Assembly (NCBI GenBank): GCA_963736855.1
Contig: CAVTQK010000021.1
Location: 512,001 to 576,000, forward strand
Origin: an uncultured delta proteobacterium
GTDB taxonomy: Bacteria > Desulfobacterota > Desulfobacteria > Desulfobacterales > UBA2156
Direction: 5' to 3'
DNA length: 64,000 nt
The position numbers were made by a program, and so were the translations under genes. Shown piece by piece: positions 1 through 64,000 of this stretch. The notes below the pieces were generated by a model that saw nothing but the letters and a program-made list of their open reading frames with translations, did no database searches and was not told the DNA's origin. Positions within the stretch are counted from its first letter, which is position 1. Each line of letters starts with the position of its first letter.

Positions 1-195
1 GATCCCATTGACCAGTTATCCGGGGTTCAGGCTCGCCTGAATAACCTTGGCTACGACTGTGGCGCTGTCGATGGCGCCCTGGGACCCAGAACCACGGCGG
101 CGTTGAGGCGCTTCCAACAAGACCACTCCCTGCCGGAATCCGGAACCGCTGATCAACAGACCCAACAAAAGCTCCGCGAGGTATACGGGCGCTAA
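1..195 (+). CDS. 3' end of a peptidoglycan-binding domain protein (partial, runs off window start)
   Basis: Frame 1 reads DPIDQLSGVQARLNNLGYDCGAVDGALGPRTTAALRRFQQDHSLPESGTAD...*, the PG_binding_1 pattern (Q.RL..LGY..G..DG..G..T..A...FQ). Confidence 0.85.
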   Translation, partial: DPIDQLSGVQARLNNLGYDCGAVDGALGPRTTAALRRFQQDHSLPESGTADQQTQQKLREVYGR

Positions 196-205
196 CTCTC
201 CTGCG

Positions 206-1727
206 ATGAGTCTCTACGTCAAGATCATAGACGAACCAACCGGCCAAGTGGTCGCGCCCCTGGAGGTCCTCAAGAATTGGAATGGTAGTTGCTGGGATTC
301 CACCCCAGAGAAGCGGATACTCGTCAAGATCGTTGAAGAGGTTACCGACAATAATGGTGTCGTCAAGACGGAGGTCCGGTTCACGCCCGAATCGTTTCGC
401 GACGACGGCTACTATTTCTTCCCTCAGCGCTTCCCCCACGAACCATTGCGCAGATTCATGATCTACCATCCCAGATACCCTAAATGCACCCTCAGGGTGT
501 TGCCCGGCGGCAAAACCTTGTACGTAGCCCGATCTGCTCCGCAACAACTGATCCATCAAGTCGGAGGCAATCGAATTGAACTTCAGTTAACTCCGCATCA
601 TCTCGTGCCCTTCTCCGGCCGCGACCGATTCGTATTCGGAGCGAATCTGGCCTGGCTCGATGGCCAGTATGATCACGATTTTGGACCCAACTTTTTACCC
701 AAGCCCACCCAACCTGGCCAACCTCCCCAACCTCCCCCACCTTACCCCACTTATCTCGATCCCAATCACTGGGATTACCAGAGACGGCTGGGCAATCTCG
801 AAGCGTACTTTCAGCACATGAGCACGGTATTCAACTGCCGGGTAGTCCGCGTTTGGGTTTTTGAGGGGTGCGAAGGGCTGGACTTCATTAACAATCCCGT
901 GAGCATGAATCCCGCCATCGGAACAAGTGTTAAGACGATCTTGCAACTGGCCGAAAAATACGACTTATACATCTATTGGTGCCTGCTGACCTCCAAGCCT
1001 CCAAAGCCGCCTAACCCTGCACACCCTGGCTTCGCCAAGGACGTGGGAATCATTCGCAGTGCTAGCAATCCGAGATCGAGTCCGTTTCTCAATAACGCCT
1101 TGAGGTCATTTTGCGGTGCCATAACACAAGGTCCTGCCCGGACATTCGCCATTGATGTCATGAACGAGCCGGAGAAGTACGTCGCCCGCGGTAATGTGAA
1201 CTGGGATCAGATACGCACGTACGTCAGGGAATGTTGCCGGAAGATTAAAGGCTATTTAGGACAGTCAGTCCTCGTCTCATGTGGAAGTAAGGGGACGGGA
1301 TGGGTGAATCATAATCCGCCGTTTGTCGAAACCATGAGCAACTATGTGGGGCTGGGATTGGATTTCTACGACTTTCATATCTATAACGATACGGGCGAAT
1401 TGCCTATGAGTTACGACGAAACTCTATGAGGAACTGCTCAAGAAAGGGCAAGTGCTTGACAAGCCCTGCATCGTGGGGGAGTTCGGCCAGGAGCGCACGG
1501 GCTTCCTTGACGACTTTCAGAAGGGAGTCGTCACGAATTTCATGCAGCAGGCATGGCGCCTAGGATTCGGCGGGTGCCTGATCTGGAATTACAATTATCA
1601 GAACTTCCCCTACAACTTGAGAAATACGGATCACTACCACTCGCTCATCTATCGCAATGGCTCCTCCAGACCGGTCGTCGGGCCGATGAGCGCCTTCGCC
1701 GGGGATTACAGCACCTATATGCCATAG
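206..1727 (+). CDS. Clan GH-A (GH5-like) glycoside hydrolase with an unknown N-terminal domain; split by a 1-nt frameshift near 1420
   Basis: GANLAW, VVRVWVF, MNEPE (acid/base) and DFYDFHIY lie in ORF 206-1429; KPCIVGEFG (nucleophile) lies in 1452-1727. Removing one A from gacgaaactc gives continuous YDELYEELLKKGQVLDKPC. Confidence 0.75.
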
Positions 1728-1979
1728 GGGAACTGAAGAACAGGGGGTGGCCAGTGTGGTTTAAGGGATCAGCTTTTGAGTTAGTAGTTAGCAAAAGGGC
1801 AAGCATGTGAGATGGTTTTTGCATGGTGAGACAAAATAGAGTGGGGCTTTGTTATTCCTCAGATCGTAAAAATTGGCAATGCTGTAAGGCCATAGCCGTA
1901 AGCTTCGGTTTCAATAGGGCCGGATCGATGGGAACTCCTGAACAAAAGAGCCTTCGGTCGAGGACCTGGATATTGCCCA

Positions 1980-2590
1980 CAATCGACAATTTTTACCTCT
2001 ATTCACCAAAATTTGGCAGGCTTTCGTCGTATATTGGGATCATTTGGAGAACATACACCAAGATGTAGCATCGGCACGGATATTGCTGCTGTTACTGTTT
2101 GACCGAAAGTTGTTATCCGAGCTCTGCCGCTGCGGCTGGGAAAGCCTGAAGGCCTATTTCAGTTTGTCCTCACGAAATTCAAGGGCAGTTCCCGGCGCCG
2201 CCATCGCCATTCAAACCTTCGGGGATTTCCTGGGGTTCAATCCCCACCTTCATGTGCTGATTTCTGACGGATGTTTCCACGAGAATTGAATTACCAACAT
2301 ATGAAGGTGACTCTCGGCCTCCCATCGAGGATTACGTCGCCGACCCGGTTTATCCCATGGATGCTCACTCCTAAAAGCCGGTCGGCGCTGCTCCGTTGGA
2401 CTATGCCCAAATAGGCCGAGATAATGGCCTTTTGCCGATGAAAACCCGTTTGACAGAGCACCCGCCTTTTGTTAATCAAAAATACATCCGCCACGTCAAT
2501 TGTAGGTTCCCATATCTTGGGGTACAGACGACAGCAAAACACAATTCGTGATCGCTCTTGAGTCCATCCGCAAAAAAGCGACTCCTTATC
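1980..2590 (+). mobile_element. Internally deleted IS91-family (rolling-circle) element remnant with probable terminal region
   Basis: QTFGDFLGFNPHLHVLISDGCF (HUH motif) at 2044-2289, a short acidic C-terminal remnant to ~2374, and a ~190-bp tail ending GCAAAAAAGCGACTCCTTATC that recurs at 43079-43270. Confidence 0.7.
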
Positions 2591-2728
2591 AAATCAAATC
2601 AAATAATCCGGTTAAATCGTTAAAGCTTTTTCTGTATTTTAAAAGCCGCCTGTCTTTTCGATAAATTATAGATGTTATCCAGACAGATGTGAAAAAAACA
2701 ATAACTTAAAAGAAGCAAAGCATTTTCC

Positions 2729-2759
2729 AAAGGATGGGGACAATTTGTCCCCATCCTTT
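2729..2759. promoter_or_regulatory. Perfect 15-bp inverted repeat, candidate operator upstream of the SNF2 helicase
   Basis: AAAGGATGGGGACAA-T-TTGTCCCCATCCTTT. Confidence 0.45.
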
Positions 2760-2839
2760 TGCTTCATCCTTACCTGAGAAGTGGCAAACAGATAGAATCA
2801 GGAAGCGAAGAATGTCCAAGATAGAAATCAAATGAGATT

Positions 2840-2870
2840 AAAGGGTGTGGACAGATTGTCCATACCCTTT
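2840..2870. promoter_or_regulatory. Second related 31-bp palindrome, candidate operator
   Basis: AAAGGGTGTGGACA-GAT-TGTCCATACCCTTT; same GGACA-N3-TGTCC core and length as 2729-2759. Confidence 0.45.
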
Positions 2871-3026
2871 CAGTCAATCTCTTGGAAACTGTTACCCTAC
2901 TCCATTCACGCTATCTATTAAAAACACAGAACCTTTAAAGAATATTGCAGATTGTCGTTTGTTTTGATAGAGGAATCAGCTATATATTCTCTGTAGCTTT
3001 CTTTTACTCCGGATGGATACTGCAAA

Positions 3027-5944
3027 ATGACGAGCATCACCGGATATCATGCAAAATATTTTGCGTATGAGCTGACCAAACGAAGCTCGTCAAACAGTCT
3101 TCAAAAACTTGCTTCATCTCTGCTTGATGCCCAGGTTGACTTGAATCCCCATCAGGTCGAAGCTGCTCTGTTCGCTTTCAAATCTCCTCTTTCAAAAGGC
3201 GCTATCCTTGCCGATGAGGTCGGGCTTGGAAAAACCATAGAAGCCGGAATTGTCATTTCTCAAAAGTGGGCCGAAAGAAAAAAGAAAATTCTGATCATCG
3301 TGCCTTCAAACCTCAGAAAGCAATGGAATCAGGAACTGCTGGATAAGTTTTTTCTATCTTCCATTATTCTTGAAACCCCATCCTTTAATCAGGAAATCAA
3401 AAAAGGAAATCTCAACCCTTTTGAACAGGAACAAATCGTTATCTGCTCGTATCATTTTGCGCGGACGAAAGAACCATATATAACCCGGATCAACTGGGAT
3501 CTGGTCGTAATTGACGAAGCCCATAGATTGCGCAATGTCTATAAACCGACCAATAAAATTTCAAATGCCGTCAAAAGAGCCGTCTCTCACGCTCCGAAAA
3601 TTCTTCTTACGGCCACACCGTTGCAGAATTCACTCCTTGAGTTGTATGGTCTTGTCAGCATCATTGATGATTATACATTCGGTGATCTGCAAAGTTATAA
3701 GCATCAGTTTTCACGTCTGACCGGTGAAGACAGTTTTGACGATCTGAAAGACCGCCTGAAACCTGTCTGTAAAAGAACGCTTCGCCGGCAGGTGCTGGAA
3801 TATATAAAATTTACAAATCGTCTGGCAATTACGCAGGAATTTATTCCTTCCCCGGAAGAACAAAAACTTTATGATCTGGTATCATCCTATTTACAGCGGA
3901 ATAATCTATATGCTCTTCCGGCAAGCCAGCGTCAATTGATGACCCTGATTCTGCGACGGCTCCTTGCCTCATCAACTTTTGCGATTGCAGGCACACTTGA
4001 GGCGTTGGCGTCAAAGCTTGAGACACTTAAAAACCTTCAGGAAAAACAGGAAGAGATAGAATCCGTTATTTCGCAGGATTTTGAAGCTTATGATGAAGTC
4101 ACGCGATGAATGGACGGGCGAGTGGATTGATGAAGAGGAAACAGACGGTGAAACCGAATCGCCTCTTTTTGAAAAACAGGAGAAACAATATACTCCTGAA
4201 GATATCGAAAATATCAAAAAGGAAATAAACGACTTAAACGTTTTTAAGCAGCTTGCTAAGTCCATCACCAAAAATTCAAAAGGAGAGGTTCTTCTTACCG
4301 CGTTAAAAAAAGGATTTGCAGAAATCGAGCGGCTGGGAGGCAGAAAAAAAGCGATTATTTTTACTGAATCCTGCAGAACGCAGGCTTACCTCTACAACAT
4401 TCTTGAACAGACGGAATTTAAGGGCAGGATTGTATTATTTAACGGCACAAACAGCGATCCCCTTTCCCGCGAAATTTACCGGAAATGGCTCATTAAGAAT
4501 CAGAATACGGACAGAATCTCCGGATCTCAAACGGCAGATAAGCGGGCGGCTATTGTGGATTACTTCAGAGACGAAGCGGTTATCATGATAGCTACCGAGG
4601 CCGCAGCCGAGGGTATCAATCTCCAGTTCTGTTCAATTGTGGTTAATTATGATCTTCCATGGAATCCCCAGCGGATTGAGCAGCGAATCGGAAGGTGTCA
4701 CCGTTACGGACAGCAGCATGATGTCGTGGTAGTCAATTTTCTCAACAAAAACAACGCGGCCGACCAGCGTGTCTATGAGCTTTTGGCGGAAAAATTCAAG
4801 CTTTTTTCCGGTGTTTTCGGCGTAAGCGATGAGGTGCTGGGCAGTATTGAATCCGGTGTTGATTTTGAAAAGAGGATTGTTCAGATTTATCAGAACTGCA
4901 GAACTCCTGACGAGATACAAATTGCTTTTGATGCGCTGCAAAAAGAACTGGAAGACCAGATTGAAGACCGCCTGAAAAACACGCGTCAGCAGCTTCTTGA
5001 AACCTTTGATGAAGAAGTCCATGAAAAACTTCGGGTGAATCTGCAGGAAAGCAGGGATTATATTTCAAAATACGAAAACTGGCTCTGGCAGGTTACCCGA
5101 TATTATCTTGAACCCTATGCCTGCTTTGATAATGACGGCCACTCTTTTACCTTAATTCAAAATCCATTCCCCAATGAAAAAATACATCCCGGCCCTTACA
5201 GAATCGGTAAGAATATTGAAGACGCAAATATTTACAGAATCGGTCATCCTTTAGCTCAGCAAATCATTGAACAATGCAAGATGAAATCATTGCCGACCCA
5301 GGGAACTTATTTTCAATTATACGGATGCCGGTGTAAAGATTTCTATTCTTGAACCGCTCATCAAAAAATCAGGATGGCTCAGTGTATCCAACCTGACAAT
5401 TCATTCTTTTGAAACAGAGGATTATGTTTTACTGTCCGGTATTTCTGATGATGGTTTGGAATTGGATGCTGAACAGTGCCGGAGATTTTTTTCACTTCCG
5501 GCTTCAGTGTCAGAGACTGTTCCGTCCAATGGCATATCAACGGTTAAGGAAATATTGCAGCAAACCACCAACGTGATGCAGGCGGAAATTTTACAGGAAA
5601 ATGCCGAGCGGAATTCCGAGTTTTTTGATATCGAAATGGGAAAACTGGAAAAGTGGGCGGATGATGTAAAAGGCAGCCTTGAAATTGAGCTTAAGGCATT
5701 GGACAAGGAAATAAAGTTCCGGAAAACCGAAGCCAAAAAAATTCTGAATTTAGAAGATAAGGTTAAGGCCCAGCGTCATATCAAGGAGATGGAAAAGAAG
5801 CGAAACGCCCTGCGCATGAACCTGTTTCAGTCTCAGGATGAAGTTGATGTTCGCAAGGAAAAGCTGATTGATGAGATAGAAGCCCGCTTGCAGCAGAGGC
5901 TTGAAAAAACTGAGCTGTTTTTGATACGATGGCGATTAGCTTGA
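3027..5944 (+). CDS. SNF2-family helicase (~970 aa) associated with type III RM; split by two 1-nt frameshifts (~4101, ~5302)
   Basis: ILADEVGLGKT, VIDEAH, LLTATP, EGINLQ, YDLPWNPQRIEQRIGRCHRYGQ, then a C-terminal coiled coil; the three ORFs join on removal of single bases. Confidence 0.88.
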
Positions 5945-6027
5945 TGTCTTAACAAGGAAAGTGATCAATGTATTACAGAACAAGTATAATCGTCAGGGAG
6001 AAAAAATATTTGGCAAGAAACTCATTT

Positions 6028-6087
6028 AGGCAATAAAAAAGGCCCTTTCGGGCCCGATGGCTTTCGCCATCCACCTCCGGATTGCCT
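6028..6087 (-). ncRNA. Candidate structured RNA: two GAAA-tetraloop hairpins inside a 7-bp closing stem
   Basis: Minus strand AGGCAAU-ccggaggug-GAUGGC[GAAA]GCCAUC-g-GGCCC[GAAA]GGGCC-uuuuuu-AUUGCCU. Confidence 0.4.
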
Positions 6088-6358
6088 GATTCATTTTATT
6101 TAAACAAAATTGGATCACAATGTTAAGAAAAGTTTTGAAAAGTTTTGAATTTCATCAGGTCAAAGCGGACGTAAAGAGAATATGCATCCATAGAAAAACA
6201 TAGGTGCAGTTTTAATAAAAAAGTGCACCTATGATAATCTATAAGTGCACTTATGGACGAAAACTGTCCATCCCATATGCGATATTAAACGGCGAAAGTA
6301 AAATAAGATGGTTGGTTATTTTACTTTCGGGCATGAAAATAAAATAACGGAGAGGTTA

Positions 6359-6514
6359 ATGTCAAAATCCAAACTTGAACTCACCTGGATCGGTAAGGAT
6401 AAGCAGCCGGTTCTTGAGCCCCGCATCCTCGTTGAAGATCCGGAAAAATCATACGGCGATAAGACCGCTGAAAATATGCTCATCTACGGCGACAACCTGC
6501 TGGCCCTGAAAGCA
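6359..6514 (+). pseudogene. 5' fragment of a type III RM methyltransferase (Mod)
   Basis: MSKSKLELTWIGKD...LEPRIL...ENMLIYGDNLLALKA is the typical Mod N-terminus; the sequence then switches abruptly to Res-like coding. Confidence 0.8.
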
Positions 6515-8081
6515 CCGATAACAAAATTGAAATTGTGATCCATGTCAATATGCTCAAAGAAGGCTGGGATGTCACAAACCTTTATACGATTATCCCACTC
6601 CGCTCAGCGGCTTCGCAGACATTGCGGGAGCAGACTATCGGCAGGGGACTCCGTTTACCCTATGGAAAAAGAACGGGCAGCGATAAGGTGGACAAGCTGA
6701 CTATTGTGGCGCATGACCGGTTTCAGGAGATCCTTGATGAGGCCAACAAGCCGGACTCAATCATAAGGCTGGAAAATATCATTCAAATTGACCCGGCGGA
6801 GTTAAGCCAACAAAAGGAGGTTGTCACTTCTGTTTCATCTATTGAGCAGAAAATGCAGGACGAGCAGAAACGGATTGAAAGCATCGCCCGGCCTGAAGAA
6901 AAGGAAAAACTCAGATCAGCCTCGAAGTAAAAAAGGCTGTCTTTTCGGCCTTGCCGGAACTTAACAGAGAGGTAAAAAGCGTTAATGAACTGACAAAATC
7001 GGAAATCAAGGAGATTGCCGTAGAAAAGATAAAGCAGGCCATTTTCAAGTCCCCTCAGCAGTCTTTATTTGCCGGTCAGATGATTAAGGAAGTTGAAAAG
7101 GTTTATGAGAAACTGGTGGCTGAATTTACCCGGAATATAATTGAGATTCCTCGGATCACTATCCAGCAGAGCGGTGATGTGCGGTCAGGCTTCAGGGATT
7201 TTGACCTTGATGTTAAAAATTTGAACTTTCAACCGGTGTCGGAAGAAATCCTTGTGAAAAAGCTTCGTGAGCAGGAAAACAGCATCGATATTGTAATCGG
7301 CAAAGGCAGGATTGTTCCGGACAGCCTTGATAAGATAATCGTCAACGAACTGATGAACTTTCCGGAAATCGATTATGATGTTCAGGCTGAACTTCTTTTT
7401 AAATTGGCCGGGCAGGTAATTGATAAATTTGAATCATACCTTAACGACGAACAGATGATGAACGTGGTCCAGTATCATAAAAAAGAAATAGGGAAATATA
7501 TTTACGCTCAAATGATGGAGCATTTTTATTGCGAGACACCGGGTTTTCTAAAGCCCGCAGTAAGGCCGTTTACCAAAATCGAGGAGCACAATTTTTCGAA
7601 ATATACTATAGATAAAATTCATGATTACACAGATACCATCACACCGACCGGGGCAATTCCGGGCAAAGTATTCTCCGGTTTTAAAAAAGCCTGTCATAAC
7701 CTGTATAAATTTGATTCAAAAACGGAAAAAGACTTTGCCTGTATCTTAGAGCAGGATAAAGAAGTGCTGAAATGGCTGCGCCCGGCCGCCAATCAGTTTC
7801 ATATCTACTGGAAACATAATTCCAGGCAGTATCATCCGGACTTCGTTGCGGAAACGGCAGATGCAATCTATATGATTGAAACAAAAAAAGAAGGCGATAT
7901 TGACTCAGCCGATGTGCAGGAAAAATCCCAGGCAGCCCTTACATATTGCACACATGCAACTGAATTTACCTCACAAAACACCGGGAAGCCCTGGAAATAT
8001 GTCCTGATTCCACATGATGTAGTCAAACTGAATATGGGGTTTGATACACTAACAAAGCATTATGAATTTAGAAATGCTTAA
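6515..8081 (+). pseudogene. 3' half of a type III restriction endonuclease (Res), missing its N-terminal helicase lobe; 1-nt frameshift near 6910
   Basis: DNKIEIVIHVNMLKEGWDVTNLYTIIPLR, EQTIGRGLRLPYG and the C-terminal nuclease motif YHPDFVAET...MIETK. Confidence 0.85.
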
Positions 8082-8164
8082 GCGGTGATGCATGGGGTTG
8101 TCGACAATTTGTTGACAACTGAAATGGTAAGCGGACAATGGTCGCGCATCGGATCGATTGCCGG

Positions 8165-8460
8165 ACTCTGGAGCGCCTCTTCAGACATCGCGTGCTCAAG
8201 ATGCTCTTGAAAAAGGCAAAATCACCCGGGATATGAATGTTCAGTTCCGAAAAAACTGGTCCCGCCTGATCCAAAAAATTTACCCAGTTGAATTTCCCGA
8301 AGGGAACCCTATTCAACCGGGTGAATGAGGTCGATCCCCTGACCTGCCCCAAGTGCCAGGGTAGGATGTGAGTGATCGCGTTTATCGAAAATCCGAATGT
8401 GATTAAAAAAATACTCAAACACCTGAACTTATAGGACCTGAAACGACCACCCAGGCCCGT
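8165..8460 (+). mobile_element. IS91-family transposase C-terminal remnant
   Basis: Broken frames give LERLFRHRVLKMLL, WSRLIQKIY, EVDPLTCPKCQGRM* and VIAFIENPNVIKKILKHLNL. Confidence 0.7.
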
Positions 8461-8538
8461 CGTCTCGATCGTTGCGAGATCAGGGTCAAGCATGGGAATC
8501 GTTCTCTGCTTAGCACTGAAATGAGTACCGAGTCGGCA

Positions 8539-9756
8539 TCAAATCTTGATCCACCCTCTTCTCAACGAGTTATCCAAAATGACCCCGACAAGGAAAGCCG
8601 CTCCCATGTTCCACATGGCGAAGGCAGCCACGATGAGCATCACGTAGAAATCGGCTTTCTTGTCTCCGATGTCCTTGACCACAATAGCCAGTTCAGAGCC
8701 CGCGAAGAACAATATTACGCCCAGGATCGCATTGGGGAATATCTTGAAGATGATAGCTACGGAATCGCTGAAAAAGAGGGCGATGAAAACGAGGATGCTT
8801 CCCAGTATGACCAGCGCCCCGCCGGTCTTGGCCCCGAAGCGAACGTGTCCGGCCATCCCGCCGGCCCCATGACACATGGGAATGCCGCCAAAAAGGGGCG
8901 AAACCAGGTTCATGATTCCTTGAGAAATGGCAATCTTCTTCTCCGTCACCTGCCTGTCGGGAAAAAGCTCGTTGTTCTCCGCAACAATGGCAATCACTGC
9001 ATTGCCGAGTGTTAATGGTATCTGGGGCAGAGTGAAAAGCAGTGTGCCGACGACGATGTCATTCCAGCTGATCATGGGAAGATGAAAAACCGGAAACTTG
9101 AAGCCGATATGGATCTTGGCCAGCTCGGATATCAGTTGAGGGTTCATGATCACCGAAGAAGCAACCCCGATGATCAAGAGCATGAACATCGCCGGAACCT
9201 TGGGGTTCGTCAAAAGAACGTAAGTGACCACTAGAGCGAAACCTGCAAGGACCGGCGCCGTCTTCATACGATTGACTCCATCGACCATAAAAGAGAGCCC
9301 CAGACCCAGCATGATCCCTCGCACCACCGGTTTGGTTGCCAGTTTGGCTATCGGTCTGATAGCTCCGGTCGTGCCGGCGAAAAACCAAAAAATCCCCGTG
9401 GTGATACCTGATCCGAAAAGGGCTGCCGGGCTAATACCCCCGGCGATGGCTGCTGCTCCAATGGCTTTCATCGGTTGGATCGGAATAGGAGTCCTGTAAT
9501 AGAATCCGGCCACCAACAGACAAATCCCAAACATGAAGAGAAGCCCTAGAGGTTCCACCTTCACAATCGTGATGTAGGCAACCACAAACGGGATCAAGGT
9601 GCCGATGTCGCCGAACGCCCCTGCCCACTCCATCTTGTTATAAAGGTTTTTTGTTCTCTCTGTTTTCGCACTCACAGTGTCGGCAAGCTCCTTGTTCTCA
9701 AGCGCAAGCTCTTCGCCTTGACCATCGGGTGACATTACTCCGCATCCTTTTCGCAA
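8539..9756 (-). CDS. Molybdate/sulfate transporter (MOT1-like); start uncertain
   Basis: EWAGAFGDIGT, PIPIQPMKAI, PQIPLTLGNAVI, PMCHGAGGMAGHVRFGA; multiple TM helices. Confidence 0.85.
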   Translation of the reverse strand: MRKGCGVMSPDGQGEELALENKELADTVSAKTERTKNLYNKMEWAGAFGDIGTLIPFVVAYITIVKVEPLGLLFMFGICLLVAGFYYRTPIPIQPMKAIGAAAIAGGISPAALFGSGITTGIFWFFAGTTGAIRPIAKLATKPVVRGIMLGLGLSFMVDGVNRMKTAPVLAGFALVVTYVLLTNPKVPAMFMLLIIGVASSVIMNPQLISELAKIHIGFKFPVFHLPMISWNDIVVGTLLFTLPQIPLTLGNAVIAIVAENNELFPDRQVTEKKIAISQGIMNLVSPLFGGIPMCHGAGGMAGHVRFGAKTGGALVILGSILVFIALFFSDSVAIIFKIFPNAILGVILFFAGSELAIVVKDIGDKKADFYVMLIVAAFAMWNMGAAFLVGVILDNSLRRGWIKI

Positions 9757-9875
9757 ACCAGACCCGCGTTGGACGTATAATTTGCTCCACCATTTTCCGT
9801 TTCATCTGTTAAACCACGGGGAAATGAAAAACTTGCGGTCGAAAGTGAAAAAGCAGTTGTTGATGCTTTTTAAGG

Positions 9876-10373
9876 CTAAACCTTGTATTTTCCGAAATCA
9901 TCCGGAGAGAGCTTTTCCAGGTACTCGGCCCACTTTTTCCCCTCTTCGCTTTTATCCAAGACTTCCGCTTCTGAAAATCCCTTTTTCGATTTCTCGATCA
10001 CTTGATCGTCCACGTAGATGGGAGCCTTGAAACGGAGCGCTACCGCAATGGCATCGCTGGGCCGAGCATCCATGACGAACGTTTTTTCCGGAGAGGTGAA
10101 ATAGATCTTGGCAAAAAAAGTATTATCCTTCAGGTCGCAAACCTCCACCTTCGATACCTCGATACTCTGGACATCCAGGACATTCTTGAAAAGATCGTGG
10201 GTCATGGGCCTTTCGAACTGTATGTTCTGCAAAACCGACGCAATGGCCGTGGCTTCCAAAAGACCGATCCAGATGGGAATCGCCTGGTCGTCCTCCTGGG
10301 ATTTCAAGATCAGTATGGGCGTATTGGTCGCGGGATCCAGCGTCAAACCCGCTATATTCACTTTATGCAACAT
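9876..10373 (-). CDS. Bifunctional nuclease family protein (DUF151)
   Basis: IPIWIGLLEATAI, RPMTHDL, DARPSDAIAVALR. Confidence 0.9.
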   Translation of the reverse strand: MLHKVNIAGLTLDPATNTPILILKSQEDDQAIPIWIGLLEATAIASVLQNIQFERPMTHDLFKNVLDVQSIEVSKVEVCDLKDNTFFAKIYFTSPEKTFVMDARPSDAIAVALRFKAPIYVDDQVIEKSKKGFSEAEVLDKSEEGKKWAEYLEKLSPDDFGKYKV

Positions 10374-11794
10374 GAGTGCTTTCTCCTTATTTCTTCAAAC
10401 CGGCCGGGTCGGCATTCCGGCGCTTCTCCCTCGAGGGAGTTCGCAAAGGCTTGTTTTATATGGACACAAACCAGTGCGCCCGGATAGACAACATCATGGA
10501 AAGGCGATTCTCCATTCACCCTGAAGTTGACGATTTTATTACCCAAAGTCCGGCCGGTCCACTGGATCCCTTTCGGCCCACCCGAATCGGTCTGTTTTTG
10601 CGTCTTCTTGCTCGGACCATCCACGAGAACTTCCTGAAAGGTTCCCACGAGGGCCCGGTATTTTTTCAGGGTAACGTCCCGCTGGAATTCGAAAAGCGTT
10701 TTGAGCCGTTCTGTCTTGATGCTCTCCGGAACCTTTTCCATCAACCCGGCAGCCCGGGTTCCTTTTCTGTCTGAATACTTGAAAGCAAACAGACTGTCAA
10801 ACTCCACCGCTGCCATCATACTGAGGGTTTCCTGAAAATCGTCTTCGCTTTCCCCTGGAAAACCGACGATGAAGTCCGTGGTTATGGAGATATCCGGGCA
10901 GATCGATCTCAGAGCCTTGACCCGGTCGATATAGTGTGCCCGGGTATACCGGCGATGCATCCTCGACAAAACACGATCCGAGCCGCTCTGTACCGGAAGA
11001 TGGATATGCCGGCACAATTTGTCAAACCGACCGAAGGCGGCAACCAGATCATCGGAAAGGTCTTTGGGGTGTGAGGTTGTAAAGCGTATCCTCTCCAATC
11101 CCTCGATCTTGTTAATTCCGGCGAGCAGCTCCGAAAATGAGGCAATTCCTTCTTTTTTACCAAAGCTGTTGACATTTTGCCCCAAAAGAGTGACTTCGCG
11201 AACGCCCGCAGCCACCAGGTACTGTATTTCAAATACGATTTCCTCCGGATCCCTGCTCCTCTCCCTCCCCCGGACAAACGGGACGACGCAATAGGCGCAA
11301 TAATTGTCGCATCCTTGCATGATGGTGACGAAACGGGAAACGCCAGGGGCCTTTTCTGCCGTCTTCTGGGAGAAAAAGGTCCGTATTTCTTCCAGGGTCT
11401 CACCGACATCCACGTCCACAATGCGACGCCGGTTCCTGTGAATCTCCTCGATGATCTTCGGAAGCCGCCCGTAAGAATGGGTTCCCAACACCAGATCCAC
11501 GTGGGCCATTCTTTCGAGGATTCGGTCCGCTTCCTGCTGGGCAACGCATCCGCATGCGGCGATGATGAGATCGGGGTTCCTTTTCTTCAAAGCCGCCAGC
11601 CTTCCTAAAAAACTAAAGACTTTCTGCTCTGCCTTTTCCCGGATGGCGCAGGTGTTGAGAAATATCAAATCGGCGCCTTCGGGAAAAGGGGTCTGGCGAT
11701 ATCCGCATCCCTGCATCAACGCCGCGATCCTTTCGGAATCATGGACGTTCATCTGGCATCCGATGGTGTTGATGTAAAACCGTTTTTCTCTCAT
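10358..11794 (-). CDS. miaB: tRNA-2-methylthio-N6-dimethylallyladenosine synthase
   Basis: GCQMNVHDSE, NTCAIREKAE, radical SAM GCDNYCAYCVVP, C-terminal TRAM domain. Confidence 0.95.
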   Translation of the reverse strand: MREKRFYINTIGCQMNVHDSERIAALMQGCGYRQTPFPEGADLIFLNTCAIREKAEQKVFSFLGRLAALKKRNPDLIIAACGCVAQQEADRILERMAHVDLVLGTHSYGRLPKIIEEIHRNRRRIVDVDVGETLEEIRTFFSQKTAEKAPGVSRFVTIMQGCDNYCAYCVVPFVRGRERSRDPEEIVFEIQYLVAAGVREVTLLGQNVNSFGKKEGIASFSELLAGINKIEGLERIRFTTSHPKDLSDDLVAAFGRFDKLCRHIHLPVQSGSDRVLSRMHRRYTRAHYIDRVKALRSICPDISITTDFIVGFPGESEDDFQETLSMMAAVEFDSLFAFKYSDRKGTRAAGLMEKVPESIKTERLKTLFEFQRDVTLKKYRALVGTFQEVLVDGPSKKTQKQTDSGGPKGIQWTGRTLGNKIVNFRVNGESPFHDVVYPGALVCVHIKQAFANSLEGEAPECRPGRFEEIRRKHSCCIK

Positions 11795-11996
11795 AATCAA
11801 TAGTAATTTCGGATTGAAGACTATTCAACAAGTCTATCGCCTCCTGCTCGCATCCCGGGGAAACATGGAGGCAGACGATGCCACGAATCGGATCGAGAGT
11901 TCGCATCATCGCTATTCCGTCGTAGCCCTCCAGAATGAACTTAAACAATGCCATTTCATGGGGCTTGATGCGCAATCGCCACAGAACGCTTCTCAA
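11739..11996 (-). CDS. DUF4911-like small protein
   Basis: FKFILEGYDGIAMMRTLDP pattern; directly upstream of miaB. Confidence 0.7.
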   Translation of the reverse strand: MRSVLWRLRIKPHEMALFKFILEGYDGIAMMRTLDPIRGIVCLHVSPGCEQEAIDLLNSLQSEITIDYERKTVLHQHHRMPDERP

Positions 11997-12120
11997 TGAG
12001 AAGACTCCTTTTGATATTAGAGGCTACCATCACCCGGATCGCTATTTCAATACCTTTCTCTAAACCCTATGCGAGGAGTTCTCACTTGTGCGGATGCTCG
12101 ATATCCGGTATAGAATTTAC

Positions 12121-13840
12121 ATGAATAAACTCTGGGAAATCCGTCGACCCCAGCCTGATCTCGTCCAACAAGTGGCCCGGAACTCGCGGATCGACCCGAT
12201 TGTGGCTTTTCTCCTGGTCAATCGCGGCATAACCGATCCTGCCGAAGCTGAAAACTTCTTGTCCCCGAGCCTGAATCACCTGCGGTCTCCTTTTACCCTC
12301 AAGGATGTTACAAAAGCCGCCGACCGCATCATCCGTGCCCTTTTAAACCGGGAAAAAATCTTGCTCTTTGGAGACTACGATGTGGATGGTGTCACGGCCG
12401 CCGCCGTGATTCATGATTTTTTGAAACCGCTTCAAGCCGATATCTCCGTTTATATTCCTCACCGAACACGGGAAGGATATGGCCTTCGACCCGAACATGT
12501 CCCACGACACATCGCACCGGGTAAGTTCGACCTGGTCATCACTGTCGATTGCGGATCCGGAAGCCACGAGGCCGTAACAGCCGCCTCTCGTGTCGGCATC
12601 GATACCATCATTACCGATCATCACCGAATCGATTCGAGCCCTTCCAAAAGCTGCTGCGGTGGTCAACCCCAATCGCCCGGATTGCCCTTCGGGTTTCGGA
12701 CACCTCGCAGGAGTCGGGGTGGCCTACTTCCTCGTCGTTGTTTTAAGGAAACGTCTCCGGGAAATCGGTTATTGGAAACAACAACCCGAGCCCAACCTGA
12801 GGGAACTTTGCGATCTCGTGGCGCTGGGAACCGTGGCGGACATGGCGCCCATGGTCATGGAAAACCGAATTCTGACAAAAGAAGGCCTGGGCCTGATTCA
12901 GGCGGGTCGACGCATCCCTATCCGCGCCTTGGCGGAATCGTCGGGCATCGGGTTTGAATCCATCGATGCGGAAGCCGTCGCCTTTCGGCTGTCGCCTCGG
13001 ATCAATGCTGCCGGCCGCATTGATCACGCCGGACTGGCTTTTGATTTGCTGCAGGAAACGGGACTTCACGCGGCGAGGGAAAAGGCGGAACGCCTCAATG
13101 CGATGAATGCAGACAGACAGCGTATAGAAAAACAGATTGTTGACGATATCGACCAGCGCCTCCAAGCGCGACCCGAGATGCTGAAAAATCGAACCCTCGT
13201 GCTTTCCAGTTCAAACTGGCACGAAGGGATTCTCGGTATTGCGGCTTCGAAGGTAGTGGAAAAGTACCATCGGATGGCCGTTTTGATTTCAACCCGAGAT
13301 GGAATAGGCAAAGGATCGGCCCGAGGGGTTGCGGGCATGGACCTTTTCGGGTTTCTGTGCCAGTGCAAAGGATACCTCGAAGATTTCGGCGGCCACCAAA
13401 CCGCTGCAGGGCTAAAGGTCCGGACGGCAAACATCGACACTTTCAGTGAGATTTTCGAAGAAACCGTGCGGCGGCAAAGTCGCCCGGAGGATTTCGTCCC
13501 TAGAATTTTCGTGGACTGCGAACTTGAATTCGATCAGATCAGTTCCGATCTCATCGATGCCCTGGAAGGACTCAAACCCCACGGCGTGGGTAATCCTGCA
13601 CCTTTGTTCATGGCCCGAAACATCCGGGTGCTTTCCTCCCGTTTGGTGGGCAAAACCCACCGGAAGATGCGACTTGCCCAGTTTACAGGCAGCCGTAATC
13701 GTACCCTTGAAGCGATACAGTTTCATATCGATCCGGAAACGCCCCAGAAAACAACCTTTTCGCGGATGGCTTACCGCCTTACATGGAACCATTGGAATGG
13801 GAGGAAAACAGCCCAGGCCGTTGTCGAGGAGGCGGACTGA
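12121..13840 (+). CDS. recJ: ssDNA exonuclease RecJ; 1-nt frameshift near 12640
   Basis: GDYDVDG, ITVDCG, ITDHH, ALGTVAD, PRINAAGR, GSAR, GGH; extra C in agcccttcc. Confidence 0.92.
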
Positions 13841-13894
13841 TCGACCCCGTCTTAAGGTTTCGTAAACCAAATGACCGCAGAACAGGTAAATGAC

Positions 13895-14917
13895 ATGCGG
13901 CCCAGTTTTCATCCAAGGCTTATTAACGCGCCTTTCGAAGATCCCGGCCTTTTTATCCCCTTTTTATTTCAAAAGCGGGCGTTTCTTTTCGATCTGGGGG
14001 ATCTTTCATTCCTCTCTTCGAAAGATCTTCTCAAAATCAGCCATGTCTTCGTCACCCATGCCCATATGGATCATTTTATCGGGTTCGATCGGCTGCTGCG
14101 CCTTTTCCTGGGAAGATCCAAGACCTTAAATCTATTCGGTCCAAAAGGATTTTTACGCCATGTGAAAGGAAAGCTTTCCGGGTACTCCTGGGACCTGGTG
14201 AAAAATTACGAAAATCCATTGGTTTTGAAGGTGACGGAAGTTACCGAGGCGCATCTAGTCACCCGCGAGTTTGCCTGCCGGGACGGATTTATTCCGGGTA
14301 AACCCCGTGCCCGCCCTTTTTCCGAGACTCTACTGGAAGAACCCGCCCTTACCGTCTCCGCATCCATCTTTGACCACAGCATCCCCTGCCTCGGTTTTTC
14401 CATGACGGAACGTTTCCATGTCAACGTGAAAAAGGATGCGGTGCGTGCCATGGGCCTGGATATCGGCCCATGGCTGAGGGAATTCAAAGAATCCTTGTTC
14501 GCATCCAAAGAACCCTCGACGTTATTGACGATTCAAAGGGGGCAAAAAACCCTCAGGATTCGTTTAGGAGATTTAACGGACCGGATCGCGATGATCACAC
14601 CGGGACAAAAAATCACCTATATAACCGACATCGGATTTTCTTCCCTCAACGAGGCAAAAGCCGTCACCCTGGCGATGGATGCGGACCACCTTTTTATCGA
14701 GGCTTCTTTTTTGGAAAAGGAAAAAGGGATCGCTTTCCAAAAGCATCACCTTACCGCCTCGCAAGCCGGGACAATCGCGGGAAAGGCCCGGGTCAAGCAA
14801 TTTACACTCTTTCATTTTTCTCCCCGATACACGGGAGAAATCCATGATTTCGAAAAAGAGGCGAAAAAAGCCTATCAGGATTCCCCGGCTTTACGAACCC
14901 ATATCCCGCAAGATTGA
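13895..14917 (+). CDS. rnz: Ribonuclease Z (metallo-beta-lactamase fold)
   Basis: THAHMDHFIG, HHLTASQAG, FHFSPRY. Confidence 0.8.
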   Translation: MRPSFHPRLINAPFEDPGLFIPFLFQKRAFLFDLGDLSFLSSKDLLKISHVFVTHAHMDHFIGFDRLLRLFLGRSKTLNLFGPKGFLRHVKGKLSGYSWDLVKNYENPLVLKVTEVTEAHLVTREFACRDGFIPGKPRARPFSETLLEEPALTVSASIFDHSIPCLGFSMTERFHVNVKKDAVRAMGLDIGPWLREFKESLFASKEPSTLLTIQRGQKTLRIRLGDLTDRIAMITPGQKITYITDIGFSSLNEAKAVTLAMDADHLFIEASFLEKEKGIAFQKHHLTASQAGTIAGKARVKQFTLFHFSPRYTGEIHDFEKEAKKAYQDSPALRTHIPQD

Positions 14918-15070
14918 TGGCTTCGTAAAAAGTCCAATTTCCGCGTTGCGCTTCATCCCGTTGCGATTTCGACGTACGATAAGTACGCCTCATCACACGG
15001 GATTCGCGACGCCTTGAACTTGAACTTTTTACTTTGCCATCTGATTTTCGACTTTTTGCGAGTTCGGCAA
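14914..15070 (+). repeat. ~157-bp MITE/REP-like palindromic element, copy A
   Basis: Terminal inverted repeat TTGATGGCTTCGTAAAAAGTC; near-identical reverse copy at 26422-26578. Confidence 0.85.
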
Positions 15071-15168
15071 GATTGAATGTTTTTGCTTGAAATGGGATTT
15101 GTTTCCTCTTATAATACGCCCTAAAAAATGGCGGGGGATTAAACCTTTCGCTGGAAAAGGACATCAGA

Positions 15169-15615
15169 ATGTCGAAGGTATTCCGGAAAAGTACGCGTGA
15201 AACGAGCATTTTATCCAAAATCGAATCATCCAAGGAACATGCCCGGAGAATGGCCATCAACGGGGTGAAGGACTGTACCGAATCGCTGAGCAATGCCATT
15301 GCCATGAAGCTGGTGGAAACCGGTTTAGTGGAAACGACCAGTAAAAACAGCCTCGAGGATCAGATCAAAGGGTCCCTTATCAAATTGACGCGGGCTGAAG
15401 ACTTTGACGTCGATTACCAAGTCGCCCCTTTTCGCAACATGGTTCCGCAGCCCCATGTGGTGAGCATGTACTTGACGGCCTTTGTCCTCGAGCATCTGAT
15501 CCACAACAAGGATGTCGTGGATATATTCGGGGAGGACATCGAAATTTACTCCTGCATCAACCAGCAGGTGGTCAAATTTTTATCCCGAGAAAAACTGCCC
15601 GATGAATTCACTTAG
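15169..15615 (+). CDS. Hypothetical protein
   Basis: 148-aa ORF with a plausible RBS (aagga) and normal protein-like composition; no motif recognised. Confidence 0.65.
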   Translation: MSKVFRKSTRETSILSKIESSKEHARRMAINGVKDCTESLSNAIAMKLVETGLVETTSKNSLEDQIKGSLIKLTRAEDFDVDYQVAPFRNMVPQPHVVSMYLTAFVLEHLIHNKDVVDIFGEDIEIYSCINQQVVKFLSREKLPDEFT

Positions 15616-18535
15616 ACGCTTTTTTCAAGATGCCGTCCCATCCTACCGGGATGCGGACAATATTTCCTTGTTTATTTTTAAATAGAAGGTATTCGTTTTC
15701 CATCCCGAACAGCAGCAAATCCCGGGTAATCTCGACATCCTGACGGCAGTATCTCAGAATGTCTTGTATCCGTCCTTCCTTCCACCATGTTAAAGCTTGC
15801 AACCCATCCGCACTTTTGCTTTTCCCCAATGTGATCTTCGCCAGATGATCCAGGGAGAGTCGGTATCCGAGGCGGTGATGGATCTCTTCCAAAATATCCA
15901 ACGTAGGAAGTGTCTCAAAGTCGAAATTCGAATATCCCCTTAAAACACCATAATCGAAGCGCCTGATATTGAAGCCCACCACAAGCTCCAGGCGTTTGAG
16001 CTTTTCGATGAGCGCCGGAACTTCATCTTCCCGATAGGGGATATAGGCATCCTCTTTGGAATCGAAAAGGACGGCACAGCTGATCCGCATGAGATCATTT
16101 CGTTGCCACCCACCCACCTCTTCCGCCGAAAGCTGAGTCTCCAGATCCAGCACTCCGTAGTGCAGAGGGGATACCGGTTTTGTGACACGAATGCGACCAT
16201 GATCTTCACCGGTTTGAGGTTTCTCCATTTTAACGGTCGGCACGGCTGTTGAGGAACGGATCGCATCCAGAATGAAAAGGGCCCCGGCCTTGTCGATGGG
16301 TCGGTTCCCGGACCCGCATTTGGGAGAATGAACGCAAGAAGGACACCCGATTTCACAGGGGCATGTGGCGATGACCTTATGGGTGAGTCTCAGCAGCTCC
16401 TCGGCCCGGATGAAGGCCTGACGGGTGAGACCCGCACCGCCTGGAACCCCATCATAAATAAACACAGCCGGCCCTTTCACCTGGGGATGAAACGGCATGG
16501 CGATGCCTCCCAAGTCGTTTCGATCCGTCATCACGAGCAAAGGGAAAATACCGATACCGGCGTGCTCAATAGCATGGATTCCCCCCATGAAGTGCAAAAA
16601 TGCCTGGTCGGTCTTGATCTGCACTTCTGGAGGAATCCGATACCACAATCCTTCAGTCTCGAAGATGAGGGGAGGCAAGTCCAATGGAACGATGCCGATC
16701 CTTTTTCCACCATGAATCCGCAGTTTTTCATACCCCGTGACCTGGTCGGTCACCTTCAGGCGCCCGGAATAGACATGAGCGCCCCACACCGGTTTTTCCT
16801 CATAGATATCTAAGATCTCTGTATTTTTATGACCCCGGACACGGGTATAATAATCGACTTTGGCTGAAACGGCGTGGGCGGTCCGGGTGGAAAGATCCAG
16901 ATGCTTGATCAAAAAAGACTCCCCCCGGTGGAGATAGACGGCCCCCGGGTGGGTCTCCCTAAAAGCTCGAAAACCATCAACCTCTCCGATCGTTGCACCG
17001 TTTTCCCCTGAGATGATGAAGCGATCCCCTGCCCCGCGGAGATCCACTTCCCGGTGGGGAGACCGTCTTTTCGAGTAAAGCACTTCTCCATCCGCGCTGC
17101 GCAACAATTCTCCGATTTCTTCAAGACCTGCCACCGCATATTGAACCGGTTTTTCAGATAAAAAGGGTTCTCTCAACTTCAGGGGAAGTTCCGCCGCCGC
17201 ACAAACCAAATGCTTGGATAAAATGGCCGGATTGTAAGGGTTGATGACTGCGGCCTCCGGTTCCCGGTTCACAAAATCTTCCGGGTTCCTCATGAAATAC
17301 TGATCGAGGGCATCCTCACCGGCAACCAGGATCATGGCACTGTTCTGACCGGTTCGACCCACTCTTCCGCCCCGCTGCCATGTAGCGATAACGGAACCCG
17401 GATAACCCACCAGGATGCACAGATCCAGGTTCCCGATGTCGATCCCCAGTTCCAGTGCGCTGGTGGACACCACCGCCAAAAGGTCGCCGGTGGAAAGCCT
17501 GTGTTCGATCTCCCGGCGTTCCTCAGGTAAAAATCCAGCCCGGTAGGCGCTGATTTTCTCCGAATATGGACCGGCCTGAGTGGACGCCCAGAGGGCGATG
17601 AGTTCGGTGAGCTTTCGTGACTGGGTATATACGATCGTCCTGAGGCCGCGGACGAGAGCGGCTTTCAGAAGCAAGATAGCCATCTGGGCTGCGCTTTCCG
17701 TGGGATTGATAAACAGGAGGTGTCGTTTTCCTCGTCCCGCCCCGCTTTCAGTGATGGGCTCAGCCCGGACCCCGGTAAGTTGACTGGAAAGCTGAGAAGG
17801 ATTGGAAATCGTTGCGGAACTGAACAAATAGGACGGGGAAACCCCGTAGTTGGCGCACACCCGGTTAAACCGCCGGAAAACCTGTGCCATATGGGATCCC
17901 ATGATCCCCCGATACGTATGTACCTCATCCACCACCACGATCTCGAGGTGCCTTAAAAACCCTGCCCATTTGAGGTGGTGTGGAAGGATGGAAAGATGCA
18001 ACATCTCCGGATTCGTCAATAGGATGTTGGGAGGACGCTCCCGGATTTTTTTGCGCTGCCATGCCGTCGTATCCCCATCATAGATAGCCGCCGTGGGAAG
18101 GATTCCCTCGAGATGGCTGGTTGTCTCTTGAAAAACCCGCAATTGATCCTGGGCCAAAGCTTTGAGCGGAAAGAGGAACAAAGCCCTGAATTGCGGGTTT
18201 TGAAAAAACTTTTCCAAGACGGGGAGCGTGTAGACCAATGTTTTTCCGCTGGCGGTAGGTGTTGCGATCACAACGGATCGGTTCGACCTGAGGTGGTCCA
18301 TTGCCTGAGCCTGATGGGAATAAAGACGCGCAATACCCGTCTTTTCCAGTATACGGTTAATGGAATCCGGCCATGCTTTTTTGGACCGGGTCCAATAGGG
18401 TGTTATCGCCGGAAAGATCTTATGATAAACCGCCTGCCCCGCCAGCCGTGGAGAGGATTTCAACGAATGAACGTATTCGTCGATCGGGGAACTGAGGCTT
18501 TTATTCATACAGATGGCCTGAAATTCCAAGTTCAC
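15608..18535 (-). CDS. DEAD/DEAH helicase with DUF1998 (MrfA/SftH-like) fused to a C-terminal RNase H-like exonuclease (MrfB/YprB-like)
   Basis: TPTASGKT, VDEVH, SALELGID, QRGGRVGR, CPCEIGCPSC, then LDLETQ...GFNIRRFD...YCRQDV. Confidence 0.88.
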   Translation of the reverse strand: MNLEFQAICMNKSLSSPIDEYVHSLKSSPRLAGQAVYHKIFPAITPYWTRSKKAWPDSINRILEKTGIARLYSHQAQAMDHLRSNRSVVIATPTASGKTLVYTLPVLEKFFQNPQFRALFLFPLKALAQDQLRVFQETTSHLEGILPTAAIYDGDTTAWQRKKIRERPPNILLTNPEMLHLSILPHHLKWAGFLRHLEIVVVDEVHTYRGIMGSHMAQVFRRFNRVCANYGVSPSYLFSSATISNPSQLSSQLTGVRAEPITESGAGRGKRHLLFINPTESAAQMAILLLKAALVRGLRTIVYTQSRKLTELIALWASTQAGPYSEKISAYRAGFLPEERREIEHRLSTGDLLAVVSTSALELGIDIGNLDLCILVGYPGSVIATWQRGGRVGRTGQNSAMILVAGEDALDQYFMRNPEDFVNREPEAAVINPYNPAILSKHLVCAAAELPLKLREPFLSEKPVQYAVAGLEEIGELLRSADGEVLYSKRRSPHREVDLRGAGDRFIISGENGATIGEVDGFRAFRETHPGAVYLHRGESFLIKHLDLSTRTAHAVSAKVDYYTRVRGHKNTEILDIYEEKPVWGAHVYSGRLKVTDQVTGYEKLRIHGGKRIGIVPLDLPPLIFETEGLWYRIPPEVQIKTDQAFLHFMGGIHAIEHAGIGIFPLLVMTDRNDLGGIAMPFHPQVKGPAVFIYDGVPGGAGLTRQAFIRAEELLRLTHKVIATCPCEIGCPSCVHSPKCGSGNRPIDKAGALFILDAIRSSTAVPTVKMEKPQTGEDHGRIRVTKPVSPLHYGVLDLETQLSAEEVGGWQRNDLMRISCAVLFDSKEDAYIPYREDEVPALIEKLKRLELVVGFNIRRFDYGVLRGYSNFDFETLPTLDILEEIHHRLGYRLSLDHLAKITLGKSKSADGLQALTWWKEGRIQDILRYCRQDVEITRDLLLFGMENEYLLFKNKQGNIVRIPVGWDGILKKASK

Positions 18536-18869
18536 GTTATTTAGTTGAGTTCAAAGTATTTTTGTTATATTAGAGTATGAAAGGATGCAAGTACACTCTC
18601 ATAAACCGCAAACCAACCTTTTTCCGGATACCGACCGTCCGGCCATATACCTATCGATTCGGAGGTTCGATCGCTGTCACTTCGGCCTATTACATGGAAA
18701 AAGGTTCAACCAAAGGGCCCGATAGGGTGGAAGACCCGCTCACTAAAAACTTTAGTCCTCGCCAAGTTTCATTTACATACCGCTTTATGACAAAACGTTC
18801 CGGTGTCTCGGCGTTTCCCAGTCGCATCGGCGGCATTGGGGACTTCTATAGTGCGGCAGCGGAGCGATA

Positions 18870-20144
18870 ATGATCCTGCAAATCATTATTCTCGTGGTTT
18901 TGATTCTTTTCTCAGGCTTTTTTTCTTCGGCAGAAACAGCCTTTTTTTCCATCGGTCGCACCCGGGCACGACATCTGGCAAAAAATGAAGGGCCGCCCTT
19001 TGAACTGATTTTGAAAATGAAGGAAAACCCGCACAGACTATTGAGCACCGTCCTTGTGGGAAATAACCTGGTCAACATTTCAGCCGCTGCCTTGGCCACT
19101 TCCATCACCATGGATGTCTTTCCCAACTACGCCGTGAGTGCGGCCACCGGTATCATGACGCTTGTGATTCTGGTTTTCGGCGAGGTACTTCCAAAATCCA
19201 TTGCTGCCCGAAACAACGTCCTCATCGCCCGGCTGACGATCTATCCTATCTACTGGTTTTCTTTCCTCTTTTACCCGATTCTGCTGGTTTTAAATTTCAT
19301 TCCCAAACTCACCGGAAAAATGACCAAATCGCCCGGTCTTACGGAAGAGGAACTCATCACATTTGTTGAAGCCGTGGAAGAGGAGGGTCGGATCAAGGAA
19401 CAGGAAAAAGAGCTGATCCATAACATTTTTGAACTCGACGACACCAATGCCTCGGAAATCATGACGCCTAGGGCCGACATGTTCGTCATCGATGCGAAAA
19501 AGCCGCTTGAGTTGGAAAAAATACTCCAGTCCGGATACACCCGTATTCCGGTCATCGAAGGTTCCATCGATCAAGTGATCGGAATTCTCAATATCAAGGA
19601 TCTGTTCCTGTATCAGGCTCGCTGTGATGCGTCCATCGACATCCGAAAAATCATGAGGGCTCCCTACTTTGTCCCTGAGCATAAAAAGCTGGACCGATTG
19701 TTGCAGCAGTTCCGGAAGCGCAAAGACCATATGGCCATCGTCGTGGATGAATATGGCGGGGTGGCCGGGCTTGTTACGTTGGAAGACGCCCTTGAGGAAC
19801 TCGTGGGAGAAATCAGCGATGAGACAGACGTTGAAGACACCCATGTCCTGAAGCTGGGTGAAAACGAATGGATCGTCATGGGAAAAACCGAGGTGGACGA
19901 GGTCAATGATGCAGTCGGCATGAAAATCCCCGACTCCAGCGAATATGACACCTTCTCCGGGTTCATCCTGAATCTGACCGGCAGAATACCCAAAGAAAAA
20001 GAAGAGATCGTGTTCAACGAATACCGCATCATCATCAGAAAGATGGCCGGTAATCGGATCAAGGAGCTTGGCGTTAAAAAGGCTACGGAAAACCAAGTCT
20101 CGCTCATTCAAAATGGAATAAAAACGGCCCCTCGTATTGGATAA
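18870..20144 (+). CDS. Hemolysin-family CNNM/CBS/CorC protein
   Basis: FFSSAETA, FGEVLPKS, IMTPR, VVDEYGG...EDALEELVGEI. Confidence 0.9.
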   Translation: MILQIIILVVLILFSGFFSSAETAFFSIGRTRARHLAKNEGPPFELILKMKENPHRLLSTVLVGNNLVNISAAALATSITMDVFPNYAVSAATGIMTLVILVFGEVLPKSIAARNNVLIARLTIYPIYWFSFLFYPILLVLNFIPKLTGKMTKSPGLTEEELITFVEAVEEEGRIKEQEKELIHNIFELDDTNASEIMTPRADMFVIDAKKPLELEKILQSGYTRIPVIEGSIDQVIGILNIKDLFLYQARCDASIDIRKIMRAPYFVPEHKKLDRLLQQFRKRKDHMAIVVDEYGGVAGLVTLEDALEELVGEISDETDVEDTHVLKLGENEWIVMGKTEVDEVNDAVGMKIPDSSEYDTFSGFILNLTGRIPKEKEEIVFNEYRIIIRKMAGNRIKELGVKKATENQVSLIQNGIKTAPRIG

Positions 20145-20251
20145 TACAAAAGCGCAATGGTTATTGAAGATCTTTTATCTCGCAAGGTTCATCGTGTCGC
20201 CGGGTGAGTTACAGGAAGTTGCTCACGTCGGGCATGGAAGGAATGCAAGCG

Positions 20252-20785
20252 ATGCAACTGACCGATCTGTTGCCACTGGAAAAGTGGATTGAAATCGAAA
20301 AAGAGATTTACCGACGCTCGGGTCTGGACGCTTCGGTTTTCGATACAAAGGGGTACCGCATCACCAGTTATAAAGAATGGGCCAATCGCCTTTGTCCGGC
20401 CATAAAAGCCAACGACAAGGGGCAAAGTTACATTTGTGCGGTAGCGCACATGAACGTGGCTTCCCAAGCCCAACAGACCCGAAAACCGGTCATCGAAGAA
20501 TGCGATACCGGCCTGGTTAAAGCCTGTGTCCCCATCATCGTCGGGGATGAGTATATCGGCACCCTGTGCGGATGCGGGATGATCCGGGATGCCGGTGAAG
20601 TGGAAATCTTTCTGGTCAATAAAATAACCGGGATCGATGAACAAATCCTTGAAACGCTCTCCGAGGATATCCCCAGTATTTCAACCGAAGATATCCAAAA
20701 ACTTCTGTTATATATGTCGAATACTATTGATGAAGCCATAGCCAACTATGAAAATCAGGGGACAAAAATGGAAAATGTCTCTTAA
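20252..20785 (+). CDS. Stand-alone PocR ligand-binding domain protein
   Basis: WANRLCPAIK...ICAVAH...ECDTGL...VPII Cys pattern. Confidence 0.7.
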   Translation: MQLTDLLPLEKWIEIEKEIYRRSGLDASVFDTKGYRITSYKEWANRLCPAIKANDKGQSYICAVAHMNVASQAQQTRKPVIEECDTGLVKACVPIIVGDEYIGTLCGCGMIRDAGEVEIFLVNKITGIDEQILETLSEDIPSISTEDIQKLLLYMSNTIDEAIANYENQGTKMENVS

Positions 20786-20915
20786 AACATATCGACTGAT
20801 CGATTGATTGGATCATTTTTTCAGGAGTCAAAGAACGGTTTGCGTTTGGGTAAACTATGGCAACGGATAATTCGAAATCCGGAAACCGGATCAATCGCTA
20901 AGGAAAGAAAATCCC

Positions 20916-21338
20916 ATGAAACTGTCGACTCGAAGCCGATATGGCGTCAGAATCCTTGTGGAACTTGCCCAACAGGCAGATAGCGGACCCGTAAAAGTGG
21001 GAAAGATCTCCAATAATCAGAAAATCACCATCAAATACCTGGAACAGCTCATTCAGCCCCTGAAGAAAGCCGGTCTTGTGAAAAGCTTTCGAGGGCCAAA
21101 AGGCGGTCATCAACTTGCCAAGAAGCCCGGAGAGATTATGTTGAGTCAGGTTGTTCGAATCCTTGAGGGGAAAACCGACCTGTTGGATTGTATCCTCAAA
21201 CCGGAAACATGTACATTTTCTGAAAGGTGCCGGGCTCGTTTGGCCTGGAAGGAAGCCTCGGACGCCCTGTACGAAAAATTAAATTCCATCTCCATCGCCG
21301 ATCTGATCCAAGACGATGCCGCCGTCACCTGCCCCTGA
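20916..21338 (+). CDS. Rrf2-family transcriptional regulator
   Basis: MKLSTRSRYG, YLEQL, RGPKGG, three C-terminal Cys. Confidence 0.92.
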   Translation: MKLSTRSRYGVRILVELAQQADSGPVKVGKISNNQKITIKYLEQLIQPLKKAGLVKSFRGPKGGHQLAKKPGEIMLSQVVRILEGKTDLLDCILKPETCTFSERCRARLAWKEASDALYEKLNSISIADLIQDDAAVTCP

Positions 21339-21464
21339 TCCGAGGGCCCGAAGATCTTTTCAAAACAGGTCCTATCAAAATTGACACCGGATTCGGAATC
21401 GCATATAGAATATGCAGAGTCGAAATGAATTCAATACCCTTTCACGGTCCGTAGAGCCGGCATT

Positions 21465-22019
21465 ATGCAAAAATTGATTATTTCCGTGATCGGCTACGAT
21501 CGGCCGGGTATCATCGCTGCCATCAGCCGTGCCCTTTTCGAACAGGGATGCAACATTGAAAATGTCTCTCAAACGATCCTGCAATCGCAGTTTGCCGGCG
21601 TCTTCATCGCTTCCATACCCTCTGAATTCACGGTGGAAAGTCTTTCCCGACAACTGGAAAAAGATATGACTGCAATGGGCCTGCAAGTGCACCTCATGCC
21701 GTTTTCCCTCCAACCACCCTGTTTTCAAAACATAAATAGCCAACCCTTCGTGATCACCACTCAGGGACCCGACCGGAAAGGCCTTGTGGCCGGGATCACC
21801 GAGGTTATCGCCCGGCATGGCGCCAACGTCACCAACCTACAGGCTGTTTTTAAGGGGGGGGAAATTCCCGGTGACAACATCATGATCTACGAAGTGGACA
21901 TCCCCGAATCCACGGACTGGCAGGCCTTCAACGTGGACCTAAGAGCGCGTGCATCCGATTTGAACCTTCAGATCAGCATCCAGCACCGAAACATCTTTGA
22001 AGCCATTAACCGGATTTAG
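21465..22019 (+). CDS. Tandem ACT-domain protein (GcvR-like)
   Basis: IGYDRPGIIA and GPDRKGLVA; ends QHRNIFEAINRI; upstream of a PFL-family gene. Confidence 0.85.
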   Translation: MQKLIISVIGYDRPGIIAAISRALFEQGCNIENVSQTILQSQFAGVFIASIPSEFTVESLSRQLEKDMTAMGLQVHLMPFSLQPPCFQNINSQPFVITTQGPDRKGLVAGITEVIARHGANVTNLQAVFKGGEIPGDNIMIYEVDIPESTDWQAFNVDLRARASDLNLQISIQHRNIFEAINRI

Positions 22020-22031
22020 ACGGGGAAAACC

Positions 22032-23406
22032 ATGCTAAGCGACCGCGAGATCCTTTCCACTCTGGAGATGTTGACGAAACGAACATCTGGACGTGCGCAC
22101 GGTGACTCTGGGTATCAACCTTTTCACTTGTGTATCCCATAGTCTGAAGCGACTGAGAGCCAATATCCGTAAAAAAATCTTCTCCCATGCCAAAAATTTG
22201 GTTGTAACCTGTAACGCAATAGAGGACAAATACGGCATCCCGGTGGTGAACAAAAGGATCGCCGTCAGCCCCATCGCAGCCGTCGGAGCCCCGTTTGCTG
22301 CCGATGAATTGGTTGAAGTCGCCAAAACCCTGGATGCAGTCGCCGTCGAGGTTAATGTCGACTTCATCGGCGGTTTCAGCGCGCTGGTGGAAAAAGGGCT
22401 GGCCTCAGGCGATCGCAGCCTCATTCATGCCATCCCCAAAGCGCTTTGTGAAACCGAGCGGGTATGTGCCTCTGTGAATGTGGCTTCCACCCGGGCGGGC
22501 ATCAACATCGACGCCGTTTTGATGATGGGAGACGTGATCCGTAAAACGGCGGAATTATCCGCCCATCGGGACGGTATCGGCTGTGCCAAGTTGTGCGTTT
22601 TTGCAAATATCCCTCAGGATATCCCTTTCATGGCCGGTGCGTATTTAGGCATCGGGGAAGCCGAGGCGGTTATTAATGTGGGGGTAAGCGGGCCGGGCGT
22701 GGTTAAAAAGGCCATCGATCGCGCATTGGAATCGAATCCGCGCCTGGATTTGGGACAGCTTTCGGATCTGATTAAAAAAACCGCTTACAAGGTAACCCGG
22801 GTGGGGGAGCTTATCGGCCGGGAAGTCGCAGAAAAACTTGGGATTCCCTTTGGAGTAGTGGATCTTTCCCTGGCTCCGACGCCTAATGTCGGCGACAGTG
22901 TCGGCGAAATCTTTCAGAGTCTGGGACTCGCCGCCATCGGCGTTCCCGGAACCACGGCCGCTCTGGCTCTTGTGACCGACGCAGTCAAGAAGGGTGGGGC
23001 ATTTGCCAGTTCCAAGGTCGGAGGATTGAGCGGCGCCTTCATACCGGTGAGCGAGGATCTCAACATTGCCGAAGCAGCCGGTTCCGGCTTCCTGAATATC
23101 GAGAAGCTCGAGGCCCTCACCAGCGTCTGCTCGGTGGGATTGGACATGATCGCCATCCCCGGGGATACGCCGGAAGCGTGTATCGCCGCCATCATCGCCG
23201 ATGAAATGGCCATAGGCGTCATCAATAAAAAAACCACTGCCGCCAGGCTGATCCCGGTCCCAGGGAAAAAAGCCGGGGACCGTGCCTATTTCGGCGGTCT
23301 TTTGGGGGAGGCTGTCATCATTCCCATCAATAACGCCGGAATCCCCAATCGATTCATCCTGCGCGGAGGACTCATCCCGGCTCCTATTCACAGCTTAACC
23401 AATTGA
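22032..23406 (+). CDS. PFL-family/DUF711 (UPF0210) protein; 1-nt frameshift near 22078
   Basis: MLSDREILSTLEML-(shift)-EHLDVRTVTLGI, NKRIAVSPI, VGGLSGAFIPVSED, VCSVGLDM. Confidence 0.88.
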
Positions 23407-23422
23407 CGGAAAGGAACCCGAC

Positions 23423-24202
23423 ATGAACTACGACCATCTCATCGTTTCTGCCGAGAATGATCACGTGGCCACCATTACCCTCAATCGTCCGGACCAATTG
23501 AATACCTTCAATACGGCGATGGCCATTGAACTGACTTCCGCCCTCGATGCCCTCGATGCCGATGCCGATACGTGCGTCATCATCATCAAAGGAGCCGGAA
23601 AAGCCTTTTGTGCCGGTATCGATGTCAAGGAACTTTCGGGAAAAACTACCCTTGAATATCGGGATTGGGTGGAACGCATGGAGAATCCGCTTCTAGCCAT
23701 CAGCCGCCTAAAGAAACCGGTCATCGCCCAGGTACATGGGGTGGCGGCGGCCAACGGCGCGGGCCTTGTGGCGGCTGCCGACTTGGCCACGGCCGCAGAA
23801 AACGCCCGAATGGGGTTGACCGCCATCAATGTGGGGCTCAACTGTGTCGGCCCGGTGCTCCCGGTCAGTCGTTCCGTCGGAAGAAAACGAGCCCTTGAAC
23901 TACTCTTTTCCGGTGATCTGATCCCGGCCCCGAAGGCTTTGGAGTGGGGCCTGATTAATCGCGTATTTCCCGCGGCCGACTTGGAAAAAGAAACACGAAG
24001 CTGGGCAAGAGCATTGGCGGGAAAAAGCCCCATCGCCCTTCAGATCGCCAAGAAAGCCTTTTACACAGCCGAGGGTCTGGAGTATCATAAAGCCTTTGAC
24101 TACATGAACGAGGCGTTTGCCCGGTTATGTTCCACAGAGGATGCTAAAGAGGGCGTCAGCGCGTTTTTCGAAAAACGACAACCCCACTGGAAACTTCGAT
24201 AA
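23423..24202 (+). CDS. Enoyl-CoA hydratase/isomerase family protein
   Basis: ITLNRP, AFCAGID, KPVIAQVHG, EGVSAFFEKR. Confidence 0.9.
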   Translation: MNYDHLIVSAENDHVATITLNRPDQLNTFNTAMAIELTSALDALDADADTCVIIIKGAGKAFCAGIDVKELSGKTTLEYRDWVERMENPLLAISRLKKPVIAQVHGVAAANGAGLVAAADLATAAENARMGLTAINVGLNCVGPVLPVSRSVGRKRALELLFSGDLIPAPKALEWGLINRVFPAADLEKETRSWARALAGKSPIALQIAKKAFYTAEGLEYHKAFDYMNEAFARLCSTEDAKEGVSAFFEKRQPHWKLR

Positions 24203-24245
24203 ACGCTTCAGAAACCGGAAACGCTTTAAAACCGATTCGTAAATA

Positions 24246-24402
24246 TTGATGAAATCGTAAAAACTCAAAATTAGGATGGCAAAGGAAAAAGCTTCAGATG
24301 CAAGGCGCGCAAATCCTGAGGAATGAGGCGTACATATGAGTACGCCGCAATGACGAAGGATGCAGTGCAACGCAGGAGATGGACTTTTTACGAAGCCATC
24401 AA
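24246..24402 (-). repeat. MITE/REP-like element, copy B (diverged)
   Basis: TTGATGAAATCGTAAAAA...GGACTTTTTACGAAGCCATCAA; lies between convergent genes. Confidence 0.8.
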
Positions 24403-24404
24403 TA

Positions 24405-24803
24405 TTATCGTATTGTCACCACAGGGCAATCGGCCTTCAAGATAACGTGCTGGGCCGTGGAGCCGAATATCAGTTTTCCCACTTTCGATTTTCTTCGAAC
24501 GCCGATGAGGATCTCTTCTATCCCGTTTTCCTTTGCAAATCGAACCAGGTCCTCGCCGGGAGTCATCCCGCGGATTAACAGGTGGGTGTTGCATGCGACT
24601 CCCGCGGTTTCGACCTTTTTCTTTCGATTGTTCAAGAGTTCTTCGGCCTTTCGAATGGCCTCCTGCTCGCTTTCATCTCCTTTTTCCATGGAAATGACGA
24701 GTTCCAGATTTCCGCGAAAGGCCTTTGCGTGTCGAACGGCTAAATCCAAAACCTTTTCGGAAATCTCGGAATCATCAATGCCCGCCATGATTTTCATTGT
24801 CAT
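24405..24803 (-). CDS. Universal stress protein
   Basis: IMAGIDDS...ILIGVR...FGSTAQHVILKADCPVVTI. Confidence 0.9.
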   Translation of the reverse strand: MTMKIMAGIDDSEISEKVLDLAVRHAKAFRGNLELVISMEKGDESEQEAIRKAEELLNNRKKKVETAGVACNTHLLIRGMTPGEDLVRFAKENGIEEILIGVRRKSKVGKLIFGSTAQHVILKADCPVVTIR

Positions 24804-24862
24804 TCTTTATCTCCTTTTATTTTCAACCCCGCTTCTCAAATCGACCCCTCTATCGCGTAAGC

Positions 24863-25780
24863 TCAATTCACAGGAAACAGCCATTTCTCAAACGCCTGAT
24901 CTTCTCCTTCGATGATCTTTTGCATCGTGTCGGAAAGTGTCTTCACAACCGGTCCGGATGCACCCGGCAGAAATCGATCATCGATACGCATCAGTGGGAG
25001 GACCTTGAACGGCGTGCAGGAAAGAAACACTTCATCAGCCTCTAAAAACAGTTGAGGCAGGATGCGCATTTCTCTGGTCTCGATTCCTTTTGCCGATGAC
25101 ACCTCCAGCAGGGACTTCCGGGTGATGCTTTGCAAGATGGTACCGCCGATCGGCGTCATTAAAACCCCGTCTTTGACCATGAAAACCGATTCCGTCCCTC
25201 CTTCGGCGACAAATCCCTGGGTATCCAGCAGGATCGCCTGATCGAATCCTCTTTTTTTGGCTTCCATCCTGGCCATCATCCCGTTTAAATAATTGGCTGA
25301 AGCTTTTGCTTCTATAGGAACAGTCCGGGGATCCAGCTTTCGCCACCTGGAAATACAGGCTGAGGCTTCCGGTACCTCCGCGGCCTTGAACTCGGGCAAA
25401 TCCTCTTCGGGGTTCACCGCAAAGATAATCACGGTCAACGGCGCAGACGGAGGCAGAATATCCAGGGCGATTTCCGGATAGCAAGAAATAATTTTGATCA
25501 CCCCTTTTTTCATCCCATTTTTTCTCACTGTCTCCTTGACCCTTTCCTGAAGAAATTCGGGAGTCACCGGCATTTTCATTTCGAGAAATCGGGCGCTTTT
25601 AAAAAGACGAGTGACATGTTCGTCCAGCCTGAAAATCATAGGTTCAAATCGAGTTTCATGCAGGCTCAGCACCTCGAAGATGGCGGATCCTCGTGCAAAG
25701 CTGTGGCTGGCCACATGCACCTTAGCCTGTTCCCACGGAATAAACACATCATTGAAATATACCCACCGTTCTTTCAGCAT
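24863..25780 (-). CDS. Class IV aminotransferase (branched-chain type)
   Basis: FRLDEH..RL, EAKASANY, EGGTESVF, LQSITRKS. Confidence 0.88.
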   Translation of the reverse strand: MLKERWVYFNDVFIPWEQAKVHVASHSFARGSAIFEVLSLHETRFEPMIFRLDEHVTRLFKSARFLEMKMPVTPEFLQERVKETVRKNGMKKGVIKIISCYPEIALDILPPSAPLTVIIFAVNPEEDLPEFKAAEVPEASACISRWRKLDPRTVPIEAKASANYLNGMMARMEAKKRGFDQAILLDTQGFVAEGGTESVFMVKDGVLMTPIGGTILQSITRKSLLEVSSAKGIETREMRILPQLFLEADEVFLSCTPFKVLPLMRIDDRFLPGASGPVVKTLSDTMQKIIEGEDQAFEKWLFPVN

Positions 25781-25858
25781 AGTTCTTTCCTTTAGGGATC
25801 ATTACGTTTGTCCGTCGATGTATTTGCCATCCGATTTCGCAACCCATGTAAGTTTTCT

Positions 25859-26377
25859 CTACCGCATGGCTTTGATGACAGCGCGCATGAAGGCCGGAAG
25901 GTCATCGGGAGTACGGCTGGTGATAAGGTTTCCATCAATAACCACTTCCTCGTCCACCCAGGTCGCTCCTGCGTGAATGAGGTCATCCTTGATCGCAAAA
26001 AAGGATGTGACGATTTTTCCTTTCAGGACCTTGGCGGATGCGAGCATCCACCCCGCATGGCAGATGGCGGCCACGACCTTTCCGGCTAAAAAAAGGTCCC
26101 GGACAAGGGCCACCATCTCCGGATGCCGCCGCATATGATCCGGTGCGTATCCTCCGGGAATGATGATACCGTCATAATCTTTGGCCGAAACATCAACGGC
26201 GGCGACATCAACTTTGGCGAGAGTGCCGTCTTTACCGTGATACCGGTCTGCGCTTCCGGATCCCACCACACAAACCCTTGCTCCGGCTTCTTTCAGCCGG
26301 TAATACGGATACCAGAACTCGAAGACGTTAAACATCTCCTCCACGAAAAGAATCACTTTTTTACCTTCCAGTTCCAT
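25859..26377 (-). CDS. PfpI/DJ-1 family protein
   Basis: IIIPGG, AAICHAGW, LITSRTPDDL. Confidence 0.92.
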   Translation of the reverse strand: MELEGKKVILFVEEMFNVFEFWYPYYRLKEAGARVCVVGSGSADRYHGKDGTLAKVDVAAVDVSAKDYDGIIIPGGYAPDHMRRHPEMVALVRDLFLAGKVVAAICHAGWMLASAKVLKGKIVTSFFAIKDDLIHAGATWVDEEVVIDGNLITSRTPDDLPAFMRAVIKAMR

Positions 26378-26421
26378 GAAAAGCCACCTTTCTTTAACAG
26401 CATTTTATCGACGCATCATTT

Positions 26422-26578
26422 TTGATGAACTCGTAAAAAGTCGAAAATCAGATGGCAAAGTAAAAAGTTCAAGTTCAAGGCGTCGCGAATCCCGTGTGAT
26501 GAGGCGTACTTATCATACGTCGAAATCGCAACGGGATGAAGCGCAACGCAGAAATTGGACTTTTTACGAAGCCATCAT
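26422..26578 (-). repeat. MITE/REP-like element, copy C
   Basis: Reverse complement of 14914-15070 with few differences. Confidence 0.85.
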
Positions 26579-26699
26579 TTTCGATCATACCCGATCTATA
26601 TGATTTTCTGCAAGCCTGGGAATACGCCATATTTTGAATACTGCCTGGTTTGGATCCCCTGCCCGGTCGCTCCAAAACATGTCGCATTCGGCCGTGTCC

Positions 26700-28508
26700 T
26701 TAATCCCTTAACCTGACGATGAGTTCCTTTTTTCTACCATCTTTGAAATGAACGAGGCCTTCCTCGCAGATGCGAAGGAAGGGAATCGAAGCACCGGTGA
26801 GGATCACCAGAGTGAGCAAAGGATTCGCAAAGGGGATCCCCAGTGCCGATGCCGCTTTATGAATCAAGGACAGTTTACGCTGAAGAGATTTCAGGGGTAA
26901 TTCATTGATGAGTCCAAAGATTGGAAGCGGCAGCTCAGCCCGAATTTTCCCCCGGGAACAGATCACCGCACCTCCCTGCAGTTCGTAAATCCGATTGACC
27001 GCAAGCGCCATATCGGATTCATCAGCACCCACAACGACGATATCTGATGTATCCCAAGCCGCACTTGACGCAAATGCGCCGCTCTTCATGTAAAAGCCCT
27101 TGATGAATCCGACGAACATTTTTCCCGGATGTTTCGTTCGATCTATGGCGGCCACCTTGAGAATGTCCCGAGATAAATCGGAAACCAGCCGTCCGTCTTT
27201 TACTTCCAGTGAAACTTCCCGCTCCTGGGTGATCAGCCCGGTAACCTGCTCAATCACCCTGACATCGGCAAAGCGTCCTCTTTTTCGCGTTGAAACAACA
27301 AAATCCTCCGGCGACAGGAGGCGCTTCAGGTGTACGCTGTGCAGGCTTGCATCCGAGAAAACGTGGGTTCTGGGAGTCGCCAGAAGCTTTCCGTTTCGTG
27401 CGATCATCTTGCCGTTGCTGATAACCATCTCGGGCCGGATGGTTTTAATATCCGGTATGATCAGGAGGTCTGCATATCGCCCTGGTGCAATTCCCCCAAC
27501 CCGATGATCAATTGAAAAATGCTCTGCCACATTCAGGGTAGCCATTTGGACGGCAGTCACCGGATCGAATCCGCAATCGATGGCTTTTTGGACCACGTTC
27601 TCCATATACCCCTTTTCCAGAAGATCCTGGGGCGTGATCCCATCCGTTACCAGGATCAGCCTTCTCGTTTCGACCCCTGCATCTTTTATCTTCGAAACTG
27701 CTGCCAAGTCGTGTCGGATACTCCCTTCCCGAATCATGACCCATAGCCCCAGCCTGAGTCTTTCCAGCGCCTCTTGTGAGGTTATCGGTTCATGACAGGA
27801 AGAAGGTCCCATGGCAGCGTAGGCATTCAGCTTCATTCCACGAGCACCGGCAGTGTGCCCTTCGATGGCTTTATTAAAGCGAAGCGTCTCTAAAAAAGCG
27901 GGCAAAAACTTCCCGGGATTTTGAAGCACGCCCTGCCAGTAGGATTCCCCGAGCCCAACCACCGAAGGATGAGATAACAACCTTTTGAGTATCGTTTGGG
28001 ATATCCCCTGCGTACTCTTGCTTATGGATCCCATGGCAGGTGCTGTGACGAATATTTTGACGGGCTGATCTTCAGTCGATGCTATAAAATCCATTACTCC
28101 TTTTAAACCAGCCACCGGAAACGGCTCCATAGTCTCCGTAACCAGGGTGGTGGTGCCTCCGACCATGGCCTTTCTCAGGAATTCCGTAATACTGAAAATC
28201 CAAGCCAGATGGGCGTGCCCGTCGATAAGGCCGGGGATCACCGTTTTTTTCCGCGCATTGATGACTACAGTTTTATTACCGATGGTATGTCCCAGATCTT
28301 CTCCTATACAAGCGATTTTTTCTCCATGTACAGCAATAGACCATCCGTCCAGGATCTCTCCTGTATAGACATTGACAACCCGACCTCCATGAATAACCAA
28401 GGTTGCTTTTTGATCTCCCATCGCCACCCGTATCAAGTCTGAAGCGGCTTCTTGGATTGATGAAGACTTCGGTATCCTAACGCATCGTTTCCCCTTTTTC
28501 ATTTTCAA
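26700..28508 (-). CDS. ade: Adenine deaminase family protein
   Basis: PGLIDGHAH, SCHE, MIREGS, GGIAPGRYAD, C-terminal ELPLPIFGL. Confidence 0.8.
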   Translation of the reverse strand: MKMKKGKRCVRIPKSSSIQEAASDLIRVAMGDQKATLVIHGGRVVNVYTGEILDGWSIAVHGEKIACIGEDLGHTIGNKTVVINARKKTVIPGLIDGHAHLAWIFSITEFLRKAMVGGTTTLVTETMEPFPVAGLKGVMDFIASTEDQPVKIFVTAPAMGSISKSTQGISQTILKRLLSHPSVVGLGESYWQGVLQNPGKFLPAFLETLRFNKAIEGHTAGARGMKLNAYAAMGPSSCHEPITSQEALERLRLGLWVMIREGSIRHDLAAVSKIKDAGVETRRLILVTDGITPQDLLEKGYMENVVQKAIDCGFDPVTAVQMATLNVAEHFSIDHRVGGIAPGRYADLLIIPDIKTIRPEMVISNGKMIARNGKLLATPRTHVFSDASLHSVHLKRLLSPEDFVVSTRKRGRFADVRVIEQVTGLITQEREVSLEVKDGRLVSDLSRDILKVAAIDRTKHPGKMFVGFIKGFYMKSGAFASSAAWDTSDIVVVGADESDMALAVNRIYELQGGAVICSRGKIRAELPLPIFGLINELPLKSLQRKLSLIHKAASALGIPFANPLLTLVILTGASIPFLRICEEGLVHFKDGRKKELIVRLRD

Positions 28509-28686
28509 GCCCTCTCAGCTCGAGCCACGAATCCGATTTTTAAGAAAAAAAACAAACCGCGATCTCTTTATCTTCAATCTGACGATCGATCAAGTACCGT
28601 CTGGATTATCCTGTTGCATCACCCGACACCTCGTATTATGAACCGACGATCGGCAATAAACCTCAAAAATATTTTCGGGAGATCGA

Positions 28687-29556
28687 TTGAAAACTGGAAT
28701 CATCCTGATTTCCGTCGGCGCTTTTCTGATCAGTTTTTCTGCCGTGTTTGTAAAACTCGCCCACATCAGTCCGACCATGGCGGGTTTTTATCGGATGTTC
28801 TTCGGGGGTTGCACCTTGTCGCTGATTCTATTTATCAGGAGAGAAAATCCCTTTTACAGCTTTGGGATTTTGGGAATCCAGATTGTCTGCGGTTTTTTCT
28901 TCGCCTTAGATCTATTCCTCTGGCACCGGTCCATCCATTACGTGGGGCCCGGGATAGCCACCATACTCGCCAATTTTCAGGTCTTTGTCATGGCAGTATA
29001 CGGCTTGGTCGCCCTCAGGGAGCGAATCACTTTAGGGCTGGCCTTTTCCATGCCCATGGCTATCCTAGGGCTTTTTCTTCTTGCGGGGATCGGCCGGAAA
29101 GATCTGCCGTCCGATGCACATGTTGGGATTGAATTGGGGCTGGCGACGGCTGCCAGTTACGCCTGCTATCTAATCTTTCTGCAGAAGCTGCAGCGACGCC
29201 CGAAAGTCCCATCCCCCATTGCGAATCTGGCGGTGATTTCTCTCGTGACGGCCGGGTTGCTGGCCGTGACTTCTGTCGCTGAACAAGTCGAATTCACCAT
29301 CCCGGACCTTCACACATTTTTCTACATGCTGGGATACGGTATCCTATGCCAGGTGTTAGGGTGGGTTTTCATCACGAAGGGATTACCGAGAATCAGATCG
29401 TCCCTGGCGGGATTGCTCCTGCTGATCCAGCCCGCATTTTCCTTTATTTGGGACATCCTCTTCTTTCAACGACCCACGACTCCCGTGGAATTATTCGGAG
29501 CGATCCTCGCCATTAGCGCCATCTATTTCGGGACTGTATCCCGATCCTCAGGATAG
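28687..29556 (+). CDS. DMT/EamA family transporter
   Basis: About 10 TM helices; LISFSAVFVK, ATILANFQ, LLLIQP. Confidence 0.85.
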   Translation: MKTGIILISVGAFLISFSAVFVKLAHISPTMAGFYRMFFGGCTLSLILFIRRENPFYSFGILGIQIVCGFFFALDLFLWHRSIHYVGPGIATILANFQVFVMAVYGLVALRERITLGLAFSMPMAILGLFLLAGIGRKDLPSDAHVGIELGLATAASYACYLIFLQKLQRRPKVPSPIANLAVISLVTAGLLAVTSVAEQVEFTIPDLHTFFYMLGYGILCQVLGWVFITKGLPRIRSSLAGLLLLIQPAFSFIWDILFFQRPTTPVELFGAILAISAIYFGTVSRSSG

Positions 29557-29577
29557 CTTTAGCCTGGGATCTGTCTG

Positions 29578-30532
29578 CTAGAGCTCAACCATAATGCCCA
29601 GACCTTTTTCGTTGGCGGCTTTCAAAACTGCGGCTGCCGCTGCCGCATCCTGAACCGCCAGGCCTACGGACTTGAAAAAGGTAATTTCCTCGTCGTCCCT
29701 TCTCCCGGGCTTTTTTCCGTTGACGATTTCTCCGATTTCAGACTCGATGGATGCTCTGGAAAGAATAATATCCCCGGCTTCGGCCATGCAAGCTTCTTTT
29801 GAGTCCACGACAACCCTCGCACGCCGGACGGTCTTCTCGTCGATCTCCTGCATCTGAGGGGTAAATGATCCCACCCCGGTGACATGGGTGCCGGGTTCAA
29901 GGTCGTCCCCGTTAAAAACAGGAGACTTCGAAGTGGTGGCGGCAATCACAATATCCGCACCTGAAACAGCTTCCTTAGGAGAGTCAACCACACTCACAGT
30001 GGAAATAATCCCCTGGATCTCTGCGGCTAATTTTTCCGCCGTGGTCTGAACCCGATCAAAGATCTTTACATTTGAAATGGAACGAACGGTCAGAACGCTA
30101 TCTAATTGCGCGCGGGCCTGAACACCGGCACCGAAAAGGGCTAACGTTTTAGAGTCTTTCCGCGACAAGAGATCCGCAGCCAAGACCACCGGCAGCACCG
30201 GTGCGCAGCGCCGTGAGGCTCTCGCCGTTTATTACGGCAAGTGGAAAACCCGTATCCGGATTGATAACTATGACTATCGCCCCAATAACCGGAAGACCAA
30301 GAGAAGCATTCTTTTCGAAGACCGATACCACTTTGATTCCCATGGCTTTAATCGACGGCAGGAAAGCCGGCATCAACAGGGTCACGCCATCGGGCACATG
30401 AAAACGTGACCTCAGCGGCATAATGGCCTTTCCGGAAGAAAACTCTCCGAAAGCGACACGCATCGCCTCAATGGCTTCCTTCATGCTGAGTGCTTCTTTG
30501 ACATCTTTTGCGGTCAGAATCCTAAGCTTCAT
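29578..30532 (-). CDS. Ornithine cyclodeaminase/mu-crystallin family protein; 1-nt frameshift near 30181
   Basis: [16 protein letters not shown](shift)-[22 protein letters not shown]. Confidence 0.85.
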
Positions 30533-31106
30533 ACAATATTTTATCTCCCTCTCCCCATCGTTGAAACAGTTGATGCGGGATGCCCAGATAATCGAAGACC
30601 TTGCCGATGGTCTGGTGAATGATGTCGTCGATCGTCTTGGGCCTGTGATAAAAAGATGGGATCGGGGGCAGGATATGGGCTCCCATGTCGGCAGCTAAGG
30701 TCATCAATCTTAAGTGACCCTTATGCAGTGGTGTCTCCCGTACCACGAGGACCAGCTTCCGCTTTTCCTTAAGGGTCACATCGGCGGCGCGGACCATTAG
30801 GTTGCTGTCATACGAATTAGCGATGGCAGACAAGGTTTTGATCGTGCAGGGGACAACCACCATCCCTTCCGTCAAGAAGGAACCGCTGGCAAGGGGGGCG
30901 GTCAGGTCCTTGTCATCATGAATGAAATCGGCCATGGAAGCAACTTGATCCGGCGTATGTCCGGTTTCGATCCGAATGTTGATCTTTCCCGTATCGGATA
31001 TGATAAGATGGGTTTCGTAATCCGTTTCCTTGAGCAACGAAAGCATCCGCACCCCATAAATGACGCCGGAAGCTCCGGATATTCCTATGACGATGCGTTT
31101 GGGCAT
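30522..31106 (-). CDS. ubiX: Flavin prenyltransferase
   Basis: GISGASG, ASGSF, RAADVTLKEKRKLVLVVRETP, PSFYHRP. Confidence 0.93.
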   Translation of the reverse strand: MPKRIVIGISGASGVIYGVRMLSLLKETDYETHLIISDTGKINIRIETGHTPDQVASMADFIHDDKDLTAPLASGSFLTEGMVVVPCTIKTLSAIANSYDSNLMVRAADVTLKEKRKLVLVVRETPLHKGHLRLMTLAADMGAHILPPIPSFYHRPKTIDDIIHQTIGKVFDYLGIPHQLFQRWGEGDKILYEA

Positions 31107-31109
31107 CTT

Positions 31110-31556
31110 CTACCCTTTCATTCCTTGCCGTTTAATGCTTTTAACCCGGCTTTTGCTTTTCAGCCGGGCGATTCTTTTTAAAATCAATTCCGTCAATACT
31201 TCGCTGTTTCGAATGACTCGTAAAATCCCTTCCGGCGAAAGTCTATCCCAATGGATCCCTGCGGTCACCACCACCCGAGTATTCAGAGTTGCCGACAGGA
31301 TTTCGGAAATAGCTTTGGCCATTTCGTCTTCCTTATGTCCGAGTACACAAAACACCGAAGCCGTGCTGCTGATCGTTTGGGGATCTTTTAAGCTCGGCCT
31401 TGGCTGAGCGATGGCCACCGCCCCAACATGGGGCGCATCCCCGCCCCAGATGGAAATTACAAAATCCTCACCGACTTGCCTCACGCTTGCCTCAAGATCA
31501 TAAGATCGGGTTCGGGTCTTGAGGGTGAAAACGGCGGCCTTTTTCTTGATACTCAT
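31110..31556 (-). CDS. LpdD-like prenylated-FMN chaperone
   Basis: GGDAPHVGAVA, GHKED, VTAGIH; adjacent to ubiX. Confidence 0.7.
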   Translation of the reverse strand: MSIKKKAAVFTLKTRTRSYDLEASVRQVGEDFVISIWGGDAPHVGAVAIAQPRPSLKDPQTISSTASVFCVLGHKEDEMAKAISEILSATLNTRVVVTAGIHWDRLSPEGILRVIRNSEVLTELILKRIARLKSKSRVKSIKRQGMKG

Positions 31557-31619
31557 GAAATCAATCCCAATTTCCTTAATAAAAGTTCTGCCTCATTCTT
31601 GATACGCTTTTCCAAAATT

Positions 31620-32843
31620 TCATTCATTAAAAAGTGTCTCGGCCTCCCTGAGGATCGCCTCGGCAAAACCGGCATCCTCCATGTTGGCCTCTACTTCCAG
31701 AAAACGGATCTCCGGTTTAAGCCGAGCTTTAAGGGTTTCCGAAAAGACCCGATCCGTTTCCGGATCGTGGGTGGGATTCCCCGGGGCATCCACTGCCGAC
31801 CATCCCCGCGTGGGGATGACGACCGTCACAAGACCCTCGGCGACATTGAGTTTGTCGGCAAATGCACAGGCGACCTGGATGAGTTCCTCAGGGGAGAGCC
31901 GGATCCATGTTCGATGTTTATCCAGATCATATTTGGGTCGTTTAAGGTATTCGGACTTGTATTTGGACTTGGACGGCGTCATGTGATTGACGCTGCAGGT
32001 AGAAATAACCTGCGGGATGCCGACTCTTCCGGCCGACTCCATCCGATCGGCCCCGGCATCCCTCATGAAACCGAAGAGATGTTCGCCCACGCCGCCCGGT
32101 GCAAGATCCACCACGCCGTTGAAAAATCCCTCCTGGATCATCTTTTCCATGGCCCGGTCCCCGATTCCGGCGGCTGAAAAGCCGATCACCTGGAATCCGG
32201 CCCTCTCCAACCCCTCCCTGACAGCACTCGCGCATTTCTCGCATGGACCGAGCATGGTCAGCGCGATTTTTTTTCTATTTCCGGATTGGACCGGAGACAC
32301 ATCGTCCCTGACCATGCCGGCCATGGCCCAAGCGGCCCGATCCAGAACGTTTTTCAAAAGGTCTGTCACACCGGAGATCTCAATGACCGAATGCAACAGA
32401 GCGATGTCTCCGGTTCCGATGTAGCGAGTGGAAAGACCGGGAAGCGCTGCCGTGGAGCTGATCATCAGCTTGGGTATTCCGAACGGCAGGGATTGCATGA
32501 CATCGCAAGCCATAAGCGACCCCGTGGAACCACCGATCCCAATAACACCGTTGATCCGTTTTTTCGAAAGCAGGTTCTTGGCAATGGCCGAAGCTCCTGT
32601 CGTGATGATTCTCGTAATCCGGGCGCGGTCCCGGGATTCCCGGATTTCTTCGATACGCCCCCCGCCGGCTTCGGCCACATTTTCAGCGGGGATTTCAGCC
32701 GAAAACCCGCCTTTCCCGCCCATGGAAATATCCATGATCTGCGGCATCATCCCGATGGCCGAAAGCTTATCCTTCAGATACCGTGTTTCTTCTCCCTTGG
32801 TATCCAGCGTGGAAAGGATGAGGACGGATTTTTTTTTGGTCAT
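31620..32843 (-). CDS. Tm-1-like ATP-binding domain protein (UPF0261)
   Basis: STLDTKGEE, GIGGSTGS, LPFGIPKLMISS. Confidence 0.85.
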   Translation of the reverse strand: MTKKKSVLILSTLDTKGEETRYLKDKLSAIGMMPQIMDISMGGKGGFSAEIPAENVAEAGGGRIEEIRESRDRARITRIITTGASAIAKNLLSKKRINGVIGIGGSTGSLMACDVMQSLPFGIPKLMISSTAALPGLSTRYIGTGDIALLHSVIEISGVTDLLKNVLDRAAWAMAGMVRDDVSPVQSGNRKKIALTMLGPCEKCASAVREGLERAGFQVIGFSAAGIGDRAMEKMIQEGFFNGVVDLAPGGVGEHLFGFMRDAGADRMESAGRVGIPQVISTCSVNHMTPSKSKYKSEYLKRPKYDLDKHRTWIRLSPEELIQVACAFADKLNVAEGLVTVVIPTRGWSAVDAPGNPTHDPETDRVFSETLKARLKPEIRFLEVEANMEDAGFAEAILREAETLFNE

Positions 32844-34489
32844 TTCGGTTTCACTTTTTCGGCAATGTCCTTTTTCAAGGCTTCTTTGTTTACCTTTCCC
32901 GAATCCCCGACGATGGGAAAGGCTTCCACGATTTCAAGCCGCTCCGGCAGTTTGAACATCGCCAGCTTCTGGGCTTTCAGGAATTCCACCATTTCTTTAA
33001 AAGTAAAGGTCTGTCCCTGCTTGGGGATGACGTATGCGCAGGCCCGCTCTCCCATTTCCCTGTCCGGATATCCCACGATGGCCACCGATGATACCTTGGT
33101 ATGTTCGTTGAGCAACCCTTCGATTTCGGCAGGGTAAATGTTTTGGCCGCCTCGGATGATCATGTCCTTGGCCCGTCCCAAGATCCAGAGGCATCCCTTC
33201 TCAACCTTCACGATGTCACCGGTGGTGGTCCATCCATCCGGGTCGAATACCGTTGCGGTGAGGGCTTCATCCCGATAGTATCCGGCTGGTGCATGCGGTC
33301 CCCTGAAATACAAAATTCCCGGTTGTCCTTCTGGGACTTCTTTTCCCTCTTTATCGACAAGTCGCACCTTGTTTCCGGGCAGCATGCGGCCCACACTCCT
33401 TCGACGCAACTCTTTGGAATCATCGATACGACATCCGGAAACAGACCCCATATCCTGTGTGCCCAGGTCGGATGTGATCACCGCATTGAAGGCCTTCTCG
33501 ACTTCTTCGGCGATCTGGGGAGAAAGGTAACCGCCGGCCGACCGGATAAACCGTAAGGAACTGAGATCGTATTTGGAATAGTCGGCCTCCAGCATCCTGA
33601 TTAAGTGAGTGGGAACGACGCCGATGGCGGTGGCGTGTTCCTTTTCGATGAGGGCCAGCGCCGCATCCGGGGAGAACTCTTCCAGCATCACGGTCTTGGC
33701 GCCGACCAAGGGGGCAGCAAAATAGGTGAGCGTCCCGGCGGCGCCCCCGGCGTGCGGAGCGATGGCCATGGCGATGTCGTCTTTCGTAAGGTCCCACAGC
33801 CCAATGCGTCCTTTGGAAGTACAAACACGCGGGGCTGTGGGCCATTCCACCAGCTTGGGAATTCCGGTGGTCCCGGAAGTCGTGGTAAGAATCGCCACGT
33901 TCCATATGGGATCGAGCCGGCGGGCATCCAGTATGGATTCGTTCAACGGCTTCTTGGCCCGATCAAAAGCTATTTTCGTCAACGAATAAGTCCCTTCCGG
34001 GGCATGCGGAGGAACCTGATCATCAAAAAGAAAAATCCTTCTTAGATGGGGAAATTCCTTCTGAAGCTCCCGGTACATTTCAAGATAGTCGAATTTGTTA
34101 TAAACATGAGGAATGACCACGGCGGAAGCCTTGGTCCGCTCCACCATATAGTGAAGCTCCCTTTGGCGCAGGTAAGGATACACAGTCAACGATATCAGAC
34201 CCGCACGCTCGCAGGCGATGCGCGAAAGAAACCCGAATACGCTGTTGGGTGACTGAATGATGACCCGGGAAAATTTTTCGATGCCCATCTCCACCCAAGA
34301 AGCGGCAATAGCATCCACCAAGCGCTTGGCCTCGGCCCATGTCAATCGATATTTGGAATCGACCAGGGCCTCCCGGTCTCCCAACTCCCGCGCATTTCTT
34401 TCATAAAAGTCGAAAAAAGTTTCCCGGGTCCAGTGTCCGTCTTTCACGAATTCATCGACCATCTTTTCGTTGTAACGGATCGGTTTCAA
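32840..34489 (-). CDS. AMP-forming acyl/aryl-CoA ligase (candidate 4-hydroxybenzoate-CoA ligase by context)
   Basis: TTSGTTGIPK, TGD, GRAKDMIIRGGQNIYPAEIE, SGKV. Confidence 0.85.
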   Translation of the reverse strand: MKPIRYNEKMVDEFVKDGHWTRETFFDFYERNARELGDREALVDSKYRLTWAEAKRLVDAIAASWVEMGIEKFSRVIIQSPNSVFGFLSRIACERAGLISLTVYPYLRQRELHYMVERTKASAVVIPHVYNKFDYLEMYRELQKEFPHLRRIFLFDDQVPPHAPEGTYSLTKIAFDRAKKPLNESILDARRLDPIWNVAILTTTSGTTGIPKLVEWPTAPRVCTSKGRIGLWDLTKDDIAMAIAPHAGGAAGTLTYFAAPLVGAKTVMLEEFSPDAALALIEKEHATAIGVVPTHLIRMLEADYSKYDLSSLRFIRSAGGYLSPQIAEEVEKAFNAVITSDLGTQDMGSVSGCRIDDSKELRRRSVGRMLPGNKVRLVDKEGKEVPEGQPGILYFRGPHAPAGYYRDEALTATVFDPDGWTTTGDIVKVEKGCLWILGRAKDMIIRGGQNIYPAEIEGLLNEHTKVSSVAIVGYPDREMGERACAYVIPKQGQTFTFKEMVEFLKAQKLAMFKLPERLEIVEAFPIVGDSGKVNKEALKKDIAEKVKPK

Positions 34490-34564
34490 AACTTAACCTC
34501 CTTGGTTCATACAGGGTCATTTCAAATGTTCCCGGGAAGGGAATACCGTGCTCGATGCTTTCGA

Positions 34565-35089
34565 TTATTTCCCGGGTTCATCCTTTTCCTTTCGGGACCG
34601 GATACTCGATTTGAAGGTGTCCCAGAAGTCCTTGTTCTTATTTTTCCATGCCGCTCCGAAGCGTTTTTCAAAATAAGAGCTTGGAAGCCGTTCTTCCCAT
34701 GATTCCCAGGGATTCACCCCTTCTTTTTTAGACTTTAAAACATCGATGAGAAATGACTCGATGTTGTTGAGCTCTTCCTTGGGTACATAGGATGCAGCCC
34801 CCTCCTTGATGGATTTCACGATACTCCCGGGGGTCAGTGCATGCGCTGTCAACATGACGGCAGGGATCCCCTTCTTCTTGGCGATTTCAAGCAGTCCATA
34901 ACCACCCACGCCCATGATATCCAAGATCGCAATATCGAAATTCCGGGTCTCCAGCAGACGCTTGGCCTGCTCAAAGGAAGAGGCTTTCACCAGTTCACAC
35001 ATGGGAAGGAGGTCTTCCAAGGTCTCCAGGATGTCCGGTTCGTCGTCTACAGCCAGAATCCGCTTTCCGTCCAGGGGATTGTTTGACAT
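34565..35089 (-). CDS. Response regulator receiver protein with a short C-terminal extension
   Basis: ILAVDDE, ILDIMG, MLTAH, YVPK. Confidence 0.85.
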   Translation of the reverse strand: MSNNPLDGKRILAVDDEPDILETLEDLLPMCELVKASSFEQAKRLLETRNFDIAILDIMGVGGYGLLEIAKKKGIPAVMLTAHALTPGSIVKSIKEGAASYVPKEELNNIESFLIDVLKSKKEGVNPWESWEERLPSSYFEKRFGAAWKNKNKDFWDTFKSSIRSRKEKDEPGK

Positions 35090-35213
35090 GATCCATACTC
35101 CTTGACTCGGTTTGCCGACGGCGGCCTTCGTATGCAGAGGGATTTCCGGCAAACCCATCATTTTGGTATTAAGGTTGCGCCGGTATAGATCTGGTCCTTC
35201 GCAACCGAGCAAG

Positions 35214-36626
35214 CTACAGTCCCAATTCGGACCACCGTGACTTTACACGCCTGACTATTTCCGCATCCAGCTCGATGGGAATCGGCTTTTTTTCCCAGTC
35301 ATAGGGAATGGTGGCGTCCATGAGGAGTCTCCCGGTGATGTCCCGGGAATCGATGGGCAGAGATGGATCCAGCGGTGTGGAGCGGCCCCGTTTGATGATT
35401 TGGCACCGGTTGGGCTGGAAGCGGAAGCTTAAGGCATACATGACCCGGGGAATGTCCCATGGATCGATGTCTTCGTCCACGACGATGACCGTTTTCAAGC
35501 CGTAGGCGCCCATCTCCGTAGAAATGGCCGCGGTCAGGACCTGATCCGCATGTCCGGGATACATCTGCTTCATGGAAATGATGGCCAGAAACCTTCCGGA
35601 TCCTTCCGGCGGGCAGTAAACAGCCTTCAATCCCGGAATTTTCATCGCCAACAACTGTTGCCAGAGGGCAGCCCCATAAGATAGGGCCATGGTCATGTGA
35701 GTATCCGTGACGGCCCGGCCCACCGTGGTCCCCCAGAAGATGGGGTTGTTCCGGAAGGTAACGCATTTGACGTCGATGAAATTGCGTGGATCGGTTCCCA
35801 CGCCGGAATAATAACCGGTATATTCCCCGAATGGGCCTTCCTCCATGAATTTTTCGGCATCCACTTCTCCTTCAACGACAATCTCTGCATGGGCGGGAAT
35901 CGGCAGATCCACCGTTTCGCCTTTGACGACCTCCACCGGCTCCTTCCGAAGCGCGCCACACACATCGTATTCGGACACGAAGGCCGAAACCCGTGCAGCA
36001 CCTACAATAAAGAGAAGCGGATCGCACCCCACCACCGAGGCCACCGGCATCGGTTTATGCATTGCCTGGTATTTTTTCAGCATGATATCCGCGTGTTTCC
36101 CCTTGATGAACTGGGTTCCGATCTTGTTTTTGCCCAAAAGCTGACTTCGGTAGGTCCCCAGGTTGACCCAATCACTGTCAGGGTCCTTGCTGATGATGAA
36201 ATGGGCTGTTCCAAAAAAACGTCCACCGTCTTTGGGATAAAATTTGGGAACCGGGAATTTATAAAGATCGATATCATCGCCCTTCAGGATGTTTTCTTTA
36301 CAAGGCGCCTGGGATTTATTCACCTCCTTTGGCGGTACCAGGTTTTCCCCGAGCTTGGCCCACGCCACATAAAGATCCACCAGGGTTGAATCGAGCGGCT
36401 GGCCCATGATCATCGCCAGCCTTTGGGTCGTCGTGCACACACTGGTGATGACCGGCGTCTTGTAGCCTTTGACGTTTTCAAAAAGAAGCGCCGGGCCGCT
36501 TTCTTCCTCGTTGAGCTTGGCGATATGGGAAAGTTCCAGGTTCCAGTCCACTTCCGCCTTGATTCGCTTCAACAATCCCTCGGATTCTGCCTTCGCTATA
36601 AAATCCCTCATGCTTTTCATACCCAT
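35214..36626 (-). CDS. ppcB: Phenylphosphate carboxylase beta subunit-like (UbiD family, prFMN-dependent)
   Basis: PALLFENVKG, DGGR, NLGTYR, EEGPFGEYTGYY, VVDEDIDP, TPLDPS; RBS GGAGG before ATG 36626; directly downstream of ppsAB. Confidence 0.8.
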   Translation of the reverse strand: MGMKSMRDFIAKAESEGLLKRIKAEVDWNLELSHIAKLNEEESGPALLFENVKGYKTPVITSVCTTTQRLAMIMGQPLDSTLVDLYVAWAKLGENLVPPKEVNKSQAPCKENILKGDDIDLYKFPVPKFYPKDGGRFFGTAHFIISKDPDSDWVNLGTYRSQLLGKNKIGTQFIKGKHADIMLKKYQAMHKPMPVASVVGCDPLLFIVGAARVSAFVSEYDVCGALRKEPVEVVKGETVDLPIPAHAEIVVEGEVDAEKFMEEGPFGEYTGYYSGVGTDPRNFIDVKCVTFRNNPIFWGTTVGRAVTDTHMTMALSYGAALWQQLLAMKIPGLKAVYCPPEGSGRFLAIISMKQMYPGHADQVLTAAISTEMGAYGLKTVIVVDEDIDPWDIPRVMYALSFRFQPNRCQIIKRGRSTPLDPSLPIDSRDITGRLLMDATIPYDWEKKPIPIELDAEIVRRVKSRWSELGL

Positions 36627-36651
36627 GAACTTGACCTCCATTTGCGTATTA

Positions 36652-36718
36652 TTGATGAAATCGTAAAAAGGCTGATTTTTCTCGCGCCGCTCACAAAACC
36701 TTTTTACGAAGCCATCAA
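36652..36718. repeat. Short (67-bp) MITE/REP-like element, copy D
   Basis: TTGATGAAATCGTAAAAAGG...CCTTTTTACGAAGCCATCAA; terminal repeats only. Confidence 0.75.
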
Positions 36719-36760
36719 ATATTAGCTCGTTTAATAAACCGACGATACTTTTCAAGCCGT

Positions 36761-37831
36761 CTATTGGGGGATTTTGATCCGCTTCATGGCCTGTTCCATC
36801 AGCAGCTCATACCCGCTTTTGGCGCCGATGACGGATTTAGCCTGTTTTCGGCTCCAAACGGTTTCCGGCCTTGCCTGAACGATGAAGATGTTATCGGGAA
36901 AGGGCCTATCCGTGTCGATGGCCCATTCGATATCCATGGGCTTTCCGTAATGGCGTTCGATATACTTGGCGATTTTGACGAGCTCCTTGATCTCCCGATC
37001 TTCAAGACAGCAGATGCACTGTCTTTCCGGTTCGACATCCACGTTGACCACCCGGCCTTTCTCCGAATCAAAAACACATTCGATGTGTTTGGCGGAGATG
37101 TCTTTTACTCCCGCTTCCAGGATGACTTTATCCACGACAAAGCGGTCCGGATTCACCGACCCGGACACCACGGTCTCCCCGAGTCCCCAGCTCCCCTCAA
37201 TGACGACCTTGGAAGGGTCTCCGTTGATCGGATTGAGGGTAAACATAACGCCGGCCGCTTTGGAATTGACCATTTTCTGAACCCCGACGCTGATGAAAAC
37301 CTTTTCGTGTGGAAATCGATTTCGGACTCGGTAGGCAATGGCCCGTGAGGTAAACAGGCTGGCCCAGCAGCGCTGAACATGTTTAGCCACTTCGGATCCG
37401 CCCTTTATCCAGAGATAGGTATCCTGTTGACCCGCGAAGCTGGCCGTGGGCAGATCTTCGGCAGTCGCGCTCGACCTGACAGCCACCGGTATAATCTGTA
37501 AACCGCATTGATCGCAGAGCCTATTATAGCTTTCTTCGATGGAAGCTCGAATATCCGGAGCCAAGGTAGCTTTTTGAATCAAGTTTTGAATGGTTTCAGA
37601 AGCTGCATCCAGGGATGAAACATCGTCGACATTCACGGCGGACAGCACTTCGAGGATGGTATCCTGGATCCCTGCCCGTGTGATGAAGTGAACATAGGCG
37701 TCGGTGGTAACGGCATAGCCAGGGGGGACCCGAATGCCGGCCTTGATCATCTCACCCAAGCTTGCATTCTTACCTCCCACCACGGAGAGCGAATGCTTAT
37801 CCAGATCTCTTAAATCCAGGACGTATTGCAT
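36761..37831 (-). CDS. ppsB: Phenylphosphate synthase ATP-binding subunit-like (stand-alone PEP-synthase N-domain)
   Basis: VGGKNASLGE, VAVRSSATAEDLPTASFAGQQDTY, WGLGE, DIEWA, VQARPET; no pyruvate-binding domain. Confidence 0.8.
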   Translation of the reverse strand: MQYVLDLRDLDKHSLSVVGGKNASLGEMIKAGIRVPPGYAVTTDAYVHFITRAGIQDTILEVLSAVNVDDVSSLDAASETIQNLIQKATLAPDIRASIEESYNRLCDQCGLQIIPVAVRSSATAEDLPTASFAGQQDTYLWIKGGSEVAKHVQRCWASLFTSRAIAYRVRNRFPHEKVFISVGVQKMVNSKAAGVMFTLNPINGDPSKVVIEGSWGLGETVVSGSVNPDRFVVDKVILEAGVKDISAKHIECVFDSEKGRVVNVDVEPERQCICCLEDREIKELVKIAKYIERHYGKPMDIEWAIDTDRPFPDNIFIVQARPETVWSRKQAKSVIGAKSGYELLMEQAMKRIKIPQ

Positions 37832-37858
37832 CCCTTCTTCTCTTTCTCCACCCCCTAC

Positions 37859-37901
37859 CCCCTCTCCTTTACATTTCCGATGAAAGATGAAAGGAGAGGG
37901 G
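37859..37901. repeat. Intergenic hairpin between ppsA and ppsB
   Basis: CCCCTCTCCTTT...AAAGGAGAGGGG 12-bp stem. Confidence 0.5.
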
Positions 37902-37965
37902 ATTTTGTTGGCCTCGGAGATCCGGTGAGATTCAGGGGGCCGTAGAGTCTCACATGGATTCCGGT

Positions 37966-39822
37966 TTATGAGGCCCTTTTGACAATAGTGACCACGCCTG
38001 TATCACCATCCACCCGAATGATGTCTCCGGTTTTGATGATAGAAGTGGAAATCCCGGTTCCGGTTACGGATGGAACGCCGTATTCCCGGCACACAATAGC
38101 TGCGTGACTGGTAAGACCACCAATATCGGTCACCGTCGCTTTAATCTGGGTGAAGACCGGGGCCCAGGAAGGGTTGGTGGACGGGCATACCAGGACTTCT
38201 CCGGCTTGGAGTTTCACGATATCTTTGAGCAGCTTCAGAACCCTTGCCGGGCCTTCGGCAACACCTGCAGACGCAGCAAATCCTTTGATCTCGTTGACAT
38301 CTCCTCCTGCAGAGGCATCGACGCCTTTTAGCCACTCCTTGACTTTGTCTGTGGTGATACCCCAGAGCATGATCGTAAAAGGTTCCGCCACTTCTTCGGG
38401 GGGTACACCCAGGGCCGGCGTGGGAGCCCAATTCTTTGCTGCATCCAGGATTTTTCTGCGTTTCTTAACCTTATCTTTGTAATAGGCGCCCCGATGCGCG
38501 ATGTTTTCCCCCAGGGCCCACCATGTGGACACTTCCGTCAAAAGTTCGGGAATTTCATAGCGATTGAACATGAAAAGATCATCCGCCTCTTCGATCATCC
38601 CGCATTTGACCAGGAGTGCGCCGATCTTCCTGATTTTCTGATACCAAATAGTATGGAACCAATGTTCGACCCAGAAGAGATGATCTTCGGCATACCGATA
38701 TATCGTCCGAATGGTGGTATAAGCGCCGTCAAAGGATTTCCGGTCTTCCTCGGTTTTAATCAAGGCGCGGTATTCGGAAACGATGGCATCCCTTCGTTTT
38801 TCGATTTCATCCAGGGACCGCTCGATGGTTTCCCCTCTTTCCAGACGCTCCACGTAACTTTTGATATACCCATAGGGAATTTCAGGGGCCGTGATCCAGC
38901 TTCCCTCATAGTGAAACCATCCGCTGCCGCAGGACACATAAAACCAGGGATCTTTAGCTTTTTCATACTCTTCCAGCCATTGCCTTCCATCCGGCGTCTT
39001 TTGGAGTTCGGCAATCTTTTCTTTCACTGAAACGTTCTTCTTAATCACCTCTGCAACGCCCCTCAATGATTTCGCCAACCGCGCCAGACGGCAGAGCTCT
39101 TCTTCAGGCCGGAACATGGACACATAGGCGCCGGCCACCATCTTTCCGATGGCGCTCTCGCTGATGCCCGGGAAAAGTTTTCTCGCCACATCGGCAAACA
39201 TGAGATATGCCAGATATGTCAGGTTGAGCATTTCGAAATGATACTGCCACCCTTTGAACACTTGGTTCACCAGCGTGTCGAAGGCGGCAATAAGGTCATA
39301 GGAAATATAACATCCGGTAGGTACCGGAAGTACCTGATCTTCGGGAACAAATTTCGGGAATGCATCCGGAATTTCAACGGCCTTCATTTCTTCGCCGAGT
39401 TTTTTAAATTTTATCAGCCACTTGTCCCACAACTCGTCATAGTGCTCAAACACGTAAAAGACCCTCTTACCAAAATGCCCGGCCTTTTCCTGGATGATCT
39501 CCGGCGGCGGGGGTGCAACTGCACAAATGTAAAGATAGCAGCCCATCAACCGCTGGGCGATGCCCTGTGCCGGGGGAATGCAAAAGACGCGGGTGGTATA
39601 CTGGGAAAGGGAGATCTGCCATGCCTCCTGGAAAATAAGATCTAATGGAGGCAAAGGATCGGGGGCATGGATCTTGTCCTGGTACCAGAATTGCTGTTTT
39701 TCCCACTGGCCTCTGTCCTCTGAAAAGAAAAAGTGTGACGGGTACATCTCTTTCCAGCCTTCAAGCTCAGAGGGGACCTGAAACTCGTGGGGATCGGGAA
39801 ATCTTCCTGGTTTTTCTGCCAT
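37966..39822 (-). CDS. ppsA: Phenylphosphate synthase alpha subunit-like (C-terminal phospho-His domain)
   Basis: RFPDPH...GWKEMYP N-terminus; C-terminal PSWAPVF...GGLTSHAAIVCREYGVP. Confidence 0.8.
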   Translation of the reverse strand: MAEKPGRFPDPHEFQVPSELEGWKEMYPSHFFFSEDRGQWEKQQFWYQDKIHAPDPLPPLDLIFQEAWQISLSQYTTRVFCIPPAQGIAQRLMGCYLYICAVAPPPPEIIQEKAGHFGKRVFYVFEHYDELWDKWLIKFKKLGEEMKAVEIPDAFPKFVPEDQVLPVPTGCYISYDLIAAFDTLVNQVFKGWQYHFEMLNLTYLAYLMFADVARKLFPGISESAIGKMVAGAYVSMFRPEEELCRLARLAKSLRGVAEVIKKNVSVKEKIAELQKTPDGRQWLEEYEKAKDPWFYVSCGSGWFHYEGSWITAPEIPYGYIKSYVERLERGETIERSLDEIEKRRDAIVSEYRALIKTEEDRKSFDGAYTTIRTIYRYAEDHLFWVEHWFHTIWYQKIRKIGALLVKCGMIEEADDLFMFNRYEIPELLTEVSTWWALGENIAHRGAYYKDKVKKRRKILDAAKNWAPTPALGVPPEEVAEPFTIMLWGITTDKVKEWLKGVDASAGGDVNEIKGFAASAGVAEGPARVLKLLKDIVKLQAGEVLVCPSTNPSWAPVFTQIKATVTDIGGLTSHAAIVCREYGVPSVTGTGISTSIIKTGDIIRVDGDTGVVTIVKRAS

Positions 39823-40032
39823 TTTTCCTCTCCTTTGTTAGGGGGTTACGCACATATAGATGGAGCTACATCTCCCGCTTGCGCGCGGAAAAGAATGGAC
39901 AGGAATCAAAAAAGGAACCTCAAAACGGTCTGTGCCGCCGGTCGAGCGGTTTTCACCGGCGATCCGATTGCTCTTGGGCACAGTTTTGGGCTCTCTGCCA
40001 TTAAAAGTCAATTTGATAATTTTTATGTCTAT

Positions 40033-40049
40033 TATAAATAAAATTTATA
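40033..40049. promoter_or_regulatory. Candidate LysR recognition box in the divergent ppsA/LysR promoter region
   Basis: TATAA-N7-TTATA (T-N11-A dyad) in an AT-rich intergenic region. Confidence 0.5.
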
Positions 40050-40161
40050 CTAATGGATAAAATCATAAAATATCTTTACGATTTTCGAAAAATCTCTTAA
40101 TATTTATTTTCAGGTTATTCGGGAAGTGACTTCTCCCTCGAATCCATCAGCAAGTGATGCC

Positions 40162-41181
40162 ATGATCAATTTCAATCATCTCCGGATTTTTTTCCATGCG
40201 GCCAAAAGCCAGAACTTTACTCAAGCGGCCAATGACCTGTTCATCACACAGCCTGCGGTTTCAGCCCAGATCAAATGGCTCGAGGAGGCCTGCAACCTGA
40301 TCTTCTTTAAAAAGAGAGGACGACGGGTCCACCTCACCGAAGAAGGAAAAATCCTGTTTGACTACGTCCGGAGGATCTTTGAATTTGAACGTGAGATCGA
40401 AAACGTCATCGAGGATATGCAGCAGCTAAAAATCGGCGTCCTTCGCCTGGGAACCACCAAGACCTATGCCCGGTATTTCATGCCCCTGATGGTCAGCACC
40501 TTTCACGAAAACCATCCCAATATCAAAATCCAGCTCAACGAGGGAAGCTCCCTGGAAATGACTTACAGCCTCCTCGAATTGAAAAACGAGGTAGCCGTCA
40601 TCGCAAAGGTCGAAGATCATCCGGATGTTCAACTGGCTCCTTTCAGCCGTGAAGAAATCGTGGCCATTGCACCGGCCGGCCATCCTTTGGCACAGAAAAA
40701 TAAAGTATCGGTCCAAGAATTGGCGCAAGAACCGATCATCATGAAAGAAATCGGCTCCGGAACTCGAAAACGCGTAACGGAATTATTTGCCGAAGCCGGC
40801 CATACACCCAACATACTTATGGAAACCGGCAACACCGAATTCATCAAACAACTGGTTCAGCGAGGAGAAGGGATCTCCTTTCTGGTCAAGGAAGCCGTCT
40901 GGACTGAAGTTCAAGACAAAAAACTTGCCATACTTCCGATCAGGGGTAAACCACTTTTCCTGGATGTCAGCGTGGCATATCTGAAGAATCAACATCTGTC
41001 CCCTCCGGCCAAGGCCTTTATCCGGATTTTGGACCAGATCAAACCCGGTGATCTGACCCTCAAAGGGATCGGGTCCCTGATGGCGAAAATGTTGGCCAAC
41101 AGAAATATGCCCGTCAGCGAAACGAAAGTAGAAAGACTATCAGATGTACCTATCAGGAGGAAGGAGCGACATGATCTTTGA
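40162..41181 (+). CDS. LysR-family regulator divergent from ppsA
   Basis: NFTQAANDLFITQPAVSAQIKWLE HTH; EIGSGTR substrate-binding domain. Confidence 0.92.
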   Translation: MINFNHLRIFFHAAKSQNFTQAANDLFITQPAVSAQIKWLEEACNLIFFKKRGRRVHLTEEGKILFDYVRRIFEFEREIENVIEDMQQLKIGVLRLGTTKTYARYFMPLMVSTFHENHPNIKIQLNEGSSLEMTYSLLELKNEVAVIAKVEDHPDVQLAPFSREEIVAIAPAGHPLAQKNKVSVQELAQEPIIMKEIGSGTRKRVTELFAEAGHTPNILMETGNTEFIKQLVQRGEGISFLVKEAVWTEVQDKKLAILPIRGKPLFLDVSVAYLKNQHLSPPAKAFIRILDQIKPGDLTLKGIGSLMAKMLANRNMPVSETKVERLSDVPIRRKERHDL

Positions 41182-41689
41182 AATCGATGGGAAACGTCCT
41201 AAAATCGGCGATCACGTCTTCATCGCGCCCACGGCGGTGATCATCGGAAACGTGGAAATCCACGACGGCGCCAGCATCTGGTACGGGACGGTCCTGCGGG
41301 GAGATATGGATGCCATCGTCGTGGGCGAGGATACGAATATCCAGGACAATTGCATCGTGCATACGGATTACGGAAACCCCGCTATCCTGGGCGACCGCGT
41401 GACCGTCGGGCACAATGCCGTGATCCATGGATGCATCGTGGAAGATGAAAGCCTCATCGGCATCGGCGCCATCGTCCTGACCGGCGCGGTCGTCAAGAAA
41501 CATACGGTGGTGGCAGCAGGGAGCCTTGTCCTGGAAAATCAGTCCGTAGGCCCGACTCAACTGGTGGCAGGTACTCCGGCCGCCGTCAAACGGACTCTTT
41601 CAAAGGAAGAATTGCAGGTTTTTAAAAAACCGTTGGAAAATTATCTGCATCTTTCCAAAATCAACGCCAAAATCAAAAGGATCGACTGA
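41171..41689 (+). CDS. Gamma carbonic anhydrase family (hexapeptide repeat) protein
   Basis: VLRGD, NIQDNCIVH, VGHNAVIHGC with three His ligands. Confidence 0.9.
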   Translation: MIFEIDGKRPKIGDHVFIAPTAVIIGNVEIHDGASIWYGTVLRGDMDAIVVGEDTNIQDNCIVHTDYGNPAILGDRVTVGHNAVIHGCIVEDESLIGIGAIVLTGAVVKKHTVVAAGSLVLENQSVGPTQLVAGTPAAVKRTLSKEELQVFKKPLENYLHLSKINAKIKRID

Positions 41690-41706
41690 GCCGAAAGAGA
41701 ACCGTT

Positions 41707-42504
41707 TCACGGCACCGCGAAAAACTCCCTCATGCGATCCTTGCTCATTTTGAGATACCGGCGATCCCGTGAAAAAATCTCCAAGGTGATGGTGTCGTCA
41801 TAACCAGCCTTCTTGAGCACCCGGACAATTCTGTTAAAATCGATGGTGCCGACGCCGATGGGAAGATGGTCGTCCGCCTTCCCCTGGTTGTCGCTTGCGT
41901 GGACATGCCCGATCCGGCTCCCGAAAGCCTCGATGAAGGCCAGGATCCGATCCCCCCTTTTGCTTTCGATATGGGCATGGCCGATATCCAAAGTCAGCCT
42001 CAAGGCCGGAAATTTTTCGAATATAGGGAAAAAATCCTTGGGTTCGGTCCATCCCGGATATCTGGAGAACATGTTTTCAATGCACACGTTAAGCCCCAAA
42101 CGTCCGGCTTCCAAAACGATGATCTCCAGGTTTTCCATGGCAATCTTCTTGGATCGATCCATCACCAGAGGACCCATCCCGCTGATAAAGGGAGGATGCA
42201 GGACGACCTTTTGAGGATGCAGCGCTGCAGCGGCATGAAAGGCATCCTGCATCTCGAGTAATGACGCCTCCCGAATGCGCGGAGTCAGGTCTGCCAGATA
42301 AACAAACGTGGGCATGTGGCAGACCAGGCCCAGGCCGCAATCTGCAAGGGCTTGAGCGATCGCTTTTTCCTGTTCCCGGATCTTTTCATGATGGGCTTCC
42401 GGTGGATCCAGGGTCAGCTCCAGGTAGTCGAATCCCAGATCCGCAATGGACCGGATTTCGTCCACCACCGGCAGAATCGGAAAATTCATGGCACCGTAAC
42501 GCAT
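41707..42504 (-). CDS. Sugar phosphate isomerase/epimerase (AP endonuclease 2 TIM barrel)
   Basis: CIENM, TLDIGHA, HVHASDN, DDHLPIG, TLEIF. Confidence 0.85.
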   Translation of the reverse strand: MRYGAMNFPILPVVDEIRSIADLGFDYLELTLDPPEAHHEKIREQEKAIAQALADCGLGLVCHMPTFVYLADLTPRIREASLLEMQDAFHAAAALHPQKVVLHPPFISGMGPLVMDRSKKIAMENLEIIVLEAGRLGLNVCIENMFSRYPGWTEPKDFFPIFEKFPALRLTLDIGHAHIESKRGDRILAFIEAFGSRIGHVHASDNQGKADDHLPIGVGTIDFNRIVRVLKKAGYDDTITLEIFSRDRRYLKMSKDRMREFFAVP

Positions 42505-42665
42505 TCCTACCTCCTCTTTTATACTCTGATCGCCCTTTCATATCATATTTGAGCAAAACATCATAAGATCTATTGAAAAAAAACCTGTCCCGCTATTTTC
42601 TTCCCTCTGCGTTCCTGGGAAATACAGCCATAGAATTTTGTCTTGATTTTTGTGTAACTATTTGT

Positions 42666-43056
42666 GGCTCATCGGGGTTTTTAATGGGTGTATACAAGAT
42701 GTTGTGGTTTGAGTATTTTGAGTCTTGTGATCCGGGTTACTCAGGAATGCAGCATTGAGGCGACCGCCAGGCTTTGCAATCTTCGCCGGGGTCCGTGCTG
42801 GAACACACTGGAGCGGGCGGTTGGAAGAGGCCGTCGTCGAAAGGTGCATCGGGTGCCCGGTCGTATCGGCCTTGATGAAAAATCGACAGCCCGGGGGCAC
42901 AAGTATGAGTCGTTGGTCTACGAAATGGATGCCGGCACGATCGAGTATGTCTGTGATGACCGAGGGCAAGATAGCCTGGAGGATTATTTTCGGCAGTTTA
43001 GCAAAGATGAGCCGGCTAAGGTCAAGGCGGTTGCCATTGACATGTGGGATCCGTAA
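42666..43056 (+). mobile_element. ISL3-family transposase remnant
   Basis: IGLDEKS..RGHKY, VAIDMWDP then stop; GGCTC-type terminus at 42666. Confidence 0.75.
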
Positions 43057-43078
43057 AAAACGGTGAAAGATGAAGCGG

Positions 43079-43270
43079 TGACTTATGCTCAAATCAGCCA
43101 AAATTTCAACAACATGTCGATGCTATTTCTATTGACAGAGCATTCTCCTTCGGATAATTTTTAACCCATTGGCCGTGACCGCTATATGCGTCCATATCTT
43201 GGGCCCCAGATGATGTCAAAACACAATTCATGCTCGTGCTTAATCCTTCCGCAAAAAAGCGAGTTCTATC
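43079..43270 (+). mobile_element. IS91-like terminal segment, homologous to ~2398-2590
   Basis: Shared blocks TTGACAGAGCA, CCATATCTTGGG, CAAAACACAATTC, TCCGCAAAAAAGCGA..TATC. Confidence 0.6.
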
Positions 43271-43435
43271 ATTTATCATTTCATTTCATATTGCCGGAAC
43301 GGTAAGATTATGTGAACCACAAATATTATTCTGTTTGGTTCAGGCTTGGTCGGGTTAGGGTTCATATGACCCAGTAGCCTTAATAGTATTTTAGCTCTTA
43401 TAGGCATTACTTCAAATATATAAAACAGCAGGAAG

Positions 43436-45184
43436 GTGACGATGGATAAGGCAAGATATCATGATGATTTTTTTGAAAAATGTCCGACGGGCATCAGGGG
43501 TTTCGACGAGATCACAAAGGGTGGGGTCCCGAGGGGCAGGCCCACCCTGATCTGCGGCGGTCCGGGTGCCGGCAAGACACTTTTGGCCATGGAGTTTATC
43601 ATGCGGGGCGCTATGGATTACGGAGAACCCGGGGTCTTCATGACCTTCGAGGAAACACCGGAGGATCTCGCGAAGAACTTCATGTCCCTTGGTTTTGATC
43701 TCCATAAGATGATTTCGCGTGGTCTCATCGCAACGGATCACGTCTACATCGCGCGAAGTGAGATTGAGGAGACGGGTGAGTACGATCTGGAGGGATTGTT
43801 TATCCGCTTGGGAAATGCCATTGATTCCATCGGAGCAAAGCGGGTTGTCTTAGATACCATAGAAGCCCTTTTCTCCGAGCTTCCGAATGCCACTATTCTT
43901 CGGGCAGAGCTTCGTCGGCTTTTTCTCTGGCTGAAAGATCGCGGTGTGACCGCTGTCGTTACTGGGGAAACCGGCGACAAGTCTCTGACACGCTACGGGC
44001 TCGAAGAATATGTCGCCGATTGCGTGATCTTCCTCGACTTCCGCATCGTGAAGCATATTGCGACCCGCCGCCTGCGTATTATCAAGTACCGCGGCTCATC
44101 TCACAGCTCCGACGAGTATCCCTTCCTGATAGGTGAGAGAGGCCTCTCTATCCTGCCGATCACTTCCCTCGGGCTCGACTACCCCGTTTCCACGGAGCGG
44201 ATCTCCACAGGAGTTCCCAAGTTGGATGCCATGCTTGGTGGGAAGGGATTTTTCCGGGGCAGCACCATCCTCGTCTCCGGTACGGCGGGCACAGGAAAAA
44301 CAAGTTTATCGACTACCTTTGCCGACGCCGCCTGCCGGCGAGGGGAGCGCTGCCTGTATTTTGCCTTCGAAGAATCGCCCAGACAGATCATCCGGAACAT
44401 GGGCTCCATCGGCATGGATCTCAAGCGGTGGGTGAAGAAGGGGGTTCTCAAGTTCCATTCAGCCCGGCCTTCGCTTTACGGTCTTGAGACGCATCTTGTC
44501 ACCTTCCACAAGGCGATCGAGGAGTTCACGCCCCAGGTTTTCATTGTAGACCCGATCAGCAACCTGATCAACGTGGGAACCACATCAGAGGTCAAATCCA
44601 TATTAACGCGCCTTATCGATTATTTGAAGATGCAAAAGATCTCCACGTTTCTTACGGACCTCACCCATTTCGGAAGCAGCCTTGAACGCACAAGTGAAGA
44701 GATATCTTCTCTGATCGATACGTGGCTTCTCCTTCGGGATATCGAACTCAATGGGGAACGAAACCGGGGCCTCTACATTTTGAAATCCCGCGGCATGCCC
44801 CACTCCAACCAGATTCAAGAGTTCCTGCTCTCGAACCAGGGCATTGACCTTATTGATATCTATACCGGTTCCGGCGAGGTATTAACCGGCAGTGCCCGGG
44901 CAGCCCAGGAAGGCAAGGAAAAGGCCTTTGAGCTGGCACGCCAACATGAGGTGGATCGCAAGTTCCGCGAGCAGGAGCGCAAGAGGAAGGCCCTGGAAAC
45001 AAAGATCGCAGCCCTCCGCGCCGAGTTTGATGCGGAATCTGAAGAACTGCATTTGATGGGGGAAGAAGAGCGGAAAAGGCAATCTGCCCTGGCGGATAAC
45101 CGTTTGGAGATGGCGCATCTTCGCAAGGGGGAACCTTCAGCAGCCCGACGAAGCGCTCGAAAAAGAAGAGGGAAAGGAGATTAG
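43436..45184 (+). CDS. kaiC: Circadian clock protein KaiC (double-domain, SS phosphosite type, C-terminal coiled coil)
   Basis: Two RecA-like domains ([24 protein letters not shown]), [22 protein letters not shown], coiled-coil tail. Confidence 0.95.
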
Positions 45185-45185
45185 G

Positions 45186-45518
45186 ATGAAAGCTGTCTCG
45201 CCAGGGAAGGGGAAGAAAGCAAAGACCGATTCGATAGAAGAAATCTGGAATCTCCGGTTATATGTAGCCGGTCAGACCCAGAAATCGATTACGGCCTTTG
45301 CTAATCTAAAGAAGATCTGCGAAGAGCACCTTGCGGGGAAATACCGCATTGAAGTGATAGACCTTATAGAGAAACCCCAGCTTGCCAAAGGGGATCAGAT
45401 TATTGCCATACCGACACTGGTCAGAAAACTTCCTGAACCGCTTAAAAAGATTATCGGAGATCTGGCCAACACAGAACGCGTCCTGGTGGGACTCGACATT
45501 CGTTCCAGCTCCGGATGA
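45186..45518 (+). CDS. kaiB: KaiB, copy 1
   Basis: [33 protein letters not shown]. Confidence 0.93.
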
Positions 45519-45520
45519 TA

Positions 45521-45747
45521 AATCAGAAGTCAGGAGTCAGAATTAAGGAGTTAGGATGAGGACGGCAGACAAACTCCGCTTTTACAACGTCTCACAAGGT
45601 TCCATTGAAGAATCTCGATACTATTTGATTCTCACCAAGGATCTTGAGTACGGCGATGTTTCCGAGTTAGGCCAGTTGCTTGAAGAGGTCAGCAAGCTGT
45701 TGGAGGCCTATTCGCAGGTTGTTCTGAATTCTGACTCCTGAATTCTG
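45521..45747 (+). pseudogene. C-terminal half of a four-helix-bundle (23S rRNA intervening-sequence-like) protein flanked by inverted heptamer repeats
   Basis: DKLRFYNVSQGSIEESRYYLIL; upstream TCAGAAG-TCAGGAG-TCAGAAT, downstream ATTCTGA-CTCCTGA-ATTCTG. Confidence 0.7.
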
Positions 45748-45779
45748 TCTACCGAGTAGTAACTTTTGGAGTAACAGAG

Positions 45780-46124
45780 ATGGCGCTGAAGAGAGGGAAA
45801 ACGCGTACTGAGGAACTCGAAAAGGCCACAGCGAGGCGCGACAGGGAAAAGTATGTTCTTCGCCTGTATGTTACAGGGTTGACCCCAAGATCAACCCTGG
45901 CAATCGCCAATGTCCGGAAAATCTGTAAAAAATACCTGGCGGGCCGTTACGAACTCGAGGTAATAGACCTCTACCAACAGCCCAAGCTGGCCAAGGGAGA
46001 GCAGATTATTGCCGCCCCAACGCTCATCAAGACACTCCCTCTGCCACTCCGGAGGCTCATCGGCGACATGTCGGATACGGAAAAGTTTCTTATAGGCCTT
46101 GATCTGAAACCCAAGAAATCCTGA
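45780..46124 (+). CDS. kaiB: KaiB, copy 2
   Basis: YVLRLYVTGLT, EVIDL, EQIIAAPTL, RLIGDM. Confidence 0.92.
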   Translation: MALKRGKTRTEELEKATARRDREKYVLRLYVTGLTPRSTLAIANVRKICKKYLAGRYELEVIDLYQQPKLAKGEQIIAAPTLIKTLPLPLRRLIGDMSDTEKFLIGLDLKPKKS

Positions 46125-46134
46125 GTACGAATCT

Positions 46135-48111
46135 ATGAACAAATCGTATAGAACACGCCGACAACTTTTGGATGAGTTGCAGGAACTCACATCGCGGATG
46201 ATGGAAGCTGAGGAAACTCTACGAGCTATCCAAAGCGGTGAGGTGGACGGCCTCATTGTCTCAACGACGGAAGGAGATCGCGTCTTTACGCTATCGGGTG
46301 CCGATCATCCTTACAGGGTCATGGTCGAAACAATGAACGAAGGAGCCGTCACCCTTGCCTCCGACGGCACGATCCTTTACAGTAACCAACGTTTTGCCGA
46401 TATCGTCAAAGTGTCTCTGGAAAAAGCAATAGGAACTTCAATCTACCAATATATTTCATCAACAGACCTTCAATTATTTGAGGAATTGGTTAAGCGGGGT
46501 TTAAATGGGAACCGTGAGGGGGAACTGGCCTTACAGGCTGGAGGTGAAAACTCTGTGCCTGTCTTACTTTCCGTAAGTCCCCTTCAACTCACGGACATGC
46601 CCGATGCGGTGTGTGCCATAATAGTGGACATGACCGAGCGCAAGAAGATGGAGGAGGCGCTAAAGAATTCTGAAACTCGCTACCGCCGTCTCTTTGAAGC
46701 AGCTCGAGATGGAATATTAATTCTCGATGCCGAGACAGGACAAATAGTGGATGTTAACCCATTCGTGTTAGAAATATTGGGTTATTCACATGAGGAGCTC
46801 TTAGGGAAGAAACTCTGGGAAATTGGCACCTTTAGAGATATTGAAGAATCGAAAGCCACCTCTGCGGAATTAAAGAGCAAAGGATATGTTCGCTACGATG
46901 ATTTACCGCTGGTGACGAAAGACGGGCGTAAAATTGCCGTGGAATTTGTCAGTAATGTCTATCTGGTCAACCATTACAAAGTGATTCAGTGTAACATCCG
47001 CGACACCACTGAACGGAAACTTACAGGAGAGGCTTTAAAAAAATCTCACAACGAACTGGAACGACAAGCTGTCGAACTTCGGACGGCTCTTTCTGAAATC
47101 AAAACATTGAAAGACCGACTCGAGGCCGAGAATATTTACTTCCGTCACGAACGCAAACTGAAATATCAATTTGAGAATATTATCGGGCAAAGTGATGGTC
47201 TTAAGTATGTTCTCTATCGAGCGGAACAAGTTGCTCCTATGGACACAACAGTCCTCATCCTTGGGGAAACCGGCACGGGAAAAGAGTTGATTGCTGCCGC
47301 CATTCATGGCATGAGTCCGCGTACGAAACGGCCCATGATTATGGTCAACTGTGCTGCCTTGCCTGGCAATTTAATAGAGAGCGAATTGTTCGGCCGGGAG
47401 AAGGGGGCATTTACCGGGGCCGATACCCGGCAGATAGGCCGATTCGAGGTCGCCAATGGTTCCACCCTTTGCTTAGACGAGATCGGGGAGCTGCCGCTGG
47501 AGTTGCAGGCAAAGCTGCTCCGGGTGATTCAGCATGGCGAGTTTGAACGTCTGGGCTCGTCCCATACCATCAAAGTCGATGTGCGAATCGTGGCAACGAC
47601 CAATCGAGACCTTGATGAAGAGGTCCGCAATGGCCGGTTTCGGCAGGACCTTTACTATCGGCTCAACGTCTTTCCCATCACTGTACCACCACTACGGCAG
47701 CGGAAAGAAGACATCCCGTTGTTGGTCAAGACCTTCATAGAGCGATACTCCAGGAAATTGGGGAAACAGATCACATCAATTCAGAAGGAGACGATGAAGG
47801 CTCTGCAGGATTATCCGTGGCCCGGAAACGTCCGGGAGCTGGAAAGCATCATTGAACGGGGCGTGATCTTGTGCCCGGGGCCGGTTTTGCACCTGGCAGA
47901 TAAACTGGAGATTTCATCCCTTCCACTCTCATCCGCCGTGAGAACCCTGGAAGAGATGGAGCGAAACCAGATCCTTAAGATCCTTTCGGAAACCCGATGG
48001 CGCATCGAGGGAAAGAACGGGGCCGCAGCGATTTTGGGCCTCCACCCGAGTACCTTGAGAGCGAGGATGCATAAGCTCGGGATACTTCGGCCGGAAACCA
48101 AGGGGTCGTAA
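46135..48111 (+). CDS. PAS-PAS sigma54-dependent enhancer-binding protein (AAA+, Fis-type HTH)
   Basis: N-terminal coil EAEETLRAIQSGEVD, two PAS domains, GETGTGKE, GAFTGA, LDEIGE, RQDLYYRL, WPGNVREL, C-terminal HTH; no receiver domain. Confidence 0.93.
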   Translation: MNKSYRTRRQLLDELQELTSRMMEAEETLRAIQSGEVDGLIVSTTEGDRVFTLSGADHPYRVMVETMNEGAVTLASDGTILYSNQRFADIVKVSLEKAIGTSIYQYISSTDLQLFEELVKRGLNGNREGELALQAGGENSVPVLLSVSPLQLTDMPDAVCAIIVDMTERKKMEEALKNSETRYRRLFEAARDGILILDAETGQIVDVNPFVLEILGYSHEELLGKKLWEIGTFRDIEESKATSAELKSKGYVRYDDLPLVTKDGRKIAVEFVSNVYLVNHYKVIQCNIRDTTERKLTGEALKKSHNELERQAVELRTALSEIKTLKDRLEAENIYFRHERKLKYQFENIIGQSDGLKYVLYRAEQVAPMDTTVLILGETGTGKELIAAAIHGMSPRTKRPMIMVNCAALPGNLIESELFGREKGAFTGADTRQIGRFEVANGSTLCLDEIGELPLELQAKLLRVIQHGEFERLGSSHTIKVDVRIVATTNRDLDEEVRNGRFRQDLYYRLNVFPITVPPLRQRKEDIPLLVKTFIERYSRKLGKQITSIQKETMKALQDYPWPGNVRELESIIERGVILCPGPVLHLADKLEISSLPLSSAVRTLEEMERNQILKILSETRWRIEGKNGAAAILGLHPSTLRARMHKLGILRPETKGS

Positions 48112-48139
48112 TAGAAAGTTAGATTCTCCGCCGCGGTTC

Positions 48140-48287
48140 CCTCCATATCTGGAGGTTCCACCAAATATTGAGGTCAATCAAATCATTTCACCTTTATCTA
48201 CGCTTCTCCCTTATTCATCTAACCCAGCGTTATGAAAAGATAATCCCAAACTCTTGATTTTTTCACAATGTTGGCAGGTCACTTGCA
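48140..48287 (+). promoter_or_regulatory. Sigma54 promoter module 1: tandem UAS palindromes, IHF site, -24/-12 box
   Basis: CCTCCATATCTGGAGG-tt-CCACCAAATATTGAGG (48140-48173); IHF consensus AATCAAGAGTTTG on minus strand (48247-48259); TGGCAGGTCACTTGCA (48272-48287). Confidence 0.8.
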
Positions 48288-48299
48288 ATTACGATCTGC

Positions 48300-48626
48300 A
48301 TGATTCTGGCCATCATACGAATGAAGGTTCTTGCTGAGAAGCGCAAGGAGCTTTCCCAGACGATCGCATTACTGATCGGCTCCCTAAGGACAGAGAAGGG
48401 ATGTCGGCGCTGCGACTTTTACCGGAGTTTGGAGGATAAAAACGAACTCTGTATTCTTGAAGAATGGGATACCCGGGAGAACCTAGATAGCCACCTGAGG
48501 TCGGAGCGTTTTAAGGTCCTTCGGGGGGCGATGAATCTTCTCCAAGAGCCCTACGAAATGATGTTCCACACCGTAGCATCGGGAAAAAAGAAAACGGAAG
48601 CGCGGTCCCAGCCAGCAGTTGAATGA
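48300..48626 (+). CDS. Antibiotic biosynthesis monooxygenase (ABM) family protein
   Basis: R.EKGC, LEEWDTRENLDSHLRSERF; duplicated at 60879. Confidence 0.8.
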   Translation: MILAIIRMKVLAEKRKELSQTIALLIGSLRTEKGCRRCDFYRSLEDKNELCILEEWDTRENLDSHLRSERFKVLRGAMNLLQEPYEMMFHTVASGKKKTEARSQPAVE

Positions 48627-48685
48627 CCGGGATGACTGGGGCCAACGTACCATCTCTCAAACCAAATTCCGAAAGGAGGAATACC

Positions 48686-48865
48686 ATGAAATCAAGCAGA
48701 AGGGATGAGACAGAAGGCAAGTTGCACCAAGTGAAAGGTAAGATCAAGGAGATCGCCGGGAGAGTAAGCATGAATCCCGGCTTGGAAGCCGAAGGCAAAG
48801 AGGAAAACAGAACGGGCAAAGTTCAAGAAAAGATCGGCCAGGTCAAGAAGCTCGTTGGGAAGTAA
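48686..48865 (+). CDS. CsbD-family stress protein
   Basis: D.TEGK..QVKGKIKE.AG.....LEAEG.....GKVQ..IG; strong RBS AAGGAGG. Confidence 0.88.
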   Translation: MKSSRRDETEGKLHQVKGKIKEIAGRVSMNPGLEAEGKEENRTGKVQEKIGQVKKLVGK

Positions 48866-48961
48866 TAGATGACGCATCCCTCGTGGGCGGCATCGTGTTG
48901 CTGGTCGCGGGAAAGAAGAAGAGCTGGTGAAAGGCAAAACGTTTCAATCACGGAGGTTCTT

Positions 48962-49252
48962 ATGAAAGACAAACGAAAAGCGTACGAAGAAAAGCTCGAT
49001 GCACAGTTGAAGGAATGGAACGCGCAGATCGCTCTGCTCAAGGCCAAGGCGGAGAACGCCAAGGCCGACGCGAAGATCGATCACTACAAAACCATCGACG
49101 CATTGGAGCACAAACAGGATGAGGCCAAGACGAAGCTGCAGGAGTTGAAGATCGCCGGCGATGAGGCATGGGAAGCCGTCAAAGGAGGCGCGGAAAAAGT
49201 CTGGGCTGAAGTCAAAACCGCCTATCACGATGCGGCCTCAAAATTCAAATAA
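48962..49252 (+). CDS. Small coiled-coil stress-type protein
   Basis: KRKAYEEKLDAQLKEWNAQI...AWEAVKGGAEKVW; RBS GGAGG. Confidence 0.75.
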   Translation: MKDKRKAYEEKLDAQLKEWNAQIALLKAKAENAKADAKIDHYKTIDALEHKQDEAKTKLQELKIAGDEAWEAVKGGAEKVWAEVKTAYHDAASKFK

Positions 49253-49559
49253 GGCAGAAACGCTGAACGTATCCGTCTGGCGGCAGGCTGCTTTCTGTTC
49301 AACTGAACGGACATGGGTTGGTAACATCAGTGTCCACAAAAGAAGGTGCGGCATGGAGCAGGGCGAGAAAGAGAAGAAGGATCCGACGCATACAAGCCTA
49401 GGACAAGGAAGAAGCGGGATTGCAACGGTGGTCTTCTGAAAAAATGGATGGTTTAACAAGATTGATGGACCCAACTTGGAAAGATTGAGACAAAGCGGAT
49501 ATTTGGACAAAAGGTCTTATTAGGCATTTAACCACTCACAAAAGAAAGAGAGGCAACTT

Positions 49560-50090
49560 ATGCGTTTTAACAAGATTTTCCTATTGCTACCCTTGAGTCT
49601 GATCGTTGGTCTTTTGGGTTGCACGAAAGAGCAAAAGTCGGAAGCTCCCAAACAGGAGCAGGTTACAAAAAAACTGGTTCCCCCGAAGCTCGAGGTTAAG
49701 GGCGAGAATTTTCTTTTGGAACTCAGCGAACTTCAAGTCGCTATGATGATGGACAATGTTTCAAAGGAAATCACCGAGACGCCGAGTCTTAAAGGCCGCA
49801 TCAAAATAACCAATCAATCCAATGATAATTTGGAAATCCAAGGGATCACCTTGGAATACCTGGATCAAGCGGGTAAGCCCATCCCCTTTGCTTCCGGAGA
49901 GAAAATATCGAAGGCGACCATATGGTTGCAGGCGATCAAGCCCGGAGAAACAAGCGAGGGTTCCATCGATGCCACCATTCCCAGGACGGCGGTCAAGGAA
50001 AAGGCCCTGGGAAAAATTGAAGTCAACCTGGTTTACATCCCAACGCTGCTTAAACGAGAGAGGTTGTCATTTGCTCAAAAGGTTGAATAG
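49560..50090 (+). CDS. Hypothetical lipoprotein
   Basis: Signal peptide with lipobox LLGC; RBS GAGG. Confidence 0.7.
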   Translation: MRFNKIFLLLPLSLIVGLLGCTKEQKSEAPKQEQVTKKLVPPKLEVKGENFLLELSELQVAMMMDNVSKEITETPSLKGRIKITNQSNDNLEIQGITLEYLDQAGKPIPFASGEKISKATIWLQAIKPGETSEGSIDATIPRTAVKEKALGKIEVNLVYIPTLLKRERLSFAQKVE

Positions 50091-50183
50091 CCGTACGGAC
50101 TCATGGAATAGGCATGCGCTCGATGACCCCTCTTGTACCGCCTGGGCGGGACGGGGTCAGCGAGCCAATCAAAAAGGGAAAAA

Positions 50184-51719
50184 ATGAAAGCGCTTCTGAT
50201 ATACCCTCCATACCCGGATACCTTCTGGAGTTTCAAATATGCCCTATCCTTCATATCCAAAAGGGCCGTTCATCCTCCGCTCGGCTTACTCACGGTTGCC
50301 GCGATGCTTCCTGAAGAATGGGAAAAAAGACTCGTGGACATGAATGTGGCCAACTTGAAAGACCGGGATCTTCAGTGGGCCGATTATGTCTTTATCAGTG
50401 CCATGGCGGTCCAAAAGAAATCGGCGAAGGAACTTATTTTCCGGTGTAAGGAATGGGGCCTGAAAGTCGTGGCGGGCGGCCCGCTCTTTACCGCCGCTCC
50501 CGAAGATTTTCCGGAAGTGGACCACCTGGTGCTCAATGAAGCCGAGACTACCCTCCCGGAATTTTTAGAAGATCTGGCCGGAGGTCAGGCCGAACATCTA
50601 TATACGTCCACATCATTTCCGGATCTGGAAAAGACCCCTATTCCCCTCTGGGGACTTTTGGAAATGAAGCGGTATGTCTCCATGAATATGCAATATTCCA
50701 GAGGTTGCCCCTTTCATTGCGAATTTTGTGATATTACGACCCTCTTCGGCCATCGAAGTCGGGCCAAAAAAGTCGGCCAGATACGGAAAGAATTGGAAAC
50801 CCTCTATTCCCTGGGCTGGCGGGGCGGGGTCTTTTTTGTGGATGATAATTTCATAGGCAACAAAAAGAAACTCAAAGAGAATATCCTGCCGGAAATGATC
50901 GACTGGATGAAGAAAACGAAATACCCCTTTAACTTCTCAACCGAAGCGTCCATAAATCTCGCCGACGATGAAGAACTGATGAAGCTGATGATCCAGGCTG
51001 GTTTTAAGTCCGTTTTTGTGGGCATTGAAACCCCGGACGACAGGGCGCTGAAGGAATGCCACAAATTCCAGAACACCAATCGTGATCTCATGGACAGCGT
51101 GGAAAGAATTCAGAAGTTCGGGTTGCGGATGCGGGGAGGCTTCATCGTAGGATTTGATAGCGATTCCCCTGCCATATTTGAAAAGCAGATCGAATTCATT
51201 CAAAAAAGCAAAATTGTCACAGCCATGGTAGGGATGCTGAATGCCCCCCGCGGCAGCCGGCTCTTTGAACGCCTCCAAAAAGAAGGACGACTCTTGAAGG
51301 AAGCCACCGGCGACAATACGGATTTCTCGACCAATATCATCCCCAAAATGGGCTATGAAAAGCTGACTGAGGGATACCGGTACATAGTCAACGGAATCTA
51401 TTCTCCCAGGCTGTATTACGAGCGGGTGAAGGGATTTCTAAGGCAATACAAGCCCCTGGAAAAGAGAAAATGGCACTTCCATTTCAGGTACCTCCGTTGG
51501 TATTTTCCCTATCTCGGCGCCCCTTTCAAAGCACTGATGATATTAGGCATAAAAGATAAGGCCCGGATCTATTACTGGAAACTTTTCTTCTGGTCTTTAT
51601 TCAGACGGCCATTGCTCCTGCCTTTGGCTATAACGTATTCGATTTATGGATTCCATTTCAGAAAAGTATTCAAATTAAACTTCGATACCAACCTGGTACA
51701 TCAGGAAAAAACGATCTGA
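50184..51719 (+). CDS. B12-binding radical SAM protein (DUF4070-type C-terminus)
   Basis: PPLGLLTVAA, SRGCPFHCEFC, FFVDDNFIGN, GFIVGFD. Confidence 0.88.
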   Translation: MKALLIYPPYPDTFWSFKYALSFISKRAVHPPLGLLTVAAMLPEEWEKRLVDMNVANLKDRDLQWADYVFISAMAVQKKSAKELIFRCKEWGLKVVAGGPLFTAAPEDFPEVDHLVLNEAETTLPEFLEDLAGGQAEHLYTSTSFPDLEKTPIPLWGLLEMKRYVSMNMQYSRGCPFHCEFCDITTLFGHRSRAKKVGQIRKELETLYSLGWRGGVFFVDDNFIGNKKKLKENILPEMIDWMKKTKYPFNFSTEASINLADDEELMKLMIQAGFKSVFVGIETPDDRALKECHKFQNTNRDLMDSVERIQKFGLRMRGGFIVGFDSDSPAIFEKQIEFIQKSKIVTAMVGMLNAPRGSRLFERLQKEGRLLKEATGDNTDFSTNIIPKMGYEKLTEGYRYIVNGIYSPRLYYERVKGFLRQYKPLEKRKWHFHFRYLRWYFPYLGAPFKALMILGIKDKARIYYWKLFFWSLFRRPLLLPLAITYSIYGFHFRKVFKLNFDTNLVHQEKTI

Positions 51720-51738
51720 TCGCTGAACAGGAGACAGT

Positions 51739-52017
51739 ATGTCGACGACCTTTAAATCCAATAGTATAGAACAATTAATGGCTGAGGCCGATGAACTGAT
51801 CGAAAAAATTACTTCTGATTATTTAGAGGACCTGAAAGAGGAGCATCGTCTCCAGTTTGAAAAGCATACTCAGGCATTACAGGAAATCAAGTCTGCGTTT
51901 CAAGCCCGGACCGGGAAGAGAGAACCTTTGGAAGAAGGTTCCTTCGCCGAGGGAATGCACCAGGCAGTCATGGATATCGTGAAGGCCATGAAGGACATGG
52001 TCGGATATTTTGCCTGA
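51739..52017 (+). CDS. Hypothetical helical protein
   Basis: 92-aa ORF with RBS AGGAG. Confidence 0.6.
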   Translation: MSTTFKSNSIEQLMAEADELIEKITSDYLEDLKEEHRLQFEKHTQALQEIKSAFQARTGKREPLEEGSFAEGMHQAVMDIVKAMKDMVGYFA

Positions 52018-52319
52018 TCTCCTGCAAGCTCGAACCACAATTGGGATATAATAACGATCCCGGCCAATTGTCCATCGCGCCGCTGCACCAGGAGAACGGG
52101 GGAATAGTTATCGCTGGAATCTCTACCTCATGTGACAACCGTTCAGTCTTATGGTTTTCGCGGACCTGACACTACCGGAGTGATAAATCCAAATCGTAAA
52201 CAAGAACCCCGAAGTATCGGGTTACGCGAATTTTAAGCCGCCAGTAAGAGCAGGGTCCTGTTGTGCTAACCGTTCCGGAGAGGATCTCGCCTTGTCTGAA
52301 TGCATGAAATTGCGCAGAC

Positions 52320-52647
52320 CTGTTATGCCCTGCCGGAGATAAGGGCGACAGGCCTTGAAGGCTACTTCGATCCCGTGATCATCTCCGCGCCTCGCGGGTA
52401 TAGGAAGCCCGACCCGCGGCTCTGGGGAGAGGCGCTTCAGATTATGAAACTGAATCCCTCTCAGGCCATCTATGTCGGCAATGACATGTACCGAGACATC
52501 TTTGGCGCACAACGGGTTGGCATTAGGACCATCTTGGTGGACTCAAACCAAGGAGCCAGGTCCTACGAGAACATCACACCAGACTTCTTTGCTGCCCGGT
52601 TTGAGCAGGTAATAGATGGGATCGTGTCGGTCGATCCTTTCCATTAA
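52320..52647 (+). pseudogene. C-terminal fragment of a HAD-family hydrolase
   Basis: YFDPVIIS..GYRKPDPR, YVGNDMYRDIFGA; N-terminal DxD motif absent. Confidence 0.7.
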
Positions 52648-53057
52648 AAAATTCTGGGGTCACACGCCCTGGAGGCTGAAGATAAACATCGGGAAGGAAG
52701 CGACCGAATGACATCACCACCTGTCCGTCGGCTGATATTGCGATTGAGTGCATCGGTGATCTGTTCAACAACGACTTATCTCTGCAGTCAATCTAGACAA
52801 TACATAGCCGAATACCCATTGAGTAAGGTCACGATGCACCTTAAACAACCCGATTTATTATCTTGAATATGGGGGAGTATCTCACCTCTCCGCTCACCGG
52901 GATGTTTTGGATTCCCCGGCCCCCCTCGTTTCGTAGAATGAAGTTGTGCAGAGGCAGGAGCTCAGAGAGATGTTGTCCAAATCTCCATCCAAACTCTTGA
53001 CTCTTCGGCGGGAAACCAAGGGGTCGTAATAGAAAGTTAGATTCTCCGCCGCGGTTC

Positions 53058-53205
53058 CCTCCACATCTGGAGGTTCCACCAAATATTGAGGCCAAACCAA
53101 TCGAATCATCCTTCTCCACTTTCCACTCATGTTACTCTAATCCATTGTTATTAAAGAGTGATTCCAGCTTTATGGTTTTCACGGTCTTCTGGCAAGCCAT
53201 TTGCA
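53058..53205 (+). promoter_or_regulatory. Sigma54 promoter module 2
   Basis: CCTCCACATCTGGAGG-tt-CCACCAAATATTGAGG (53058-53091); TGGCAAGCCATTTGCA (53190-53205). Confidence 0.78.
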
Positions 53206-53297
53206 GTGATTACTTGCATGATCCTTGATACCAAGGGCCCAGAAGGTAAATTTATCTGGAAAGACGAATTGAATCGTCAGAAAGGAGGCCAGTTGCC

Positions 53298-53432
53298 ATG
53301 CAAATCAGTCTATCGCCACAGCCGATAGTTTCCTTAATCGCGGGAATCTTGATTCTCCTTGTCCCGAGGCTGCTGAATTACATCGTTGCCATCTATCTTA
53401 TTATATTTGGCATCCTCGGATTGATTCGCTGA
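53298..53432 (+). CDS. DUF3096-like small membrane protein (absent from ORF track)
   Basis: MQISLSPQPIVSLIAGILILLVPRLLNYIVAIYLIIFGILGLIR; RBS AAGGAGG. Confidence 0.85.
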   Translation: MQISLSPQPIVSLIAGILILLVPRLLNYIVAIYLIIFGILGLIR

Positions 53433-53503
53433 ATGGCGCGAGAATGTAGAAAAGGTCTTATAATCAACCAATTCACTACAAACCCAAAAAAGGAGTAACC
53501 GCA

Positions 53504-53818
53504 ATGAAAAAGAGAAATGTCTTTATCCACTGTTTAATGGTTCTTATGCTGATCGGCACCCTTGCAGCCTGTGCATCGACATCCACCCGGGAAAGTACAG
53601 GGGAATACGTCGACGATTCGGTCATCACGACCAAGGTAAAATCTCTGCTTGCCGGAGATGATTTTCTCAAGTCATTCCAGATTGGTGTCGAAACTTACAA
53701 GGGCGTCGTTCAATTGAGCGGTTTTGTGAACACTAAAGAAGCCTCCAATAAAGCGGCTCAAATCGCCGGCGGCGTCAAAGGAGTCAAATCCGTGAAAAAT
53801 GATCTGGTCGTGAAATAG
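53504..53818 (+). CDS. BON-domain (OsmY-like) lipoprotein
   Basis: Lipobox LAAC; DDSVITTKVK, GVVQLSGFV, GVKSVKNDL. Confidence 0.9.
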   Translation: MKKRNVFIHCLMVLMLIGTLAACASTSTRESTGEYVDDSVITTKVKSLLAGDDFLKSFQIGVETYKGVVQLSGFVNTKEASNKAAQIAGGVKGVKSVKNDLVVK

Positions 53819-53995
53819 CGACCGGCATCCCTTACCGGATGGAATATGGCAACCGCTCTGACGTATGGAAATTCCCCCTCAACCCTCCCCTCTCCCCCAT
53901 TTCCCGAGGAGAAGGAAGAGTTGATGGGGTCCAGAACAGGAATTTATTCAGTGAATTTACGACTTGGGACATCGGCAGGAAAATGGAGGAGAAAA

Positions 53996-54562
53996 ATGAA
54001 GAACGCTATTTTATCGACAGTACTAATGGTTTTTGTATTGGCCTTGTTTTCGGGTTGTGCCACGATGCCTCAAACATGGCCGGATTATGAAAGGAACGCA
54101 GAGAACAAGATGGTTGTAATCCAGGAGAAGATTGGAGATGGGCTGAAAACCGGCGCTCTTTCTCCTGATCAGTCACAGATGTTTCTGGCGACACTGAAAA
54201 GTATTCGAACAGATTATGCGGCGCTGAGAGACAAAAGCGTTTACCGTGACGAATGGGACAGGCTTCATGGAAGACTTGATGCACTTGGAGAGGAAATCAA
54301 CAGGGCGCTTTCCCGGCCTGCAAGAATTGAAGAAACAAGGAATGGGGACAGGATTGTCGCACTCCAAAGGAAAATTGATGATGGAAAAATCAGCAGGCGT
54401 TTGCCTTCGACGGAGGGTCGAGAATTTCAATCCAGACTGGACTCCGTTCGGCGTGATTATCTGCGGATGACGGAAGGAGGCAGGTCCATCACGTACGAGG
54501 AGAGTGCAGACATTTCCCGCAGGCTCGATTCATTGGAAACGGAATTAAACCGGTTCCGGTAG
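53996..54562 (+). CDS. Hypothetical helical lipoprotein with an internal repeat
   Basis: Lipobox FSGC; QEKIGDG...GRLDAL repeated as QRKIDDG...RRLDSL; RBS GGAGG. Confidence 0.7.
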   Translation: MKNAILSTVLMVFVLALFSGCATMPQTWPDYERNAENKMVVIQEKIGDGLKTGALSPDQSQMFLATLKSIRTDYAALRDKSVYRDEWDRLHGRLDALGEEINRALSRPARIEETRNGDRIVALQRKIDDGKISRRLPSTEGREFQSRLDSVRRDYLRMTEGGRSITYEESADISRRLDSLETELNRFR

Positions 54563-54743
54563 AATTTATCAGAGAATCGGCGGATAGGGCTGAAGGTATG
54601 TGCAGGTGGTTTACAGGCAGTAATGAGATCACAGGTTGATGAAATGGGGCCGATCTTGTTTCGATACCGCAATGGTCTTTTGCGAACGGAGACGGATCGG
54701 CCCCATCATGCTTATCAAAAGGAAACATGGGATGATAGAGACC

Positions 54744-55157
54744 ATGAAAGAGACGATAAAACCTCTATCCTCAAACGCAGGGCAAAGACTATCCGGACGT
54801 ATCCTTGTGGCTGAGGATAATAAGGCTATTAAGAAAATAGTTTCCGGGTTCCTTGGTTTCATGGGATTTGAAGTGGCTCTTGTCGAAAACGGCCTTGAAG
54901 CGCTCTCTCTGTTTCTCAAGACCTCATTCGATTTGGTTCTGACCGACCTCGACATGCCCGTCATGGACGGTTGGAGCTTGACACGCCGCATTAAAGAAAG
55001 GTCGCCTGACACTCCGGTGGTATTGATGACGGGTGAGGATAGGAAGACCGTTTTGAGGAAGGCGGAAAGATGGCCTGTTGACTCAGTCCTATTCAAGCCG
55101 TTTGAACTGGAAGATCTTAAAAGGACAGTCCAAGAAGCGCTGGAGTTGCGGAAATGA
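54744..55157 (+). CDS. Single-domain response regulator
   Basis: ILVAEDN, LTDLDMPVMDG, LMTG, FKPF. Confidence 0.85.
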   Translation: MKETIKPLSSNAGQRLSGRILVAEDNKAIKKIVSGFLGFMGFEVALVENGLEALSLFLKTSFDLVLTDLDMPVMDGWSLTRRIKERSPDTPVVLMTGEDRKTVLRKAERWPVDSVLFKPFELEDLKRTVQEALELRK

Positions 55158-55802
55158 AAATTATGTGTTTTTCGTGCCGCCAAGAAATCGATTCGGATCA
55201 TCAGGCGTTCAGTAATTTCAGGGGTTCCCTCAGATGCCTGAATTACAGAGTCGTGATGGAAATACAGACAATGAGAGGAGTTCTAATCTGGTGCTATCCA
55301 TTATCAGACATGAATCCCGATCTTGCTGGCGGACTCTCCGAACATGATCTCTAAGCGGTGCAAAAAAGGGATATCCACTCTATGGCGAAACATGGTCGAG
55401 ACATGAATGAAAAGAGACAGAGCGCCGGGTCCAAAGCTGATTTTATCCGATTGTCCGGTATTGGGTCGGAGCTTGCAGAGTTCGTGAATCATTTTGTCGA
55501 AAAGCCCGAAATTTTATATTCAATGCCTTTCGAAAGGCGGCGCGAAATTGAAAATAGGATGGACGCATTTCTGTCTTTGTTTGAGCAATGACAAGCCATA
55601 CACCGCAACAGCTTCATCGCGGCCGTGGTGATTCAAATTCGCTCCATTCAAGATCGATGCCTGTAACATACCTGGAATGTTTCTATGCAGCGGGGCATTG
55701 GGCAAAGCGGTTCGTCTGCTCACGTTCCCGGTTTTGATAGTCGTTCCCTGGCACAATTTCCGTGACAGGTATCCAAGAATTTCTTTACTAGGAGAAGACG
55801 AA

Positions 55803-56024
55803 ATGAACGCAGTCAAGATTGCGGCAATCGTGCTGATCATGGTTGGCATCCTGGGGTTGGCGTACGGTAGTTTCAGCTACACCAAGGAGACTCACGAGGC
55901 CAAGATAGGGCCGATCGAGCTGTCGGTAAAGGACAAACAGACTGTAAACGTCCCTGTTTGGGCCGGCGTAGGGGCGATAGTTATCGGCGGCGTGCTCCTG
56001 CTTTTCGGAAGCAAGAAGAGATAG
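55803..56024 (+). CDS. Small two-TM membrane protein (DUF3185-like)
   Basis: GILGLAYGSFSYTKETHEAKIGPIEL...VPVWAGVGAIVIGGVLL; RBS AGGAG. Confidence 0.75.
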   Translation: MNAVKIAAIVLIMVGILGLAYGSFSYTKETHEAKIGPIELSVKDKQTVNVPVWAGVGAIVIGGVLLLFGSKKR

Positions 56025-56111
56025 CCGCTGCACCTGTGGCGGCTTATTCGGCTCAATAGCGACACCTGCGGTGGGAGCTGTGACGCTGCTATTCGAAATG
56101 CCGCTGCCAAG

Positions 56112-56375
56112 TGTCAATGGGAATTAAAAGTGTGCTCGTTCTGGGAAAATATAAGTGTACCACCTGCTGCCTCAATTTTGCGTTTCTCCGATAGGGGCCA
56201 GAGGATCCGGCCGGTTCACGGTGTTTGTCTGGAGCATGTGTTTCCTCAGACGGTAGCTGTGACCTTTCATGTTGATGACCCGGCAGTGATGGAGTGGCCG
56301 GTCCAGGATGGCGGTGGCGATGACCGGGTCGCCGAACAGCTCCTGTCAGTCTCCGAAGCTTTTATTGGAGGTGAT
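56112..56375 (-). mobile_element. IS21-family right end with an IstB 3' remnant
   Basis: Minus strand [43 protein letters not shown]; terminus TGTCAATGGGAATT...AAGTGTACCACC. Confidence 0.85.
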
Positions 56376-56617
56376 AGGGAATTGTTATCATTTTTAATGC
56401 GGCCACCGAAAGGTTGACGGGTCATTCTGCTGAGAATACGATCGGTAAGATATCCATTCAGGAGATTTATGATATCCCTGAAATGGCCCGGAAAATCAAG
56501 GAGCAGATTTTCAGCGAAGACTTTGGGGGCTCCGGACGCCTGGACGGGGTTGAAGTGACCGTGAAAGGCCCTGAAGGGGAAAAGATCCCGATTCGCTTGT
56601 CCAAGGAGTCAGATTAA
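56376..56617 (+). pseudogene. PAS-domain fragment truncated by IS21
   Basis: GIVIIFNAATERLTGHSAE..IGK...GEKIPIRLS. Confidence 0.55.
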
Positions 56618-56643
56618 GATCCGGCTCTCCTTCAAAAGGTACC

Positions 56644-56792
56644 CCTCAATATATTGTGGCTCCACCAAATATTGAGGCCAGACAAATCATCTTTCCCCTT
56701 CTTTATGCCTTTATTTATTCATATAACGCCTTGTTATTAAAGTTAAGTATCCAAATCTTGGATTTTTCCCGGTTGTTGGCATGCTACTTGCG
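56644..56792 (+). promoter_or_regulatory. Sigma54 promoter module 3 (most diverged)
   Basis: CCTCAATATATTGTGG-ct-CCACCAAATATTGAGG (56644-56677); near-IHF site ~56752-56764; TGGCATGCTACTTGCG (56777-56792). Confidence 0.78.
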
Positions 56793-56931
56793 GTTACTCT
56801 CTATGTGATCCTGATCACACCGTACCTGCGTTAAAAAGGAGAACGGAAGCGCGGTCCCAGCCGGCAGTTTGACTACGATGGTTGGGGCTGACGATCCATT
56901 AGTCAAACTAAATTACGAAAGGGAGACCGTC

Positions 56932-57111
56932 ATGAAATCAGGAACAAGGGACGAAGCGGAAGGCAAGTTTCACCAAATGAAGGGAAAGGTCAAGGAGATC
57001 GCCGGGAAACTGAGCGATGATTCAAACTTGGAAGCTGAAGGTACCAATGAAAAGAGAGCCGGGAAAGTTCAAGAAAAGACCGGCCAGATCAAAAAGGTAC
57101 TGGGGAAGTAG
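56932..57111 (+). CDS. CsbD-family stress protein
   Basis: MKSGTRDEAEGKFHQMKGKVKEIAGK...; paralog of 48686. Confidence 0.88.
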   Translation: MKSGTRDEAEGKFHQMKGKVKEIAGKLSDDSNLEAEGTNEKRAGKVQEKTGQIKKVLGK

Positions 57112-57261
57112 TGAGAGCGGTGTATCATACATGTACCGGCGTGTCTTTTGGCCCTTGGCTGCGGTTGCATGATACACCATTGCTAGTAATCCGAAAGGCA
57201 TGAGGCCTTCGGAGCAGAAGAGTTCGAAAAGCAACCCTAACAATGCAAGGAAAATAATAAA

Positions 57262-58044
57262 ATGAAAGCAATATATAATGTATCTTTAATAGCAGCAGCG
57301 ATCACTCTCTTTGTGATCAGCGTGCCTGTGCAGGCGTCAAAAATGGATGAGCAAATCGTATCGTCAGCCCAAAAGTCGTATGTGTTCAAGACCTACCTCA
57401 AGGACGATGATATTAAAATCCAGTCCAAGGATAGCGTTGTCACCTTGACCGGGACTGTTTCTGAAGAAGGCCACAAACAATTGGCCCGGGAGACTGTTGC
57501 AAGCCTGCCCGGAGTTAAAAGCGTGGACAACAAGTTGGAATTAAAAGGTGAAGTCCCTGCTGAGCACTCGGATGCGTGGCTCATGACGAAGGTGAAAACC
57601 AGCCTCCTGTTCCATCGCAGCGTGAGCGCCATCGCAACCGAGATCGATGTCAAAGACGGCGTCGTGACTCTGCGTGGTGATACTGCCAATCAGGCACAAA
57701 AAGACCTGACAACCGAGTACGCCAAGGATGTTGATGGGGTCAAAGAGGTCAAGAATGAGATGACAGTTGCAAAGACCCCTAAAAAACCGGAAGAAAAAAC
57801 GATGGGCAAAAAGATGAGTGACATTGTTGAAAAGATTGATGACGCATCCATCACCGCCCTGGTCAAGAGTACGTTGCTGTATCATCGCTCGACCAGCGGC
57901 CTCAACACCAAGGTCGAGACGAACAATGGAGTGGTCACATTGAGTGGCAAGGCCAAAAACAAGGCTGAAAAAGATCTGGCCACCAAATTTGTAAGTGATG
58001 TTCACGGCGTAAAGAAGGTGGTCAATAAAATGACCGCCCAGTGA
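57262..58044 (+). CDS. Secreted protein with three BON domains (OsmY-like)
   Basis: Signal peptide; three repeats of VVTL.G....GVK.V.N. Confidence 0.9.
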   Translation: MKAIYNVSLIAAAITLFVISVPVQASKMDEQIVSSAQKSYVFKTYLKDDDIKIQSKDSVVTLTGTVSEEGHKQLARETVASLPGVKSVDNKLELKGEVPAEHSDAWLMTKVKTSLLFHRSVSAIATEIDVKDGVVTLRGDTANQAQKDLTTEYAKDVDGVKEVKNEMTVAKTPKKPEEKTMGKKMSDIVEKIDDASITALVKSTLLYHRSTSGLNTKVETNNGVVTLSGKAKNKAEKDLATKFVSDVHGVKKVVNKMTAQ

Positions 58045-58056
58045 TCCGAGTTCAGT

Positions 58057-58099
58057 ACCCACCGGAACAGCCGGCTCGTTGCCGACTGTTCCGGTGGGT
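58057..58099 (+). terminator. Strong hairpin after the BON gene (no clear U-tract)
   Basis: ACCCACCGGAACAGCCGGC-tcgtt-GCCGACTGTTCCGGTGGGT. Confidence 0.5.
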
Positions 58100-58267
58100 C
58101 ATCTATCCTATGAGCAGCTTCGTGGATTCCGCAAAGGTCTCCGTCAGGGCTGTATAGCGAAATCAGTCAAGGGTATCAAAGCTGTCAAAAACAGCCTTGT
58201 CGTGAAATGAACCGGCTGAAGCCAATTGATTTTGGATTTCAAATCATTTTTCAAAGGAGGACAAATC

Positions 58268-58425
58268 ATGCCAATCGGCACAATCTTACTCATAATTCTG
58301 ATACTGGCACTTGTGGGAATAATCCCAGTCTGGCCGCATAGCCGATCGTGGGGGTATGCACCCTTCGGTGTTGTGGGGCTGGTGGGATTATCCTTGTGAT
58401 TCTGCTCTTAATTGGCAGAATATAA
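58268..58425 (+). CDS. DUF3309-like small membrane protein with a 1-nt frameshift
   Basis: MPIGTILLIILILALVGIIPVWPHSRSWGYAP.G...(shift)IILVILLLIGRI; RBS AAGGAGG. Confidence 0.7.
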
Positions 58426-58519
58426 CCAACTCTTGAAAATCTATCACAAGCCGTTCGTAAAATGCCACTTTTTGTAACGAACCATTTAATGAAAGGGTTA
58501 AAACCACAGTAAGCGAAAT

Positions 58520-58790
58520 AGATAAAGCTATAGAGCATTTTAACTCTCTGCTCGACAAGTGGAATGATGAATTTGAAAAAATGGAGGACATGATCAGTAA
58601 GGCTGGCGGCAGATCCGAATGTCTACTACGACGAGCAATCAGCAGCACTACGGCCAACGAACCGTCATAAGACAAAGGATAAACCTGAGGAGATTAAAAA
58701 ATAGAGTGAGAACGCATGGAAAGATCTCAAGCAGGGTCTGGCAAACACATGGGCTGCCTTTGAGCAGGGCTTTAAATAAGTCGAATATTG
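58520..58790 (+). pseudogene. Decayed paralog of the 48962 coiled-coil protein
   Basis: Broken frames give LLDKWNDEFEKME and ENAWKDLKQGLANTW, with stops and shifts. Confidence 0.5.
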
Positions 58791-58797
58791 ATGTAAG

Positions 58798-58849
58798 TAA
58801 AACCTAAACTGAGCGATTTTTTATGAAAAATCGCTCAGTTTAGGTTTTA
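58798..58849. repeat. Perfect 24-bp inverted repeat
   Basis: TAAAACCTAAACTGAGCGATTTTT-tatg-AAAAATCGCTCAGTTTAGGTTTTA. Confidence 0.9.
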
Positions 58850-58859
58850 GGAAAGTGAC

Positions 58860-60338
58860 ATGATGACGAATACAGACGACAGACGACAACGCTCAATCCT
58901 GCAGAGAATTGCCCATCGGGCGATGCTGGAAAGAGGACTTTTTCCGGATTTTCCCATCCAGGCGCTTGCAGAGCTCGACAAAATAATTGGGCCGGCGACG
59001 CAAACTGGGGAATCGATGCGCGATCTCAGGAACCTTCTCTGGTGCTCCATAGACAACGATGATTCGCTTGATCTGGACCAGCTTACCGTTGCCGAAGGCC
59101 TGCCCGACGGGGCCGCAAAGGTCCGGGTCGCTATTGCCGACGTTGACGCTGTCGTCAAAAAACGATCGGCCCTTGACAATCACGCGCGGCAAAACACCAC
59201 CTCGGTCTACACGATCGCCCAGACGTTTCCGATGCTGCCCGAGAAACTCTCCACGGATCTTACCTCTCTCAACTATAAATCAGACCGCCTGGCCATCGTC
59301 ATTGAAATGGTTCTTGCCGGAGATGGATCGGTACAGAGTTCGGACATTTATCGAGCGACGGTGCGTAATCAGGCCAAGCTGGCCTACAACAGCGTTGCCG
59401 CTTGGCTCGAGGGTAATGGTTCGATGCCGGAAGGGATCGGCATAGTCAAAGGTCTCGACGAAAACCTTCGACTTCAGGACCGCGTGGCACAGAAACTGAA
59501 AGCGCTCCGGCACCTGCACGGTGCGCTGGATCTCGAAACAATCGAAGCCCGTCCGATTTTTGACGGAGATCAGCTCAAGGATTTGGAAGCCGACAAAGGG
59601 AACCGGGCTAAGGAAATTATTGAGGACTTCATGATCGCTGTCAACGGCGTTACCGCGCGATACCTCGCGTCTAAAAAGGTTACATCGCTGCGGCGCGTGG
59701 TTCGCACACCCAACCGCTGGGACCGCATCATCGAGATTGCCGCAGAGCGGGGCTCAACGTTGCCCAGGGAGCCCGACGCAAAGGCACTGGAGCAATTCCT
59801 GGTATCGGCGAAAGCTGCCGATCCTCTGCGCTTTGCCGATCTCTCTCTCAGCGTCATCAAACTCCTGGGTTCGGGTGAATACGTCATCCAACTTTCGGGA
59901 GGCAGTGTCGCCGGGCACTTCGGTCTTGCGGTCAAGGACTATGCACACTCCACCGCCCCGAACCGTCGATACCCCGATCTGATTACCCAGCGGTTGTTGA
60001 AAGCGGCAATGGCGGGACGTGCCCAGCCGTACGAGAACGATGAATTGACAGCGCTCGCCAAGCACTGCACGAAAGCGGAAGATGCAGCGAAAAAAGTGGA
60101 GCGGCAAATCACAAAATCCGCCGCTGCCATGCTATTGGAATCAAGGATCGGGGAGCAGTTCGATGCCATCGTCACCGGCGCATCGTACAAAGGCACGTGG
60201 GTCCGTCTTCTGCATCCGCCCATTGAAGGAAGACTGGAGAGCGGTTTTGAAGGCATGGATGTCGGCCAGAGGCTCCGTGTGCAACTGGTCCGCACAAATG
60301 TGGAGCGCGGATATATCGACTTTACGAGAGTGGTGTAA
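58860..60338 (+). CDS. RNB-domain (RNase II/R family) exoribonuclease, short form
   Basis: SIDNDDSLDLDQ, VAIADV, IIEDFMI, HFGL...YAHSTAPNRRYPDL. Confidence 0.88.
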   Translation: MMTNTDDRRQRSILQRIAHRAMLERGLFPDFPIQALAELDKIIGPATQTGESMRDLRNLLWCSIDNDDSLDLDQLTVAEGLPDGAAKVRVAIADVDAVVKKRSALDNHARQNTTSVYTIAQTFPMLPEKLSTDLTSLNYKSDRLAIVIEMVLAGDGSVQSSDIYRATVRNQAKLAYNSVAAWLEGNGSMPEGIGIVKGLDENLRLQDRVAQKLKALRHLHGALDLETIEARPIFDGDQLKDLEADKGNRAKEIIEDFMIAVNGVTARYLASKKVTSLRRVVRTPNRWDRIIEIAAERGSTLPREPDAKALEQFLVSAKAADPLRFADLSLSVIKLLGSGEYVIQLSGGSVAGHFGLAVKDYAHSTAPNRRYPDLITQRLLKAAMAGRAQPYENDELTALAKHCTKAEDAAKKVERQITKSAAAMLLESRIGEQFDAIVTGASYKGTWVRLLHPPIEGRLESGFEGMDVGQRLRVQLVRTNVERGYIDFTRVV

Positions 60339-60356
60339 GGAGGAACGGATTGCAGA

Positions 60357-60691
60357 ATGACGAGAGAGTCACCCCTGAAACCAGCTAACCCACGCATCCT
60401 CACGATCAATGGCGGCTCGTCGAGCATCAAGTTCGCGCGCCTCACTCTTAGGAGGCAGAGTAGCGGGGAGGAGTTGGCTTTCGGAGAAATCTCAACAGGA
60501 GCCCAAAACGACTTGCTGCTGGCTACAGACATTGTCAAATCCATGGTCACGGAATATGGCATGAACGATCGTCCGGGGCTTGTGACCTATGCACACGCTC
60601 GTCAGCCTCTGTTCCCGCCGGGAAGATTTGCTCCCAGCAAAATCTCCATCCAAACCATTGACTCTTCGGCCGGAAACCAAGGGGTCGTAAT
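60357..60691 (+). pseudogene. Chimeric remnant: acetate kinase N-terminus, FtsH protease-domain fragment and activator tail
   Basis: [14 protein letters not shown] (acetokinase motif), then [30 protein letters not shown] (FtsH M41). Confidence 0.7.
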
Positions 60692-60718
60692 AGAAAGTTA
60701 GATTCTCCGCCGCGGTTC

Positions 60719-60866
60719 CCTCCATATCTGGAGGTTCCACCAAATATTGAGGTCAATCAAATCATTTCACCCTTATCTACGCTTCTCCCTTATTCATCTA
60801 ACCCAGCGTTATGAAAAGATAATCCCAAACTCTTGATTTTTTCACAATGTTGGCAGGTCACTTGCA
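60719..60866 (+). promoter_or_regulatory. Sigma54 promoter module 4
   Basis: Tandem palindromes 60719-60752; IHF site; TGGCAGGTCACTTGCA 60851-60866. Confidence 0.8.
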
Positions 60867-60878
60867 ATTACGATTTGC

Positions 60879-61205
60879 ATGATTCTGACCATCATACGAA
60901 TGAAGGTTCTTGCTGAGAAGCGCAAGGAGCTTTCCCAGACGATCGCATTACTGATCGGCTCCCTAAGGACAGAGAAGGGATGTCGGCGCTGCGACTTTTA
61001 CCGGAGTTTGGAGGATAAAAATGAACTCTGTATTCTTGAAGAATGGGATACCCGGGAGAACCTAGATAGCCACCTGAAGTCGGAGCGTTTTAGGGTCCTT
61101 CGGGGGGCGATGAATCTTCTCCAAGAGCCCTACGAAATGATGTTCCACACCGTAGCATCGGGAAAAAAGAAAACGGAAGCGCGGTCCCAGCCAGCAGTTG
61201 AATAA
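60879..61205 (+). CDS. ABM-family protein, duplicate
   Basis: 3 aa differences from 48300-48626. Confidence 0.8.
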   Translation: MILTIIRMKVLAEKRKELSQTIALLIGSLRTEKGCRRCDFYRSLEDKNELCILEEWDTRENLDSHLKSERFRVLRGAMNLLQEPYEMMFHTVASGKKKTEARSQPAVE

Positions 61206-61264
61206 CCGGGATGACTGGGGCCAACGTACCATCTCTCAAACCAAATTCCGAAAGGAGGAATACC

Positions 61265-61444
61265 ATGAAATCAAGCAGAAGGGATGAGACAGAAGGCAAG
61301 TTGCACCAAGTGAAAGGTAAGATCAAGGAGATCGCCGGAAAAGTAAGCATGAATCCCGGCTTGGAAGCCGAAGGCAAAGAGGAAAACAGAACGGGCAAAG
61401 TTCAAGAAAAAATCGGCCAGTTCAAGAAACTCGTGGGGAAGTAA
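61265..61444 (+). CDS. CsbD-family stress protein, duplicate
   Basis: 2 aa differences from 48686-48865. Confidence 0.88.
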   Translation: MKSSRRDETEGKLHQVKGKIKEIAGKVSMNPGLEAEGKEENRTGKVQEKIGQFKKLVGK

Positions 61445-61527
61445 AACGGAGTATCTTACGACGACACCCCTTGATCCCGCAGCCGCGGTTGGGTGTATAA
61501 TTGAGGATAAAGGAAAGGAGAAATGTC

Positions 61528-61680
61528 ATGGGAATAATCCTGATTGTCATTCTGGTTATCCTGCTTGTCGGCACTCTGCCCACCTGGCGCCACAGCTCTA
61601 GCTGGGGACCTTATCCCAGCGGCGGAATCGGATTGATTCTTCTGATCATAATCATCCTGTTACTGCTGGGACGGATCTGA
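61528..61680 (+). CDS. DUF3309-like small membrane protein (absent from ORF track)
   Basis: MGIILIVILVILLVGTLPTWRHSSSWGPYPSGGIGLILLIIIILLLLGRI; RBS AAGGAG. Confidence 0.85.
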   Translation: MGIILIVILVILLVGTLPTWRHSSSWGPYPSGGIGLILLIIIILLLLGRI

Positions 61681-61966
61681 GATGGCGGTGAGGCATATGA
61701 ATTAATCCTCTGAATGCGGAATGGATAAGTTAGATTCTAATGGATTTCTGATAAAGTCGATGAGAAGAACCGGCTATGGATGCAATTCTATCTTCGTTTG
61801 AACGATGATAAGTCATACACCATAACACTTTCAATCATGCTGATCCAAGAGCTTTTTTAATAGGATGAGACGAAATGAAAGGAGTCAAGATTGAAGCAAT
61901 CGTTCGATCGGGCGCTTAAATGACTGCGGGGTCGGGTACACTTTTGCCCCAGGAAGGTAAATCAAC

Positions 61967-62455
61967 ATGAAAAGGGTCGCAATAATAGTCGGTGCAGGAA
62001 TTTTTCTGGTAATCGTGCTCTTCGGTTGGTGGGTCACCAGCCGTCCCGAACGCGGGACGACCGGCTCGGTCAGCACGAATTTTCGATGGCTCGGCCCCAA
62101 CGATAAGATCGTGGTCGACGGCTTCGACGACCCTAAGGTCCAGGGTGTCGCCTGTCACCTTTCCCGGGCACAAACCGGAGGCGTAAAAGGCGCTATGGGC
62201 GTGGCGGAGGATACCAGTGACGCCAGCATCGCCTGCCGTCAGGTAGGCCCAATCAAGATTCTTGGTGAAATCAAGGACGGCGAGCGCGTCTTTGACGAGC
62301 ACCGTAGCCTGGTTTTCAAGACACTACAAGTCGTGCGCTTCTTCGACCGCAAGCGCAATGTTTTAGTCTACGTTTCCTACAGCGATCGGATTATCGCGGG
62401 CAGCCCGCAGAACAGTATCAGCACAGTGCCGATCATGGGTTGGCCGGCACCATAA
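61967..62455 (+). CDS. creA: CreA-family protein
   Basis: [45 protein letters not shown]. Confidence 0.88.
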
Positions 62456-62458
62456 GTT

Positions 62459-62690
62459 GATGAAGGCTGGATTGTACTCACAGATGGCGTCGGGCCTATG
62501 CGTCAGTATTGCATCGGGGCCATACTGCTTGATCTTGAATAGCCTACAAAAATAATCGCTCGCCTGGAAAATCCGCTGCTTGCCCCGCACGAAAAAGAGC
62601 GCGAGGGATATGTTCCCAATATTGTTTATTCCTGCGGTGCGATAATTCATAACAACGAGTTAGTCATTCCCTACGCCATGAAAAACTTAA
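62459..62690 (+). pseudogene. Fragment of a GH130/PH1107-like glycosidase
   Basis: EGWIVLT.GVGPMRQYCIGAILLDLE*PTKIIARL...EREGYVPNIVYSCG...LVIPYA. Confidence 0.7.
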
Positions 62691-62719
62691 GAAGCTACCT
62701 TTCATAAAGGAGCGGGTAA

Positions 62720-64000
62720 ATGTCAAGAAAAAGAGAAGACGAACCACAGGAAAATCTAATGGATAGACTTCGCGCCATGTTCGGTTTTCAAAACCCGGAT
62801 AAAAAGAATGCTCTGCCACCGAAAGCTCACTTCAGCATCTGGTATTTTCTGATTGCCGTTTTTGCATTTTCTTTCATTCAACAATACTTTTTTTCCGGCA
62901 AAGTGGAGACGATTCCTTATAGCCAGTTCAAACAATACGTAGCTCAAGGCAACGTCGCAAAATTGAGTATCGGCCCTGAGGTTATCAGCGGAACGCTAAA
63001 AGGAGCTTTGGGTCAGAACTTCACCACGATTCGGGTGAATGATCCCGGGCTTGTGAAAGAGTTGGATGAAAACAAAATAAACTATTCTGGATACTTTGAA
63101 AGCCAATTGGTGGGCACGATTCTATCCTGGGTTGTTCCAATCGGCATCTTTTTTCTGATCTGGCGCTACGTCATGAACAAAATGGGTCCGGGGATGGGGG
63201 TCATGTCATTCAGCAAGAGCAAAGCCAAGATCTTTGCCGAAACCGAGACGAAAGTCACTTTTGCTGATGTCGCCGGCATCGATGAGGCCAAAGAAGAGCT
63301 TAAGGAAGTGGTTGAGTTTTTGCAAAACCCGGAGAAATTTCAAAAATTGGGAGGGAGGATTCCCAAAGGGGTGCTTCTGGTAGGCCTGCCCGGGACCGGC
63401 AAAACTCTTCTGGCAAAAGCCGTGGCCGGAGAGGCCAAAGTTACTTTCTTCAGCATCAGCGGGTCTGAATTTGTGGAAATGTTCGTCGGCGTAGGTGCAG
63501 CTCGTGTCCGCGATCTTTTCTCTCAGGCTGCTGCTCAAGCACCCTGTATCATCTTCATCGATGAATTGGATGCGTTAGGTAAAGCTCGCGGTGTGAATGT
63601 CTTTGGCGGGCATGATGAACGCGAGCAGACTCTGAACCAGCTCCTGGTGGAAATGGATGGGTTCGAAACGAATAAAGGGGTCATCATCATGGCTGCTACC
63701 AACCGACCGGAAATATTAGACCCCGCATTGTTGCGCCCGGGGCGGTTTGATCGTCAGGTCTTAATCGATCGGCCGGATATAAACGGGAGGGAAGCAATCC
63801 TGAAAATTCATTGCAAGCATGTCGTGTTGGATTCTGATGTCGATCTGCGCAAGATCGCCGGTCTTACTCCGGGTTTTGTGGGGGCTGATTTAGCCAACCT
63901 CGTCAATGAGTCCGCCCTTTTGGCGGCCCGGAAAAACAGAGAAACGGTAGGGTCGGCGGAGTTCGATGAAGCGATCGACCGTGTGGTGGGAGGGTTGGAG
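62720..64000 (+). CDS. ftsH: ATP-dependent zinc metalloprotease FtsH (partial, runs off window end)
   Basis: Open frame from ATG 62720 (RBS AAGGAG): two TM helices, [37 protein letters not shown]. Confidence 0.93.

Follow-up and report, generated by a model that had tools for sequence, protein, structure and literature searches.

The kai locus and its genome

The window analyzed here (the whole stretch of DNA, 64,000 nt) contains kaiC, two kaiB genes, and an activator gene, all in a single strand orientation:

43436-45184, + strand: kaiC, 582 aa (NCBIfam NF006799, 727.7 bits against a cut-off of 408)
45186-45518, + strand: kaiB1 (KaiB1-type clade), 110 aa (PF07689, 94.3 bits)
45556-45741, + strand: 5'-truncated gene remnant of the four-helix-bundle/23S rRNA-IVP family, 61 aa
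45780-46124, + strand: kaiB2 (KaiB2-type clade), 114 aa (PF07689, 85 bits)
46135-48111, + strand: sigma-54 enhancer-binding protein, 658 aa (PF00158, 237.8 bits; AAA lid, HTH_8, two PAS)
46135-46335, + strand: Kai-associated pre-PAS segment of the activator, aa 1-67 (helix 8-34, AIQSGEVDG, hairpin 39-52, PYR)
46327-46659, + strand: first PAS domain of the activator, aa 65-175 (PAS_4 at 65-170)

By ORF coordinates, kaiC and kaiB1 are separated by 1 nt, and kaiB2 and the activator gene by 10 nt. The two KaiB proteins are 53% identical and fall into two separate clades. Their genes are 261 nt apart, compared with about 26 to 30 nt in most relatives, and the gap holds the gene remnant, which the preliminary description of this DNA overlooked. 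The remnant scores 31.4 bits with TIGR02436 (cut-off, 24) and 31 bits with PF05635 (below the cut-off of 33.8); a full-length, 121-aa copy of its gene occupies the equivalent position in one related locus (L030), and the remnant is probably outside the Kai/activator mechanism. An ISL3 transposase fragment 5' of kaiC (42688-43056) was likewise absent from that description.

KaiC has two ATPase domains (Walker A motifs at residues 41 and 282, FEE at 71 and 311), an SS phosphosite pair (EISSLID at 422), and a C-terminal coiled-coil tail of about 90 residues. Its best solved relative is 8dba_A (624.9 bits), which aligns over residues 15 to 554, through the C-terminal tail, and SS pair to SS pair; this structure is the KaiC of Rhodobacter sphaeroides, with phosphosites S413/S414 (PMC10076222). 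The best solved relative of KaiB2 is also a KaiB, 8fwj_M.

We searched the whole genome (completeness, 100%), which has this single kai locus. It yielded no KaiA and no KaiB-like domain beyond kaiB1 and kaiB2, such as might mark a SasA-type kinase. The genome also carries rpoN and the sulfite-reductase genes dsrA and dsrB, and the closest loci come from Thermodesulfobacteriota MAGs; the host is presumably nonphototrophic, and dsrAB and these MAGs bear indirectly on the putative anaerobic lifestyle given in the preliminary description. What the preliminary description had observed is therefore confirmed: the co-oriented run of kaiC, two kaiB genes, and a PAS-PAS-AAA+(GAFTGA)-HTH activator with its 1-nt and 10-nt gaps matches the ORF coordinates and domain scan, the kaiB genes are divergent as described, the motifs and the 8dba_A alignment bear out a KaiC with intact ATPase domains, SS pair, and coiled-coil tail, and the reported lack of kaiA in the window extends to the genome, as does that of a KaiB-like domain of the SasA type.

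The activator and its N-terminal module

The activator consists of PAS_4 (residues 65 to 170), PAS (182 to 293), Sigma54_activat (349 to 515), AAA lid (521 to 589), and HTH_8 (604 to 647) domains, and the GAFTGA motif is legible in its translation. A domain scan of all 658 aa found no receiver domain, in agreement with the earlier reading of the sequence. The C-terminal 370 residues score 395 bits against the FhlA model, below its cut-off of 830. In an AlphaFold2 model the N terminus runs from helix 8-34 through hairpin 39-52 into PAS, the hairpin being modeled at only about 65 pLDDT. The pre-PAS segment has invariant alignment columns; residue 83, in the first PAS domain, is Ser in this activator and Cys in every other aligned member. 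Among close relatives, identity is about 85% up to residue 175 or so, a stretch common to activator and kinase forms, and the first PAS accompanies the pre-PAS segment; judged from these alignments, the conserved unit is residues 1 to about 175 (coil, GEVD hairpin, and first PAS), hereafter the module. The domain scan found no KaiB-like or thioredoxin-like domain in the module, and a fold search returned generic PAS relatives only.

Association of the module with kaiB

With activator residues 1 to 175 as the query, we fetched 80 module loci (36 to 88% identical to the query) from Thermodesulfobacteriota, Acidobacteriota, Planctomycetota, Nitrospirales, Methylococcaceae, Oligoflexus, and archaeal Methanomassiliicoccaceae. 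By tblastn with KaiB1 and KaiB2, 79 of them have a same-strand kaiB immediately upstream; the remaining module gene (L063) has no kaiB within the 1,177 nt available upstream. A 58-position profile of the pre-PAS segment alone gave 27 matches at 73 to 110 bits in 401 genomes of the window's phylum, with the next best at 44.9. A KaiB domain ends 56 to 583 nt upstream, on the same strand, of 26 of these matches, and the 27th begins at base 2 of its contig. In 301 genomes of a second phylum (that of L065), nine of ten matches at or above 61 bits lie inside a kaiB run; one genome (G466) has a 61.5-bit match and its kaiB on different contigs. Four genomes of other phyla have the segment at the kai locus and nowhere else, and the window's own genome has it once, tblastn likewise having found activator residues 1 to 75 to be unique there; all five genomes searched in full thus have the segment at a single site. 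It is matched by 4,474 representative clusters at an E value of 1e-10 or lower.

The adjacency is not reciprocal. The module is missing from about 17 kaiB loci of the 401 genomes and from about 30 of the 40 kaiB-bearing genomes in the 301-genome sample, where the segment is present in only about one-quarter; the module is therefore not a general Kai output. The adjacency counts are not independent events either, because they reflect a conserved operon among relatives, and part of the taxonomic spread is probably due to whole-cassette transfer. One locus (L100, genome G206) retains AIQSGEAD with its nearest kaiB 24.6 kb away, and large kinases not encoded near kaiB contain weaker relatives of the segment (35 to 45 bits). 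In two genomes without kaiB (G299 and G286), relatives retain PAS and have lost GEVD. Two loci (L062 and L037) pair the module with kaiB without an adjacent kaiC, the former as a kaiB2-type gene and module about 450 kb from the kaiC-kaiB-kaiB run of the same genome (G705). Since no locus was observed in which the module gene adjoins kaiC in the absence of kaiB, we take KaiB to be its closest partner.

The output that follows the module varies: a histidine kinase is commonest, and there are also hybrid kinases, GGDEF-EAL proteins, proteins with no output domain, and, rarely, a sigma-54 activator. A scan of 32 ORFs recovered kinase, hybrid kinase, GGDEF-EAL, stand-alone, and activator forms, and the best 150 of 5,731 representatives include 54 kinases, 15 kinases with a receiver, two GGDEF-EAL proteins, and one activator. 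In 12 of the 120 nearest proteins, HisKA_3/HATPase replaces the sigma-54 domain behind modules that are about 85% identical. Stand-alone modules of 176 to 263 aa lie downstream of kaiB in three loci (L050, L055, and L076), and in some proteins the motif is repeated in tandem, two or three times over. In a deeply divergent Kai system (KaiC 39 to 40% and KaiB 30 to 35% identical to the window's), kaiCB is followed by kinases that start with the same coil and EAIRRGEVD and then continue differently, so that only the first 35 or so residues (coil and AIxxGEVD) are common to both systems. Near-exclusive adjacency to kaiB thus persists across phyla despite changing outputs. The preliminary description had asked how often the N-terminal segment neighbors kaiBC and which outputs it is fused to, and had stated that the same coil opens kinases beside other noncyanobacterial kaiBC; the counts and the range of output domains answer the two questions, and the kinase forms directly downstream of kaiB bear out the statement.

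Candidate targets of the activator

Four cassettes in the window combine an upstream activating sequence (UAS) with a -24/-12 promoter element:

48139-48173, + strand: cassette 1 UAS, two adjacent inverted repeats (CCCTCCATATCTGGAGG, CCACCAAATATTGAGG), a conserved block in the alignment of related regions, with further copies in the genome-wide scan
48272-48287, + strand: cassette 1 -24/-12 element, TGGCAGGTCACTTGCA
48300-48626, + strand: ABM-domain gene (PF03992, 61 bits), first predicted target operon
48623-48865, + strand: CsbD-like gene (PF05532, 52.6 bits), first predicted target operon
53057-53205, + strand: cassette 2 (UAS 53057-53091, -24/-12 53190-53205), preceding small ORFs and a BON-domain gene (53504-53818)
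56643-56792, + strand: cassette 3 (UAS 56643-56677, -24/-12 56777-56792), preceding CsbD (56869-57111) and 3xBON (57262-58044) genes
60718-60866, + strand: cassette 4, a 99% duplicate of cassette 1, preceding ABM (60879-61205) and CsbD (61211-61444) genes

Six such cassettes occur in the genome, each with two inverted repeats 114 to 115 nt before the -24/-12 element and with stress-type genes (ABM, CsbD, BON) downstream. The exact 16-mer CCACCAAATATTGAGG has five genomic copies, all with TGGYA-N6-YTGC 114 to 115 nt downstream, and a sixth copy has one mismatch. Across 12 aligned regions the spacer varies, with no change in the UAS or in the GG/GC elements, the same -24/-12 element stands at the same distance in 18 of 21 related regions, and 13 related loci have an ABM gene after that of the activator. 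The composite of UAS and promoter is found in 27 of 36 activator-type loci versus 0 of 44 other loci, a contrast confounded with phylogeny, as only two same-clade kinase-type loci (L033 and L034) have enough downstream DNA. A loose sigma-54 pattern is not enriched across the window (26 matches versus 26.2 expected). From the -12 element of cassette 1 to the ABM start codon is 13 nt, a spacing that would give a leaderless or nearly leaderless mRNA, which is unusual. Taken together, these patterns suggest that the small stress-type genes behind the cassettes are likely the activator's regulon.

A possible link between Kai state and transcription

We favor, with a probability of roughly 0.6, a reading in which the module docks on KaiB, most probably KaiC-bound KaiB, and the activator's AAA+ ring, and through it six promoters, would answer to the state of a KaiA-less timer. 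KaiC would act as a Rhodobacter-like constitutive autokinase by way of its coiled-coil tail, and KaiB would promote its dephosphorylation when ATP/ADP falls, a behavior that we infer by homology with Rhodobacter. The coil and GEVD hairpin of the module would bind KaiB, altering dimer geometry in a way that the second PAS domain and the helical linker could relay to the AAA+ domain; the activator is predicted to bind the inverted repeats upstream of the six sigma-54 promoters. The Kai-bound state may either activate or silence the activator. If correct, the timer would switch nearby small stress-protein genes directly, with no kinase in between. The interpretation given in the preliminary description, a Kai-docking module that gates transcription, is thus partly supported: gene order and conservation would fit the predicted docking on KaiB/KaiC and the putative gating.

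Co-transcription might suffice to explain the arrangement, with the activator responding to a PAS ligand of its own and the coil and hairpin serving as a dimerization or N-cap element of a PAS subfamily. N-terminal helices of PAS domains commonly function in dimerization, and both the generic PAS relatives from the fold search and the 35- to 45-bit relatives in kinases away from kaiB count in its favor. It nevertheless seems unlikely: the 35-residue tag stays beside kaiB despite changes of PAS, output domain, and Kai lineage, the two kaiB-less genomes inspected have lost its invariant residues, and it is unique in all five genomes searched whole, for which co-transcription alone is insufficient. 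The module could instead bind KaiB mainly to feed a signal into the timer or modulate it, in the manner of KidA, with the PAS domains sensing a signal and tuning KaiB availability and the outputs following the PAS signal rather than Kai state. Stand-alone modules and tandem motif copies fit such a role, which is compatible with one in Kai output, but most members have a signaling output directly after the module, a matching putative regulon adjoins activator-type loci, and a pure timer tuner would need no varied outputs; we give this reading little credence. Docking on KaiC rather than KaiB appears improbable, whether on the CI ring in the way of SasA or through the N-terminal helix pairing with the KaiC coiled coil. 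The module does start with a 27-residue helix that could meet the long KaiC tail, and cyanobacterial SasA binds KaiC directly (PMC11665890). However, of 59 loci scored, 19 (mostly Acidobacteriota MAGs by title) have a KaiC that stops within about 30 residues of the core, with no long tail, and in these the module still follows kaiB; the module also lacks a KaiB-like or thioredoxin-like domain, and it accompanies kaiB without kaiC but never the reverse.

Comparison with known systems

Cyanobacterial output through SasA/CikA-RpaA is a two-component phosphotransfer to a sigma-70-type response regulator, in which SasA docks via a KaiB-like domain. The proposed reading shares with it a protein that docks on KaiC/KaiB, reads Kai state, and controls transcription; here, unlike there, sensor and transcription activator would be one polypeptide and the promoters of the sigma-54 type. 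Both kaiC-kaiB-PAS/kinase operons and PAS binding to KaiB were already known, and the literature searched yielded no link between Kai and sigma-54. Rhodopseudomonas palustris and R. sphaeroides have kaiC-kaiB-PAS/histidine-kinase operons (Ma et al. 2016, PMC4794148), which, as far as the available text describes them, resemble the present locus in having KaiA-less kaiC, kaiB, and then a PAS signaling gene in one predicted operon and differ in ending with a kinase rather than a one-component sigma-54 activator and in lacking two paralogous kaiB genes. R. sphaeroides KaiBC is an hourglass (Pitsawong et al. 2023, PMC10076222; PDB 8DBA, 8FWJ), with which our system shares the aligned SS pair, the coiled-coil tail, the KaiB2 match to 8fwj_M, and the absence of KaiA, though in a dsrAB-bearing host; that paper is silent on output ("histidine kinase," 0 occurrences).

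In Synechococcus elongatus, the N-terminal PAS region of KidA binds fold-switched KaiB, stabilizes that form, and is fused to output domains, and, as the same authors point out, PAS genes outside cyanobacteria frequently share an operon with kaiBC (Kim et al. 2022, PMC9478674). The module is like KidA, by description, in being an N-terminal PAS region fused to a signaling output; unlike the module, KidA is encoded away from kaiB, depends on three PAS domains, and affects period, and the part of the KidA account available makes no mention of a coil-GEVD tag (PMC9478674). Among sigma-54 activators, the protein conforms to the FhlA, NifA, and NorR type, with no receiver, N-terminal sensory domains, a central AAA+ domain with GAFTGA, a C-terminal Fis-type HTH, and a UAS about 115 nt upstream of the -24/-12 promoter, and departs from it in having a Kai-associated module as its sensor and small stress-type proteins as the products of the genes it is predicted to drive.

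The kai operon and its genome

The interval 43436-48111 is filled by five ORFs, all in the same orientation, and is the single kai locus of its source genome (3.9 Mb, 100% complete), which also carries dsrA and dsrB.

43436-45184, + strand: kaiC, 582 aa (NCBIfam NF006799, 727.7 bits, cut-off 408)
45186-45518, + strand: kaiB1 (KaiB domain, 94.3 bits, Pfam cut-off 27)
45556-45741, + strand: 61-aa ORF between kaiB1 and kaiB2, the C-terminal half of a four-helix-bundle (23S rRNA-IVP / TIGR02436 family) gene
45780-46124, + strand: kaiB2 (KaiB domain, 85 bits, Pfam cut-off 27)
46135-48111, + strand: sigma-54 activator, 658 aa (PF00158, 237.8 bits; PF25601, the AAA lid, 86 bits; PF02954, 25.6 bits)

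These coordinates reproduce the gaps of 1 nt (kaiC to kaiB1) and 10 nt (kaiB2 to activator) given in the preliminary description and add a 261-nt gap between kaiB1 and kaiB2 (45519-45779) that it had overlooked. The window KaiC has two RecA-like domains, with Walker A motifs GGPGAGKT at residue 41 and GTAGTGKT at residue 282 and one catalytic EE per domain (FEE at residues 71 and 311), and does not reach the cyanobacterial model TIGR02655 (348 versus a cut-off of 546). Its closest solved relative is 8dba_A (624.9 bits), to which its C-terminal tail aligns as far as residue 554 and with whose SS pair its EISSLID motif (residue 422) is aligned. According to PMC10076222, 8DBA is a dodecamer of KaiC from Rhodobacter sphaeroides, whose phosphosites are S413/S414 and in which a coiled-coil tail takes the place of KaiA; the window KaiC shares the SS pair and the C-terminal coiled-coil extension with this KaiA-independent type. 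Motifs and alignment thus bear out the earlier view of a KaiC with both ATPase domains intact, an SS phosphosite pair, and a long coiled-coil tail.

KaiB1 and KaiB2 are 53% identical and score 96 to 97 bits against the equivalog model NF006798, under its cut-off of 110; AlphaFold2 modelled KaiB2 at a mean pLDDT of 58.6, too low to tell the preferred fold. The absence of kaiA and sasA, claimed before for the window, holds for the whole genome: KaiA was not found in a genome-wide search, and the genome's only two KaiB-domain matches are kaiB1 and kaiB2, leaving none for a SasA-type N-terminal KaiB-like domain. A domain scan found no KaiB-like domain in the activator.

The activator and its N-terminal module

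The activator has the domains of a sigma-54 enhancer-binding protein: a Sigma54_activat AAA+ domain (residues 349-515) with GAFTGA readable in the translation, an AAA lid (521-589), and a Fis-type HTH (HTH_8, 604-647). These are preceded by PAS_4 (65-170) and PAS (182-293) domains, and no receiver domain was found in a Pfam/NCBIfam scan, so that the receiver-less PAS-PAS-AAA+(GAFTGA)-HTH architecture proposed from the sequence stands.

We refer to residues 1 to ∼175 (coil, GEVD hairpin, and first PAS) as the module and to residues 1 to 67 as the pre-PAS segment. A search with residues 1 to 80 returned 678 proteins, the best 120 of which are 83 to 94% identical over those residues; 12 among these best 120 are HisKA_3 kinases instead of sigma-54 activators. 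In an alignment of the window activator with its relatives (A1), activators and kinases share ∼85% identity up to residue ∼175, beyond which they carry different second PAS domains and outputs. The earlier statement that kinases beside other non-cyanobacterial kaiBC genes begin with this segment is borne out by ORFs downstream of kaiB.

An AlphaFold2 model of the module, built from a 30-row alignment, comprises a helix (residues 8-34), a hairpin (39-44/47-52, pLDDT ∼65), a poorly defined stretch (53-66), and a confident PAS fold (69-165). Domain scans, a PDB sequence search, and Foldseek against the PDB yielded no solved structure or curated family over the pre-PAS part; for the module, Foldseek of the model against the PDB, the PDB sequence search, and the ESM Atlas returned generic PAS relatives only, the PDB sequence search giving one phytochrome PAS (E = 0.0015). 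Residue 83 of the activator (46381-46383) is Ser, where all 13 other rows of A1 and every row of a more diverse alignment have Cys (..LYCN..). The substitution may be specific to the strain and affects a PAS position of possible importance for redox or ligand sensing.

The module is found directly downstream of kaiB

Residues 1 to 175 were searched against a genome collection with one genome per species, giving at least 137 relatives among at least 600 candidate stretches; the best 80 of these relatives (36 to 88% identical) were analyzed. By tblastn with the window Kai proteins, 79 of these 80 loci have a co-oriented kaiB immediately before the module gene, the sole exception (L063) being a 2,268-bp contig with 1,177 nt upstream of the module. 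kaiC lies upstream in 71 of the best 80; seven of the nine loci without it have <1.5 kb of upstream sequence, and the other two, L037 and L062, have 10 kb. Hosts of the 80 loci include Thermodesulfobacteriota, "Deltaproteobacteria" MAGs, Planctomycetota, Acidobacteriota, Nitrospirales, Methylococcaceae, Oligoflexus, and two Methanomassiliicoccaceae archaea. The two archaeal MAGs (L050, L053) have kaiC-kaiB1-kaiB2-module loci with modules 45 to 47% identical to the window's, one a stand-alone 219-aa protein and the other an 809-aa kinase. Three loci (L017, L065, L066) have two module-bearing genes per kai run; in L066 the kaiB1-kaiB2-module unit is duplicated.

Because such a similarity search fetches orthologous operons, a separate profile (A2) was built for the pre-PAS segment alone, from window residues 10 to 67 and 31 diverse rows, with invariant positions A, I, G-E-V-D, L, Y-R, and E, among them A31, I32, G35-D38, Y60, and R61 of the activator. 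On 401 genomes of the window's phylum, in 48 of which KaiB domains were found, A2 gave 27 matches at 73 to 110 bits, the next scoring ≤44.9 bits. In 26 of the 27, a KaiB domain ends 56 to 583 nt upstream on the same strand; the 27th match starts at base 2 of its contig, and both kaiB genes of that genome end another contig. The window activator scores 109.6 bits, 59 nt after the KaiB domain of kaiB2, and has the coil, AIxSGEVDA, hairpin, and PYR at its N-terminus, directly downstream of kaiB. Among 301 genomes of another phylum (that of L065), 9 of 10 matches at ≥61 bits lie within a kaiB run, and the tenth (genome G466) is on a contig other than that of its genome's kaiB. Four whole genomes of other phyla have the pre-PAS segment at the kai locus only. 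The enrichment of the N-terminal segment beside kaiBC, the lack of which the preliminary description had counted against its own reading, is evident with the whole module and with the pre-PAS profile alike.

KaiB is the favored candidate partner

A quick KaiB tree separates KaiB1-type and KaiB2-type clades (SH-aLRT 95 each). Most loci carry both types, with kaiB2 adjoining the module, and 16 single-kaiB loci that form one clade, all labelled Acidobacteriota, have a KaiB1-type gene. In one genome (L062/G705), a kaiB2-type gene and the module lie ∼450 kb from the kaiC-kaiB-kaiB run, and among the best 80 of at least 137 relatives no module was found beside kaiC without kaiB. The KaiC tail might be considered a contact for the module's coil; against this, KaiC lacks a long C-terminal tail in 19 of 59 loci scored, where the module is still present. 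From this arrangement of KaiB types, the separated L062 pair, the absence of modules at kaiC without kaiB, and the loci with tail-less KaiC, we favor KaiB as the direct partner of the module. Such a partner would be in line with KidA, whose N-terminal PAS domains are described as binding fold-switched KaiB (PMC9478674).

A Planctomycetia MAG (L037/G404) has a kaiB2 gene and an activator-type module gene interrupted by ∼1.3 kb, and its genome gave no match with the window KaiC as query. In view of the interruption we set it aside as evidence for kaiB without kaiC; the cassette copy there seems to be in decay.

Output domains and the minimal shared unit

A Pfam scan of 32 module ORFs downstream of kaiB found HisKA or HisKA_3 kinases, hybrid kinases with a receiver (L056, L058, L065, L074), a PAS-GGDEF-EAL protein (the second module gene of L065, after the hybrid kinase), stand-alone modules of 176 to 263 aa (L050, L055, L076), a 1,234-aa multi-PAS protein (L062), and activator-type proteins (L042, L045), so that the segment is fused to differing output domains, a point raised for checking from the window alone. 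In a library of 1.84 billion representative proteins, A2 matched 5,731 clusters at E ≤ 1e-3 and 4,474 at E ≤ 1e-10. The best 150 of the 5,731 representatives were classed by local phmmer with eight domain queries taken from the analyzed sequences; in 139 of these 150 the best A2 match starts by residue 23.

Output classes among the best 150 of 5,731 representatives matching the pre-PAS profile
Kinase: 54
Kinase + receiver: 15
GGDEF-EAL: 2
Sigma-54 activator: 1
No match, <300 aa: 46
No match, ≥300 aa: 32

These counts make the activator fusion a rare variant in a mostly kinase-linked family. No KaiB fusion was found among the same best 150; an apparent natural KaiB2-module fusion ORF in L025 was rejected, as it spans a run of N in the scaffold.

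Seven weak A2 matches (24 to 34 bits), covering profile positions 6 to 32 only, also lie directly downstream of kaiB. The five that were inspected belong to a deeply divergent kaiC-kaiB pair (KaiC 39 to 40% and KaiB 30 to 35% identical to the window's). The kinase encoded after each pair opens ...YEELEARLAQVEETLEAIRRGEVD... and then differs. In two genomes without any kaiB (G299, G286), relatives retain the PAS part and have lost GEVD, while a relative in G206 retains AIQSGEAD at 24.6 kb from a kaiB. Five representative proteins (P0122, P0123, P0126, P0127, P0128) contain two or three tandem coil-GxVD-hairpin units, with or without PAS between them; in these the ∼35-residue unit behaves as a repeatable element.

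Promoter cassettes and the predicted regulon

The source genome encodes RpoN (DNA-binding domain, 205.5 bits), and a sigma-54 promoter is predicted behind the activator gene.

48272-48287, + strand: -24/-12 element TGGCAGGTCACTTGCA, 13 nt before the ABM start codon
48300-48626, + strand: ABM-domain gene, followed by a CsbD-like gene

In 13 related loci, too, an ABM homologue is encoded behind the activator. Of 21 regions examined, 18 have TGGYA-N6-YTGC at 12 to 14 nt ahead of the ABM start codon; regions without it at that distance are L018, L023, and L042, and L029 has the element at 31 nt. Twelve aligned regions share an invariant upstream block, TCCCTCAATATnTGAGGTTCCACCAAATATTGAGG, consisting of two adjacent inverted repeats (UAS), and in these the GG and GC promoter elements are invariant and the spacer is variable. 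The exact 16-mer CCACCAAATATTGAGG occurs in five copies genome-wide, always with a promoter element 114 to 115 nt downstream, and a one-mismatch copy on contig C19 has the element at 112 nt. Together these give six predicted composites of UAS and TGGYA-N6-YTGC in the source genome, kept in relatives. A loose sigma-54 pattern matches the window 26 times against 26.2 expected, and so the case for these promoters rests on conservation and the UAS.

The genome-wide 16-mer scan places four cassettes in the window, with the UAS at 48139, 53057, 56643, and 60718; a fifth lies 0.8 kb past the window end. ABM-CsbD genes follow cassettes twice, one copy being a 99% duplicate of the other; small ORFs and a BON-domain protein also follow twice, and CsbD and a triple-BON protein lie behind one window cassette. 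Behind the C19 cassette the triple-BON ORF is confirmed, and the presence of CsbD is conjectural. The composite is present in 27 of 36 activator-type loci versus 0 of 44 other loci and, among loci with >3.5 kb downstream of the module start, in 23 of 28 versus 0 of 29, a contrast that is partly phylogenetic, the only same-clade kinase-type loci with enough downstream DNA being L033 and L034. In nearly all loci the -12 element ends 12 to 14 nt before the ABM start with no Shine-Dalgarno between, a distance that would imply a leaderless or nearly leaderless sigma-54 transcript.

A candidate Kai output path

Operons of kaiC, kaiB, and PAS or kinase genes are already in print (PMC4794148), and PAS genes are described as often accompanying kaiBC outside cyanobacteria (PMC9478674). 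The available text of the Rhodobacter hourglass paper is silent on output (PMC10076222). In a literature search, no publication turned up that connects Kai proteins with sigma-54 or an enhancer-binding protein; one paper (PMC12288465) treats the two topics separately, and the others looked unrelated by title and abstract opening. The locus has a well-delimited candidate docking tag of wide distribution and an output path that is unusually complete and open to testing.

By homology to the Rhodobacter system as described in PMC10076222, KaiC would autophosphorylate without KaiA and, at falling ATP/ADP, bind fold-switched KaiB and dephosphorylate. The coil/GEVD hairpin of the module would bind KaiB, free or KaiC-bound, and the change would be relayed via PAS2 and a conserved helical linker (ELRTALSEIKT.KD.LEAENIYFR) to the AAA+ domain. 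From its place on the pair of inverted repeats, this domain would act to open the sigma-54 promoters ahead of stress-type genes, with Kai state switching this either on or off. In its full form, the reading is that the coil-AIxxGEVD-hairpin of ∼35 residues, which occurs in thousands of protein clusters, serves as a portable tag for docking on KaiB, plugging any output (kinase, c-di-GMP enzyme, or sigma-54 activator) into a KaiBC timer, and that in this dsrAB bacterium a light-independent, energy-state-reading KaiBC hourglass would directly time a sigma-54 general-stress regulon through a single polypeptide. We hold this tentatively, at a probability of roughly 35%. If the portable-tag reading is true, the locus would represent a complete Kai output pathway from a non-cyanobacterium that is amenable to experiment. 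Its chain is short, with every link specified, from timer (KaiC, KaiB1, KaiB2) through candidate docking tag, one-protein activator, and sites and promoters to driven genes, and could be rebuilt in vitro or in E. coli. The locus also points to a role of the timer in stress or energy-state timing, not light anticipation, in anaerobes, and the large unnamed family (the 4,474 clusters) could serve to locate Kai outputs elsewhere, in further phyla and among archaea.

Inserts, flanks, and duplicated segments

The spacing of kaiB1 and kaiB2 in most relatives is only ∼26 to 30 nt. A whole 121-aa four-helix-bundle gene occupies the equivalent place in L030 (2501-2866 of that locus), and such a gene also lies between the kaiB genes of L044 (9259-9432). 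Public runs were examined as assembled contigs, which are mostly 90 to 95% alike to the window and hence come from relatives. In one contig, from run X19, position 45520 is followed by 45764 and the insert is missing, so that this contig represents a relative without the remnant. Two RNA-library runs have contigs covering kaiC, kaiB1, and portions of the activator gene; such contigs do not show transcription.

42688-43056: ISL3-family transposase fragment, 122 aa (PF01610), 380 nt upstream of kaiC

Of the sequence before kaiC, a stretch of only ∼70 to 80 nt next to the gene is common to the window and four relatives, and the native kaiC promoter may therefore have been displaced. Sigma-70 promoter and terminator scans of 42900-49400 were at chance level. 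No UAS was found upstream of kaiC in the window or any related locus scanned, which gives no sign of autoregulation.

Promoter segments 48085-48384, 53003-53302, and 60664-60963 are segmental duplicates (99%, 64%), as are ABM/CsbD segments 48624-48864, 56870-57110, and 61203-61443 (97%, 75%). Cassette copies 2 and 4 have the final ∼25 nt of the activator's coding sequence at their start and were thus copied from the 3′ flank of that gene. A stand-alone receiver-domain protein of 173 aa (54636-55157) lies among the stress-gene cassettes, with no evident partner kinase in the window. A 114-aa ORF (60357-60701), a piece of an FtsH peptidase M41 domain, abuts the duplicated cassette. Farther on, at 62720-64000, is a full ftsH gene with its start at 62720, and the fifth cassette follows it outside the window.

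Follow-up and report, generated by a model that had tools for sequence, protein, structure and literature searches.

Kai genes, activator and promoter copies

The window analyzed here, a 64,000-nucleotide stretch from an uncultured delta proteobacterium, carries a kai operon that includes the gene of a sigma54 activator:

43436..45184, + strand: double-domain kaiC of the Rhodobacter/KaiC2 type; phosphorylation sites are Ser-Ser, S424 and S425
45186..45518, + strand: kaiB (first copy), 1 bp 3' of kaiC; best match 8FWJ chain M
45780..46124, + strand: kaiB (second copy), 10 bp 5' of the activator gene
46135..48111, + strand: sigma54 activator with N-terminal domain, two PAS domains, AAA+ domain and Fis-type HTH

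The best PDB match of KaiC was 8DBA (E 1e-186, residues 15-554); its C-terminal extension aligns with the coiled-coil tail, and Walker and EE motifs are present. A double-domain KaiC with Ser-Ser, tail and KaiB, and no KaiA found, corresponds to the Rhodobacter (KaiC2) type. The KaiA expected of a cyanobacterial KaiABC system was not detected, as profile PF07688 gave no match in this genome (100% complete by markers) and was positive in a control genome. Neither SasA nor RpaA is encoded within the kai operon, and none of the kai promoters has the dyad motif described below. An ISL3 fragment lies ~380 bp upstream of kaiC.

Residues ~1-60 of the activator form an unnamed Kai-associated domain. 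Its AAA+ domain has the GAFTGA loop (424), Walker A/B motifs and R-finger of a sigma54 activator, and its recognition helix reads LHPSTLRARM at 636. The genome encodes rpoN (E. coli, which has sigma54, served as control) and yields 19 sigma54 activator matches, only one of which has an HTH of this type. The best NCBIfam match is the FhlA/HyfR type, and relatives are labelled 'formate hydrogenlyase transcriptional activator' in databases. However, assignment as FhlA was rejected, with 395 bits against an equivalog cut-off of 830. The input domain of FhlA is GAF; here the input is PAS, no GAF is present, and formate or hydrogenase genes are not among the recurring targets.

Four promoter copies follow, each with two tandem 16-bp dyads, 2 nt apart, upstream of a -24/-12 box:

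48140..48173 (48140-48155, 48158-48173), + strand: copy 1 tandem dyads, predicted enhancer
48220..48232, - strand: copy 1 IHF-like site A, three mismatches (one mismatch in copies 2 and 3)
48272..48286, + strand: copy 1 -24/-12 box, predicted +1 near 48298
48300..52017, + strand: copy 1 predicted targets (ABM-domain gene, csbD, sll1863-family stress protein, putative lipoprotein, B12/radical-SAM DUF4070 protein, 92-aa protein)
53003..53057, + strand: 55-bp relic of activator 3' end and trailer before copy 2; an ftsH-like 3' end, decayed, lies upstream of it
53058..53204, + strand: copy 2 promoter (dyads 53058-53091, box 53190-53204)
53138-53150, - strand: copy 2 site A
53298..56024, + strand: copy 2 predicted targets (DUF3096, BON/OsmY-like lipoprotein, 189-aa putative lipoprotein, single receiver domain, small membrane protein)
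56644..56791, + strand: copy 3 promoter (dyads 56644-56677, box 56777-56791)
56724-56736 and 56748-56760: copy 3 IHF-like sites
56869..60338, + strand: copy 3 predicted targets (csbD, triple-BON protein, small ORFs, RNB-domain [RNase II/R-like] protein)
60664..61444, + strand: duplicate of 48085-48865 (781 bp, 98%) with activator 3' relic, copy 4 promoter (dyads 60719-60752, box 60851-60865), ABM and csbD
60879-61205 and 61211-61444, + strand: ABM and csbD, first predicted targets of copy 4
61501..64000, + strand: further predicted targets of copy 4 (DUF3309, creA, ftsH)

An earlier note on this DNA had located these elements, and its positions proved exact: the first dyad starts at 48140, 53058, 56644 and 60719, and the invariant second dyad, CCACCAAATATTGAGG, at 48158, 53076, 56662 and 60737, with no other exact match in the window. 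TGGCA-N6-TTGC was confirmed at 48272, 53190, 56777 and 60851. The dyad-to-box gap measures 98, 98, 99 and 98 bases; the 99, 99, 100 and 99 given earlier had counted one more. The proposed layout of sigma54 promoters with upstream dyads is supported. All boxes fit GG-N10-GC, in which GG (like TTGC) was itself a search requirement; the remaining box columns are conserved too, and the dyads lie at a fixed distance within the ~100-150 bp upstream typical of sigma54 enhancers.

Transcription is predicted to start near 48298, 53216, 56803 and 60877. The ABM gene starts 2 nt past the predicted +1 of copy 1, and its transcript is therefore likely leaderless. RNA contigs from relatives (two studies) start at ~48312-48320 and leave the box uncovered, whereas in run X7, whose kind is not recorded, the box is covered; this is a weak hint of a start near the predicted +1, and the low promoter cover counts for no more than that. 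The contig depths are relatives' data and unsuited to ranking genes.

An IHF site had been reported as perfect in copies 1 and 4 and with one mismatch in copy 3. This site B (WATCAR-N4-TTR) is indeed perfect on the minus strand at 48247-48259 and 60826-60838, with one mismatch in copy 3 and three in copy 2, but it is not the best conserved one. Site A, ~27 bp upstream, occurs with at most one mismatch in 39/83 promoters (shuffles 2.8), compared with 23/83 for site B (shuffles 2.5), and 32/83 have neither. Four HU/IHF-family genes are encoded in the genome, a family in which HU and IHF are not distinguishable here.

Duplication history and conservation of the motif

A genome-wide scan, proposed in the earlier note, was run with a matrix trained on other genomes. 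Six dyad-pair-plus-box elements were recovered in 3.9 Mb, including the four in the window, and they form a local cluster of duplicates and not a genome-wide regulon. A looser single-site scan added one weak site, and the reversed genome gave none; these counts indicate that the elements are not due to chance. Copy 5 lies beyond the window (C21:576813) and is a twin of copy 2; the ftsH gene of copy 4 runs past the window end and finishes just 5' of it. Copy 6 (C19:68587, minus strand) is a twin of copy 3 with a decayed first dyad. A further candidate, a lone dyad at C21:477774 with the box 136 bp away, was rejected.

Copies 1 and 4 belong to one duplicate of 98.3% identity. Copy 2 is a recombinant, with the upstream 55 bp and dyads of copy-1 type and the spacer of copy-5 type, and in copy 3 the ABM gene has shrunk to its first and last bases. 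By descent, the elements are duplicates of the promoter that follows the activator gene, and not four independent sites. Regulon growth is best explained by the copying of this promoter, often together with the activator's last codons, before new cargo. Two exact patterns found no match in the viral contigs searched.

Motifs are better preserved than spacers between copies 1 and 2 (42/43 versus 56/98 identical positions, Fisher p 1e-7) and between copies 1 and 3 (38/43 versus 64/100, p 0.002). This contrast had been taken as a sign of selection. For copy 2 the argument holds only in part, because recombination makes its motif identity to copy 1 partly shared history. However, both flanks have diverged between copies 1 and 5 and between copies 1 and 3, whose dyads are 97% and 85% identical, and these pairs still point to selection on the dyads.

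The layout is conserved and tied to one HTH type. Two 16-bp dyads 2 nt apart, followed after 95-100 bp by a -24/-12 box, were found at 50/53 GTDB loci with the same HTH and at 0/17 near distant activators, counts that overstate independence because the loci are related and the sets contain near-duplicates and overlap one another. The spacing was 95-100 bp in 82/83 promoters and 88 bp, one helical turn less, in the other; 89, 90 and 91 bp also occur in a metagenome set of 80 loci, retrieved by the N-terminal domain alone and outside matrix training. In this set the dyad pair lies 3' of 38/42 cognate activators (in one more the gap is 3 nt) and at 0/10 Kai operons with other complete outputs (kinases, LuxR, other activators), 28 unsettled loci being outside both counts. 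Among cognate-HTH loci without the Kai N-terminus, 20/21 carry the motif, although four of the Kai-less ones are truncated or broken; these motif-keeping relatives include ones with CheB-CheR, MASE3 or PAS-only inputs. As the motif persists in Kai-less cognate loci and is absent behind other Kai outputs, it belongs to the activator clade: it follows the HTH and not Kai.

The dyads also change with the recognition helix, as seen in two genomes. Beside a sister activator (L062, helix NPKTLESRM), tandem CCTGATATATCAGG occurs twice, each time 98 bp from a box; G207, retrieved by protein only, has the same helix and dyad type, also at 98 bp, beside lmo0937-like and sll1863-like genes. Co-occurrence, this helix-dependent change and the sole such HTH in the genome make the adjacent activator very likely the binder, as the earlier note had predicted. 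There are exceptions. Six loci with the cognate HTH have no element nearby (L037, L048, L034 with only 121 bp downstream, L165, L167, L168); and L085, at 56% identity, has identical helix residues but lacks a dyad pair. A search for tandem dyads behind other FhlA-like activators (L084-L092, L101, L129) gave nothing clear. Among 151 relatives, the pattern also occurs in four genomes in which no close match to the activator was seen: in G046 a fragment of an activator precedes the element, G005 has short relics only, G096 is 75% complete, and the spacer of G069 looks unrelated. Spacer columns retain 0.3-1.3 bits outside the IHF-like peak, which indicates that all promoters are homologous.

Predicted targets recur among 50 loci (ABM 33, BON 20, lmo0937 17, CsbD 15, DUF3309 12) and are small stress-type genes.

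Proposed Kai control and alternative readings

In the reading we consider reasonably probable, four duplicated sigma54 promoter copies would switch on stress genes, with dyads very likely bound by the activator at 46135-48111 and a signal that likely comes from KaiC-KaiB-KaiB. Two activator dimers would occupy the dyads, which are spaced by 18 bp, and start assembly of the AAA+ ring, IHF would bend the spacer, and the GAFTGA loop would open sigma54 polymerase at the box ~98 bp away; such promoter mechanics are ordinary. More tentatively, the state of a KaiA-less KaiC might pass through KaiB to the N-terminal domain or first PAS of the activator. As the Rhodobacter KaiC homologue follows the ATP/ADP ratio (PMC10076222), the output could be an energy-stress or stationary-phase programme and not a free-running rhythm. 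The earlier note had spoken of a putative "Kai-output regulon"; the motif is now tied to an activator clade and the regulon to a cluster of duplicates, while Kai control is something we infer from operon structure and the unnamed N-terminal domain.

Alternatively, promoter and activator may work as described with no Kai control, the PAS domains sensing a small molecule or redox cue and the kai genes being co-inherited stress-island cargo. The AAA-HTH part is indeed kept with PAS-only, MASE3, alpha/beta-hydrolase and CheB-CheR-linked N-termini, mostly together with motif and targets; in G003, a genome of the same genus, an activator without Kai is followed by the same first target genes; and input labels switch many times on the output tree, a quick tree with weak support. 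However, the N-terminal domain lies 3' of kaiB in 76/80 loci, whatever the output domain, and is replaced where Kai is absent. Together with the 1- and 10-bp spacings of the kai-activator genes and the physical interaction of Pseudomonas KaiC with an adjacent kinase (10.1101/2022.01.26.477890), this makes such an arrangement unlikely. More improbable is that only the activator-proximal promoter works and the extra copies are decaying by-products of rearrangement. The ftsH, activator-end and ABM relics flanking the copies, the loss of dyad 1 in copy 6 and nearby IS fragments would fit, but motifs are far better kept than spacers, and two to six promoter copies stand before intact-looking genes in 21/50 loci.

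That a regulator encoded elsewhere binds the dyads, while the adjacent activator uses other sites, seems highly improbable given the single HTH of this type, the shift of motif with helix and its absence behind other outputs. It would draw on the other sigma54 activator matches and the few genomes that have the element but no detected cognate activator; moreover, Kazakov 2015 (PMC4641369) describes a case of two neighboring activators of which only one bound, and motif similarity that does not always parallel that of DNA-binding domains. An RNA hairpin or terminator ending the kai-activator operon and carried along passively in duplications is less probable still. The dyads do begin 28 bp past the activator stop codon, dyad 1 can fold into a 6-bp hairpin (about -10 kcal/mol), and G-U pairs occur at one position in 16/83. 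However, the more conserved dyad 2 retains A-A and C-U mismatches in 70/83, compensated changes are rare (8 versus 89 one-sided, long pairing), and a U-tract is absent (1.5 T in 10 nt). Rfam gave no match, and neither a covarying stem nor a U-tract, as expected of structured RNA or a terminator, was found; the distance to the sigma54 box is fixed, and dyads are kept where both flanks diverged.

Within the preferred reading of Kai-controlled stress promoters, a bolder form has, in our view, somewhat less than an even chance: that a KaiA-less KaiC-KaiB-KaiB switches a sigma54 activator directly, without phosphorelay, through a portable N-terminal "Kai receiver" domain, and that the output cassette, re-plugged to CheB-CheR or further sensors, spreads as its own promoter is copied. 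The domain comprises 5,012 clusters at 50% identity and forms the N-terminus of histidine kinases as well, in 10 of the best 120 matches and in 72/150 representatives by rough BLAST sorting, as expected of a portable receiver. A KaiB fusion was found in 0/150, and an apparent KaiB-activator fusion (L009) is an assembly gap.

Known systems and implications

Sigma54 regulons of Desulfovibrio vulgaris (PMC4641369), including the orp promoters with OrpR/DVU2106 and IHF (PMC3897727), likewise place an activator gene beside its own promoter, with palindromes ~100-130 bp upstream, IHF sites between and one to four operons. In contrast, the motif is a different one, judging from the text of PMC4641369, KaiC and CsbD have 0 occurrences in that text, and the regulon described here is a cluster of duplicated promoters. 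The closest solved KaiC and KaiB are those of the Rhodobacter sphaeroides KaiBC hourglass timer (Pitsawong 2023, PMC10076222; 8DBA, 8FWJ), which shares the Ser-Ser sites, the C-terminal tail and the lack of a detected KaiA; an ATP/ADP-driven phosphorylation cycle and a dodecamer are known from that homologue, and the accessible part of PMC10076222 gives no output. Here kaiB is present twice, a transcription activator is linked directly, and hosts are mostly Desulfobacterota-type MAGs instead of phototrophs.

In Pseudomonas, and in Legionella as cited in the same preprint (10.1101/2022.01.26.477890), KaiC also lies beside a signaling partner and is tied to stress resistance and culture age. That partner is a histidine kinase or receiver, with no DNA site in the portion available; the partner in the present operon is a sigma54 activator of the one-component kind, whose motif can be read. 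As in cyanobacterial SasA-RpaA and KidA, whose PAS domains can bind fold-switched KaiB (PMC5520375, PMC9478674), a KaiB-type module would join KaiC to transcription; unlike there, no KaiA was found, the operon has no kinase and no KaiB fusion was detected.

Schmelling 2017 (PMC5520375) concludes that the output of non-cyanobacterial Kai systems has to be something other than SasA-RpaA, and poses the question of which transcription factor serves as their reader. No printed precedent for the motif, regulon or candidate Kai output was found, nor any paper on a Kai-linked sigma54 activator, in a literature search with subscription papers, RegPrecise, figures and supplements outside its scope. In this study, a candidate Kai reader, its 34-bp site, promoter and predicted targets are all defined. 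Should Kai control fail, a well-supported but ordinary activator motif remains. If Kai control holds, the system would make gene expression a testable readout of a KaiA-less clock. The locus also suggests that Desulfobacterota-type bacteria have a general-stress-like programme run by sigma54, and it documents the growth of a regulon through promoter duplication, with the relics still legible.

Kai genes, activator and promoter elements

Upstream, kaiC and two kaiB genes precede the gene for a 658-aa activator whose domains are two PAS, one sigma54 AAA+ and a Fis-type helix-turn-helix (HTH); its GAFTGA and Walker motifs are intact. Assignment of the activator to FhlA was rejected (395 bits versus a cut-off of 830). 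KaiC has Ser-Ser at its phosphorylation positions and a C-terminal tail; its closest PDB match is 8DBA, the Rhodobacter sphaeroides protein of Pitsawong 2023, and that of both KaiBs is 8FWJ chain M. A genome search found no KaiA in this genome (G000), which encodes rpoN and four HU/IHF-family genes. Downstream genes encode ABM, CsbD, an sll1863-family stress protein, BON proteins, DUF3096, DUF3309, a radical-SAM protein, an RNB protein, CreA, FtsH and, outside the window, an lmo0937-family protein. CsbD and OsmY-like proteins are markers of general stress regulons; the OsmY matches score below the NCBIfam cut-off.

Features of the window and of contigs C21 and C19 of the same genome
14910-15076, 24242-24406, 26416-26577: dispersed repeat of ~165 bp, two subtypes, at least 60 matches across the genome; looks like a miniature mobile element
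42688-43056: ISL3 transposase fragment ~380 bp ahead of kaiC, which may have altered kai expression
45520-45780: between the kaiB genes, partial gene for a four-helix "23S rRNA intervening sequence protein" (PF05635, below cut-off), flanked by short inverted repeats
46135-48111: activator (N-terminal domain, 46135-46374)
48140, 53058, 56644, 60719: promoter copies 1 to 4
58798-58849: near-perfect 52-bp AT-rich palindrome immediately before the RNB-domain gene
C21:576813: copy 5, ~800 bp outside the window, twin of copy 2
C19: copy 6, twin of copy 3, first dyad decayed

All four elements claimed in the earlier note, each a tandem dyad pair followed by a −24/−12 box, are present as described; the near-constancy of the dyad-to-box distance also holds, with values from the second dyad of 98, 98, 99 and 98 bases in place of 99, 99, 100 and 99. 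The genome-wide scan proposed there, run with a matrix from 82 promoters of other genomes, returned six elements in G000 and no further dyad pair with a box. A looser single-site scan added one doubtful site and yielded none in the reversed genome. Five of the six copies fall within 17 kb behind the activator. Self-comparison showed copies 1 and 4 to be a single 781-bp duplicate (48085-48865 versus 60664-61444; 98.3% identity), and the twin relations among the six therefore reduce them to three promoter types with two copies each. They share the layout of known sigma54 promoters, as presented in the part of Kazakov 2015 (PMC4641369) consulted, and are almost certainly sigma54 promoters themselves.

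On C19 (locus L002, 14400-17035), the copy-3 region is duplicated over 2.6 kb at 87%, near the contig end and adjoining transposase-like ORFs; this is either a second island or strain mixture.

Conservation of the element and the regulator of the dyads

Scanning GTDB with the activator gave 78 loci from the best 80 of 136 stretches; 53 encode an HTH of at least 70% identity (cognate HTH), and 8 stop before this domain. The motif check beside related activators, also proposed earlier, found the element in 50 of the 53 cognate loci, a count that is partly circular because the dyad matrix was trained on these same loci, and in none of 17 loci with distant activators. The 50 loci hold 83 promoters (46 directly behind the activator, 37 farther off), with a dyad-to-box spacing of 95 to 100 bp in 82; the remaining one has 88 bp. 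Column profiles peak at both dyads, the box and TAA-N5-TGTTAT ~52 bp ahead of the box. At L015:13232, beside a MASE3-input activator, the outer pair of both dyads is jointly changed from C...G to T...A.

Metagenome loci were fetched with only the first 80 residues of the activator and scored with the same matrix, kept fixed (best 80 of 370, including near-duplicates and overlap with the GTDB set). Of 42 cognate activators, 38 have the dyad pair behind them; ten complete proteins that share the N-terminus and have another output (three with <300 bp downstream) all lack it. By C-terminal sequence these ten are seven kinase-like or unclassified proteins, two other-clade activators and one LuxR-like protein; 28 of the 80 loci were counted in neither group. 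Among the four misses, L151 carries the element with dyads 3 nt apart, and in L165, L167 and L168 the activator is followed directly by a gene that we take, from its motifs, to be cheB-like, so that both input types stand in one operon.

L062 combines a kai operon and the same N-terminus with a different helix, NPKTLESRM; the G000-type dyad motif is absent, and tandem CCTGATATATCAGG with a 19-bp period occurs twice, 98 bp ahead of a box. A search of 301 genomes of the phylum with its C-terminus found a single match, G207, with the L062 helix, the same dyad type and 98 bp to the box, and also with lmo0937-like and sll1863-like genes. At the sequence level, the helix-dyad prediction from L062 is confirmed in this one further genome. 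Within G000, among 19 activator matches, only the activator beside the elements has an HTH of this type. Among 151 relatives, the pattern matched 7 genomes and close activators were matched in 3; of the four pattern-only genomes, one has an activator fragment before the element and a second only short relics; a third is 75% complete, and the match in the fourth looks spurious. These genomes count against binding by the adjacent activator, as do L037, L048 and L085, where the helix is present and the element was not found nearby.

Taken together, these patterns suggest that the adjacent activator very probably binds the dyads. That the dyads instead form an RNA hairpin is highly improbable: dyad 2, the better conserved of the pair, keeps two mismatches in 70 of the 83 promoters, dyad changes are mostly one-sided, no U-tract follows and Rfam gave no match.

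Origin of the copies, transcript start and IHF-like sites

Ten of the 37 distal promoters match the last 60 bases of the activator better than all 555 shuffles; one apparently lies behind an intact second activator (C-terminus as in the L177 ORF), leaving 9 of 36. In self-comparison, copies 1, 2 and 4 have in common 55 bp from the end of the activator gene, and in copy 3 the opening bases of ABM join directly to its last bases, followed by csbD. Copy 2 is the upstream part of copy 1 joined to the copy-5 spacer, and decayed ftsH-like pieces precede copies 2, 4 and 5. The simplest reading is that the copies arose as the proximal promoter was repeatedly duplicated and recombined.

The box is followed by an ABM start or its relic in 55 of 83 promoters. 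In 32 of 37 cases the ABM start lies 27 to 29 nt past the T of the box, or ~2 nt beyond the expected +1, so its message is likely leaderless. RNA contigs of relatives from two studies end at about 48312-48320 and leave the box uncovered, which is no more than a weak hint; run X7, unlike these contigs, covers the box.

The TAA-N5-TGTTAT peak reads as a minus-strand IHF-like site (site A), which 39 of 83 promoters match with one mismatch or none, versus 2.8 in shuffles. The IHF site of the earlier note (site B) is indeed perfect in copies 1 and 4, where site A is poor, but across the 83 promoters it is rarer (23 versus 2.5 in shuffles); copy 2 has the reverse of the pattern in copies 1 and 4, and 32 promoters have neither site at this threshold. 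In the part of Fievet 2014 (PMC3897727) consulted, the working IHF site of orp1 was the one matching the consensus less well, so consensus scores cannot decide which site is used.

Involvement of Kai

In the part of Schmelling 2017 (PMC5520375) consulted, the output of non-cyanobacterial Kai systems is left open, and our literature search, mainly of titles and abstract openings, turned up neither this motif nor a sigma54 activator linked to Kai. The Kai-type N-terminus lies behind kaiB in 32 of the 53 cognate GTDB loci, and 21 lack it. The element is present in 30 of the 32 Kai-type loci and in 20 of the 21 Kai-less ones; four Kai-less loci are truncated or broken. CheB-CheR-PAS genes or a remnant precede Kai-less activators in L010 and L024, and also in L016 and L038 (both ending before the HTH); other Kai-less inputs are MASE3, alpha/beta-hydrolase and PAS-only. 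A quick phylogeny covering 50 output domains interleaves the input types, with weak support. Because it is kept in Kai-less loci, the motif is a mark of the output cassette, not of Kai.

The N-terminal domain of the activator, which has no Pfam model, lies behind kaiB in 76 of 80 metagenome loci (best 80 of 370) and is matched by 5,012 cluster representatives. In the best 150 of these it is nearly always N-terminal, and rough BLAST sorting gave 72 histidine kinases, 3 sigma54 activators and 73 unclassified proteins. The parts consulted of two reports give precedents: KidA (PMC9478674) for binding of PAS to KaiB, and KaiC of Pseudomonas, which contacts its neighbouring kinase and plays a part in stress (10.1101/2022.01.26.477890). 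Given the position of the domain behind kaiB, its spread and these analogies, Kai probably controls the activator in G000; a daily rhythm as the output is quite unlikely. The N-terminal domain is worth definition as a protein family.
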